A stretch of DNA of 64,000 nucleotides from Ylistrum balloti. Its lineage: Eukaryota. The position numbers were made by a program, and so were the translations under genes. Positions 1 through 64,000 of the stretch are shown in pieces. The stretch lies in the NCBI RefSeq assembly GCF_031769215.1, contig NW_026782137.1:744001-808000 (forward strand), read 5' to 3'. Within the stretch, counting starts at the first letter, position 1. The number at the start of each line of letters is the position of its first letter. Under the pieces are notes generated by a model that saw only the letters and a list, made by a program, of their open reading frames with translations, made no database searches and was not told the DNA's origin.

Positions 1-250
1 ACCCGCTTGCAAGGCCCTAGATAATGATAATGGGCCTGAAGCATGTTTGGATAAAGGGTTTCAAAGTTTATTGAAAGGAATAATCTTGGCCCACTTTTAC
101 TGTCACAATCTTTAAATATATCTCAATAACCAAGAGGCCAAGGTTTATGACAAAGAGCCAGTAGAATTCTGAGATGAAAGGCTACCATGTTTGTTCATAT
201 GAATTACCTTGACTGACTTTTAAGGTCACACACTCAGATGACTTAGGAAC
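1..250. mobile_element. Fragment of non-autonomous Helentron/HINE-like interspersed repeat
   Basis: Shares motifs (GAAGCAT.TTTGG, CAAGAGGCC, TTTTAAGGTCAC) with the repeats at 9550-10440, 15490-16140 and 41100-41400. The family assignment is from recalled bivalve repeat motifs. Confidence 0.4.
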
Positions 251-575
251 TTTAAACTTCTCCTCAGTAACCAAAATACAGTGGGTCATGGTATTTGTGT
301 AGTAACATTCTTGGGGAATGGACTTTTATCTTACATGCAGAATATGACTTCGGAACAATCAAAGTAGTCTTTGTAAGTTGCAGAACAGATGAATCATTTT
401 GACCCATAAGGACACTTATTGTCTTGAAAGATTGACCATGTACTCAGGTTTTGGCAAAGAAGCATATCTTATCCTTCAGAAAATTTTCAATACAGATGAT
501 GGATGATTTCAATAAAGAAAACACTGATTATCACATGCTACTGATGATAAAACTAAATATTTTGCTGATTAATAG

Positions 576-3500
576 ATGCTACTGATGATGAGAATGCTAA
601 AAATGTATCCCCTGCCATCTTTGCCGCAGAAACTCAAGCATTTACTGATGAAGGGTAAGTGTGATGATGTTTTCATGGAAGTGAAATAGATCAGATATTT
701 TAGACATTATTATTCCTCAAGAATATAAAGATTTGTTTCTAAGAGACATCCTTAAAAGTTTGAAATTGTTAGCCTTTACATCACTGACCACTTGTTCACT
801 TACTGACCACTTATATAGAAGTTAAGTGAGAATCTAACCTCTTTCTAATAATATACTGTCTGTTGTAATTATAATGATGTATGTTCTGTAGCGATGTCCA
901 GAAGGTTGCAGATGATCAAAAACCTGTGAAGACCTTTGTTGCAGACAGTGAAGAGGACAGCAATGAGGTAAGCAAGAGCTGCTCAATGTCAAACTTTATA
1001 TAGGAATCCTTACTCGTTAGGACTGTAAAACATTTTTGTATAATTAGTGAATATACACAGGTATGAAACAGTCATGTGCAGAAGAGTTATTGTGATTGGA
1101 AAAGTAAAAAGTATTTATGTTATTATAAACTTAGCATTGTGATCAGCCCTAGGAATTAGGACCAGTCTTAAATGTTCATAAAACATCCATTTGAAGATGT
1201 AGGTTACCATGATAAAGTTATGCCATGGCACTCATGCTTTATCAAAAGAAAACACAAATGAAGCCTCAGTTCTTGATTTAAAGATTTATTCTCCATTTGC
1301 ACTATATTGAATTAATTGGATGTGTTAAGTAAATACAATATTTACTTGTTTGATCAGTTGTGCTGAAAAAGAAACTCATTAATGATATATACATGATAGA
1401 CTGAAATCTTACTCTTTATTTGCTGTTGTTATGTATCATAAGGCCAGCATGGAATTCCATAGTGTTAACTGTTTTTTAAATTTCAGTCACAGCTCAATAC
1501 AACACTTAAAATTTGTTTTCATCAGACCTTGCATGCTTTCTTTTAATGACAGGAGAATTTGAAAGAGTCTATGATAGATGATGAGACTGAGGGAGAAGAC
1601 GAAAACATAGATGTTAGTCATATCTTTGCTGCATCGACCCTGGCCTGTGACATGGCAGACACAGAGGAGGAAGAAGAAAATGGTGAGGTCAAGGAGGCCC
1701 CACAGGCATTTACAGATGTGGCAGATGGTGATGACGATGTTGCAACACAGATGGTGAATGAAGATGCTACCCAACTGGTAGTGGCCACCAAGGTCATTGA
1801 AGACCGGGATGAGGAGGCTACTCAAGTTGTTGAGGAGGAGGGGAAATCAGAAAACACTGCTACGCAATGTCTTCAGGATGCAACAGTGGCTGTTGTCACA
1901 GATGATCCAACTGTGGCAGTAGCTGAAGGTGCCACTGTGGCAGTTACTGAGGATGCAACTGTGGCTCTTCCAGAAGAGGAAACTATGGTAATAGAAGAAA
2001 CAGAGAGATTTTCTCTCAAGAAGGATGATGCACTGTCAGTTACAGATTCCACAACGAAAGTTACAGAAAATGCTACAGTAGCAGTTAGAGAAGATGCCAC
2101 AATGGCTGTCACTGAAGATGCCACAATGGCTGTCACAGAAGATGCCACAATGGCTGTCACAGAAGAGGCTACTATGGCTGTCACAGAAGAAGCAACAGTG
2201 GCTGTCACAGAAGAGGCCACAATGGCTGTCACAGAAGAGGCTACTATGGCTGTCACAGAAGAAGCAACAGTGGCTGTCACAGAAGAGGCCACAATGGTTG
2301 TCACAGAAGAGGAGGTCACAGTGGCTGTCACAGAAGATGCCACAATGGCTATCACAGAAGAAGCCACAGTTGCTGTCACAGACCAAGCCACAATGGCTAT
2401 CCCAGAAGAGGCCACTCTTGCTTTTGAAGCAACAGTAGGTGTTACTGATGATACAACTGCAGTAAACCAAGAAGGAGACACTCAGGGTATAGATGATGCC
2501 ACAGATGTAGAGAATGATGCCACACAAGTTATAGAAGATGGGATTGATGATGAAGAAAAAAGTAGAGGAAGACCAGGCAGCAAAAGTAACACAAAGAAAG
2601 TTATTGCAGAGGATGTCACTCAAGATATGGATGATGTAACATCAGGTGAGGATGAGGCCACACAAGTTGTAGAGGATATTAATTTACCAGAACATATGCC
2701 AGATGGAAAAAAGGTCAGGGGAAGCAGCAGAAAAAGAAAAGGTGTTAAGGTGACTGAGATAGACACCAGTAACATTGTAAATGACAATGCTGCTGAAGAT
2801 GAAGCCACGCAAGTTATTGATGATGCTTGTGTTGAATCTGAAATTCAGCAAAAAGTTTCCCTTAAATCCAAAGCAGCTGTAGGTCAAAGAAGAAAAAGTA
2901 AAGCAAAAAAGGCAGAAGAGAAGGTTACACAGGTTATAGAGGATGCTGAAATAGGTGATGACCAAGCCACACAGGTTATTGAGGACATGTCAGATAACAC
3001 TGTTAAGAAATCTACAGAAAAGGTCAAGGGTCAGAGGGGACGTCCAAGGAGAAGAGGTATGGGAAAGAAGGCCACTGATGAGGGCGCAGCGCAAGTAGCT
3101 GAGGGTAATCTAGGAGAGACCACAGAGGAACCATATGTATCTGGTGGGGAAGAAGCAACACAAGTGTATAGTATGGAAGTAGATGAGGAGGATTTGGACC
3201 AACCCCAAGTCAGTGGACAAGCAAAGTCTGCATCCCCCAGGCGTGGAAAAGACAAAGTAAAGAAGGACCTTATCAACTTACCAGCACTTAAACCAAGTGA
3301 AGAGGGTAAGATCCAAAAGTATATCAGTAATTGTAGGGCAGGGATAGTTCTTTTGGTAGAGCATTGACCTACATAACTTCGGGTGAAGATCAGAGGTGTG
3401 TAGTTAGCCCCTACCCATGGTGGTTTGTGTTTCTAAGGAATATAATAATGGACTGCTCCATGTTGTTGTTGTTGTTATCCTTCTGCATGACATTTTACCC

Positions 3501-6500
3501 TAATTGCTGTGTATGACATGCAACAAGTCTTCCATATGTTGTTCATTGAGTTAGCCACTAGACACTACAAGGAGACCCAGGTTGTTAACATGGTGATACA
3601 CATAGAAGGAAACTGTCAATTATATATGAAAATATTATACTTTTTATATTGCTTTGAGAATGTAGTGTTTAAAGTATGGAAGAAAAAAAGGATTTTAAAG
3701 CCATCGTTATTTATGCAATTTCAAAAGTAAAAAATATGATTTGTTTATCTTAATGATTACTCTCAGATTTAGTTACATCTGATTTTCAAATATTTGAGAT
3801 GAAATATGCTATGTTATGTCAATTGTAATTTAGTTTTGCCTTGCAGAAACTGAGGCAGCCACACAGAGATATGGAGGAGAAGTTGATGAGGAGGACACCC
3901 CACCACTTAGTGAGGAGGTCAGTTTATTACATCCTTTCAATATACTATATTGTCCTGCTATAAACAAAGAAGGCTAAAATATTTCTGACACAAAGTGAGG
4001 CAGTTAGCTTGTAACAGGATAAGGAAATGATAGAATTACTGCAGAACTACAACAGGTAGCAATGAGCTTATCATCAGTCATGTTTTTATTTCCAGATAAG
4101 AACAGTTATTCTATGACAGCTTGAGAAATTGAAAATTATAATACAACAGTGTTGAAGTCTAGCTGATTTGGTATATTTACTGTAAATATTTCAGTTTGCA
4201 AAATTAAATTTTAGTGCATTTTTATTTCTGTGACAAGTAATTGCCTTGGTGAATTTACACATCCACAATCATTGCTACATAAACAACTCACAAAAACTGT
4301 TATCTCTCTATAAAAACCTAAATTAAGAAGGTACCGTGGGATCTGGGTTTCTGTCAGTAAAACTCCTTACTCTGTCAACTGATCAGTACCTGAAATTTTA
4401 GGTAGTAATGCTTACTGATTTGACAATGTTATTGTTGAAAGTTATATTCCTGATACAAATCAATTTTCCATGTCTTTGTCGCCAACGTGATTATTGATGA
4501 AGTTTTTAAACTGAGAATGAAAACTTCTGGAGTTGACTGTATATTTTGTTGTATTCTTTCTAAAGGTTGTCCAAGATAGTGATGAAATCTTGGGGAAAAG
4601 TCCAATCATACCACTCCCTCAAACCTCGCCTCACAAGTCTGCTCTCTCTAATCCAGAGAAACGCCAAAAAAGCCCATCTCCAAAGAGGGTAAAATTTGCT
4701 GTTGAGGTAAGTTTTAAGTGCCTATTTGAAAGGGTTAGCTTTAAATAATACATACCAGGAATTTGAATAAATTTGCTGGAAAGCACTATACAGTGACTAT
4801 CATCTTTTTGGGATGTATAAAAATAATAGATCATAGACATAGTGCATCATTTGAACTTATCAATTTTACCCATTATCATTTCTAAGGAATGATTGATGTT
4901 TCAGTGACCGATAAATGAAACGTCAGATTAATTATGGATGTGGCATTGTTTTATTGTTCAAAATGGCATTAAGGTTTGTGTTGCAAGCATTCATATTTAT
5001 AAATTGCTAGATAAGGTAATACTACAGTATCAGTTGAATATTTTGAATGTATTTATGCCACTTATTTCAGAGCCAGTCTTCAGAATCAACTAATGGTGAT
5101 GATGATGTGAAAGCAGAGTCATCTACTGGAAACACAGCTACAAGGTCAAAACTTGCAACTGCAGAGGTAAAAGTAAAGAAAAATGTGACAAAAGGTCGAA
5201 AGTCATTACCTGCAATTTCTGTTGAAGAAAAAAAAGAAATTACTAGCAGAAAACCCAGAGGTCGAAGGTCACTTCCGGTCTCCGATTTAGATCATGTTGC
5301 ACTTGAAAAAGATGAAAAGAAAGAAGTGACTGAAATGGAGGGTGTTGAAGGATTTGGAAAGAAAGAACCAGAAGTGGAAGTAGAGACAACCACAGTAAGA
5401 AAAAGGGGTGGGAGAAGATCAGCTGGGGTCAAAGTGATTGAAGAACCAAAAATTGAAGATACAAATACAGAAAGAAAATCAACATCGTCTGAAAATGTAA
5501 AACAAAAAGAGGGAAGTAATGTGAATGGAAAAAGAGATGCAAGAAGAGGTAGAAGTTTAACAAAGGATTCAGAAAAAGTTGAGGATACCATTCTCAAAAC
5601 AGTTGACAAGAGTGATAAGGAGGTCGAACAATTGCCTGTAGAAAATAGTAGTAAAGGGTCTAAGGTTGAAACCTCTGTTGAAGAGGTCAAAGCAAGAGGT
5701 AGAGGTAAAAGGTCAGTCCAGGCTGGAGGGAGTGGAGACCCCAGTGTAGTAGTGGAAAAAGACAAGACTAAGATTGTTAGGATAGGTCGAAGGTCACTTC
5801 CTGCCTCAGACTTAGATCATGATGCACTTGAAAAGGACGAAAAGAAAGAAATGACTGAAATGGAGGATGGTGAAGGATTTGGAAAGAAAGAGCCAGAAAT
5901 GGAAGTAGAGACAACCATAGTAAGAAAAAGGGGTGGGAGAAGGTCAGTTGGGGTCAAAGTGACCAAAGAACCAAAAATTGAGGATATAAATACAGAAAGA
6001 AAATCAACATTGTCTGAAAATGTAAAACAAAAAGAGGAAAGTAATGTGAATGGAAAAAGAGATGCAAGAAGAGGTAGGAGTTTAACAAAGGATTCAGAAA
6101 AAGTTGAGGATACCATTCTCAAAACAGTTGACAAGAGTGATAAGGAGGTCGAACAATTGCCTGTAGAAAATAGTAGTAAAGGGTCTAAGGTTGAAACCTC
6201 TGTGGAAGAGGTCAAAGCAAGAGGTAGAGGTAAAAGGTCAGTCCAGCCTGGAGGGAGTGGAGACTCCAGTGTAGTAGTGGAAAAAGACAAGACTAAGCTT
6301 GTTAGGATAGGTGGTAGAAGAAAGGTAGAAGAGGCAGTGGAAACTGCTAGCACTGAATCTACTCCTGATAATCCAGTACACACTGAAGAATCTCCCTCAG
6401 TCGAAGAGGGGGAAGTAAAAGGAAGGAGTTCTAAAGGACGGAAATCCAAACTGGCTACTTCTGAAATAAAATTTACAGAAGAAGATAAAGAAGAATGTGA

Positions 6501-9500
6501 GCCAGCAGAGGAAGTGATAGAAAAAGGAAAGAAAATGTCTAGAGGACGGCAATCAAAACAACTTTCTGAAAAGGAGGCAACAGAGAAGGAAGCTGCTGAA
6601 GATAAAATTGTTCTTTCTGGAGGACGGGGTAAAAGATCCAAGTCAAAACTAGTAGAAGAGGAGGATTCAGCTGTAGTAGAAGGAGAAAAAATTGAGAAAG
6701 ATATTCATACTTCAAAACAAGAGAGTAAGAAAGATAAGGAAGTGAAGGACTCTAGTGAAGAAATAGTATCTAGAGGAGGAAGAAGATCCAAACAGGTCGC
6801 CAATAATTCTGACAAAGTAGAACTTGTCAAGGAGGAAACTAGTAAGACTGTAGATGAGGTTATTACTGAGCAGGAGGACAAAGAAGAAGAAAAGAAAGGA
6901 AGGAGGACTGGAAGAGGAAGGATACTGGGAAGAAATTCTAAACTGGCACTAGAGGACAAGGAGGAAGTTATTGTAAAAGAAATGACTGAGGTCAATGAGC
7001 CTCCAAAATCAAGGCGAGGGGGTAGAGGGAAAAAAGTGATAGATTCCTCGCAGGATTCTGTGGAGAGTGAGGAAATTTCAACTACAGATTTGGCCAATAT
7101 GAGTGGCATCTCTGAAAGAAAACCTCGTGGTAAGCAGAGTGTAGAAGTGATGAGTGTGGACAGTAAAGTTGAGAGTCGGACTAGTAGAGGAAAGGCTAAA
7201 CAAAAAGGAGACAGTGTGTCGGTGAATAGTGAAGAAATGGAGGAATCAGAAAGTGAGGTCTCTACCTCCAGAAAGACTAAACCTAGAGGTGCAAATAAAA
7301 CTAAGGACATTGGTGTTTCTGATGATAAAGATTCTAAAGACGAACCTACTGATAAGGAAAGTAAAGTTGAGCAAAGTAAAGGCAGGAATAAGGGTAGAGG
7401 TAAAGTGTCAAATTTGAAAGAGGATGTGAATATAACAAAATGTAGTGAGGAAAATGACTTAAGTGAAGGTAGGAGAGGCAGAGGAAGGAAAACAGCTGAC
7501 ACATCTGTAAGTGTGACACATCAGGAAGATCCAGGTGGAAGTTGTAAAGGAAAGACAGCATCTCGAGGTAAACGAGGACACAGTCAGGACCAGGTACATT
7601 TGCATTTTATATCATTTATGTTGAAAAGCTAAAGGTAGTCAGATCAGGTTTGCCAAATTCATTCAAGAATTCATCAAAGGTGAAATTTCATCAGAGTTGA
7701 GTCAAATAAATCACATATATATCATTTAACCAATATCATTTCATACAAAAAGGTATTCTATATAAATGAAAGCAGTAATTCTATGCTTACATGGTAAAGG
7801 CAGTGTGGTTAGACACATCACAGTTATAACAGTATTGTGTGTTTATTCATAAATCAGGGCTGTTAGAATGAAATCCTAGATAATTTGGGCTACTTGTTGT
7901 TATAAGGACTTCGTTTATTGCTCTATAACATGTGTGATGGATTTACTTCTTGAGAGCAGTCCTTTTTTAACAAAATTTACTTTTATGAAATGTTTGTAAC
8001 TTGTCAGGATGCAGTTGAGTCACCAGCCAAGAAGACAAAGGATAAAGTTACTCCAGGCACACCTGTCCAGTCTAAAACAGATGTTTTATCTGTGGACTCA
8101 CCATCTCTGAGAAGAAAGTCCATGGACCCTAAGCCACGTGTGATGTTCACAGGGATGGTAGACGAACAAGGCCAGAAGGTATATGATATAGAAAAGATTA
8201 ATCTGTAGGTATCTGTCGTCTAGTTCAAATGACATAGTTAAAAACAAAAAAATTATCAGAAGTTTGTATACTTTGTATGTGCCTAAGTTGTAAATAAAAC
8301 AACAACACAGCAATTACTTTTATAGTGTCTGTTTCCTGGCCAGCCATATTTATGCCTGATATGTAACTATACATGTGTACATCAATATTTTATCTGTTAC
8401 AGACTGTGAAGGATCTTGGTGGAGAAATGGTGACTTCTGTCCGAGACTGTACTCATCTAGTCACTGACAAGGTAAAAATAAAAAACAACAAAAAGCACAC
8501 ATTTGAAAATCACTGTGCTAATTTATTTAAATCCTGCTCAGAAGATACATGATACTTGATGAAAAAAAATCATAAAAAAATCTTCCTACCAAAAAAATCA
8601 CAAGGGGTCAAGTTCATAGAAAGTGATGTTAAACTTCTGCCATTCTGAAACAGATAATACAAGATGATTCAACAGGGCCTTATGGATTAGAAATAAGGTC
8701 AATTATTGAATTACCTAAACACATGAGGTATTCATGATTGAATGACGTGTCCCACTTCATCCCCTACCAAAAGTTAAATCGGAACGCTTGGCCAGACTAT
8801 AGGTATCTCCTGCGATAGTTGTAGTGATTTTTTTACCCTTTAAATAGACCTCTAGTGCTGGAACTTTCTTATATTGTAACTTACAGGTATAGACCACATT
8901 TCTATGTGCACACTTATATACATCTACACATTCTTTAGCTGTCGAGGTCTGTCAGAATGTATTAGATCTACGTGAAATACTCTTTTTGCTTGATGATGTT
9001 GTACAAATGAAGTACTTAAATTCTCTTTCACTTTACATACAAGAAGTATGCAAAATCTAGCTCTTTCATTCCTCCACACAGGTGCGACGAACAGTCAAAC
9101 TGCTGTGCTGTCTTTCTCGAGGCATTCCTATTGTCCAGCCAACCTGGCTCAGCAGCAGTAAACAAACTGGTACATTTATACAGGGTAAGTAGTATGACAG
9201 ATTAGTCATTGGTTCCAGTTCTGTAAGACTTCTGCATCATTTTAAAAGGAAAATTACCATTAAAATGTCAACCTGGTTATAGATAGGATGCCTAAAAATG
9301 TTTCTATTCATCGTTTTTCTATCAATCAAGAAATCTGTCATTGATACCGCAATCAGAGTTAACTGTCAGGATTTGATAGATCCTTTTATCGGAATGAAGG
9401 CAATGTGCCTCATAAAGAAGAGTAAAAGTGATTATTTACCCGCAGCCCGAAATGGCATATTTAGGTTTTTTCTTGACACTGATTTTGCAATCAGGCATTG

Positions 9501-12341
9501 TCCGTTGTCATGTGCCATGTGCCATCTGCTGTCAGCCTCCATAAACTTCCCCTTTTAAACACTAGTCATGCTTAATAACTCAATGGATTTCAACCAAATT
9601 TGGTCTGAAACATTGGGGGGATCATATCTTAACTTCAGAAAGTTGATTTGACCCCTAGGGACCTTGAAATGGGGCCCCAAAAGGGTAGTTAGACAATACT
9701 TTGCTTCAAAACGCTTCTCTTCCTTAAATCAGTAGATATTGTCATATTTACTTCTTAGATTTAGAAAGTTTGTTTGACCACAAGGGACTCACAGGTTCAA
9801 AATGCCACTCTTTCTTAATGCTTGGATGGATTTCAACCAAATTTGGTCTGAGATATCATTTATAGTGGGAAATCGTTTCTTAAATTCAGAAAGTTGATTC
9901 AACCTGAAAGGACTTGGGGGTGGGGCCTCAGAAGAGAAAGTTAGACAATATTTGCTTCAAAACACTTCTCCTTCATAATACCAAGGTAGATTTCAATCAT
10001 ATTTGGCCTGAATCTTTATTAGGGAGAAGCAATGATGTCAAACTTGCATGAAGTGATCCTAAGATTGTCTTGACCAAATCTTTGGTCCAAAATCCAACAT
10101 AACTCACCAAGAGTAAATAGTCAGAACTACTTCTCAAGTTTCATTCACACCAATGAGAAAAATATTTGGAGTTTGATTTGTTACAGAAAAGAAAGAGATG
10201 ATGATTTGTTCTTATTTTTCGGCCTGATCAAAACTTCAACATGGCAACCACAGTAGCCATTTTCTGACATAATTGTGCTACATTTTTTCATGAACAAAAT
10301 CTACCATTTCTGAGTTTCTGATACATTCAAGGAATGTTCAATATCTGAATCCATCAGATTTTTCAGACCACCATCAGTGATTTCTGTGGTTTGTCCATCC
10401 ATTCGTCAATTGTTAGATGACCGTTGAGGGTGACTCTCTTGCCTCCCTTTCTTTCCATTTCCTGAATGTTGATAGATTGTATATGTATTATATAACAAAT
10501 CCTTTCAATAAGCAAATGTGATTGCAGCTGACATGTTGACAAGATGTATTCAATGAAACTCTTTAGTAATAGTGTGTGCTATCTTACCTCTAGATGTGAC
10601 GCCCTACCTAGTGAAGGACACAGCTGCAGAGAAACAGTATAAGTTTTCTCTCCAGCGATCCATTGAACGAGCTAGTCAAGCCAGCGTGCTGCTTGATTAT
10701 CGCATTCATGTAACAAAGTCCACACGTCCTGATCCCTCACAGATGAAAGGTCAGTCTCTCAGTCACTTGTTATCATATTGTGTGGTAAAAGAGAATAGTG
10801 GATTGTAATTAAGTTTAAGTTGTAATTTTTTTGTGAATCTTAAGTTGGAACAGTTTAGTATTACATTTTATATTTCACTTTAAAATGGAGAATTCTAAAT
10901 TTATCTTTGCCCAATATGTGCACTATTAACATGGTATACTTTTGTGATGAAAATTGAAAAACCCAAAAGAAAAAACAAAAGAATTTTCTCTTTGTTGAAA
11001 TTTTGCCATTGATATCCAAGATGTGCTACTTTAAAAATAGGACAGAAAAAATGTTCACAATGTGAATGAAAAATAAGAGAAATGTTTCAAGAGATCACTT
11101 TATGTACTGGGTATTACAGAATTGTCTTGAATCTGTGTAATATTATGATAAAAGATTGATATCCTCATCGGACAATTTGGTTATGAAATTCCAACACCTA
11201 TGTGGTTTTATCAATAACTTACATTCCACTCATTGAATTTTGTTTCTCATTTCAGATATTCTAGAATGTGCTGGAGCTCAGGTAAGTGATAAAAACTTAA
11301 ATGGACTTATGATTTATGCATTATCTACATTTTAGTCAGGTGTTAAAGAGATGAATTGAAGGTGTTTATAGGGGGGAAAAAACTTTCTTTAATGGGTGAA
11401 TTTCTCATCTCCTTGAATTGCATTTTAAACTTGAATATTAGGTAATCATTTTTCTATGGTGTGTGATCAAGAATTGTTAAAGAAAAATATTGTGCATCGG
11501 ACCTGATCTTCATTGTCATGTTCTTTTGTAATATTGATGTGTGACATTTTACATCTTTGTAGTACCTTGAAAATATGCCAAGCAAGTCGGTGGAACGGAC
11601 AGTGGTTGTATCCTGTGAAGAGGACCATAAACTTTGTCAGGATGCACTGAAGGCTAACATTCCAGTGGTGAATGCAGAGTTTGTTTTGACTGGAATCTTA
11701 CAACAGGAAGCGAACCCCAGCAAATATCCTTTGTATAAAACCACTAGTATTAGAATAACTTGTGATTAACATTTCATTTGTCTTTGCTGAAATTAAATTT
11801 GTTTGTTTACTGGGTTGATTGCCTATGAAAAGTCAGTCATTATGGGACAGGGTACCTTTGAAGAAGCTGTTGGCTATATCACTGAATATCATGTGGGAGG
11901 TGCTCCACATTCTATCCTAAACAATTGGTATAGGATATCATGCAGGAGGACACAACCAACACAGCATAGGATTTTTTATATGACATAGAAACTACCCGAG
12001 GTTGGATTAACAAACATACTCCTTAGGTTGCATTAGTCTACTGCTCTCTCGACTATCGCACAACCCCGTAAAATTTCTCTCAAGATGTATTTAATATTGT
12101 TTTACTGGTATCTGATACTCAGCAAATGCATGTTTAGTTTTGGATATGATATTCCAAAAATAAAATCTTATGTGACTTGATATAGAAATGAATTCTATAA
12201 TAATCTCTACACATGAAACCTGATTATGGATGCTATTTGTTGTGGTCCTTAACTTTTTGAACTTTCCAGATATTTAATAATTCTAAGAAGAGGTCGGCAG
12301 AAAGCAGTGCTGAGGGACCATTTAAACGAAGGCGTCGGTAG
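576..12341 (+). CDS. MDC1: MDC1-like mediator of DNA damage checkpoint protein (5'-partial; acidic TQ-rich region, basic RGR-rich region, C-terminal tandem BRCT)
   Basis: Phase-consistent exons: 576-654, 892-967, 1553-3305, 3847-3917, 4566-4706, 5071-7593, 8008-8178, 8403-8471, 9082-9184, 10594-10749, 11256-11281, 11563-11723, 12263-12341. The spliced C-terminus reads KPRVMFTGMVDEQGQKTVKDLGGEMVTSVRDCTHLVTDKVRRTVKLLCCLSRGIPIVQPTWL...VNAEFVLTGILQQEANPSNFQIF, matching the MDC1 tandem BRCT pattern (human ends LTGVLKQEAKPEAFVLS). A TQAF motif is in exon 576-654. The N-terminal FHA would lie upstream of the window. Confidence 0.85.
2080..2430 (+). repeat. Coding 24-bp minisatellite encoding (A/V)VTE(E/D)AT(M/V) octapeptides
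   Basis: Repeated GCCACAATGGCTGTCACAGAAGA(G/T) units, seen in ORF 1559-3367. Confidence 0.9.
3335..3440 (+). mobile_element. Truncated tRNA-derived SINE head (related to 20818-21090)
   Basis: A-box-like TAGTTCTTTTGGTAGAGCATTGAC, then GGTGAAGAT...GTAGTT...CTACCCATGG.GG.TTGTGTTTCT.AGG, which aligns by eye with 20870-20922. Confidence 0.6.
5260..6309 (+). repeat. In-frame 525-bp (175-aa) tandem duplication inside the large MDC1 exon
   Basis: GGTCGAAGGTCACTTCC starts at both 5260 and 5785. The protein repeats GRRSLP.SDLDH.ALEKDEKKE...VVVEKDKTK.VRI twice at high identity. Confidence 0.95.
9550..10440 (+). mobile_element. Helentron/HINE-like non-autonomous repeat with internal ~240-bp duplicated subunit
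   Basis: TGGATTTCAACCAAATTTGGTCTGA...TCAGAAAGTTGATT...AGTTAGACAATA.TTTGCTTCAAAAC occurs twice (~9585 and ~9825). The same core is at 15770 (GGATTTTACCCAAATTTGGTCTGAAGCATT). Confidence 0.55.
11724..12262 (+). other. U12-type (minor spliceosome) AT-AC intron, last intron of MDC1-like gene
   Basis: 5' end ATATCCTTT (11724), branch box TCCTTAAC (12246-12253), 3' end AC (12261-12262). The phase-2 join gives ...PSNFQIFNNSKKRSAESSAEGPFKRRRR-stop. Confidence 0.85.
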
Positions 12342-12989
12342 TACATGTGTGAAGACTCGGTGGAGTGTGGGAGTCCGTAGTGCTCGTGTCGAACATTCAA
12401 TGTAATCTAGATGTCTGTAGTACACGCATGGACACCCAATTTAGCATAGGAGTCTGTTGTATACAAAGTGGTCACATGATTTAATGTGTATGTCCATAGT
12501 ACACATGCACTTGAAATTCAGTGGACATTAGTGCAGCAGTGTTTGCTATTTAATGGCAGCATATAGACTTGAATATGAGCTATCAGAAAGCAGTGCCAAG
12601 AAGCCAACTCAATGTAGAAATTGGTTGGATTGGACATCTGTCCAGCAACATGGTCTTGTGCTAGCATGCTCACTCCAATACTGACTTAGATGTGAATTAG
12701 TAGCAGCACAGGTTCAGGTTAAACTGGTTCACTAATATATCAGGATTTTAGTTGCAATGTAAAAAACAGCTCATTGTGATACTTTGGAATACTGACATCA
12801 TTTGCAGCTAGGTGTGATGAAACCTGTGAATTATCATTGAATTGATATGTCATTTTTTAACAATCCTGTTCAGGGTCCTGAGTTATGATGTTAACATTTA
12901 CTATAGTCCTTGATAATTTAAGTTTTATGTGATGGGGAGTCATTGATTCAGTCCCATGAGTAAAGAATTGCTTTCCATCAGCCTCTATC

Positions 12990-13580
12990 AGTAATACTTT
13001 CCCAGTGTCAGCCATTATCAGTAATATTTTTCTACTATCAGCCCCATCAGTAATACTTTCCCTCTATCAGCCCCCATCAGTAATACTTTCCCTCTATCAG
13101 CCCCATCAGTAATACATTCCCTCTATCAGCCCCCATCAGTAATATTTTCCCTCTATCAGCCTTCATCAGTAATACTTTTCTACTATCAGCCCCATCAGTA
13201 ATACTTTCCTTCTATCAGCCCCCATCAGTAATACTTTCCCTCTATCAGCCCCCATCAGTAATACTTTCCCTCTATCAGCCCACATCAGTAATACTTTCCC
13301 TCAATCAGCCCCCATCAGCAATACTTTCCCTCTATCAGCCCACATCAGTAATACTTTCCCTCTGTCAGCCCCCATCAGTAATACTTTCCCTCTATCAGCC
13401 CCCATCAGTAATACTTTCCCTCTATCAGCCCCCATCAGTAATACTTTCCCTCAATCAGCCCCCATCAGTAATACTTTCCCTCTATCAGCCTCCATCAGTA
13501 ATACTTTCCCTCTATCAGCCATCATCTGTAGTACTTTTCTACTATCAGCCATCATCAGTAACTTTCTGTCTATCAGCCAC
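12990..13580. repeat. 30-bp minisatellite (ATCAGTAATACTTTCCCTCTATCAGCCCCC)n, ~19 copies
   Basis: Directly visible tandem units downstream of the MDC1 stop codon. Confidence 0.95.
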
Positions 13581-15489
13581 CTCTGTTAAGATTTTTTCTT
13601 CAACATCAGGGAATGGTTCTCATTCCTATTTATAGAACTTATACAGTCTTTTTAACTGGTAACCATGATAAATGAATTGATGGGGACTCCACTATATATG
13701 TATTATGAAAAAAACAATATGACGCCTCTCAAATCAGGAAGACAATATCATGTAGCCAACATATAGAAAGTAATTAATGTTTTATCGGCGAATGTCTTGT
13801 GTAAGAGGATTGTGATTGGTTGGTTATTAACTTAAGTATGTTCTATGCACATGAAATCTGTGATGATGTGTTTGCATGTGATGACTGAAAGTCTAGTGTG
13901 AAAGTGAAAGGGAAATAGGAGGAAATCATTTTTTGTTCAATGTTCAAATATAGGATTTCAATTTTAAATAATATCTCATTGGATTTTGAAAGTGTGCAAA
14001 TATTCCTACTATGTCTAGTGAAGAATTTTAAATTATCCTCATTTAAGTCTCATTAAAATATTATTTTAATATTGGAATATATGAAATTATTTTTAATTAA
14101 GACTAATAATACTCTTTTAGCTTTGATATGACATTTTAGACATTTGGTATCTCACTAAAATTAACGAATTTTAAAATAATATACATGTACATGTATGTTC
14201 ATCATCATTCACTGTTCATACCTGGTATTTATATGACAAACCATCAGACTAGAATGACTATTTTAATATTGTGATGATCTTTGTAATTCAGTATTGATAT
14301 TTACTTTTTCATGTTGTTTCATTTGGCCAGTAGTAAACTGATTGAATGAGAGACTATATTACACCACTGGGATCTGTAAGTCATCTCCCGGTAACGTTGT
14401 AATGGCTTCTAGCTTCTATACACAATACATTGATTCTTTAGGTCCATATTAATCTGCAGTTCAATCACCGTTTTTTCCAGTAAAAAGTCCATGTCTGCTA
14501 ATAAGCCCATTCATATGGAATGCTATTTTAGTAGAAATATGAACAAATGTTATATTATTGCCTGGCGTTAACCAGGCATTCCTACTTAGAGTCAGAGCTC
14601 ATGTGTTGGCCCCATTGGCTTATTGAGGGATAACTTGAACAATCACACCCTTCATAGTGGAATGGAATGTTGTATATTACATGGTATAAAGTGTAATAGC
14701 AGTTTGACATTATTTTACCAAGCCCTGTCTTGGTGTAGAAATACTAATTGTACGTTGATTAGAAATATGATGACCAATTCTTTGTTCAGGAATACTGATA
14801 TTTCCTGTCTCATCAATAAATTCTCATTGATCCAGTAAATGTTGGTTGTCCTAGTTGTGATTCTCGTAAAAAACATTTAACCGGGACTACCCAGCATTAG
14901 AGTGTGATGTCTTTATACAGTTTACAAGAAAACTTGTCCACAGAGTGAAATGTTTTTCAAAAGTGAACTGAAGTTTTGTATAAAACCTGAACAACATTCC
15001 TTTATATATACATTTTCAGTTGAGTTGAAGGATGGGAAAGAATGAACAGTTCTATTGAAGAGCGAAAAACCCAGGGCAAATATTTCCCTCTATACAGTTT
15101 GATAGTAACCTGTCTGCTTCGATTGTGTTTCTGAATGGTGACTATTTATCATTTTGCAACACCTTAGACTTTAGCAGGAAATATGGGAGGTGTATTCAAC
15201 GAAATATTGCATACCATTTAGACCAATATTGCTATGTCCGTATCATGACAACATAGTGTTTTTGATTTTGAATGACAAATACAGGACATTTCGTATTTAA
15301 GGATGGTAATTATTTTCATATTTATTAATCCCAGTGAACATTATGTTGTACTTCCTTCAAGTGCAGCTTTTAGCTCCTCTGGTCCAAAGGCCCAGTCAAC
15401 TTTTGCCATGGTGTGGTGTCTGTCGTCCATCGGACATCAGTCAATTTTTCACTTAAAATTGTCTCTTATGAACAACAGAACAGATTTTG

Positions 15490-16140
15490 ACATAATTTAG
15501 TTAGAAGCATCCTTGGAGAAAGAAGGGGAAAAGTTTGTTTGAATACTGGTTCTCTGTCTTCTCAAGGCCCAAGTTTGGAGCCCACAAGTGGAAATTTAGT
15601 AATTTCTTTAAGTGCCTTACTCTTTCTGTAGAAAGGATTAAATTTTGCCTGAATTTGGTGTGAAGCAATTTTGGATGAAGGGGAACAAGTTTTATAAAAA
15701 TATTGGTTCTCTGCCCTTTTGTGCGGGATTGTAAATTCTGTAAAATCCTAATCCTTCTGGAGGATTGATTGGATTTTACCCAAATTTGGTCTGAAGCATT
15801 GCTGAGTGAAGACAGCAATAAATTTGTATAAACTGTAGGTATCGGCCCCAAGAGGTGGGAGTTTGCGAGGCCCAATACAGAAAATAGAGCAAATTCTTTA
15901 AAAAAAATCTACTTCAGTAGGAATATCAGGATTCTGTTCCAGTTCAGTTTGAAGTATTCTTGGGTAAAGAAGACTTTGGTACAAATGCTTTTGCTGACCC
16001 GTTGGGGGAAACGGGGAGGGACCCAAGAAAGAAACCAGTATAAACATTAAGAATTCCTTTTCCTTTAGACTGGATGAAGCAATTTCAGCCGAAGAAAGTC
16101 AGGTAAGTGATACAGGCCTTATTGGCCTCTTGTCTTATTA
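15490..16140 (+). mobile_element. Helentron/HINE-like non-autonomous element
   Basis: Shares its core with 9550-10440 and ends CAGGTAAGTGATACAGGCCTTATTGGCCTCTTGT, a terminal hairpin motif recalled from bivalve Helentron-associated repeats. Confidence 0.6.
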
Positions 16141-17159
16141 CAGCAATATATTGCTTTTCAAGATGCAATGCTGTTCTTGGTGTAATTAATTCATTAAAGG
16201 GATATTTAGACAAATGGTCCTGATTGCATCAAAACTGCAACGATGCAACACATTGAAAACAAATGTGACAACTAATTCAATTCAGATCTAATTACATACT
16301 AGCTACAAGTGATTTTTCATGCATTTTTGTAATTATTTGTACGGCAGTTTATAAATTAGAATAAATGTATTTTCTAGATAAAACTAAAGGAAGAATTTGG
16401 TCTTTTTCAAATAAATCTACAGAATCACATCTGCTTGGATCAGACATTGCACTGGTATTACATTCTCATAATCATTATTTAGGCAGTCTAATTTTAACAA
16501 GCCAGAGGCAACTCCACCTGTCTAATTTATTTAACCTTAATTCAGCACAAGAAGATATTTCAATGCTGACAATAGTTTTTTTTTTTTTTAAGTCATTAGA
16601 AAGGATTATATAAATTAAGGTACAGAACATCCAGAAAAATCACAACTTGTTCCTTTAACATCCCTTTAAAACATGTATGTTGGTCAGTTTGATGCGGTTG
16701 ATAAGAAAACACAGGGATTAGCGACACTGGTTTGTGTAAAACTGTCAACACCTTAAAAGATTCAATTTCCTTTTTTATTGATCACACATTTATCATCAAC
16801 ATACATCTCACATAATCTCCGTCTCCTCACTCCTAGGTGATTTCTTTTGTGTCACAAGTTTTAGTTAAACAGACTAACTGCCCATATGAGGGTAGAAGCA
16901 TTTCATTGACTAAAACATAGAAAAAAAAAAAAAATACATCCTGGCAGCATAACTATACACCAATGTCCAGTTTGTACATTTCTTAACTGGTCCAAGTATA
17001 AAACCTTCTGTAAAGTATGATAAAAACAGTTTTCTTTGCTGAAATGGATGTTTTAGAGAAAAAGAGGCCATTGACTTGTGATGCGTGTCAATGAAAGTGA
17101 TATTTTGACCCACAAAAATATATATCATAGGACAGTGTAATCAATTATTCACAAGTCAA

Positions 17160-18090
17160 TAAAGGGCCTCTTTAAAGATGACTGATTAAAGGTCCTTCAT
17201 GGGGACAGCCTGCTATTACTCATTAAAGGTCCTTTATGGGGACAGCCTGCTATTACTCATTAAAGGTCCTTTATGGGGACAGCCAGTCATCATTCATTCA
17301 AGGTCCTTTATGAGGACAGCCAGTCATCACTCATTAAAGGACCTTTATGGGGACAGTCTGCCATCAATCATTAAAGGCCTTTATGGGGAGAGTCAGTCAT
17401 CACTCGTTAACGGCCCTTTATGGGGACAGCCAGTCATCATTCATTCAAGGTCCTTTATGAGGACAGCCAGTCATCACTCATTAAAGGACCTTTATGGGGA
17501 CAGTCTGCCATCAATCATTAAAGGCCTTTATGGGGAGAGTCAGTCATCACTCGTTAACGGCCCTTTATGGGGACAGCCAGTCATCACTCATTAAAGGTCC
17601 TTTATGGGGACAGCCAGTCATCACTCATTAAAGGCCCTTTATGGGGACAGTCTGCCATCAATCATTAAAGGCCCTTTATGGGGACAGCCAGTCATCATTC
17701 ATTCAAGGTCCTTTATGAGGACAGCCAGTCATCACTCATTAAAGATCCTTTATGGGGACAGCCAGTCATCACTAATTGAAGGTCCTTTATGGGGACAGCC
17801 AGTCATCACTCATTAAAGGCCCTAAATGGGGACAGCCAGTCATCACTCATTAAAGGTCCTTTATGGGGACAGCCAGTCATCACTTATTAAAGATCCTTTA
17901 TGGGGACAGCCAGTCATCACTCATTAAAGGCCCTTAATGGGGGACAGTCTGCCATCACTCATTAAAGATCCTTTATGGGGACAGCCAGTCATCACTCATT
18001 AAAGGTCCTTTATGTGGACAGCCAATCATCACTAATTGAAGGTCCTTTATGGGGACAGCCAGTCATCACTCATTAAAGGTCCTTTATGGG
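17160..18090. repeat. 37-bp minisatellite (CATTAAAGGTCCTTTATGGGGACAGCCAGTCATCACT)n with a 147-bp higher-order repeat
   Basis: Period 37 (CATTAAAGG at 17221 and 17258). A variant block AGCCAGTCATCATTCATTCAAGG recurs at 17281 and 17428 (147 bp apart). Confidence 0.95.
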
Positions 18091-19524
18091 GACATCTACT
18101 TAATGAAACCTGAGTACATACATGTAATAAAATCTTGCTCCATAAATGGATCATTAAAGATATACCCAGTATATATAACTCAACACTTGCATCAGAGTGA
18201 ACAATGCAACATTAAGCTGCCATTGTGAAATACATACAGATCACCTATAAAGACTGGGTTTTTACGGATAAAATTTTCACTGTTTTACAAAACGTTTAAA
18301 GAAGAAATTATTTAAAAAACTAGAACTCCTGTATAACAACAACCATTATATGAGAATTGTACATTAATTATCACAACTGTAAACATCCTTATGTTCACAT
18401 GTCAATCTGTTATAAATGGATATATATTATAAAACACATAAAATAAAACAATCATATATTATTTACTATAAGAGAACTAAATAGTTGTCTGAATAATTTG
18501 CTTTGCCAAAGACATTGTCCAATACATCCTTACTGTATATTCTTGTGTTTCCATGCACTTGATAAAGTTAGCACTATGTTCAGCCATATGTAATGTTTTG
18601 AAAAAATATCTTTTATATATTTTTGTTAAACAATTATGCCTTGAAATGAAGGTACCTAAAATTTGATATCAGAGTGAAATGGCACTTATAAATCATAAAA
18701 TCATCACATAACATAAAAGAACTTCAATACCTGTACATCTATAAACCAAAACTACACAAAATTAAAGATAAAATATGTACAAAGTGACCACCAGGTCTGG
18801 TGTGTAACTACTAGGGGACAGTAGATCCAAAGTCTGGTTGGACATTATATTTATAGATACTGAAAGTCAAAATAAAAAAAGACATAAAAAAACATGTATT
18901 AAAAACAGAAGAAGAATATCCAAAGCGATAAAGATAATAAGTCATGAATTCAGAGTCAATTTGTTCAGATAAATTGAATCTCCACATCCCAAGATAGTTT
19001 CAGTAATTATCAGGACATGATACAGGTACAAATAAACATACCTGGTACATACTGATCAGCTATGGCAGCTCCAGTTGTTAAAAAGCTGGGTACACACTTC
19101 GACAGTTCAATGACCATGGAAAAGCGGGTGAATGCTATTGCAATGTTTTGGGAAGGTTGCCGCCACACTATGGAATAACCTACTGTCACAAACCAGGAAA
19201 GCAACAACACTTGCCACTTTCAAAAAGGGTGTTCAGTCCTATCTGTTCAGGTGTGCTTTTTCTTAGACTAGTAGTTTCTGCTACATGTACATACATGTGT
19301 TTTTCTGGTGATCATGCAAACACAATGATCAGCATACCATACATATATGTAGATGTATAATGTATTATTGATACCATGACTGAAATTTTACATACACTGT
19401 AAAGTGCCTTTGATTAATTTGTGAAATTATATAGGGCACTATATAAATGTTGTATATTATTATCATATTATTATGGATTCATATTCATGAGATTGCTGGA
19501 AAAAACTAATAAGGAGATACATTA

Positions 19525-19715
19525 AAAAAAAAAAGGACCAAAAAGGAGTACATGTAGCTAAAACGGCCAACAATAGAGACCAAAAAGGATTACATGTAGC
19601 TAAAACGGTCAACAAGAGAGAGCAAAAAGGAGTACATGTAGCTAAAACGGCCAACAATAGAGACCAAAAAGGAGTACATGTAGCTAAAACGGTCAACAAG
19701 AGAGAGCAAAAAGGA
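19525..19715. repeat. 42-bp tandem repeat (~4.5 copies)
   Basis: AAAAAGGAGTACATGTAGCTAAAACGG(C/T)CAACAA(T/G)AGAGA(C/G)C units. Confidence 0.9.
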
Positions 19716-20817
19716 TTTTTTTCATTGAACATCCCCCTCAGTAATTGTATATAAACATTACAAAAGTGCCGTAACAATTTGCCTCTTCAAGGACATGTTA
19801 CTCATTTAATAGTTACAATGGAAAAAAGTAGTTCAAGTGGAATTTATATGTATATATTGTACAATATATAAATGGAGTACAAATAATAAACTGAAAATTA
19901 GGGTGTATATTGCCAAACATTACATAATAGAGTATAGTATACAGGTGTTATACCAAACAAGTAGAGTATACAGTCGTTTCCAATGAGTATAGTATATAGG
20001 TGTTATACAAAACGAGTAGAGTATACAGGTGTTACACCACCAAGTTAGTATACAGCTGTGATATCAAACAGGAAAGAAAAACAAAAAAGAGAATAATAAT
20101 TAACATGTATATCAAAAAAGATTCAAATAAGGGAAACATAAGTATCTATAACAATGCTGGATACTCCAGTTGTCTCCTTATTGTCAAATGCTGATTAGAA
20201 AATCTGATGAGATATGAAATATTCTCAACCATACTTTTGCAACACCATTTTTTAAATACTATCACCATCAAATGATCCCTTCACACAAGTTATCTTACAA
20301 AGTGTAGATATGTATAAATACACGTTTTCACTTATAAACAAGGCAGTGTATCACACTGGGTTACAAACGCTGTATCATGATACAGATCTAAATAACAAAA
20401 ACAAATAATTGTACAAGGGTGCAAGACAAATAAATGAGATTCTGACATCAAAAAGTGCAAATAAAACAAGATATTGCATGATTAATTTTGTTTGACTTAT
20501 AGTAAAGTAAATTTAATAATAAACAACCAATCTCATGAACATTTTCATCTGACTGAAAATTAGGGGATGACACTGCTGTGTTTAAACTTTATGGCAGTAT
20601 ATTGTGATTTTACTTTTGAAAATTGAGTTTTACTGGTGACACACAGCAGAAATAAATAAACCTTAAATTATGGGGTCATGCTGTCGTTACTGACATCATT
20701 GTAAAGATGTGTCAGGGTCATTGGCATCGTAACAGTCGTCATCTCGACAAGATTTGTCAATGAAAAATTTGCTGATGGTATACCATGGTTATATTGTCAA
20801 GAATTATTTCTAATGTA

Positions 20818-21090
20818 GGGGGCTGTGATAGCTCAGTCAGTTAAAGAGTTGACTTACATAATTTCAGGTGAAGATGTGCGTAGTTCAACGCTTTCTACCC
20901 ATGGCGGCTTGTGTTTCTCAGGAAGCTGAGAAACAGACAGCCTTGTGCTGACATGATTGTGTCCTTGGGCAAGACACTTATCCTAATTGCTCTAATTTGC
21001 ATGTAATAGGCTCCTCAAATGTTCTACTAAAAGGAGACCCCACCTCAAAATTATCCTGTCTACCTGGCAATAAACCCAGCACACAACCAA
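20818..21090 (+). mobile_element. tRNA-derived CORE-SINE
   Basis: A-box-like TAGCTCAGTCAGTTAAAGAG, B-box-like GTAGTTCAACGC, then TGTGTCCTTGGGCAAGACACTT (20958-20979), the conserved CORE domain shared with MIR/AFC SINEs. Confidence 0.7.
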
Positions 21091-22304
21091 TATTCATTGA
21101 CCAATAAAATGCCATGTTATATCTCCAGTTAATTAGAATATCAATTGACATGGACAAATGAGAGAGTTACTTTCTATTGCTGTTTAATCTGAACACAGAC
21201 AAAATTTAAGTTTATAATACACTGGCTCCTTTGTAAACAGACACCTAAAAATACCAACATCCTTTTTTGTGATTATAATAGAAAAAAATGTAATACTTGT
21301 AATTAAAGTTTCAGATATCTTCTTTGTAGTTATCAGATTAGGAATAATTATCTCTGGCACACAGTAACTAGTAACAAGAATAGGACAACAGCAGTGAATA
21401 AATGGTAACAACATAACCATGGATTGTGTTATCAACAGTGAAAACAGGAGCAATAACATTTTAAAAGTTTCCTTTTCAATCATTCACAAACATTAGATAT
21501 ATAAAAACAAAAGGATAGTAAAAGGCAAAACATTCACATCAAGATAACCATAGTTAATTATGTTACATAATGGTTAAAAATAAAAGTCAACCAAAAGCAT
21601 CAATAATATCAGGGCATTGTAAAATAGATGTCTGCTTATCAAAATCATGATATCAGTTTGTTCAAAACATATGTATGACTCAACTTCAATTTTCTGAAAG
21701 TAACACTAGTAGTAGTACCTTGGTGGTTGACACAATAATGATTTTAATGGTAGTATTTTTGTTGAGTTGTTGCATAGTAAAGCTTTACTGCGAAATTAAA
21801 TATCATTGTAACAATATTTAACATCTCTTTACCAGCTACTGGGTATTTTTCTGAAAGCCCTTTGGTACTTGCATATTGTACAAATTGTAATACTAAAGCG
21901 ATATTTTTCATTCAACACAATGTAAAAAAAAAACTAAAATTATTAAAGAAATTCAGAATTGTCACAACAAATATTTAAAAAATTTGGAATCCTTAATATT
22001 AATAACTTCTTCTACATTGAATTTCAGATGAGTTACCATATCTAAAACTTAACTAATGCCTCATGACAGAATAACAACACATTACTCTCTATAAAAGGTA
22101 GTAAAGTTGTCTAGGATAAAGATATTCTTTCTGAGGACAACCATACTGGAGTATTGCGGAATGTTGGAAGGTTGACAGTTTATCATTTCCCAACAAAACA
22201 AAATATTTTTGATTACTGAGTACATGTAATATATGTAATAAGGCTATTGATATAAATCTTCATGATACTGATGTTTAACAGAAACTAGGTCACAGTGACC
22301 TGGT

Positions 22305-25300
22305 TCAAGAATCACGCAGTCCTAATTCGGAAACCTTTTTCTGTGCATATGACATCACAATCATACTTGTCCCGTTGGCTAGGAAGCTACGAATTGTACC
22401 AGGCATAATCCCACGATATAAGGCAAAGAATCCACCCCTCTCTCTTATTATGAGTCGCATTCTCTGCCAAACAGGCATTTTACTGAAAGGAACAATGTAA
22501 GTTTTATTCTGGGATTTATATTATATTAAGGTAATTGTCATAATTGACCAGACAAGAACATTTACAAACTGAAAATTAAAAAATGGACATGTTAATACAT
22601 TAATGACAATGTTAAAAAAAATATCACCTATAGTGGTAATAGACCGGGTCAGATTCACCATGCAAGACTGAGATTGGAATGCAGTTCTCTAAATTTCTAT
22701 CTTTTTCGTAGAAACTTTGTCAATAGTCCTTTATGTTCGAGTAATGAAGAAGATGAGACCAACGAACATTTTTATTAACATTAGATAATTAGTTTATTAA
22801 AATGTCAGCACTGTTCTGACCTTCTTATACGTTATTTTGGTCCATTAGATAACCCTATTTCAATTGAAATATTACTCTTCAGAAACAATGAACTAACATA
22901 TAGTGAAAATTCTCTTATCTTTTCTTGTGTACAAAACTTAGGTTTTCTATTTTTGATATTCTTAATATCAATTTTTTTCCAATCCACCATTGTTTATGAA
23001 CAAAATGCAGCAATGTCCTGCCATCAAAATTATTCCCTATCCTAACTTTTCTTTTCTCATTACATTCTCCACTTCATGCTATGGAGACGAATTAATTAAG
23101 TTTGAAAACTTATTTCTAAATCCAATTCTAATGATTGCTCTTGTATTTTTAAATGTATATGTATATATAAGAATGAAATAAAGTGTATATTAGAGAAAGA
23201 GTCATGCCTCTCAAGTGTTTTAGCACATGTAGCTATGGTGATACTTGTAATCTATTTCCACTTTTTTTCTTTTTGAAGTTTAGAGTTTACTTTATATACA
23301 TATATAAAATATATATAATTTTCACTCAACATAGGTTTCTTTTATAAACAGTATTCATGAATGAATTCTGAAGACACTTACTTTCCATAGTCAGCCTGGA
23401 CCTGACATTTCATGTACTCCAGTGGCCAAACTATCCACCATGCTGCCGTAGCTGCCAGTCCAGATGTAAGAAAGGGACCAAGAACTGGCTGCTTGAAAAG
23501 ATCTGGGAAATGTCGACGCACAGAATCCACCAACATAAAGTAGGTAGTCATCAGACCAATAGTCCTAGCCCATGTCACCCCAAAGCCCTGCAGTGGGAAC
23601 ACAAGGACACATACTAATTTAACCATGCCAATTTACAGAAAGAGTCCTACCACAAACATCTGGAATTTGATAGAAACATTATCAAACATTTATAATGACT
23701 CTTTCATAATAAAACAATCAAAGATTGTTTGACAGAAACTGTTAACTTTTATCGTCTGATTAGGTCATCTCAGAAAAGGTAATATAAATCACTTAACAGG
23801 TCTCTAACCTGAAATCTTTTGTCAGATTGTTATCGTTTACAACTTTGTTTACTTTTCTTACTCACAGTGTATACTTTTCGGAGCTGCCAAGTCTGTTGTG
23901 TCTGCCGTCTCACCTTAAACACAAGCATTTCTATTGGTTACCAGGTTAGCAATCACCATATATGTAGAACTTATCAAATGAATATCTTTGCCTATTTGAT
24001 ATCATATATATTACAATTGTTTAAACTGCACTGCAACAAAGTTTGTTTTCCATTTTGAAATCTTTCTGTTTTAAGAACATTCTTGCTTTTACAGGTACTT
24101 GTTTGTCATGTATATTGTATTGTATGTAAATCTAATTTGTTGTCTTAATGAAATGTGTGTCATTATTACCTTTGCATACTCAAGAGGTGTTTCTATGATA
24201 GCTCGGGAAGTTGACGCAATAATACCAGCACCCACAACTCTCCTAAAGATAACAAAAAAATTGTTACACCAATGAGTCCTTTGGGACATTGTAAAATGGA
24301 ACTGAAGACAACGACATGGCAAAGTATCTACTAGTATATTAATTCAATTAAATAGGATATATGTGATTTTAAAAACTGGACATAGTAAACATTTTCATCA
24401 ATATAATTATGTTCACTTACAATTGCAATCCAGCAAGTCCTGGTATCTCATGGCGGCCTACTGGACTGTCAAAGTATGTGTACCTAGAGGAAAGACATTC
24501 TTTGTCACATGCTAGGTCAGAGACTGTTAACTACCCTATTTGTTATCTAGCAGTAAGCCCATGACTGTAAATAATTGTAAAGTAAAAACTGTAATGTCAT
24601 TTCTTTGTATGATAATAAGCCCACTCCCTCACTTAGAGTTAATATGTTGGTGCCTTGGACTTATTGCAGAATAAATATGGTACTTTAATTTTACTTTCTC
24701 AGCATTCATTCACATAGTTTTGGTACATATTTTGTTTCCAATCAAATCTGGACCTCAAACAAGTATACAGTGTACATTCTGTATATAGTTTGGTTAACTT
24801 CTATTTTATATTACTTCTGGGCCTAGTTCAAAACAATCTACATCAGCTAATGATAGGATACCCATTAACACAAAACTTTGTATGGCATTATCTTTCAAAA
24901 CTGTATTCATTTCAAAATTAGCATATCAACTTATTAAAATAGCTAGGGTTTAAACAAACTGGCTCCGAAAACAAGTAAAGCACAATTCAATCAGTCTAAT
25001 TACTTTTCAATTAAAAATGTATTTCAGATTTTGTGGTTCAGAAATCTCTCTTGTATCATCAATGTGTACTTACATAGCTTCAAACACAGCAAACTGAGTT
25101 GACCTGTAGATACCTGAGCCCCACAGAGGTGGGATACAGCCTCTGTACAATAAAAACACATCCTTACATCTTGTCATCATCAAACCATTTCTTCACCTGA
25201 TGTCAGTCATATAAAGATCAGTAAAATAATACAAGTTTTCCATTATCAGTGAAAAATGATATTAACAACAGAAAAGTTGGGACTGTTTTCAATCAGATAA

Positions 25301-27213
25301 AAAAAAATAAAAATTAACAAAAAAGACTCACATATCTGTGAACTTCCTTTCTGAGCCTTCTTATATATTGCCTGTATGTGTTATGTTGATGCTGATTGTA
25401 CTTTTTCTGTCATGTTTAATGAAAAACACTTTATTATTCGATTTTGAAAACTAATGAAAAAATGTGAAAGGGCAATTCATTCATAGGGTTACAGACCTGT
25501 ACAAGCCGATGACACCTTGTGTGCGTAGTGTCTTTGTCAAAGTCTGGAACATGTTGGTTTTCTCATAGCCTACTTGCCCTTGCATTTTTGTTTTGATCGT
25601 ATCAAAGGGGTGGCCAACACAAGTGTTGGTTAGACCATATAGAACTCCAACTGAAACAATCAATTGTACATCAGAGAATGGTAATGATATATACTTAATT
25701 AGAAGAGTTCAAATACTTAAAAACCTTGTTTATATTTTCAAATAAATACCATACCTGTATATGGATTTTATCAAAAATTATCATTTGTTTAACAACTTTT
25801 AACAAAAATTTTGAGACTTTTACAATATCAATAAACATTAAATTATTCTTGGTTATTCTTCACTTTGAGTAAATTATTGTTAAATCTTCTGACATCATTC
25901 TAAGTTATGGTTTTAGAGGTCAGTATGTTCTGGATGTCTGGCTAAATATGCCTTAATTTTTGTTAACATTTCTTTTGAATAGCAACAATGAATTTTCTTC
26001 CAATCTCTGTAACAGATCCTGACAAACCACCTACATTAGTTTCAGAGTTTCTCCTGGCTTTAGGGTACATGTTTGATATTTTAACACATCATGCTTGAAA
26101 GCTTTTATTACTATAATCGATAGAAAAGATTTAATGAAAAATACCTGCTCCCACTAGGGTTGGAACTAGCATTTTCTTTATCCTGGCAGACACTCTACCT
26201 TCACTTGTAACAATGAAATTCCCACTATCTAAAGCTGATTTGGTAATCTGCAACTCTCAACTTCTTATTTATCCTAAGGAAACAGCATAATCTCATATAG
26301 TTCTACCCTTGGAGTGTTTACCAGTACCAAATTAGTAATAGAAAGGAGTAATGAAAAGCATGTTCTGCTCTCACCAGGATTTGAACTAGCGATTGTTCCT
26401 CTTAGTATCTAGCCTGACACTACCACTTGATTCTAGTAAGTGATCTGTACTCTCTTCAATAACTTCTATCCCTGGAGTAGTCAATGGAACTAAATCTGGA
26501 GTGGTCAACAACAATAAATATGCAGAAAGAAGGATTAATAGAAAATATCCCCTGTCCCCTCTAGAGGTACAAACTAGCAACACAGTGACCTCTAACTGGG
26601 CACTCTACCGTTTGACTAAAAGGAAATTACCACTAACCGATGAGGCTAGTAATTAAGATGATGTTTACTTACAACTTCAAGTTCTACATTACAAAAGTCA
26701 GTTACAGAGGAACCACACATGACCCACAGTAACCCCAAAAGGAAGTAGGCACACAGTATTAAAAAATGATAGGTTTATATCAGCTCTAACTTCTTCTGGA
26801 ATATCCTAGACAGAGCTCGCGATATTCACAAAAGTTAGGCAAGGTTTAATAAGTGTAACTACGTTTACAGTGTATAAGTTGTTTAACTGTCAGTGTCATA
26901 AACATACCAGGATTCAGTCTAAAAAGAGTATGTCCGGCCACAGAGACCACTTGCATGCTGCCAATCCTAAGCCCCCTCCAGTTAAAAAAATTAGTACTAC
27001 CATGTAATTAACGTATCTGTAACTGCCTGTCAGAGCTAAGCCTACCGTGACGTAAGGCTGTTAGGCCTAATCAGGGACGTATAATACTGTATCATACGTC
27101 CCTGGCCTAACATATCGCTGACATAACGATTGTTCGGTATGGATGTTAGGCTTACCTCCTAAACCAATGGCGCCTTCCCTCAACCAGTGAGCCCTCTCTT
27201 CGTTATGTGTCAT
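22305..27213 (-). CDS. Mitochondrial substrate carrier (SLC25 family), complete, 8 exons
   Basis: Exons 27156-27213, 25497-25650, ~25073-25142, ~24420-24483, ~24172-24242, ~23865-23912, ~23383-23588, ~22305-22482 splice in phase. The product reads MTHNEERAHWLREGAIGLGVGVLYGLTNTCVGHPFDTIKTKMQ...ETPLEYAKVRRQ...WPLEYMKCQVQ...LYRGIMPGTIRSFLANG...RDS*, with three Px[D/E]xxK carrier signatures. The exact SLC25 orthologue is not assignable by eye. Confidence 0.9.
26140..26650 (-). mobile_element. Three degenerate tandem tRNA-like/SINE-head units in SLC25 intron 1
   Basis: Minus-strand A-box/B-box pairs: GGTAGAGTG...GTTCCAACCC (~26150-26200), AGTGGTAGTG...GTTCAAATCC (~26370-26430), GGTAGAGTG...GTTTGTACC (~26560-26610). 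Confidence 0.45.
27061..27110. repeat. 50-bp palindromic micro-MITE-like element
   Basis: TTAGGCC-taatc-AGGGACGTAT-aatactgtatc-ATACGTCCCT-GGCCTAA: nested inverted repeats. Confidence 0.7.
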
Positions 27214-27394
27214 CTTGATTAATCTCTGCTCACAGACAAAAGTGGTGATTTCCTAAGATAAACTCCCTCTGATTTCGTCCAGCTGGTGTTGTTTCCAAAC
27301 CTACCGTAGATTTTGATCAGGTCATTTGAACGTTTCAATGGCAAGAGCAGTAGAATAATGAATATTTTCAAGCGTCACGGATAAATATTCCTGT

Positions 27395-27425
27395 TCGGTG
27401 ATTGGTCAAAAATGGGGGTGTGCTT
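27395..27425 (-). promoter_or_regulatory. Possible SLC25 proximal promoter (CCAAT box plus GC-box-like GGGGGTGTG)
   Basis: GTGATTGGTC (CCAAT on the minus strand, 27401-27405) lies ~190 bp upstream of the ATG, in a locally CpG-containing region. Confidence 0.3.
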
Positions 27426-27647
27426 CAACTTTCAATTCAGCATACATTTTCATAGCAGGAATTTTAATCTACTGTTTAATAACTCTCAATACGAAAGGAT
27501 ATTACATAGGTAGCAGACAACTTATTGACTTCTTAATAGATTTATTTGATATGAATACCATATAATTATGTAGCCGAGTTGGTCAAATAAAATAATGACT
27601 GAACTTCTGTCAATCCACATTTTGTATTTAGTCATTGTTATCGTATG

Positions 27648-27685
27648 TGTACATCAGAGACGTATATATACGTCTCTGGTGTACA
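27648..27685. repeat. 38-bp near-perfect palindrome related to 27061-27110
   Basis: TGTACATCAGAGACGTATA/TATACGTCTCTGGTGTACA, with one mismatch. Confidence 0.8.
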
Positions 27686-28849
27686 TGTAGCACACAGAAT
27701 GAAACCAGGGAACCAGGTGTGTGCTGGATGCCGGTCAGGTGCGGAGTGAGTAGTGTTCCAGTGAACAAGGATAGTGGATAGAACGGCGTATGCGTTACTC
27801 AGTCGTTCACAGCACGTGCAGAATACGCGCGCTAGTGACATTTTAAAACAAGGTAACCCGGTTACATATTCCCTCTCTTTGATAAATGAGTCCAGACATC
27901 TCCCCAATCCTATCCTAAATCTACTGTAGATCCAGAATTACACGTAGTAAAACATGCCTGCCACTGTGCTGACTACAATGGCCTAGTACAACCTAACATA
28001 AGCATAATACTGATACCGCATTATCCAGTAGGTATTTTCATACATTCATATATATGCTAGACTTAGAGTCAAAACATATTAACTCCATCAGTACTGTATA
28101 CTTACAGGAGTTCAGTAACTCTATATATTAGACCTTAGCCAAATTTAGACTACACATATGTCTATCCAACTGCACAAACACCATAATGCCTCTTTTACAA
28201 GTAACAGCAGGTAGAGTGTCACCAAAGGCGATTTCAGATGTTAGCGTTCGGGCTTCGATGACAATGGTAATTAAGAAATGGCTTATAAACACTTAAAACT
28301 GATCGGATTTATTCGTCCTAAGGTTCTCATGCCCAAACCGATGGTTGGGGAAAGCCTTACCTTCCGGCCAATCTGGCTACAGAAACCGGAGATATAAGAT
28401 AACAACATTAAACCAATGAATAAAGAGTACATTTGCGACTCATCCATTTTAAAAGAAATACATTGGTCTCATAGCGACGTCTCCTAGAATCCAGTCCATA
28501 TTGCCCAGTCACCATAACGGTTTGGAGGCTTGTGGTCCCTGACGGAACGCCTCACAGGGACTGGTGAGGGAGGTTGTATCCCATTTTTCTTCATTCGGTC
28601 CGAACAGACGATCCTCCGGTGCAGACATCCTTGACCTCAATATAAGTCGCGTGGCTTTTATTTTCTTTATCGCGATGAAGGATCTTACACGTGAGACAGG
28701 CGACGTTACGAGCAGAAAGATAAGGCTGGTGTGGTTACACAAAGATCTATCGTAATGTGGGGCTAGTACACCTCCCCGCCTAGATTCAGACATTTCATTC
28801 GAACACTTTGGAGTTGCCTCAGTCGCCTCCTAGATTTCAAAGTCTAGAC

Positions 28850-28912
28850 CCTTTGACCATTAGTATCACTGACGAGTCCTCGAAGGACGAAATAGTTGCA
28901 TGACGTGGTTTA
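28850..28912 (+). ncRNA. Hammerhead ribozyme core (minimal type I-like, probably degenerate), Penelope/retrozyme-associated
   Basis: CTGACGA (28869-28875), stem II GTCC-TCGAA-GGAC, then GAAA (28889-28892). The cleavage triplet region reads GCA instead of NUH. Confidence 0.6.
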
Positions 28913-29009
28913 ATTCATTATATGGCTAGAATGTAAGAGGGTGTTATTAATTTTTTTTGCCTTTTATAAATTCTATACGATGGGAAAGGAAATGTCAGAA
29001 AGCCTACAT

Positions 29010-29360
29010 ACTTATGTAAGATATCTTCAGTCCTAAACAATGTATCTTCTGTATTACATAAGATTTCTTGTGTACAATACAATATATCTTGTGTACTACG
29101 TAAGATATCTTATGTACTATGTTAGATATCTTGTGTACTATGTAAGATATCTTGTGTATTATGTTGTACTATGTAAGATATCTTGTGTACTATATCTTGT
29201 GTACTATATCTTGTGTACTATGTAAGATATTTTGTAAACCATGTAAGATATCTTTTGTAATATGTAAGATATTTTGTGTACTATGTAAGATATTTTGTGT
29301 ACTATGATAGCTTGTGTACTATGTAAGATATCTTGTGTACAATATTAGATATATTATGTA
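29010..29360. repeat. ~21-bp minisatellite (TATGTAAGATATCTTGTGTAC)n
   Basis: Directly visible degenerate tandem units. Confidence 0.9.
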
Positions 29361-29373
29361 GTAGATACCTTCT

Positions 29374-29376
<3 letters not shown>

Positions 29377-29425
<49 letters not shown>
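29377..29425. repeat. (TA)n microsatellite
   Basis: Pure TA run. Confidence 0.95.
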
Positions 29426-29427
<2 letters not shown>

Positions 29428-30819
29428 ATTATCTTAAATAATGTGTATCTTATACAGAAACTGAACAATAAGTGTTGGGTTTCATTAACATACAAAGAGA
29501 CAACGTGTCTTTTGCCTATATCTCACGATAAAAGACGTGAAACATGTATAAAAAAAATAATGACAGTTAAATCTAATACATCCGAATATACCTTAAGTCC
29601 TCAGCAGAACAATATTTTCTGGGAAATTTTATTATTATAATCACTGTATTTTTGTTAATTATATGCTTAGGCAATATCGTTATTTCAAATAGAATATCAA
29701 TTAACTAGTTTGAACTACTTACATTACAGTTTGTATGTCATAAACAAAGAATTAAATCACGTGATTACTGATTAATGTTTTGTTGGTTATTGAAGAAGCT
29801 AAAATCAATTTCACCACATACTTTAAAAACTAAACGATATCGCAAACATGTTTCATTTAAGTTATTAGTCACTAATTTCGGAGAGTTTACAACCGGGTCA
29901 ACATCAATCTTAATGAGTAATTTTTCGACTCAATATTCAGTGAAATAAGCAAGAAAACGTAATGACTCTAAATAAACCCAGTTTTACCTGCCGATATTGA
30001 AATTTATCTCAAAATCGCAGCCAAAGTAAACAGTAAGCATCTGTATCATTGACATGGTTTCTTAACGATTAATGCTATTTTTATACATACATCGGTTTCA
30101 ACTATTATATACTTCTTAACAAGGACAAACAAAGTACAATAACCTATAGCAGAAATGATATAGAAATAAGAATGATGATTATTAGTCAGCTATTTACTAA
30201 GTACTTGTAGGTTTGGTATAATTTAACCTTAACATAGCAATTTTAAAAAGGCATGTAAAATAGAACTTTCAATTTCGGCATTACTATTTTTAGTTTGCGT
30301 GACCTCTGAACCCTCTCTTTGACGTAATCTTGTATTAATTTACACGATATGATTGTACTATGAAAAGTCGGTTTATGGTGACGTGTTTAAATCCACAGGT
30401 AATTCCAGTAACGGCTATCAATAACACCGCTGGAAAACCACACGGAGGTTATCATTATTAGACAACTCAGAGGTGGACAATGGCGTGATGTTGTAAACGT
30501 TATGGTAAGTACAGGTCACTATTTATGTATACTGAAAAAAAATGGACACCTGTACAAATACATTTCGATAATTAGTGTCCATACGGGTTCTGCGTTATAC
30601 TGTTTGGTGAAAAAAAAACCTATTAATACAAAAGTAGGTATGCAATGATAACTTCCACCAGTAATAACTCACCCTTTCAGGGTCACATGATTTCTGGTTT
30701 TATAGAGTGAATTCCAAGTTCGATTTGAACTTGTCTCTTTGTTGTATACATAAACAAAGTATATCAATTGAGAAACGACAATCTAAAAGTTCTGACAACA
30801 ACTTGACAACATCACCAGG

Positions 30820-30990
30820 AAACATTTACATAAACACAACGACAACATCACCAGGAAACATTTACATAAACACAACAATATCACCGGGAAACATTTACAT
30901 AAACACGACAATATCCCCAGGAAACATTTACATAAACAACGACAATAACACCGGGAAGTATTTACATAAACAACGACATTATCCAGATAA
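30820..30990. repeat. 33-36-bp tandem repeat (CCAGGAAACATTTACATAAACACAACAATATCA)n, ~5 copies
   Basis: Visible tandem units; they explain ORF 30707-30994. Confidence 0.9.
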
Positions 30991-31494
30991 GTAAAGCGTT
31001 ATAAATAGATTGATCTAAAATTAGACTGGTGATTTACATGGTTCTAGAAATAACTTTCAGTATCGGTGATTCTATGTATTGGTATTTTTTTTCTTTGTCT
31101 TCATATTTTTATTTTGAATAAACATACGCAATAGAGTATCGTTGAATTGAATATCACGTGATTTTTTGTGTCGTTTCTATTTAACACACGACATGCCTTA
31201 ATATATGATGTAATGGACCTACAATGTATATATACCCCATTGCGTCACCTACAACCATATCAGACGAAGTCTATGTTAAGCTGTAATACGTAATATTCGT
31301 TACTTGTGGACCTTTATTATAGAATACAGTTTTCTGTTATCAAAGCACAGAAGTTCCTAGTGAGTCAGCGTTCATACACCGTATCCATGGTAAATATATA
31401 CTTCTGTCACATCTTACCTGTGAATAATGGATGTAGAGACGAAATATATCACGTATAAAATGGCTATACCGCCTACACGAAATTATCTATAGAC

Positions 31495-31510
31495 TGAACC
31501 CGGAAGTAGA
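31495..31510 (+). promoter_or_regulatory. ETS-family motif CCGGAAGT, candidate promoter element for the ROCO gene
   Basis: Exact CCGGAAGT at 31500-31507, ~1.3 kb upstream of the ATG at 32773. A single short motif is weak evidence. Confidence 0.25.
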
Positions 31511-32772
31511 TAAAGTTAATGAAACAAAACGATTAGTGATTTTGATTTTCAAGAAGGTGGACTCTTCGACAGCTCCAATGTAACAGTCAACAGAGTTAAA
31601 ACACTGTATGATGGAGTTAAAGGTAGATGTTATAAGGAAGAGTCATTGTTGAACACAGGATCAGTAAATATTAGAATTCTATTGGCAGATTTATTTTTAG
31701 AGTGTTGTTTTATGGGTTGTATGACACTGTTAATGAATCGTGGTAACTGTAATATCGATTTGTCTGCCATGGACAATAACCTACCCGGGTTTCTACAAAG
31801 CGCTCGACATACATAAACACCAATATTTACGTCTAATAACAAAATACACTTTGTAATACATCTATATACAATTTCAAATACAAACATGTGAATTAATCGT
31901 ATCGGATTTTCTATCCAAACATTAAAGATATAGAAGGACAAACAAAAACACATACTGATGAAGAGTCATGACAGGGCTATTGTATTCATAACATAATGAT
32001 TAGAATTACATAGATCACTTAATGACACGTTTTTTTCATTTCAAACGACGAGCAATGTGAAAATATTGTAATTTATTAAATCTTTTTGAAAACAATGTGA
32101 AATTCATCTATTGATGGGTTATAGCTTCTATACAACCAAATTTACTAAGAGATCGATTGCATCTCAATATAAAATATTCGTTTCACCACTAAATTCTTCT
32201 TTTCAAAGTTTGGTAAATAGATATTTTCCATCACATATATTGTTTTGATATATTTTTGCATGAAAATCATTCATTTAGTGTCAGTATTTAAGTGTGTTGT
32301 TTCTTTTAATCATAAAAAGATATTTAAGATTTTAATAGAGAGATGTAAGCTGCTGGAAGCTATTGGTTTCATGGTGGCTATCCCACCGCGTCTGTATTTT
32401 CTTCTTTCTGTATAACAATTAATACTGTTTCGTTTTTAACATGCATATATGGCTATATTTAGAAAATACATATATATATCATCAATTTTTTGGTTTAATT
32501 TGGGAAATATAAACGAACAATTCATAAGTCTGTTTAAGAGAGTTTGATTTTTTATCATGGATCTTGTAATTGTGAAAGTGATCGTATTTTTTCTTTACAT
32601 ATGCTGACGCATTGTTTTTCAAAATGTGAATTTTATTATGAAGTTAAAGCCGTTATTGAACAAATAGTGTTACTCTCATGTTGACTTTTCTTGCTTTACA
32701 CAGTAAATGTTATTTCTGTCTGTTGTAGTGGACGATGACGTCGACACCGACAGTGAAAGCCGACTATAAACT

Positions 32773-33726
32773 ATGAAATTGATTTTCCCGCAATACTCTG
32801 GATGGCTTCGTATCAAGACTAGATTCTTCGGATCTAAAAGGGCATTCTTTGTATTATGTAATGGACGGCTCAATTACTATGAAGAGTATGTGTTATGTCC
32901 TTGCCATGTCTGCAACCACTGCTTAAAACTGAAGATTTTTTGTATTATATTTTCTGACGACGAGCAGTTTAGGCACAATTCTAAGTGGATCAATCACTTC
33001 AGTGATTGATAGATTCGATAACCTGTATAATGTTTATGAGAGATTAAGAAATGAAATATCACCCTCGCTCCTAAATTTTCATTCATTTTGCTTTGGTTTT
33101 AATGTTGGGTTTTGTTCAGTACATAAACATACATAGAAAAACTGAATGTCATATTTAAGGTGTTGACTGAATATAAACATGTGATGTCAATATTGAACCG
33201 CTTTTAACGAAAAATGTAAAAAGAAACAATATCTATTTCTTAATATCATTTATAAAATCATGCGAAGGCTGCATTTAATAATAAATTTTCTGTCAGAGAT
33301 TGGAGAAAAACCTTTCACAGCGGCGATATCAACCAGAAAGAGGAGAAGTTTACAATTAGTGCCATTGGTGACCTGTCCTTCGGAATAAATCAGTTGGTAC
33401 TGAAAGCAGATACCCAGTCATGCAGGGACAGGTGGATACGGGAGCTGGAATACGCTGCAGGTGATATATGTTAATATCGGTCTTAAGTTTTCGTTTTTAC
33501 ACAAAAAAAGATAACTGAAAATTATTTATCTTTTATTTTTAACAGATGGAGCCTTGTATATGATAGTTGATGCCTTTGATGTCATGCGACATTTGAAGGT
33601 CCACGTGTTTTGACCTGTACTCCCTGCCCTAGTATGGGAAACTCACCACTTTCCTCATATTGATTTATTCTGTTTCGCTAATGAAACAAATTGTGCTATT
33701 TCGTTTTTCATTTCATTTACACCCCC

Positions 33727-33800
<74 letters not shown>

Positions 33801-36800
33801 TCTCCGCTTGACTGGTATTCAAAGGCATGTGTGTGCCCTTTTAGTTCATACTTTAAAATAAATTATGATATTTACCGCTTATCGTACTTCAATCCAGCTT
33901 ATTTTCTTTCTGTTTTCTTTATACATATTTATAACACCTTTTCTGTAGGTATTTTCGATTCATACTAACTTCATCACTAACAGCGTTTTTGTATGTTAAT
34001 TCATGTAACATCGACGTTACAGACGAAGAAGAGAATTTGGACTTGTTCATAGACGACTGCAAGAGGGACCTTGAAAACACCAGCATTGAATCATTGCCTG
34101 ATATTCTGAACTGGGTAACAGGTATACTGACGATTCTCAAAGATGCCAGAACCACGAGAGAAGACCTTACATATATTGGTAACCATCTGGCAAATTCTGG
34201 GTATGGTGATTTCTTTATTCCATTATGTTTGTACCACTTAGGTAAATGACTTAACATTATTTCTTTTTTATCTTTTTATATCGACATATAATGTCAATGA
34301 TATTGCTTTATTTTCATTATCTCTAACACAAAGATTGCCTTTTAAGGTATTGCCAATGTATATTTCAGTATTGTAAGAGAGGTAATTTCCAGCGTTTTTA
34401 CAAGAGAACAACAACACTAACAATTCAATATTATGAAATGTTGCAAACAAACATTCTTGTAGAGATAAAAAAGTTTAGTAATTTAAAAAAAAACTTTTCT
34501 CAACTTACATATTCACAGTTTAAACATATTCCAAAACTAACCCAAAATAATTCAAATCGATTCATATTCTTTATCTATAGATTTTTCATGAAAGCAAAAG
34601 ATAAAAATGTATGCATTTCTTTGACGAAGTACACAACTTCAGGAGTAAAGAAACTTACGAAATATTTTGAAATGTTTACAAAGCAACTTTTGATATATCG
34701 TATTCACACCAATCTCTGCGATAATTGCGTGCCATGTAGACCTGTAAGATTCGAATCTCATGTTCAGACTATGTTAATTATACTTCCGCAACGAAGTTCG
34801 GGGGAACATTGGAATCACCTTGTCCGTCCGTCCGTCCGACAGTCCGTCTGTCCAGAATATTGCGTCAAGTGTAAGAAAGGCTGACACCATATATTTTTCA
34901 AACTTTGCATACTACATCTTTATGATATAAACTTTGTGTCCTTTCGCTTTTCGTTAAATTTTGACAACATTTGGTAGCATTATGCCCCTTTTTGTAGATT
35001 TTCCGTTGTGGAATATCTTGTTTGATTGGTCAAAATTAAGATATTATTTTATTAAGTTGAAAATTGACATGTAAAAAAATTAAAGGGGGTGGGGGTGACA
35101 AATACAATATCATTTTTGAAAAAAAAGTTTCTATTTGGTTGCCATGGTGACCAAATGAAGACCTCTTGGAGGAATCTTGTTGGGACAATCCCTCCAAAAC
35201 TATTGTTATTGGGGAGCGGGGGCATTATTTGGCAACAAGTTCTTATTTGAAATTAATTAATAATTAAACATTTTATATGTGTAGTTCTCCCTGAACGTCA
35301 TGTGCCTGGTATTTATTCATTATAGAGCAAGTATTCGTTTCAGAAAGAATTGAAAATCATCATGCATCTTCACAACATTTGTATGTTTCAGTTTTGTCAG
35401 AGCAATAGTTAACTGTTTCAAGTTTGCGCTGAACTGTACCAAGAACAAGTATCTGACCAATATCATGCTAGAGACCGTTGCTGCCAGTGATAATTGTGAT
35501 GACGTAGACAAGATCCTCTACCTATCCAGACGACTGATATGGCGGTTGGCATTCGCCAGTAAAGCTTTTGCTATCGCCGTGACATGTACCGATTACCTTC
35601 ATTACGTCGTGCAGGATCTGAAACAAGTTCTTTTATTACCAGAGCACAATTCAAAGGTATTAAGTAATAATTCGTTATAACACGATAATTTCTCAGAACA
35701 CTATATGAGATACAGAAATATCCACCAAACATTTCCTCTTGTATGTTGCTCTCCTCTGTTGCTTGTACTGTTATACTTATAACGACATAAGAGTCTGATT
35801 AAGGCTATAACGGAAATTAGTAGAATATTGAATTTGGAAATAGTGAAGATAAACTAATGAAGGATAAAGTAATGACCATAATAACCATTCCATAAAATCG
35901 TTGGATACATGAAAGTTAGGCCTTTAATGAAGCATAACAAGGCAAGTAAAGCAAGTGAATTAATGTCAATCATTAATTTTTTAGGATGGCAGCTATTTGA
36001 TATTTTCGTCATTGGACGTGATACAACAGTGCGCTCGTTCAGGTGTCAAGAAGGAAAGGTTATATGAGTTCGGCGGAGTATATACCATTGCATCTATTCT
36101 GAGACAAACATCTTCTAACAGTAAGCAAATGGTTAAAGTTTCAAATCTGTGGCAAAAACTTTTCAAATATTTATCTAATTAAAATAGGTTCCCCGTTTCA
36201 CTTTGTAATAGAAATGTATATACTTCATTTCATGTTAGAATGCTCGCAGGACAATGAGGGATATGATTTTAGTTGGATTGTGCTCTCCTCTAAGTAACTG
36301 TGTTTGTGACACTATTATCTTCAATTGCAATTTATCATATATGTTGCATTTTTAGGCTGAAATATTTCCTGTTTTTGTGCAGAGGTCAAGCTTGCAGCAT
36401 ACATGGCCTTATCACACATGGTGAAAGAGGAAGACGTCAAACATCTCCAGATAAATGAAGAGTATTTAGAATACATAATAGGTCTTTTGAAAAGAGCTAT
36501 TCCAAACAGTGGTCACAACGTAACAGTGGACAGAGCGAGTGGTTACTACACCGAAGTTTTAGAACTATTTGATACTCTAGATGGCTTGTGCATCCTAGAG
36601 GAAAACAGAAAGATGATTTTTGACAATGGTATCATCAAGCAGGTTGCCGAGGTGGCAGAGAGCTGTGTTAAATCAGACCTGACCAATCAGACGACTGAAG
36701 AAGAAACGTTGTCAACATTGCGTCTCATAGACAGTTTGTGTTGCTCGCTGTATGCAAAACGGGCTCTACAGGTAAAATGACACTAATTGTTTATTGCCCA

Positions 36801-39800
36801 ACTTTTCAGAAATTAAACCCAATCCATCTCTCATTTCTCTATCTTATTGGAAGTATAATCCTCAAAATACAACCGAACCTCATAATCTTGAAATCGGAGG
36901 GACCGTTATAGTATAGTCAGAGTATTGGATTATTCGAATGTTTAGTGTGAAATTTGGTCGGGTTGGACGGAATTCAACGGTGTTTTAGAATTACATGAGT
37001 TCGAGATAGCGAGGATCGATACCACATAGTAAACTAATAATTCAAAGGACTGTGCAAAAGACACATTTACACGGATACTGCTGAAAAATTACAAAAAAAG
37101 AATATAACCACGTGTTCCGAAAGAGTAAGCGTCTTCTGCTTCATCGACGACACCTGCCATGTCAATCTTGGTCAATCCAAGTAAATAATGTCACGTTCTT
37201 AAAGGAGAACGAGGTAAACAATAACGGAACTAACAGACGAACTAACGCACATCAAACACGTCCACCTCTATATCGCACAAAGAAATAAAATAATAAAATA
37301 TTTACAATGAGACCACTGTGACGACCGTTAGCATTCCCCATAACTTTCATCAATTTGCATCTTTTGAAAACCTGTGTTACGAGCTTGTCCGTCAGTGGAT
37401 GATATCGCGGCATGTAAAAAATAGAGGTTGCGGATGCAGGAATGTTGCTGTCCAGAAATGGGAAATTCATAATAGAATATCATACAACTTGGAAGAAAGC
37501 TGTCCATTTTGGTTTCATTGAAGGGATAAGATCGAGATAAGCAGCTGATGTCATTTCCTTGATTTCGAATTCTGGTGGTGGACATACACGTCATCAGTAT
37601 ATCTGAAAATGAAATTAAACGACTTTACAAAGGTCTTTTGACCTGTTTTAAAATTAGATACAGTATGACTAAAATAATGTATTAAACTACACATCCTTCC
37701 AGGATAAAATAAAAAGAGTATTACGTATCAAATCGGAAAATCTATAACTGCTAGGTACTGATCACTCTGTTTTAGAATAAAATTCACAATATAAAGCAAC
37801 AGTATAATATGAAATATCCAATAAAACGTCACGCATGAAAGTGACTTTATGAGTAATTTTTTTGTCATAACGCTTCATCGTCATAGGAACTCGATCCTTT
37901 GTTTTGTTAGCATTCTTTATGGTTTCTTGAGGCAAGGCCAGATCCTGTAACGATACTGAATATTATTTTGGCATGACAATTACTTTTATCATGTTCACTT
38001 CTAAGAGTAAGTATATGTTGTGACGTTCCCATAAACTTTCCCTTTACGATGTTGGTGGGGTAACATCTGTGTTTTCTTTCTTTACATTGGGAAATTAAAT
38101 AGCGCATGAACGACATAGATATGGAAATTTGTTTGGATTTTGTTCAATCTGTTGATATTCTTGTGAATAGTTGCAATGTCCAGATATATATAAGCCCAGG
38201 TGAAAGGAGAAGCATGGCATGATGGGGTATCAGTGTATATCATTGTTGTATGACAGAAAAGTGCCGAGAAATAATACATATCCATTGTGATTTTCCCCGT
38301 CTCTAATTATCAAACATTCATGACAAAAATGTGCCAATAGTCAACTGATTGCCATTAAATTATTTTTCGGTCGGTATGATATCCAAGATGGTTTCTTTGG
38401 CCTCTGAACGTCATTTTCGACGAATTATGACACTTTCCAATATTCTGCCGGTCAACGCCACGTACTGTTTATACTTTCATACTGATTTCAAAATTCAAAA
38501 ACAAATATGTTGTGTTGTAAAATTGTTGATTCCCTCATAAAATGTTTATTAGTTTTTTCATTTGTTTACCTATTGTCCAATGAAAATTTCATCAAATCAT
38601 CAAATGTGACCACAAACATTTCAGATGAATAAAATCATTGAGACCAGTATTGACGTCTTACTGGAAGTAGACTGTAAAGAAGTAAAGGATAAGGCGAAAG
38701 CAGTGCGTACGAGAATCCAGGCTGCTGGTAATATACGATGATTTGGAATTTCGTTTATATAATCTATTTGTTTTTTTTTGCACCAATAGATTGATCTAAT
38801 ATATTTTTTTTCTGCAGTTCAAGCGTGTACTATAGTAACATCTAGAAATCTGTCACAAACTAGAAAAGTTTTCTCTAATTTTAGTCAAGCCAGTCACGTG
38901 ATTTTTCGTTTGGGTTTGTATAACTTTACTCCACTAGACTGCCCTCGTTGAAATTAAGACAGGTCGGTCAGACGTCTTGTATTTTTTGGAAAGTAGAAAG
39001 TCTCGATTAGTTAGCTCTAACCTATGCGGTTTCTGAAATCCATTGTTTGTAGGGATGTAATTTCACGTGTCGATGCGTATTTCTGTGAATGTATGTTGTC
39101 ACGATGGAAATAAAAACAACAGACCGGAAAGTTTCATTTTTTGATCAACCACGCTTTAACCCAAAAGTCAGGTATTATCGTCGCCGCCGCATTACGTGTT
39201 TACTTTTAATAAATAAAGGTGATTAAAAACTGGTATTCTAGAATGTCAATGGATATCTGCTTGCCAATAAGGTTTTGGGGAAGTATTCAGCGATGCATTT
39301 TCTAGAAGGAATATCTGTTGATCTGACTTTGAGAATATTTCTTGTTACATGTATTTTGAAAAAATCGAAATCTCTATCTAAATTGATATTGAAAGCCTAA
39401 ACGATGTCTTTGCTTTTTGCTCTGGTAAGCTCTTCAAGTACTATTTATTGGACGGACATATTGTCCATATTCTCTTCAATTTTTAACAGATCAACAGATT
39501 TTTCGTAAGCTTGTACAACTGTCTATATTTGCGTTGCCATACCACGCGCAAATTTATTAAAATAAAGGGACACCTTAAAATTCTGAATTCGAGTCAAAAG
39601 AAACAATTCATTTCGAAACAGGGCATTTGTCAAGATTGGCAATACTAGGGGAAATGCTGGTAGGCAGTTGCATGCCATTTTACTTTTAAGAGGGAATACA
39701 TTAGACATAGCATCTACTCATTCTCATTCAAAAATGGTGTGATGATTCGATAATGTATCTAAAAATATTAACAACATGCACACTGCTTTCTTTAGTAGAT

Positions 39801-42800
39801 ATTTCTTGTATCATTGCCTTTATGCTCAAAACTTATGCTGTGGCGCGACGTCTTTACGTAGTCGGTCAACATTGCCTATAAATAATTTTCCTCTGAAAAG
39901 AAACACACATTTAGAATGGAGTCATAGTATTTGGCTGGTCCGACAACAGTTGCTAAAAGAAATGAAATCAAGAACAAAGTTATGAAAGCAATCTAGCTAC
40001 TTCTGATTAATCAAAATACACAAAATTATCATTTCTGCCACAAAGATTGACAAAATTGTCGAGAATTGATAACCTTGACCATGTCCAAGGCAACAATAAA
40101 CAAACTTTGTCATAACACTCAGCCATTGTATTTTTTTTCTCTAATTAACCAAAAACTATGTTTCTATCAACGTCATGAATTTAAATGAAAACCATTTATT
40201 ATCGGGTGAAAGAGTCTGAAGCGTTGAAACTCCTATACCGAAAGTTACGACTGTTTTTTTGTAAGTTATTAACATGCATAAAGCTTTCTTTTAACATTTT
40301 TGCTGGGCAGTTTTACTATATTTTAATTTTTCTAACTGTATTTGTATCACTATTTCTGTAAGTTGCTAATTTACAGTGTGTTTAAGGTAAACGTCTCACT
40401 TTATGTCGGTTTTATCTAGCTTTTATATTGTATGTTGACACCACAGCGATCGATATGAGAGGAAACATTTTTCTACCTACCTTTTTTAAGATGCCCGATG
40501 TTTTTATCGTATTTTCACTTGCATTTGATGATTCTGTCGATCGAATCGTAGTAACATTAAGACTGTATAGCTACTTAATTTTCTGTTTTGTTTAGTTTAT
40601 CATTAAAATTGCGGTTGTCGGCCGAAAACTACGATCTTGGAATGTCCTTATGTTTCAGTTGGTCAGATATAATAAAAACGTAACAAATAGGTTTCTTTCG
40701 ATCACCTTGGATTTTTCCTCAAATGCTTCAAAGATTTCCAAATTTTAGGTCGTATGAATCACTGATAAGCCATAAAAACACGAAACAACTGTATGATATG
40801 TCATGTTTGTCAGTACTCACAACTGTATCTAATTCTGAATTTGTATTGAATGATGCTACTCACATAAATGTTTTGTATCTTCATAAAACTGCATCCTTTT
40901 ATTCCCAGTTTCGTGATTATGATTAGCGCTTTTCACCATATACCTACAGGTGTTGGTAAACCATTTTTTGGAATGTAGGTCTTAAAAAGGCAAGTCAAAA
41001 ACCGTTCACTTTACAGCATTCATGCAATTAAGCTATTTGAAGGTAAGTTTTGTCTCTGAACGTCATTACAAAAAAGGCCAAACAAATATAAACTACATAT
41101 TTACCAAGAAAATACGTTTCATGTGATTTTTTTCAGAAGTTCAGAAGAGCTATTTTGAGAAATATTTTTGAAAAAGTCTTCTTTTCAAGTTCTACATGGT
41201 ATAGAGTCTTGGTATTTAGATTGATGACTTGACAAACTTTTAAGGTCACAGGAGTCAAACGTTAAAATCTTTAAATGGCTTTTTAGCAATTACCAAGCGA
41301 CACAGGATCATGATATTGAGCCTATAGTATACTTGAATGATGGTCAGTGAAATTTCACAAGGGTGAACTGTGTTTATTGTAAGAATTAGTCGGTATTCTT
41401 AGTACTTTGATTCATAGTAACCGAAAACCCTTACCCTAAACATTTATGCGCGCTAACATTTTCATGTTTGGATTTAAATTTACTCTTTTCTAGTTTTATT
41501 ATTACGATTTATAAATGGGTTTATTAACATTCCTCTTCTTTTCCAGCGTTATCGTAATTCATAATAGGATTTTAAAATCCTCTTTTCCAGTTTTATCATT
41601 TTGGTTCACAGTTGGAGTTCTCATCCCTTTTTTAATCACTATGACATTGAAATTAACTTTTTTTCCAGCCCCTCTTATTGATGTATTTGAGTATATATGA
41701 GAACAAATGGAAGTTAAATTATGAACGTTACAAAAAATGCTTTTTATTTGGAATTACAAGTCATATGAAGTGCATTTGGACAGTACGTCAATTATATGAA
41801 ACAAGTTGGAATCTTTCAATGCTTTGCTTTGACACGTTTGTGTAATGCCTTCGTCTATTTCTATAGAATTACCACCATCGTTGCTACGTCTTGACGCAGA
41901 TACCGTGTTTAGATATAAAACAGCTCTGCAAAGTGGAACGACGCCAGATCGTCATGTTCGAGTAATGGTTCTGGGACACAAGGGAGCTGGCAAAACTTCC
42001 TTATGTCGGCGATTACTTGATGAAGATCTTGAGGGAATTGAAAGTACAGAGGGCATAGATCTCTTCATCCAAAAGATAATAGTTCATCTTCAAACTGCTG
42101 AGTGGAAAGTACAAAACAAAGGTTTGATTTCGTTGTATACTTAAGAATGACTAGGAGAGAAACATTAAGATTTATAGTCATACCTTTATGCCGTTTACTC
42201 TTTTATTTAAGAATTAAAAGGATTATTCTTTTGTTTCATGCTAGTATGAAAGAAAAACCTATCTGCAAACTGAAAGAATGCATATACCTATCAAAGCCTA
42301 TAACTGAATTCTTAGGTAGGTTTCAAAATGTATTATTTTGATAATATAACGAAGGATTATTATATAGCAAATCACTACCACAACAGCTCACGAAGATTTT
42401 ATGGCACTGAAGTCCGTTTTTGGTTTACATCATTGAATGGCAGCGATCCAATCAAGATGAATGTGTAAACAGATATTGTCTCGCACTTTTTAATAGCACA
42501 TACTCAATTTGACAATGACAAGTTAAAGTTGTTGCTTCCACCAGGTGCAGAACTTGATAGTCCTATCAACAAGCTGGCAAAAGCGATGGACGACATCAAT
42601 TCGACAGATCCTCGCAAAATCAATACTACGAATGGAAATCAAACCCAAACTGTGCAACAACCAGCGAGGGATTCTAGTGATAACTTGGAAAATAACAGCT
42701 CAACCCCCGAAAAACAGACTGAAATAAGACAAAATGACAGCGATGACGAATTTGAAGATGCTGTGGAATTTTTACCGGAAATTGAGAGTCCAACTGTTAT

Positions 42801-45800
42801 GACGACGCTTGAGTCTCGTATATCCAATGATTTCCTAAATGAAGACCATGCCAGTATATCCCTTTTTGATTTCGCCGGTGAACAAATCTACTACTCTTCT
42901 CATCAGATTTTCCTTGCACCTGAATGTGTCTTCATCGTTGTGGTTGACCTTGATGAAGCAGAGAAGGCTCACAAATCTGTAACAGGTACGTTATACACTC
43001 TATATTTATATCCATGACCAAGTGAACTTGACCTTAAAAACCAGTATACAAGATTGTACAAAAAAGACAAGTGAATGGCGTCTTTTAATACAATATTAGA
43101 GTTATAGTAGTCTGCATCATGCAACTGTTTCATACTTTTATGACTCGTCAGTGATGCCAATGGCCTAAATTCAAGTGATGAAAAGAAAAGTCAAAATTTA
43201 GACGGAAGGTACTCTAGCTCCATAGTTTAAACATAGTTTATGTAATGAAAATTCATACGAGACTGTTCATATAAAGTAAGACCTATCGAGACTTGACGTT
43301 TACTATTTCCAGATGAAGCACGGTTCTGGCTGGCATCAATTCTTGATTATTCTACCATAAGAAAAGACTATGGGGATAAGATGGTGTTTCACTGCCCACC
43401 AGTATTTCTGGTCGGAACACATAAAGACAAGCTCCCATTCAAAGTGAGTTGTGAGTGTGACATACCTTTTTAAACTGTCTTGCAACTGATTCAGTATGAC
43501 ATGAGGTAATGGAATATTTTATTTAAATTTAAATATTTATTCGTGCACGTCTTGATCCAACTGTGCTCTGTCTAGTTTCAGTACAGTATAGTCACTTTAT
43601 GTACAATTTGTTTGTGCTGGCGACCTCTTGAGTGTGACAAGTGAACGGATACCTGATTCGATTACTGGTAGCTACTTTGTCGCATTTGAATATGTTTGTA
43701 ACTGTAATTGATTTATTTCCTAGGAATAGTATTGGTGAAATTCATGTTGATATTTGTTTACAGACAGACAGAGAGAAAGAGACGTTTGGACTGAAGACTT
43801 TGCAGGGTGTCCTTTCTATTCCCGAACTCAACTGCATAGAAAAAACTAAGTTTGCTGGCCTATATGTAGTAGATAATACTACAATTGATCCAGCGATGAG
43901 ATATTTAAAGACGGCTCTCCTTGATGCGGCCAAATCTCAAGATAAGTGGGAACGCCCTATTCCAACAAAGTGGTTGTCCTTGGAAAATGAAATTATGAAA
44001 TTTAAAGCAAAAGGAGAAAAGTTTTTGACTTTCGATTTCCTTTGTAAGTTAAACGCAGCTACCGAATGTCCCATGGAGTCAAATGCAGAGATAATTGCTT
44101 TTCTAAAATACCTACATGCGGAAGGCTTAGTCCTCTTCTTTGATGGAATGTGTGAGACGAACTTAATCATAATAGATCTGCAATGGGCAATCAATACTTT
44201 CAAACACATCATTGCTACCGAGAAAGTAATTAAGCGAATCTGCTCGCCCAGTCTCTACAGAATGCAACACATGCTGAACACTGAAGCGAAGCTTTTCCCA
44301 GAATACGTGAAAGAAATTCTTCAAAACTTCGATGTGAACCTCAACACGTCTGAGATAGAAAGCGTGCTAATGTTCATGGAGAAATTGAATCTAATATCAA
44401 AGTATTCGATGACACGACCTGATTACTGGATTGTACCATGTATGTTAAAAACCACACAACTCCTTACCGTTCTTGGAGAGTTGCAATTTGATCTGCAAGT
44501 CAAGACATGTGTCCTCTGCCTCGACACGCAAAGTACAGGAATGAGCAATGTATTTGCTAGCCAGCTAATGGCTGCATGCATAGAGAAATGGCCACTTGTA
44601 AAAGTGAAAGAGAAAAACGTTCTCTTTAGGGACATAGCTTCATTTAAGATTGACAGCTGTTGGAGAATACTGATATATCTTGACGAAGGTTTTGTACAAG
44701 TAGTGGTGTATAGGTATTCACAGACTGAAACCGACATTCCTCATGGAGTTGGCGTAGATGTACGCTTGTTTCTAGAGAACACATGCGTTTCTATAATAGA
44801 AAGAAATCAGAAAGTTGCTCGTGTGAGGAGTTGTGTACAGTGTACGCTGAAGAAAAAAGCAGAGAGCAACCCTGTGGAATGTGAATCGCTGTTGAAGTAT
44901 AGAGAGTTAGAATGTTGCGAGGGGACCTCCAGTCAACGTCACGTAATTGGACTGAAGTCTCTCCAACATTGGTTCAAACTAGAAAATATAAAAGTAAGCA
45001 TGAATGTGATACACGTAAGAAGGATTCTGACCAACAATTTTTCATACCACATATCTACATATAAATGAAGATCGTGTAAATAGCAGTAAAAGAATCATCG
45101 CAGAATTGCAACTAAATAAATATTTCTCAATGTAAATTCTAGTAAAAACGTTTCCTACATTTTGAAAAAATATTACAGAACCATAATGTGATATTCATTA
45201 TGCTAGCTCATCAATAGCGAGAAATTGTTATCCTTGCACTATTGAATTCTGATTTAATGTTTTCTGTTTTCCATAGATTGACCAGGGAAGCCGTTCGGAA
45301 CGTAAGTTTTGAGTCAGTGTTGAAGAAGAGGCTCATAAAAAATTACAATACAAAATAGAGCAATTGTTCTTGATTAGTAGCAATCTGTGTTCTTTTTTTA
45401 AATATGATCCCAGAGTGTTGCATTTCCCAGTCGGGAACATAAAAACGCTTTTGAATATGAATGCAGATGTACAACATGGGTTGTATCATCAGAACATCGT
45501 TAGACATATTTTAATTTCAAAAGTGGTCAAGTTGAAACTATTGCACCATTGAAGTAAGGTCATGTGTAGAATATGCCGTTACAATAGCGCTGTGAAGTTT
45601 TCGTTCCCGGTCATTAGTAAACAAATTTAGCCTCCTTATATGAAAACAAACAAAGTCGACGTAATACTTGGTTTCTAACCGTTAACAATTTTACCAGTAA
45701 AATCGACAGACATTGATAGTCAGAAAAAAGTAGATATTTTTTAAACGAACGCATCGCGTCACTTTCCCCCGCCAAACTTCCGTCCATCCCTCCGTCCGTT

Positions 45801-48456
45801 CTTCCGTCCGTCCGGATGCTGCTTTACGCATGATATTTTGTGAAGGAATGGTAGGATTTTCAGGATTTTTTGGTTGGTACACTTGTTACCCTAATCCCTT
45901 GCCCAAGTTTGATTAACGGCTAATTCCGCGCATATTTAATGAGGCTGCTGTGACCTGATTTACTGATTTCTTTAATCACTCTCTGGAAAATCTTGCACAT
46001 TATCTTACGAAGGAATTTTTAGGAAACTTGCTTTGTAGACTTACAACCTTAATCCTTGTTCAGGTTCGATTATCGTAAATTCTATGCATAGTTTAGGAGA
46101 CTGCTGTGACCTGATTGGCTGGTATCTTTCTGCACTCTAACTAAATGTTTTCGGAACATGATAATTTTGAAGGAATAAATGAATTATGATGAGACTTGCT
46201 TGGTAGACTTGTTACCTTAAACCCTTGTTCAAGTTTGATTATCGGCAAATTCTGTGCATATGTAATAAGGCTGATGTGACCTCATTGGCTGATATCTTTC
46301 CCAGTTCCATGTTGCTCACTTTACATGTATACATTTTACAAGTGAACATGGACGGGGTGTCTCGATGGCTATGCCCTTGTTTCCTCTTTGATTATAGGAA
46401 CACCTCGTGGAGTTTCGATCTCGAACGAAGTGATAACACGCCAACACGAAATGTTCCCCAAATTTCCACGACTAAGCATCAGACAGCGTACAAGATCGGC
46501 AATTATTCCACAAGGCAAGAATTAAAAAACCTACGTTCATACAGCCATATTTTACATAATCTAACATATCAGTAAGCCATACCTCATAGTTAAAGATCCT
46601 TGTTAATCTGTCAGTGATGGTTGTGCTTCATTGTATTACAACTCGGACTCAACGAGGGTCATTCATGATATGAGAATGTATCGCATACAGCTTAACCTCC
46701 GATTTCTTTTTGTAAATTTGTATCTTTTGAACAAGAAGCTAAATAGGCTTGCATCGGTCACCTTGTATTTATTGTTTTCAGGAATACATTATTCCACATC
46801 TTTGACTTTCATAGCTTTAGTTGTTGAGAAGTTATTTGATGATTTTTAACTTTGATCTTAAATATAGGTCAAGGTAATTTCCTTTAACAAACTTTGTCTG
46901 GCTGCATCCTAGTAACCTACCAGCTGAATAATAGTATAATAGGCCTTCTTATTATTGAGAAGTTGTTTAATTTGGAAACTTGACGACAGACAACAAACCA
47001 CAGACGCCTCTCCACAACATAACCAAACCCAGCCCTTCGGGCTAGGTGACCTAACAATAATGTGAGTGAAAAATGCTATCTTTTACAGACGCTACTGCCA
47101 ATATTGGAAAAAACGTTTTCATGAAGAGTTATGACGACTCTTTCACAGAGACGGTCATGAAGGTATTGCTATCTTGTTGCGGTTCAGTTGGGATGTTAAA
47201 GTCAGACTACGGAACCTGTACTGTCTTTAGAGTGGGGGCGAACAGAGTATTGACCACATTCCATCTTGTCAACAAAATAATACGTAAGTGGCTATCATAT
47301 CAAAAGAACACTCATAGATGTTTTGTCGGTTCAACAACCTCAAAAGTTCACAACTTCACAATGGAGTTAAGACGAACTTAGTAAAAGACCAGAAAAGATC
47401 ATATTTATGACGAGAACATTGAAATTACATGTTCATCAATAAAGTTAAAAGTCACGTGAATTGATGGTATGTTTCTTTTGAGAAAATGTCGATAAAGCTT
47501 TAGTCCACCAGCGTCGAGTGTATTGCTGAAATCTTACTTCGACAAGGCAATGGTCCGTCCATCTATCCTTAATAATTCCATGTATCAAACTGATCTTTCT
47601 GAAATACTTAAAACGTTTTTTTCGCTTTTTTACCCGGCTGTTTATATCAAATCTTTAGAATGATCAAGAGAACAAGCTGTTATAATGGTTTTTGACCATT
47701 AGTTGTTCCTAATTGAAGTGAAATATATGGCAGATTTCAAAATTGATTGCGATAATTCTTTACACTGCAGTTGAGAAAACAATGGATGGCTATATGTGGA
47801 ATTTGGACAACCTCGCCCGGGAAGACACGGTCGTGATTTTCAATCCTGGATCAGTATTTAGGCTTCGTCCATACCTGGAAGCATATGATTATGATCTCGA
47901 CTACGCTGTTCTATCCTTGAATCTCACGAATGATCAGAATCTCCCTGAACCTCTCATTCCTTTGTCTACAAATGACATCCCAGGCAGACTTGCAGCGGTT
48001 ATTGGTTTTGGACATGCTGAACACGACGAAAGAACGATCGATCCACACGTGCCAATCCTGTCCAGTTCTGATGAACAATTGCAGCAAGCACAGATATGGG
48101 TCCAAGAAAATGAGCCAAATATTCAGGAAAGTCTTAAATTCAATGGGGAAAACGAATACAAGGTTTCCGAAGCGTATGCTATTGTGAATAAAAAAGACAG
48201 ATTATGCATTAGTTCAACCTTGCAAAAAGGTGGGTCGGGGTCACCTGGAATAGTGTTGACCCCGAATGGTCCACGCGTTCTAATCATGCTACAAGGCGGA
48301 CTGCCTTCCTTCTACTGGGCGATACCTCAGGAACTCAGATGCTATATTCCTATAGCCTGCAGGGTTGAATATGGAATTTCCATGTGGGCTATACGTAATC
48401 ACATTGAAGAAGTAGCCCTACGCCCTGATATTCGACAAGATATATTTGGAAACTGA
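32773..48456 (+). CDS. ROCO-family protein: PH - ARM-like - Roc GTPase - COR - FAM111-like trypsin-fold serine protease (~1,449 aa)
   Basis: 14 GT-AG exons in consistent phase: 32773-32885, 33297-33460, 33984-34200, 35392-35656, 35985-36120, 36383-36771, 38625-38727, 41867-42121, 42545-42985, 43313-43443, 43764-44993, 45277-45301, 47089-47283, 47771-48456 (sum 4350 nt = 1450 codons including stop). Motifs: PH (YSGWLRIKTRFFGSKRAFFVLCNGRLNYY...LKADTQSCRDRWIRELE); Roc (VMVLGHKGAGKTSL, STEGID, LFDFAGEQIYYSSHQIFL, PPVFLVGTHKD); COR (WERPIPTKWLSLE, FLKYLHAEGLVLFF, IIIDLQW, WIVPCML); protease (VLTTFHLV, DLDYAVL, KGGSGSPG). The exon 3-4 junction is the least certain. Confidence 0.8.
33729..33797. repeat. 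(TC)n microsatellite
   Basis: Pure TC run; it explains the SLSL ORF 33660-33968. Confidence 0.95.
34785..35260 (+). mobile_element. HINE/Helentron-like non-autonomous element with (GTCC)n tract
   Basis: TACTTCCGCAACGAAGTTCGGGGAAC...TGTCCGTCCGTCCGTCCG...GGGGAGCGGGGGCATTAT, an organisation typical of invertebrate Helentron-associated elements. Confidence 0.6.
36868..37022. mobile_element. Degenerate Tc1/mariner(pogo)-type MITE
   Basis: Imperfect terminal inverted repeats TACAACCGAACCTCATAATCTTGAAATC and GAGTTCGAGATAGCGAGGATCGATAC, resembling TACAGTCGAACCTCGTTATCTCGAACTC-type TIRs. Confidence 0.6.
37090..37610 (-). mobile_element. Penelope-like retroelement remnant (RT C-terminus), frameshifted
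   Basis: Minus-strand translation NFPFLDSNIPAS...LTDKLVTQVFKRCKLMKVMGNANGRHSGLI resembles the NFPFLxSNIP...LxxKLLxQG...FYGRHxDLV signature of invertebrate Penelope-like RTs; the frame is broken. Confidence 0.65.
45750..46330. mobile_element. Interspersed repeat with (CCGT)n tract and ~110-bp internal subrepeats (HINE-like)
   Basis: TTCCGTCCATCCCTCCGTCCGTTCTTCCGTCCGTCCGG, then three related units containing (G)CT(G)CTGTGACCT(G/C)ATT. Confidence 0.45.
46780..47055 (+). mobile_element. 3' end of Helentron/HINE-like element
   Basis: GACGACAGACAAC..., then the terminal hairpin ACCCAGCC-CTTC-GGGCTAGGT-GACCTAA, ending ~35 bp before the first protease exon. Confidence 0.55.
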
Positions 48457-48774
48457 CTAGACATTGTTCACGAAGAAAGCTTTCCAGAAATAAATATATG
48501 CTCTTGAATTGAACATCAAATTTCAACTAGAATACATATCAATATTAAAAAAAGTTTTGTAACTATACAATACAAACGTTTTCCCACAAATTATTAAGTC
48601 AATTCAAAAGTTGATTTGAAAGTTGTAACCAAGGTCATAAGACAGGCTATCATTAATGTGTTTCAAGGGTTTTTCTTTTGATATTGAAGTTTTCAATTTG
48701 CTAAACATTGAAATTGGAGTAAAGTTAGCACAAAACTAAAGGTTAAAGGGCAGTAAGTGGAAAGAGGAAGCTAT

Positions 48775-48940
48775 ATCAAATGTTTAGTATGCCAAATAGT
48801 ATATACTTTCATTTGTATCAAATGTTTAGTGTGCCAAATAGTATATACTTTCATTTGTATCAAATGTTTAGTGTGCCAAATAGTATATACTTTCATTTAT
48901 ATCAAATGTTTAGTATGCCAAATAGTATATACTTTCATTA
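48775..48940. repeat. 42-bp tandem repeat, 4 copies
   Basis: TATCAAATGTTTAGT(A/G)TGCCAAATAGTATATACTTTCATTT(G/A) units. Confidence 0.95.
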
Positions 48941-51645
48941 TTGAAATTTCTCGTATTGATGAATCACGTTTCACATAATCTTGATATTAACATTAAATTA
49001 CTTGAGTTTAATAAACGGATCTGTCATCCAAACCCACTCAATTACACACGTGTGCAGTTACACTTAGATTTAGGAGATGTATGTTCCCCCTACTGACCAG
49101 TACTTGGTCATCACGGAGCTAAACAAACATGATCACAGAACACCGTATGTCTTCTTGTCAAGTTTCTCTACCCTTATCTCCCAGTTTGACCAGTCTGGAG
49201 TTTGGTCACATGACCATGGTCATTTCTGCTCAGAAGTTCTTGCCAAATGTTAGTTTTAACTGGAACCATATAATAACATAACATAGAGTATAATGATTCT
49301 AGTCTGCTGCTATACAACGGCTTTGGTAAGATGGTAAAAATAGGCCCAAATTATGTAACTCCCAATTCTTGCTGACCCATGGATATTTGAATGGCTGAGT
49401 TTTTGCAGACTGAACTTTGTTACCCATGAGCTCTCAGTTTGCCATAGTTCCAGTCATGTTTGCTAAGGGTTGTTAGCCATACCTTCTCAACATTATGTCC
49501 TTCAGCACTATGATAGCCATAGCTCTCGGCTTTTGGTTACTCCTAAAGTGACTAGTACCACTGTCAAAACTTGTTCATAATTAATGTCACATTATTTGCT
49601 ATTTGTTATGTAAATTGATTCCAATTATTTTGGTGTGGTGTACATTATCTATATAATGGTTTATTTATAAATAATTTGCCAAATAACTGTGATTTTTTAA
49701 TGGTCAGTGGTTTTAACAGGCTGATTCTGATGTGCAAATAGCTAGTTTTTCCAACACTACATGCGAGATGAAGCTTTGCGTTGTGCCTGCAGTCAATTGA
49801 TTTCAGTGCAGTATTTTAAAATTGAATGCATAGATTTAAAAACAATGCATGGCAGTATGTATAGAGGGCACAAAAATGTTTGATAACTGTATCAATATTC
49901 ATCTTGCCAAAGTGAAGTTTTAGACCAAATGTCATAATGATACATTTTTACTACTGGACCCTGTCCTTATAATCCCAGCTGATGTCAAGTTTATATATAT
50001 ATATATATATATCAAACATGGCCATACAGTCAGAGTCATGTTTCATACCAGCCCTTGTCCCTTTTACCCAGAATTATTGTACTGTGTAATATTTGTACAT
50101 TCAAGTAATATTAGCCATTAACATATAATAGCTGATTTTGTTAGCTGATGTAATTTTAAAAGATCATCTATTTATCTAAATTTGTCAATATATTTCGTTT
50201 TCTGAAGAGGTTTAAGTAAGAAACAAAGGAACAATATTACTAACCTACAAGGAACTTTGAAAATAGTGAAATTGCTTGTAAATGTATATTAATACTACAG
50301 CATAGAGATAATTCTCTCTTCATAAGACCTTAGATTATATCCAGGACCTCTATATTTTAATACAGGCCATGAAAGTCTTTTTCAAGATTCACTAGACAGT
50401 AAATCTGGTCTAACCAGTCGAACCATTAACACCATAAAACAAAGTGGCCCTGATTTCAGCTTCTGAAATATGGAAGATTACACCATGGCCATGCACATTA
50501 CCAGGTATCATGAAGATCTTCCATTCATTTTCATTCAAATGAGATTCATAAAACAAGACTTGGCATTTTTGCATTTGGTGAGGTAAACTGAATATATGGA
50601 ATGGAAATAATATGAGATTACTCTTGTACCATAACATATATTTTTGCTTATGAAAACAACATTTCGTTAGACTGATACACAATCTAAACTGGAATTACAT
50701 CACAATAGCAACTATGGGAACCTTCAGCCAATCAGAGCTCAGTTTGGTCACATTACACATTTAAGTAAGCATATACATTGATAAAGGGATAACAGGGCAA
50801 TTATGCAATTTATATTCATATTCATCAAAATCGGTGAATACAGAATGGGTAGTATTCCCCATGGTAAACAATATCCTATTTGATAATGAAGAAATGCTGA
50901 GAACTGTAATTTTGTATTGTATTTGATAATAAATGGAAATGAAAAAAGAATAGAAATTATTTGTTCATCTTTTTATTCTGTGATAAGTGATGATGAATAT
51001 GATAATTGTTATGAATGAATCCCCTAGTACAGGATGTCACCTTGATGAAGGCGAGATGAATTTCACTCAATGAAATTATATCCTGACCCACATCACTTTC
51101 CTCGTCTACTGATGTGTAAAATACGCTCTAACATTGTCACAGCTTAAACACACTTCAAGTTTCATTCTACTGATGTGGGCAATAGCCTCTAACATTCACA
51201 CACCTTATACACATCCTTACTTTGTCCTGTCCTCTTTACTTAACTTCATATGTAACTCTAATTTGATACCTAATCCCTTTTATTCTGTTCCTTTTCTCAC
51301 ATACACAGACTTTCTAGTACTTAACAATTCCCTGTAATCAACAGCAATCTCTAGCAGTGAAGTTTCCAGATTGCCAAGTTCTTTTCCCATCAACATCAAT
51401 CTAGTATTCAGTAGAAGCCTGTATTTATAGCAGAACTGTTCCAGCTAGTCACAAACAAAATATAAAGCAATGATGCTAAAAATTGTCTGCTGAGCTGTGG
51501 TCTCACAGACATACCAGAAAATACAATAATGATCTAGATATATGCCTCTGATATGTTTTGTTGTTTACACTGTCAACATTTGGGAATGTTGATGCAGACA
51601 CTTTTGGCTTTATTGTTCCTATTTGACACTCTCCTATCTGGAACA

Positions 51646-54600
51646 TCAGCTTTTCTTTGGAGGTTTCTGTAATGATTGAGCCTGAAATCAAACGATCATA
51701 GCAAGTGTTCATAAAAAAGAACATCCAAAAATTCTAAATCAAATCTGACCTGAAAACATTAAGCTGAAGTAAATATGTATGGACTAATTCTATTTTCAGT
51801 GAAAATGGGAAAAATTCTATATACTTAAAAGTATGAAAAAGTATTCCTTTAAACTTTGCAATTAGAAAATTTGTCTTGAGAAAGGAGACAGTTTGTGCTC
51901 TTTGGTTTAATATCACCATTTAGATTAAGAACTATCAAGCAGTTTCCTCAAGCTTTCAGAATTTAAATATATCAAATTAATATTTCCAAAATCTAAAAAC
52001 CTGTACTAAACATCATTCTGGTTACTTTCATATCAATTTTGTTTGAAGAACAGAGGTAATTCAGAATGATGATTTTAAATCTGTCATCCTCATATAAAAT
52101 CAGTTTTCATTCAGAGTGTTTCTATAAGGTCCACAGTAATATGTTGTCTGTGTATGTACCTCTGACATGCCACGCTGACTCATCATCATGGTGACCCTGG
52201 AGTTGTAGAGGTCAAACACAAACTGTGCCATGTGAGACATGTCTTCCATCACCATTACATTGCCCTCTGGTGGCTCTGTGATCTAAAAACAAAAATAAAA
52301 ACATTCAATTTATTATAACAGTTATGTTTCAAATAATACTGCTATTTCTTTTTATTTGTGCGTAACTTAAGATAAGTTTTGATAAATTGCAGTGGGTATT
52401 TTTAATTTTTCATATTAACTTGAATTGTGCCATAATCATTCAATCCTATACATAAGTCCCAGTTAAAAAATCTTGAACTATAACACAAGTGCAATAATTC
52501 AAATATTTTCCTTTTTTATACATGACTTTCAAATCAATATTATATAAAGAGATTTTTTTATTCAAGAATACAACCAGATACCGATAATAAAAGGGTTTAT
52601 CCCAATTTTATCTTTAACACATTTCCTAGTTAAACAAAAAGAATATGTCACTAACGTTACGCTGGGTGGGATACATCTCTTGAGGAACGATCTGTAACTT
52701 CTGAGGACGTGACATTAGCTGAAAGTTAAAACAATCAAAAATTAGTAAACAGCAACAAGAAAGTGCTTACTGGATAATCCATGATCAAATAAAATCCCTT
52801 CACTAATTTGAAGTATGGACGGACTGAAAAGAATTTGGCTGAATGAATCTATTAATGTCATGTTTCCCCAAAATGCATGAAGCCTTATATTCTTTGCCTA
52901 GATTTCAATACCTCTGATAGATTTTGGACTAGGACCATTATATAACAAATATTTGTTTAATTACATCTATTATCCTTACATTAATATTTTTTCATGGGGC
53001 TAAATTTTCTTGCCTTTTTAAACAAACATTATTTTGTGGGCACCTGATTTAATGGATAAACATAGCTCCATCAATCTTATTCTAACTTTAACAGATCATG
53101 GAAACATGAATTGGTGGATTAAGAACACCCACAAAATAAATGAAAATATTACAATATTGATACAATGTCTTTCTAAAACATGTTTTCCTCCAAAGTAAAT
53201 TTTGGTACAGGAGTGGATATATTTTACCTTATTGAAGGCTGGAGTCAATTCAAAACAGTTACTGAATAGACTGACTCGGCCGAACACATACAGGCCCAAC
53301 CTAGCTCGAGACATAGCCACCACCAGACGTCTCACATCTCTGAAGCAAACAAAGGATACATATACACATGTATTTCATCACTCACAAATAATCCTTAATC
53401 TCAGGAAAAATATTAGAATATTACCTCCAATTTCAAAATTTAAAAAACAGGTGCAAAGGCAAATCGATTCTTCATTTAATATAAAACAAATCAAATAATA
53501 TATTACTTTTTATCTATGCTTGAATCTGCACTGGGTATATTCTATTTTTAAACAAGGAACTGACTTAGTCTTCTTACAGACATTTACCACTACACATTTA
53601 AAACCAAAGCCTTGAACAGCTCAATATATTCAGGATAAGCAACAGTTTTTAAAGGCATGAATCAAACTGAATTTTGCATAAAAAAAATATAAGTTTAGAG
53701 GTATAGGAATCTGAGCAGTCCTGAATACAGAGATTAAGACGGTTGTCCAGCGTTTGTCCTATGGATTGTGGCGATGAATTATTGCTATAGACTTATTAAT
53801 GAAAGAGTGCTTGCAGACTGACCGTAAGTGACCAACAGTCTTGGTCCTGACCAGTGACAGGATAATGTAATCATTTTGCTGGCCCTGGTATCTGTCCACA
53901 GTGGTCACCTGTAAAGGGAGATAAACAAACATAACTTAGGAACAGTTCTACTGTTTTCACAAAACATCAAATGCATATCCCTACTAAAAAAGTTATTTTT
54001 CAGTAAAATATTTGGCACAAGATTTATCAACAATCAACTACACCAGGTAGTATTCTCCAAAATAATTGACTCTCAAAATAAACAAACATATTCCGACAGG
54101 TGACAAAAAACATTTTTGGGTAAAAAAACAACTTAAATTTGGTTTTCATCAACAGAATTTGCAATTGACATGCCAGGGTAACTTGCCTTGTGTGGCTGTC
54201 CAATAAAGGGATTCTTTCCGCACCGCTGGTAGATAACATCACGTATCAAATGTTTCTGTCCATTGTACGTAGTAAGGATGGCAATCTTATCAGCGGGATA
54301 GCCCTGCATCCTCATGTACATAAATAGTGCCACAGCATACTCTGCCTCAGCCAGATTCTGTTGGGCATCAAGATATTTTACATTGAAAATGAATGAAGTG
54401 TAAAGTTATATGTCTGTAAATTGCAGTACAGTAATTCTAATTCAGTAAACTTTTTCAAAATAGAAATAAATGGAAACTCAAATTCACATGTTATAAGAAT
54501 GAACTCCTTTATGAAGTTACAAATTCATGCTACAGATGTTGAGACAATTTTTTTATGTTTCCGACTTAGATGGAAAACGAACAAAAAGTCAAACCAAAAA

Positions 54601-57600
54601 TTCAATAAAGTAGATATTACCTCAAGGGAAAGTTTAGTTCAAAACACACAAAAATCAAAGTTAGACATGAAAAAAGAACCTGTGTAAAAATTCATCCTAT
54701 TCTCGACCGAGAAACTGACCTAAATACAAGGTCTAGTCAAAGTGATAACTGACCAATAGATATAGAACTATTGTGTTGGCATCATATCAAGTAATGTGTG
54801 ACAGGAAGTATCATATCAAGCTATATATGTAAAGAAACTCTGAGATGTTTAGGAACTGACCTGAAAGAAGTATGGGTTGGGTTGTGTCTCCCCTACACCA
54901 TTGAAGTCCTGGACGTCAATGAGCTGGAAGTCATGTACAAATCCTGCATTTGCTAGTCGGTATTCTGGGTTCACCAAGACATGTGGTAGGTTCCCTAGTT
55001 TACGGTACCTCCAGTTATACAGACTTGAAATGCTGTAAATAAAACCATCATGTTTGACAATTACATCCAGCTTAAAATTACCAGTAGGTAGACATCTTCA
55101 CTTTCCAGTGGTAACAAGTCATTATTGCGACAATTTAATGAGTAAGGTTGATAACAATCACTTTTTTCTGTGTTCTAAGGTTTTAATTTTTTTAGAATTC
55201 TGCTATTCATTGCCCATCAGGCAAATACTTGTCAGAGGATAATATATAAGTTCAATGTCACCTTCATCAGACAAATGACCAGTGTGAAGCATAATAGCAC
55301 TGATATAACAAGATGTTGAGACCTATTCCATACCATCTTGTACACTACATGCATCTTGCTCCAACACATCATGCTGGTCATTTGTCTGATGAAGGTGACA
55401 GTGTAGTCATCAAAATCTCACATTTAAATCTTCTGCTAGTTGTGTTATAAGAACATCTATTCAACTGATATTATCAACATGAAGAAATGTTTCGAAATAA
55501 CTGAGTAGAGCAAATTTTAACACATGCACTGCAGTGGATTTACCAAAATAATAAAATTATTTTTCAACTGACCTTGACCTAGCTCTACCCTGAGCATCAA
55601 GGTCGACTGTGGGCACCCCCAGTCTGACAAGGCGTGTGAAGAGTGATTGCTCCATGTTTGAGAATTTCTGGAAGGCCATGTTTTTGATGACTGGTGGCAG
55701 CTGATGATGATCTCCAATCATGATCCAGCGCTTCAGACGGTTAATGTTGTCCTCTGGGTTCTACCAAGATATAAGATATTCTAGTAAGGTTTACTTTTAA
55801 ACACACTGATTTTATAAAAGTTTGTTACTTCTAAGACTGGTTTATAGTATTATCATCATACAGATGTGTAAAATCAGGTAGTGTTAAACTTGCTTTTTTA
55901 AAACTAAAATCTGTTCTTTTAATGGCTATGAATAAATTGGTTGAAAAGGTTGGTCTCATTTTGAAAATAAAGAAGAAATACTTCAATTGATACAAAACAA
56001 ATATATTGTATATTTAATATCTAATTGGACCAATCATATCAACTTACCACAGTAGTAAGATCATTACGAATAGGGTGAGGAATGCAATGAATGTTGTATG
56101 GTCAGTGTAGACAAGCTTACCTGTAGCAGGAAGGCAATGAATGTTGTATGGTCAGTATAGACAAGCTTACCTGTAGCAGGAGGGCAATGAATGTTGTATG
56201 ATCAGTATAGACAAGCTTACCTGTAGCAGGAAGGCAATGAATGTTGTATGATCAGTATAGACAAGCTTACCTGTAGCAGGAAGGCAATGAATGTTGTATG
56301 ATCAGTATAGACAAGCTTACCTGTAGCAGGAAGGCAATGAATGTTGTATGATCAGTATAGACAAACTTACCTGTAGTAGGAGGGGAATAAATGTTTCAAT
56401 CTCAAGAATCTGGGCTGACTCCTCCATCAAAATATTGTCAAACTGAAACAAAATATATTCTTTAGTTCAAAATATTTTACTTACTGAAAGGAAAAAATTG
56501 TGTGTCTTATCAAATATTCTGCAAAAGTTTTAGAGCAATACTGAGACATATGTTAAGTATGCCAAAGATAAATTAAAGCTCTATAAGGCAGCTCAATGTG
56601 TAGGAATATGTGTTCTATCAAGAGAGAGAAAGTATAATGTGTTAAATACCAGTCACTATGATAATACCTGAACCTGATGAGGTTTTATCCAAAACTGCAG
56701 TAGGTATAAAAATTTTCTGCATCACAAAAAGTTAATAATACTAATTTGTAAAAGCTACCTTGAAACCAGCTGCTACAAGATCACGACGTTTAAGTGCAGC
56801 ATGTGTACAGGTCATGGCGATGATTTTGGCTTCCTTAATTAACAAGTAATTTGCCCTGTCAGCACCACTGCGTAGTAACTCAAATGCTCGGAACTCCTTT
56901 AAACAACAAAGATTAAGATAGTCTATTTAAATACTGATACATATCTGAGATCAATTATATATCTCCGTCACATTCTGCAACATAATCTCATTCATGGGAA
57001 TTGCTAAAAAAGAGATGTAACAAAAAATCAGAAGAGCTTATCTGGATAATCATTGCTCAACATACAGATTTTTTTTGTTCAGAACCCAACAACTAAACCT
57101 TTTTCTGTATATGTTTCTACCTTTGGAAGCACAGCAGTGCCTTGATGTTTTTAGTGACATATGTAAAGGTAATTGAATGATATGGAACAGCAGAGTTTGG
57201 TAAATGGTTGATGATTGAAGGCACAAAATACAGATATGTATCTATGCTCAATATAAAATGCTAAGAAGCCTATCTGTTACAATATACCTCAATCTGTGTG
57301 AAGATCTTCTTTATATGCCTGAAACAGCCTTCTGCTATGTCTAAATCTTGTTCATAGAAGCGCCCCTTGAAAAGTGGTTGTGGGGCGTTGCTGAAGAATA
57401 CCGTAAACGGGAACAAATCTTTGATGTTTTCTGGCTCCTTATCCTGTCAAATATAATAACAATATCAATTCTTTTTCCGTAAAATCTTAGTTATGTTTGG
57501 TTAGCAAACATTAAGACCTATTATTATATATTATATGGAAAACATATCAAATTCAGAGTTGACCGTTGTCAAATAATATGTATCTTTTTTTAAAGTAATC

Positions 57601-60600
57601 ATCTCTACTTATTTTGATTTTTAAGCATATTCCATTTAAGACATGTAACTATCCTGGTTCTTACCTTAATTTGACGAAGCTTGCTGAGAAATTCCTCCCA
57701 CCTTGCTAAAACCTGAAACATAAGAACATCTCAATAGTCATCCGATTCTGTTTAGTTCTTTTTCAGATTACATCTCTCCTAGAGAACCAACTAACATCAC
57801 TGACTTGTATACAGATGTTTACTTACCTGGTAAAGGAAGAAATAGGAAGCTGTTTCACATGTGTAGGAAAGGTCACCAGGTACGCCCAGACTGTCCTGTA
57901 ACCGCCCTACTTCCTGCAGCAGCTCTAGGCGTTGTGCTAACACATAGTTCACTCGGCCATACCTTACGAAATATATAACATATACAATACAGAGGATGGT
58001 TAAGTTTTGGTAACTTTTTCATAAGCATTTAGCAATAATTGTCATTTTAAAGGGGAAATAAAACATAATACAAAGATTTGTGTACATTATTTTACATAAC
58101 ACTAGGTTTGAACTTTTCTCAATGATATCCATCAAGATATTATCAACAATATTTTATTTCCGACATTAACACATCACAAGTACAATTACAAATATGATAC
58201 TTAATAGAATCCATCTGCATATGAATATACTTGTCAAAAAATGGTATTTGTTTTTTTATACCTGCCCAAGTTTGTATATAGTGCTTGTATTTCAAAGTTA
58301 CGATATAAAAGTTTGCCAATTTTTCAAAGTTTTAGTAAAATTTTAGCATCAAATCTAATTTTTGATCAATGATAAGAAAGCTTCCTGATAAACTGTAATG
58401 TACAAGATTTAAATAAAGATGTGCTCTTTATTAGCACAGATAATGAAAAAGGTGCAAATAAATCTTAATTTTTGTTAATTAATCGACCTACACACCGACT
58501 GAAATCTTTCTCAGTTTCTAAGGCCTCCTCTCCATGACCAAGACGTAACAGATGGCGTTCATCTATATCAAGGGCCATGATTTTCTCAAACAGCTGGTTC
58601 AAAGCCTAAAGGTCAACAGAAGTCATAACATTAATATTTCACTCCAATATCTCAGGGTGACATCTGTGTTGACTTTTACACACAATGCAAATGTAATTGG
58701 AACTCAAGATTTCTGTTGATAAAAAGCATAAATAGCATGGGACTTGTACTGTTGAATTACATGGATTCCATGTTTGCAATGGAACCAAATAGCTTATACA
58801 CCAAACTGTCAAAGAATGTACAGACAAATATTTCAATAATCAACATAGTAGTATATTAAACTCTCATATTCTACTTTGCCTTTGCCAATTTAACTGAATT
58901 CACTGGTTGGTTATCAATCTGGATTAGAGAGAGAGAGTTCTGACAAAGAAAAATGCGCAAAACTGCAAAACTTTGAAGAATTTCAAAGGTTTCAAGTGCA
59001 GGACTTTTACACTTTACTAAATCTTCTATTCTGTTTCTTTTTGAGAGATAAATTTTTGTTTAAACAGTCTCTTGCAATGTATATTTAACTTTGGTATCAC
59101 ATTTAAATGAGCCTGTATTGTGACATAAAACTGTCTACAAAGTTGTGATGATTCTAAATCTAGAAGTCTACAAAAATTGTTGTCAAACCTTACCTGATTG
59201 GAATGAGTGACAATGATTGTACGCTGGTCGGGGAAGTTGTGATAGAGACAGGAGATGATCTGTACAGCAACATCAGTTTTACCAGTCCCAGGGGGTCCTA
59301 CAACCATTGTCAAGCCGGGCTGCATCCCTGCTCGCACAGCCTCAATCTGGGTTGGTGTGAACAAAATTTGGTTCCTGGAGACATAAACATACAATTGTTA
59401 CAAACACCTATTCTACGGTTTTCACATACTGTCTGTAAATCTATTTGTATCTTTAATGCCAAACAAACACCTATCGAACAGTTTTTACATACTGTCTGTA
59501 AATCTATTTGTATCTTTAATGCCAAACAAACACCTATCTAACAGTTTTCACATACTGTCTGTAAATCTATTTGTATCTTTAATGCCAAACAAACACCTAT
59601 CGAACAGTTTTTACATACTGTCTGTAAATCTATTTGTATCTTTAATGCCAAACAAACACCTATCGAACAGTTTTCACATACTGTCTGTAAATCTATTTGT
59701 ATCTTTAATGCCAAACAAACACCTATCTAACAGTTTTCACATACTGTCTGTAAATCTATTTGTATCTTTAATGCCAAACAAACACCTATTCAACAGTTTT
59801 CACATACTGTCTGTAAATCTATTTGTATCTTTAATGCCAAACAAACACCTATCGAACAGTTTTTACATACTGTCTGTAAATCTATTTGTATCTTTAATGC
59901 CAAACAAACACCTATCGAACAGTTTTCACATACTGTCTGTAAATCTATTTGTATCTTTAATGCCAAACAAACACCTATCGAACAGTTTTCACATACTGTC
60001 TGTAAATCTATTTGTATCTTTAATGCCAAACAAACTCCTATCTAACAGTTTTCACATACTGTCTGTAAATCTATTTGTATCTTTAATGCCAAACAAACTC
60101 CTATTCAACAGTTTTCACATACTGTCTGTAAATCTATTTGTATCTTTAATGCCAAACAAACTCCTATCTAACAGTTTTCACATACTGTCTGTAAATCTAT
60201 TTGTATCTTTAATGCCAAACAAACTCCTATCTAACAGTTTTCACATACTGTCTGTAAATCTATTTGTATCATTAATGCCAAACAAACTCCTATTCCACTT
60301 ATATATCTGATGTCTTTAATTCTAATTTTTCATGCCACAATTATTTGAATGACCAGATTCTTGTCTGTCAAGTTACAGGGACAATTTAGTCAAAAATAAA
60401 TTTGACATTAGACAGAAATCGACCAATAAAGGAATTTTCAATTGTTGATTTGCATTATTTTGTTGTTGTTGTCAACCATGGTCAGTTTATTTCATGTTGG
60501 AAATGAATATAATGTTAGTTCAATACAAAATATAGCAACATCTGTGCAAGAAACTAAAAGTCTTGTAAAAATATTTACCACAGGGAAAAAGCAGAATATC

Positions 60601-63600
60601 TTAATATCCACTGTCATAATAAAAAGGATCTCCTATCACTGATAGAGTTTACTTGTGTGTCTTATTTCATTTCAAATTGAATACAACATATAGTATTACT
60701 TTTTAGGTTGATTGTAGGGGTAAGGTCCTCTGTTTGGGATGGTGTGTGGTTCCACTATAATCTTTTTCATCACTTTTGCATCTTCTGTATCAGCTTTCCT
60801 CTTCCCTGTCTCCTCTTCCTGCGGGAACTTTAACCTGCATGAATGATAAATGAAAGATACTCACTGGTTGAAAATGGCCATCAATGAAATTTTCAAAGTA
60901 AAGAAACAACATTTGGTGTGATTGCTTGCATCAATATGAGTCCCAACTATAAGCAATGCTAATCTAGAATGTTTTGATGAATGATATTGACAGTTTGATG
61001 ATGTATAAGGTTATTCCATGTCATTGCACTAAGCAAAATTTAGTCAAAATATGTACAACCTTTCTAGAAAAGAAGACTTTTAAAATTAAAGTTACTTAAG
61101 TTGGAAAATCCACTAATGATACCGTGGTATATTTTGCCAGACCCTTTTGCTAAAAAAGGTTACATGTTTGTATTGATGTGTTGTAAACTGAATTTGTTCC
61201 TTTATTGCAAAACTCACAATTAGCATGATGACCTACATTTACATGTTTTTACTTGATTTTCATTTTTCTTGTTTCATATATTCGAAGAGCAAGCCAATCC
61301 ATATGCTTATAAATAAAAGACCAGTACCAGACAGTGATTAACTGTATAACAGAAGACAGACCAATTCAACAAAGCAATCTAAAATATATCAAGTATTGTT
61401 TTCAATACCAATTAATTTTGCTTACATAAAGTAACTGTCCTTAAAATTTCAATTTGTAAATCAGGAGTAAAAATCGTTTGAAAAGCAATGAAACTTTATA
61501 CCGTACCTAAATGGTGGTACATGTTTGTTGACATCATCTGTGCAGACTCCTACGCTGTGGTCAGGAAAACTGGCCCTCAGGTGGTCTATGTTTAAGAATG
61601 TGTCATTCCAATCAAGGGAGGTAATCTTATTTGGCATTCTGTTGAAATAAAAGGAATGACTCATGACCAATAAGTGTTAATTTTCAAAATAACAAAAAAA
61701 CTGCAATGTTTTAAGTGTCTGAATCTACTACAATTGTTTACCTTTTGTATCAAAAAGACAGATTTTCAATCTTGTTCATTTTTGTCTAATTGCCTACATT
61801 AAGTGACAGAAGGATTACGCACTGTGAATAATGTGCTGCATTCGGTTCACCATAGCCGAGAATAAGGTCGTGAAGCCAGTCTGGAACAACACAGGATGTG
61901 TTCATCAAATCACGCATTGTCTCCAAGACGGCTTTAAAGTTGTTCTCCTTGGGTTTCCTTCGCATTATCACATTAAATGTTTCATACACATCCTGTAACA
62001 GTTAAACCATATTTTAAACATCTTTTACTGATAAAACAACTTACAGGATTGACCAATAGATAAAGCCTATACTAGCTCAATCCTGGAACAAGTATGGCTT
62101 GTTAGTGTCACATATTATAATTGTAATATCACAGAATGAAGAACAAGTTTTGCCTCCTCTCAGAGACTTATCAAGATTTACAATTTTTATATCAACTAAT
62201 GACCAGACACCAAAAACAGGACATTTAAAACTACAAATGATTAAATGGCATTGTTGCTTGGATAAAAACAACCAACAGGTCCAATAGTTTTATTTCAAAA
62301 ACAGATATAAATGAAACTGCAGGAGTGTCAACATTAGACAATCAATGTCTAAGTTTTACCTCATCTCCATCCACAGCACGGGCCATGTCCTGTTGATACT
62401 GATTAGGATCAAGGAAGACTCTGAATGTCCTCATGTCACCTGGTATATCTGGACGAGGCTCTGGTCCTAAAATCAAATACAAAGTAATGACAGACATGTT
62501 ATTTCATGACACTTTTCTACCTCTTACTGTTAAAGTCACTGCTTAGGTGGCTGATGATATACAAGTTTGCTATGGCATTGCTCATAATGTAAAATAAATC
62601 AAAATCTGTCCAACCTTTCTAGAAAAATAGACTTTTAAAAGCAAAGTTGCTTATGTTGGAAAATGGCCAACAATTACAAAGTCAAAGTCATTGCTTAAAG
62701 GGTAAACAAATAAATTTGTATATGAATAGGACAGAAATATCATTAGCATTTCTAAGTTTGAATCTGAAGCCTAATACAAATCAGGCAGAAATTTCTTTTA
62801 TTACTTTTAATATATATATGATTTACACTCGGAAAATATTTACAGTCCTTAATTGATTTTATCATCCATCTTGAATCCTTGTTATAAATCTCAGTGTTTC
62901 TGTGGTTATGACTTGCTTGGTTGATGATATGATTTTTTCTTCAATCATATTGATTCATATTTAATCATTCTTTGGTATTACCTTCTTCAATGACCTTGCC
63001 CTCTGCATCCAGCATGCCCTCAATTTCACAGCCTCTGACATACACAAGTCCAACTTGTGGAATGAAGGGCATTTCATGGTTGTATTTTTGCTGGATAGCT
63101 AGAGTAGGTCGCAGTGTGATAAGGAATGCCACATCATGTTTCCTCAGCCCTGTACATAAACACATAAGTATTCATAAACATGTCAAAAGAAATGGGTTTT
63201 CTTCATCCATTCAACATATAGGATTTCTAACACTGTTTATTCATTTTATAAGGCTTTTAGGGGATATTTTTTCTTGAAGACAAATAGTATATGAAATAGG
63301 TATTTTTGTTTTCACTTGAAATTTCCAAATATTGAAAAGAGAAAGAACTCAAAGAAAAAGTAATACTCTACAGAAATGTTACATTTATTACCAATATCAA
63401 AAGAACATTTTAAATGTTTCTAAACCCTGGTAGAAGTAACCTACCTTCCCACTCGTTCTTAACATGTTCCCTCACACTGAGACTGACGGTGACATCTGCT
63501 CGTACCTGGGCTGGATGATTCTCTCCAATTAGAGGCTTTGCCACCTAAAGATCAAAGACAGTCAAAGACTTGCAATGTAATAAATCTACATTTGAAAGAT

Positions 63601-63936
63601 ATCTAATATTTTTTGTTGGGAATCTTAATGTAAAAGTCTAAATTCTTAGTCTTAGTGCAGTTAAGACCGTTAAGATAAATATATGCAGCAAATGTCGAAT
63701 ACATACATTTGACATTAAAGAAATTTGTGTTATCAATTAAAAATTCAAAACATTGAACTAAAATATAACTGCCTGAATTTCTAAAAGAGTGGGGCCATTA
63801 TATAATTATTCCAACACAGAGTCAGATACTACCACATACCACAAGAGTATAACTTACCTCCACAACATTAAAGCCTGATATTGGCTGTGCCATTCGTGCC
63901 CATCCACCAAACAGACAGCTGCCATCCTCTGCCTTC
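51646..63936 (-). CDS. AQR: RNA helicase Aquarius (intron-binding protein 160), 5'-partial, ~22 exons in window
   Basis: Exons translate to AQR-specific sequence: [11 protein letters not shown] (63858-63936), [15 protein letters not shown]...[62 protein letters not shown] (P-loop, ~59193-59381), [75 protein letters not shown]. The probable last exon 51646-51681 reads [11 protein letters not shown]. Confidence 0.95.
55256..55420. repeat. 27-bp perfect inverted repeat containing a hammerhead-ribozyme-like core
   Basis: 55256-55282 is the exact reverse complement of 55374-55400 (CTGGTCATTTGTCTGATGAAGGTGACA). The right arm continues GTGTAGTCATC-AAAA. Confidence 0.8.
56084..56390 (-). repeat. 50-bp tandem repeat (6 copies) spanning an AQR exon/intron junction
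   Basis: Minus-strand unit GTAAGCTTGTCTATACTGATCATACAACATTCATTGCCTTCCTGCTACAG; CTTAC appears on the plus strand at 56116, 56166, 56216, 56266, 56316 and 56366. Confidence 0.95.
59400..60295. repeat. 63-bp minisatellite, ~14 copies, in AQR intron
   Basis: Unit CAAACACCTATCGAACAGTTTTCACATACTGTCTGTAAATCTATTTGTATCTTTAATGCCAAA; it explains the 21-aa-periodic ORF 59456-60310. Confidence 0.97.
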
Positions 63937-64000
63937 CTGTTAATTTTTACTTATACAGTAACTACATGTCACTTCAACAACGACGACACTAACCGGTAAC

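Follow-up and report, generated by a model that had tools for sequence, protein, structure and literature searches.

A Conserved Scallop Gene Predicted to Encode a ROCO GTPase with a FAM111A-like Serine Protease Output

Introduction

Animal ROCO proteins (LRRK1, LRRK2, DAPK1, and MFHAS1/MASL1) place a Roc GTPase domain directly before a COR domain, with interaction repeats on the N-terminal side and an output domain at the C-terminus. The output is a kinase in LRRK1/2 and a kinase plus a death domain in DAPK1. Research on the family has been driven mainly by LRRK2 and Parkinson's disease, and the coupling of the Roc-COR nucleotide state to the output domain is still debated. The gene described here lies at positions 32773-48456 on the forward strand of the analysed window, a 64,000-nucleotide stretch from the scallop Ylistrum balloti, and its product is, as read from its sequence, a ROCO protein with a protease output. 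It shares the order of the animal ROCO proteins, but Pfam scans that covered the window exons and full-length orthologues detect no kinase domain, nor any LRR, ankyrin, WD40, or death domain. The scallop N-terminus instead comprises a PH domain and a helical region, the Roc domain carries an acidic insert of ~100 aa, and the similarity to LRRK2 is remote (E ~1e-5).

The protease itself is best compared with human FAM111A/FAM111B (8S9K, 8S9L), its closest solved relative, with which it shares a His-Asp-Ser triad, a predicted intracellular location, and an N-terminal helix that corresponds in position to the dimerisation helix. Dimerisation via helix α-1, involving V347, V351, and K348, is required for FAM111A peptidase activity; basal and patient-mutant autocleavage does not need dimerisation (PMC10920703). 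The N-terminal parts of FAM111A comprise a PIP box, two ubiquitin-like domains, and an ssDNA-binding region (PMC10920703, PMC9798293), whereas the scallop protein has none of these and carries PH, helical, Roc, and COR regions in their place.

A third group is prokaryotic. LRR-AP-GTPase(Roc)-COR proteins carry variable C-terminal effectors, including trypsin-like peptidases, and have been interpreted as NTP-switched conflict systems (Kaur, Iyer, Burroughs, Aravind 2021, eLife, PMC8195603). The order of repeat or sensor, Roc, COR, and C-terminal effector, which may be trypsin-fold, is that of the scallop protein. However, the members of that set are bacterial proteins known from computational prediction; they begin with LRRs and often occur in several copies whose effectors have been swapped, whereas the scallop gene is animal, intron-containing, single-copy, and PH/helical-fronted, with a FAM111-type protease. 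The original prediction knew of no characterised animal protein with this architecture. A literature search likewise found no paper on an animal protein with this layout; nevertheless, the architecture is already present in RefSeq, though only as unnamed models, and Roc-COR with a C-terminal trypsin-like effector is, as a kind, previously described computationally in bacteria.

Gene structure and splicing

The original prediction joined scattered open reading frames through 13 canonical introns into one frame of 1,449 aa (4350 nt). The joining into one frame is borne out by a splice free of stops and by 62-74% identity to orthologues over the full length, and the start, the stop, and the GHKGAGKT, STEG, DFAG, THKD, and GGSGSP motifs lie where they had been placed. 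The counts have changed: in the corrected structure, 14 introns, one of them GC-AG, separate 15 coding exons, one of them a 25-nt micro-exon. Its single uninterrupted frame runs from ATG 32773, which has an in-frame stop immediately upstream, to TGA 48454-48456, and encodes 1475 aa (4428 nt including the stop), or 1466 aa if exon 13 ends at its alternative GT donor.

All exons are on the forward strand. Exon 1 (32773-32885; aa 1-38) contains the start codon and encodes the N-terminal half of PH (GWLRIK...FFVL), and exon 2 (33297-33460; aa 38-93) encodes the C-terminal half; the latter is 164 nt long, equal to Argopecten exon 2, and its product aligns with residues 8-61 of P0001. The all-helical repeat region (aa 93-450) is encoded by exons 3-7 (34023-34200, 35392-35656, 35985-36120, 36383-36771, and 38625-38727), whose lengths of 178, 265, 136, 389, and 103 nt are those of the Argopecten gene. 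An open frame at 34327-34881 was rejected as an exon and is absent from the corrected chain. Exons 8-10 (41867-42121, 42545-42985, and 43313-43443; aa 450-725) encode the Roc GTPase. A phase-0 junction of conserved structure joins exon 10 to exon 11 (43764-44993; aa 726-1135), the large COR exon, the product of which has 65% identity with residues 702-1110 of P0001.

Exon 11 ends in phase 0 at the donor AAA/GTAAGC (44993/44994), whereas the first protease exon, exon 14 (acceptor 47088/47089), needs phase 1. A direct canonical junction between the two was sought and no good one was found. They are bridged by exons 12 and 13, both of which came to light when the locus was compared with the Argopecten gene. 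Exon 12 (45277-45301) is the 25-nt micro-exon that converts phase 0 into phase 1 and joins COR to the protease. It is the top-scoring candidate between its neighbour exons, flanked by ttttccatag and gtaagt, and both its length and its flanks are those of Argopecten exon 12. Exon 13 (46398-46514, 117 nt; aa 1144-1183) encodes a poorly conserved linker with an FPKFP motif, which aligns locally to residues 1117-1150 of P0001. It ends at the GC donor CACAAG/gcaagaat, and the Argopecten counterpart also has a GC donor. This version closes a 10-aa gap relative to Mizuhopecten, and the second donor option, a GT at 46487/46488, also preserves the frame. Exon 14 (47089-47283; aa 1183-1248) encodes the protease N-terminal helix and the catalytic His, and exon 15 (47771-48456; aa 1248-1475 and stop) the remainder of the FAM111A-like serine protease.

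Domain composition

The PH and ARM domains proposed for the N-terminus fared differently. The PH domain is supported: it is detected by Pfam on the exon 1 piece (E 0.0026) and reaches 25.1-26.3 bits against a Pfam cut-off of 25.1 in the Mizuhopecten protein P0066, which has the same N-terminus. The ARM assignment is less firm; a Pfam scan of window exons and full-length orthologues gave no match for the helical region (aa 93-450). The region is all-alpha, with ~22 helices in an AF2 model of pLDDT only 52, and its language-model neighbours are ARM/HEAT families (scores 0.84-0.86). An ARM/HEAT-like fold is only a lead.

The Roc-COR tandem was recovered as predicted. Roc is detected on two window pieces (Pfam E 4e-5 and 2e-5) and scores 40.3 and 41.4 bits in orthologues against a cut-off of 27. 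The G1 (GHKGAGKT, 41974-41997), G3 (DFAG, 42868-42879, within DFAGEQ, 42868-42885), and G4 (THKD, 43417-43428) motifs are intact, and GTP binding and hydrolysis are predicted from these motifs only; STEG lies at about 42043-42054, and the acidic insert, which is of low complexity, separates switch I from G3. On the window ORF 43641-45068, Pfam COR-A reaches 41.1 bits (cut-off 35.3). The PDB sequence matches of Roc-COR are archaeal Roco, LRRK2 Roc-COR, and CtRoco, and the LRRK2 alignment continues from Roc into COR-A. The ~200 aa that follow COR-A in exon 11 are covered by no Pfam or PDB sequence match, and this C-terminal half of the exon 11 product is presumably COR-B. In solved ROCO proteins, COR-B is the dimer interface. 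A STAND switch (NACHT/NB-ARC) was rejected as the identity of the P-loop domain, which scores as Roc/Ras/Arf, nSTAND3 reaching E 0.07 over the P-loop only. The protein resembles NLRs only in its layout.

The protease is specifically a FAM111A-like chymotrypsin-fold domain with an intact triad, closer to FAM111A than to other S1/PA proteases, in agreement with the original prediction. A profile of bivalve protease relatives matched the whole FAM111A protease domain (E 1.1e-20 for 8s9l and 2.6e-20 for 8s9k), with the Spl proteases as the next family (E 1.9e-6). Furthermore, Foldseek with the AF2 model of an orthologous protease domain (pLDDT 89.8) placed FAM111A at ranks 1-6 (E 2e-14 to 4e-13; TM by target 0.65-0.78), with the next match at 2.5e-9. 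The Pfam Trypsin_2 match is weak (E 0.01). The catalytic codons are those of His at 47262-47264 (TTFHLV), Asp at 47899-47901 (DLDYAVL), and Ser at 48235-48237 (GGSGSP, 48229-48246); TxxH, LDxAVL, and GxSGSP align onto the FAM111A triad His385, Asp439, and Ser541, the catalytic Ser being the first Ser of GASGSP as seen in the S541A chain of 8s9k. The counterpart of FAM111A helix α-1 lies in exon 14 at ~47145-47192 (model helix H23-33), where an alignment made by eye from an SVG anchor gives hydrophobic residues at both Val sites and Lys at the K348 site.

A whole-gene orthologue of FAM111A/B was rejected as a description of this gene, given that PH, helical, Roc, and COR regions lie upstream and that neither a UBL nor any further feature of the FAM111A N-terminus was detected. 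A single-sequence search with the protease did not reach vertebrate FAM111; the source-named matches at E<=1e-3 (n=65) were all bivalve except two HEAT-repeat artefacts, which points to a relative of the FAM111 domain and not to an orthologue of the gene.

Orthologues and selection

Full-length collinear orthologues were found in Mizuhopecten yessoensis (1484 aa, 74% identity) and Argopecten irradians (1441 aa, 62% identity), both as RefSeq "uncharacterized protein" entries from automated gene models. These full-length identities lie far beyond chance, and 32773-48456 is very probably one real, intact multi-domain bivalve gene; the window as a whole is closest to Mizuhopecten. In Argopecten the gene is likewise divided into 15 coding exons, every intron phase is the same, and 8 of the 15 exon lengths, including the 25-nt micro-exon, are identical. 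The gene is single-copy in the Ylistrum genome, which also holds a protease-only paralogue.

Beyond scallops, Saccostrea oyster proteins (1314, 1373, and 793 aa) align without interruption across Roc, COR, linker, and protease (E 3e-32), with an NHL repeat at the N-terminus instead of PH and helical repeats. The collinear protein is common to three scallop genera, and the Roc-COR-protease core is found in two oyster species; the domain combination, in oysters as this core, is conserved in both groups. Scallops and oysters differ at the N-terminus, yet both keep this core as one collinear fusion, which suggests a functional unit of switch and effector.

Relative to Argopecten, every folded module (PH, helical region, Roc, COR, and protease) has a dN/dS of 0.10-0.20, values that are rough since dS is ~1.5. 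The helical region is the most conserved part (0.105). The COR-protease linker has a dN/dS of ~1, yet its frame is kept. These results bear on the NLR-like defence role first proposed, with the N-terminus as sensor. A single-copy gene with collinear counterparts in two scallops, whose putative sensor is its slowest-evolving part (dN/dS 0.10), is unlike a pathogen-chasing receptor, and the immune reading is weakened.

Proposed mechanism and alternative explanations

The somewhat favoured explanation is one intact, single-copy, 15-exon gene for a ROCO protease of ~1475 aa that performs nucleotide-switched proteolysis inside the cell. The protein would be cytoplasmic, with PH, helical repeats, Roc, COR, a short variable linker, and a FAM111A-type protease in that order. 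The PH and helical regions would position it, either on a membrane or by contact with a conserved partner in the cell. Roc, according to its nucleotide state, would then act through COR to alter the oligomeric arrangement, and this would decide whether or not two C-terminal protease domains pair via their N-terminal helix, pairing being what human FAM111A needs for peptidase activity. The original prediction had COR-driven dimerisation gating the proteolytic output. For a bacterial Roco protein, however, the published model has GTP driving monomerisation (PMC11052575), so the switch may run in either direction. Candidate roles of such a switch include stress, cell-death, or cell-intrinsic defence signalling, or conserved trafficking.

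A bolder form of the proposal is tentative and rather unlikely. It envisages a bivalve module that dates back at least to the divergence of scallops and oysters and lets a ROCO GTPase directly switch a FAM111-type protease on and off through nucleotide-dependent pairing, with exchangeable N-terminal sensors (PH and helical repeats in scallops, NHL in oysters) and a role as executor of cell-intrinsic defence or cell death. If true, this would be the first GTPase-gated animal protease, and the Roc-COR-trypsin conflict proteins predicted in bacteria would have a counterpart in eukaryotes.

Among the alternatives, the one with an appreciable minority chance accepts the same gene but places catalysis outside the control of Roc-COR. 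The role of the GTPase and N-terminus would be only to localise or scaffold the protein, for instance at a membrane via PH, and the protease would be ruled by substrate access, release by autocleavage, or inhibitors; or else inclusion or skipping of the micro-exon would determine whether any protease is produced. Several observations fit this. FAM111A autocleavage, basal or in patient mutants, proceeds without dimerisation (PMC10920703), the freely evolving linker is as expected of a flexible tether or cleavable segment, and skipping of exon 12 leads to a stop 11 codons into exon 13. The homodimer prediction for the protease domain fell below the mark and is evidence in neither direction. However, the persistence of the fused, collinear core in scallops and oysters despite their swapped N-termini speaks against this alternative, as do the seemingly retained features of the dimerisation helix in the by-eye alignment.

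An improbable alternative divides the locus into two adjacent genes, wrongly merged both here and by automated annotation in other bivalves. The first, with PH, helical region, Roc, and COR, would end near 45066, and the second, a stand-alone FAM111-like protease gene, would start at ATG 47073. Read-through of the exon 11 donor does meet a stop after 24 codons, and this ATG is in frame, 16 nt 5' of the exon 14 acceptor, so that a protease-only start is possible in principle. Stand-alone or otherwise-fused relatives of the protease are common in bivalves, and the protease-only paralogue is present in this genome. A spliced fragment across the COR-protease junction was looked for and none was found, the only public run with DNA of the window being a DNA run. 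Nevertheless, the micro-exon and linker exon have strong conserved splice sites and exact joining phases across a dS of ~1.5, the Argopecten exon 14 acceptor context has no such ATG, and the collinear protein recurs in all three scallop genera and in both oysters.

A decaying or catalytically dead gene, whether a pseudogene or a pseudo-protease scaffold, is very improbable, for the 9 nonsynonymous to 3 synonymous polymorphisms in the 3' half (a small sample, in which strong present-day constraint is not seen) and the weak Trypsin_2 score stand against a 4.4-kb frame intact across 15 exons, low dN/dS in each folded module, intact catalytic and GTPase motifs, and, in DNA run X1, which represents another haplotype or individual, a sole coding indel of 12 nt that is in frame at 42811 in the Roc insert, all remaining indels being intronic and no stop being gained.

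Significance and related bivalve fusions

A ROCO protein with an easily assayed protease output would provide a simple read-out of Roc-COR coupling. For the FAM111 field, the single-gene ROCO protease would be a natural case of a dimerisation-dependent protease domain linked to two domains that are known to cycle between monomer and dimer with their nucleotide state. Roc-COR with a trypsin-like effector, a layout described in bacteria, has an animal counterpart here, for which descent and convergence are both possible.

Other bivalve proteins carry the same protease clade at the C-terminus, behind HEPN_DZIP3-Death in Mercenaria and Mya and in a TNFR-repeat protein in Dreissena, and it lies near a B-box in Mytilus. 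The partners in these fusions are typical invertebrate death and immune adaptors, whereas the scallop partner is a GTPase switch. The scallop gene adds a conserved single-copy member to a shuffled repertoire of death and immune domains, and its conservation across scallop genera is unlike a lineage-specific expansion.

Gene structure and orthologues

The window consists of AT-rich eukaryotic DNA (GC 0.31-0.41) and carries a chain of open fragments on the forward strand from 32.7 to 48.5 kb. With the last protease exon as query, an exhaustive HMMER search retrieved P0001 (XP_069128434.1; 63% identity, E = 1e-80), a 1441-aa protein annotated as "uncharacterized" in the bay scallop Argopecten irradians; the match sits at its extreme C-terminus. 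When P0001 was aligned to the window by tblastn, twelve collinear pieces were obtained from 33298 to 48447, with residues 1110-1159, which separate the COR exon from the first protease exon, as the sole gap. This gap coincides with a mismatch of phase: the COR exon (exon 11) ends at a good donor in phase 0 (AAA/GTAAGC, 44993/44994), whereas the acceptor of the first protease exon (exon 14; ttttacag/, 47088/47089) requires phase 1. Thus, a direct canonical junction of exons 11 and 14 is ruled out.

Two junctions were set from the Argopecten gene structure instead of by automated site choice. Mapped exactly on its own locus, P0001 is encoded by 15 coding exons, and its COR-protease interval holds two exons: a micro-exon of 25 nt and another of 102 nt, which uses a GC donor. 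Both have counterparts on the forward strand of the window, namely exon 12, a 25-nt micro-exon (45277-45301) whose flanks (ttttccatag/ and /gtaagt) are near-identical to those of Argopecten, and exon 13, a linker exon (46398-46514) with a GC donor (CAAG/gcaaga), as in Argopecten. An alternative GT donor within the linker exon (46487/46488) keeps the frame and would give a product of 1466 aa. The preferred model has 15 exons and an uninterrupted coding sequence of 4428 nt (1475 aa); its start is an ATG at 32773, immediately preceded by an in-frame stop, and its end a TGA at 48454-48456. Eight exon lengths are the same as in Argopecten (164, 178, 265, 136, 389, 103, 255 and 25 nt), and all intron phases agree. 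The single spliced frame foreseen in the original prediction is retained, and its coordinates, motifs and domain order proved right; its 13 introns and ~1,449 aa were slightly short of the present model.

The Mizuhopecten yessoensis orthologue (P0066, LOC110466634) has 1484 aa and is 74% identical across the full length. It contains the half of the PH domain encoded by exon 1, which is absent from the Argopecten model, where the RefSeq first coding exon is 20 nt (6 aa) long and lacks this first half. Since the window and Mizuhopecten both carry it, the Argopecten model is probably incomplete at its 5' end or uses an alternative first exon. An open frame at 34327-34881 was rejected as an exon, the orthologues having no counterpart. 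Intron 2 contains a (CT)n/(GA)n microsatellite (33690-33800) that produces SLSLSL and REREREs pseudo-ORFs on both strands. Intron 12, which separates the micro-exon from the linker exon, contains a high-copy repeat (45700-46300), probably a transposable element, in which the depth of X1, a run from a second haplotype or individual, climbs from ~10-12 to 128-507 and X1 contigs break or rearrange, with a 344-nt skip at 45960-46305.

Integrity of the gene and selection

The architecture, in which PH, helical, Roc, COR and linker regions precede a FAM111A-like protease, is very likely correct. That these regions are joined in a single transcript is suggested by comparative evidence. Strong splice sites, and exactly the phases needed to pass from COR to protease, are retained in the micro-exon and the fast-evolving linker exon across lineages separated by a dS of ~1.5, and three scallop genera have the same collinear protein. 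Furthermore, the Saccostrea oyster proteins P0050 (1314 aa), P0069 (1373 aa) and P0070 (793 aa) give one continuous alignment to the scallop protein (E = 3e-32), which covers Roc with its acidic insert, COR and the linker and continues into the protease. A search for ORF fragments across the COR-protease junction, which are possible solely from spliced cDNA, found none. X1, the sole sequencing run found for this DNA, covers the introns contiguously and is thus DNA.

Each module has been under long-term purifying selection. Against Argopecten, dN/dS was 0.12 for PH, 0.105 for the helical region, 0.20 for Roc, 0.12 for COR, 0.17 for the protease and about 1.0 for the linker, all rough figures because dS is near saturation. 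Over the 6 kb compared, 25 differing sites were listed between X1 and the window, of which coding exons hold 12. The coding substitutions comprise nine nonsynonymous changes, all conservative, and three synonymous ones, and no stop is gained. The single coding indel in X1 is an in-frame 12-nt insertion after 42811 (exon 9, in the Roc insert), the remaining indels being intronic. Its four extra codons produce LELVLQSR, residues present in both Argopecten and Mizuhopecten, which indicates that the assembled allele carries a derived deletion. Within the reach of the search, the 648-Mb assembly holds one copy of the gene; the best paralogue of the protease exon (contig C673) has the protease part alone, with no Roc-COR within 30 kb upstream.

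Domain composition

In the N-terminal part, Pfam recognised PH on a raw window fragment (E = 0.0026), and the domain (aa 1-93) scored 25.1-26.3 bits in P0066, at the cut-off of 25.1. A low-confidence fold shows the expected seven strands and C-terminal helix. The helical region (aa 93-450) matched no Pfam family. It has about 22 predicted helices, and the fold of the N-terminal 470 aa reached a pLDDT of 52 from a 7-row alignment. Its language-model neighbours were UNC45-central, ARM_LRRK2 and Arm/HEAT clusters (0.84-0.86), which the tool rates as no more than a lead; the description "ARM-like" is plausible at that level.

Roc was detected on two raw fragments (E = 4e-5 and 2e-5), and in the Roc domain (aa 450-725) the G1 (GHKGAGKT), G3 (DFAGEQ) and G4 (THKD) motifs are intact. 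An acidic low-complexity insert of ~100 aa, also present in oysters and polymorphic in length, lies between switch I and G3. COR-A scored 41.1 bits on a raw fragment (cut-off 35.3); the remainder of COR (aa 726-1135) has no recognised family and is presumably COR-B. Among solved structures, Roc-COR is closest to an archaeal Roco, LRRK2 and CtRoco (E = 3e-7 to 1e-3).

The protease domain (aa ~1190-1475) gave a blank result in a single-sequence search of the PDB. A profile of 27 relatives (alignment A1) aligned with the complete serine protease domain of FAM111A (E = 1.1e-20 and 2.6e-20); the staphylococcal Spl proteases came next (E = 1.9e-6). AlphaFold2, run on the same alignment, modelled an orthologous protease domain with a pLDDT of 89.8 and a pTM of 0.88, and Foldseek placed FAM111A chains at ranks 1-6 (E = 2e-14 to 4e-13, TM by target up to 0.78); complement factor B was the first other match (E = 2.5e-9). 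The catalytic triad is intact, with His at 47262-47264, Asp at 47899-47901 and Ser at 48235-48237. The effector is thus specifically akin to FAM111A. Among the domains named in the original prediction, Roc, COR and the FAM111-like protease are borne out and PH holds at threshold; the ARM-like region stands as a lead, and the expected Trypsin_2 match is present but weak (E = 0.01 on a raw fragment).

Relatives and prior descriptions

From a search space of 1.84 billion representatives, the protease yielded 65 matches at E<=1e-3. All those with a named source were bivalve (Argopecten, Mizuhopecten, Pinctada, Saccostrea, Mercenaria, Mya, Mytilus and Dreissena); the others were Logan, JGI or ENA contigs without a source name, and two matches were HEAT-repeat artefacts. 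The module lies C-terminal of HEPN_DZIP3, with or without Death, in Mercenaria and Mya, C-terminal of TNFR repeats in Dreissena, and at the C-terminus of a B-box protein in Mytilus. Oyster P0069 has N-terminal NHL repeats in place of PH and the helical repeats, so the Roc-COR-protease core seems to be a conserved unit whose front can be exchanged. The RefSeq model of Mercenaria mercenaria P0003 has the reverse order, with FAM111-like protease exons followed 3.5 kb on by one Roc-like P-loop exon; as neither further Roc exons nor COR occur within 10 kb, a fragmentary or merged model, or a tandem-array remnant, is the probable explanation, and P0003 was not counted as an independent fusion.

The architecture had been proposed as possibly new. 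It already exists in public databases as unnamed automated models, while searches of the open-access literature yielded no paper on a Roc-COR-protease of animals or on a FAM111 relative fused to Roc; a review of FAM111 evolution mentions only UBL-less invertebrate homologues (PMC9798293). The kind is nevertheless known from computational work on bacteria: trypsin is among at least 24 C-terminal effector domains of bacterial LRR-AP-GTPase-COR proteins (Kaur et al. 2021; PMC8195603), a position like that of the protease in the scallop gene.

Possible regulation and biological role

The peptidase activity of FAM111A requires dimerisation via helix alpha-1 (V347, V351, K348), which its autocleavage does not (PMC10920703). 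As described in one source, Roco proteins pass through a dimer/monomer cycle with nucleotide state, and in a bacterial homologue monomerisation is driven by GTP (PMC11052575). Roc-COR may set an oligomeric geometry that would determine whether two protease domains pair and become active. A helix is kept at the alpha-1 position in scallop proteins (H23-33 of the model); aligned by eye with the SVG motif as anchor, these proteins have hydrophobic residues at the two Val positions and Lys at the K348 position. For a homodimer of the orthologous protease domain, the prediction gave scores of 0.08 and 0.12 (mark 0.32), which count neither for nor against pairing. Gating of the protease by the GTPase is a tentative proposal, somewhat short of an even chance; the reading that combines it with the architecture is slightly favoured.

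An unlikelier account takes the same gene and makes Roc-COR a localiser or scaffold, with the protease regulated via access, autocleavage or splicing of the micro-exon. In its favour, skipping the 25-nt exon shifts the frame and reaches a stop 11 codons into exon 13. The product would be a protease-less PH-helical-Roc-COR protein or a target of NMD, which makes 45277-45301 a potential splice switch.

The NLR-like defence role proposed for the GTP-gated protease is an analogy of layout. In its favour, the other bivalve partners of the module are death and immune adaptor domains, the N-terminus is exchangeable between oysters and scallops, and a bacterial precedent is available. Against it, the gene occurs once, and a single collinear counterpart of full length was found in each of two other scallops; moreover, conservation is highest in the putative sensor, which is more suggestive of a conserved partner within the organism than of a pathogen ligand. 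The defence reading is weakened to that extent. The protein could act in stress, death or defence signalling, or have a conserved trafficking-type function.

Other features of the window

Two long open frames on the forward strand at 5047-7632 and 1559-3367 (861 and 602 aa) are Lys/Glu/Arg-rich and internally repeated, with no convincing Pfam family, in a region of strong GC and AT skew; they probably represent a large exon of an unrelated gene lying upstream. A tandem satellite-like repeat at 59456-60310 (unit ~63 nt) translates as a repeated ORF, and a shorter array of this kind lies directly downstream of the gene's stop (48757-48978); coding is evident in neither.
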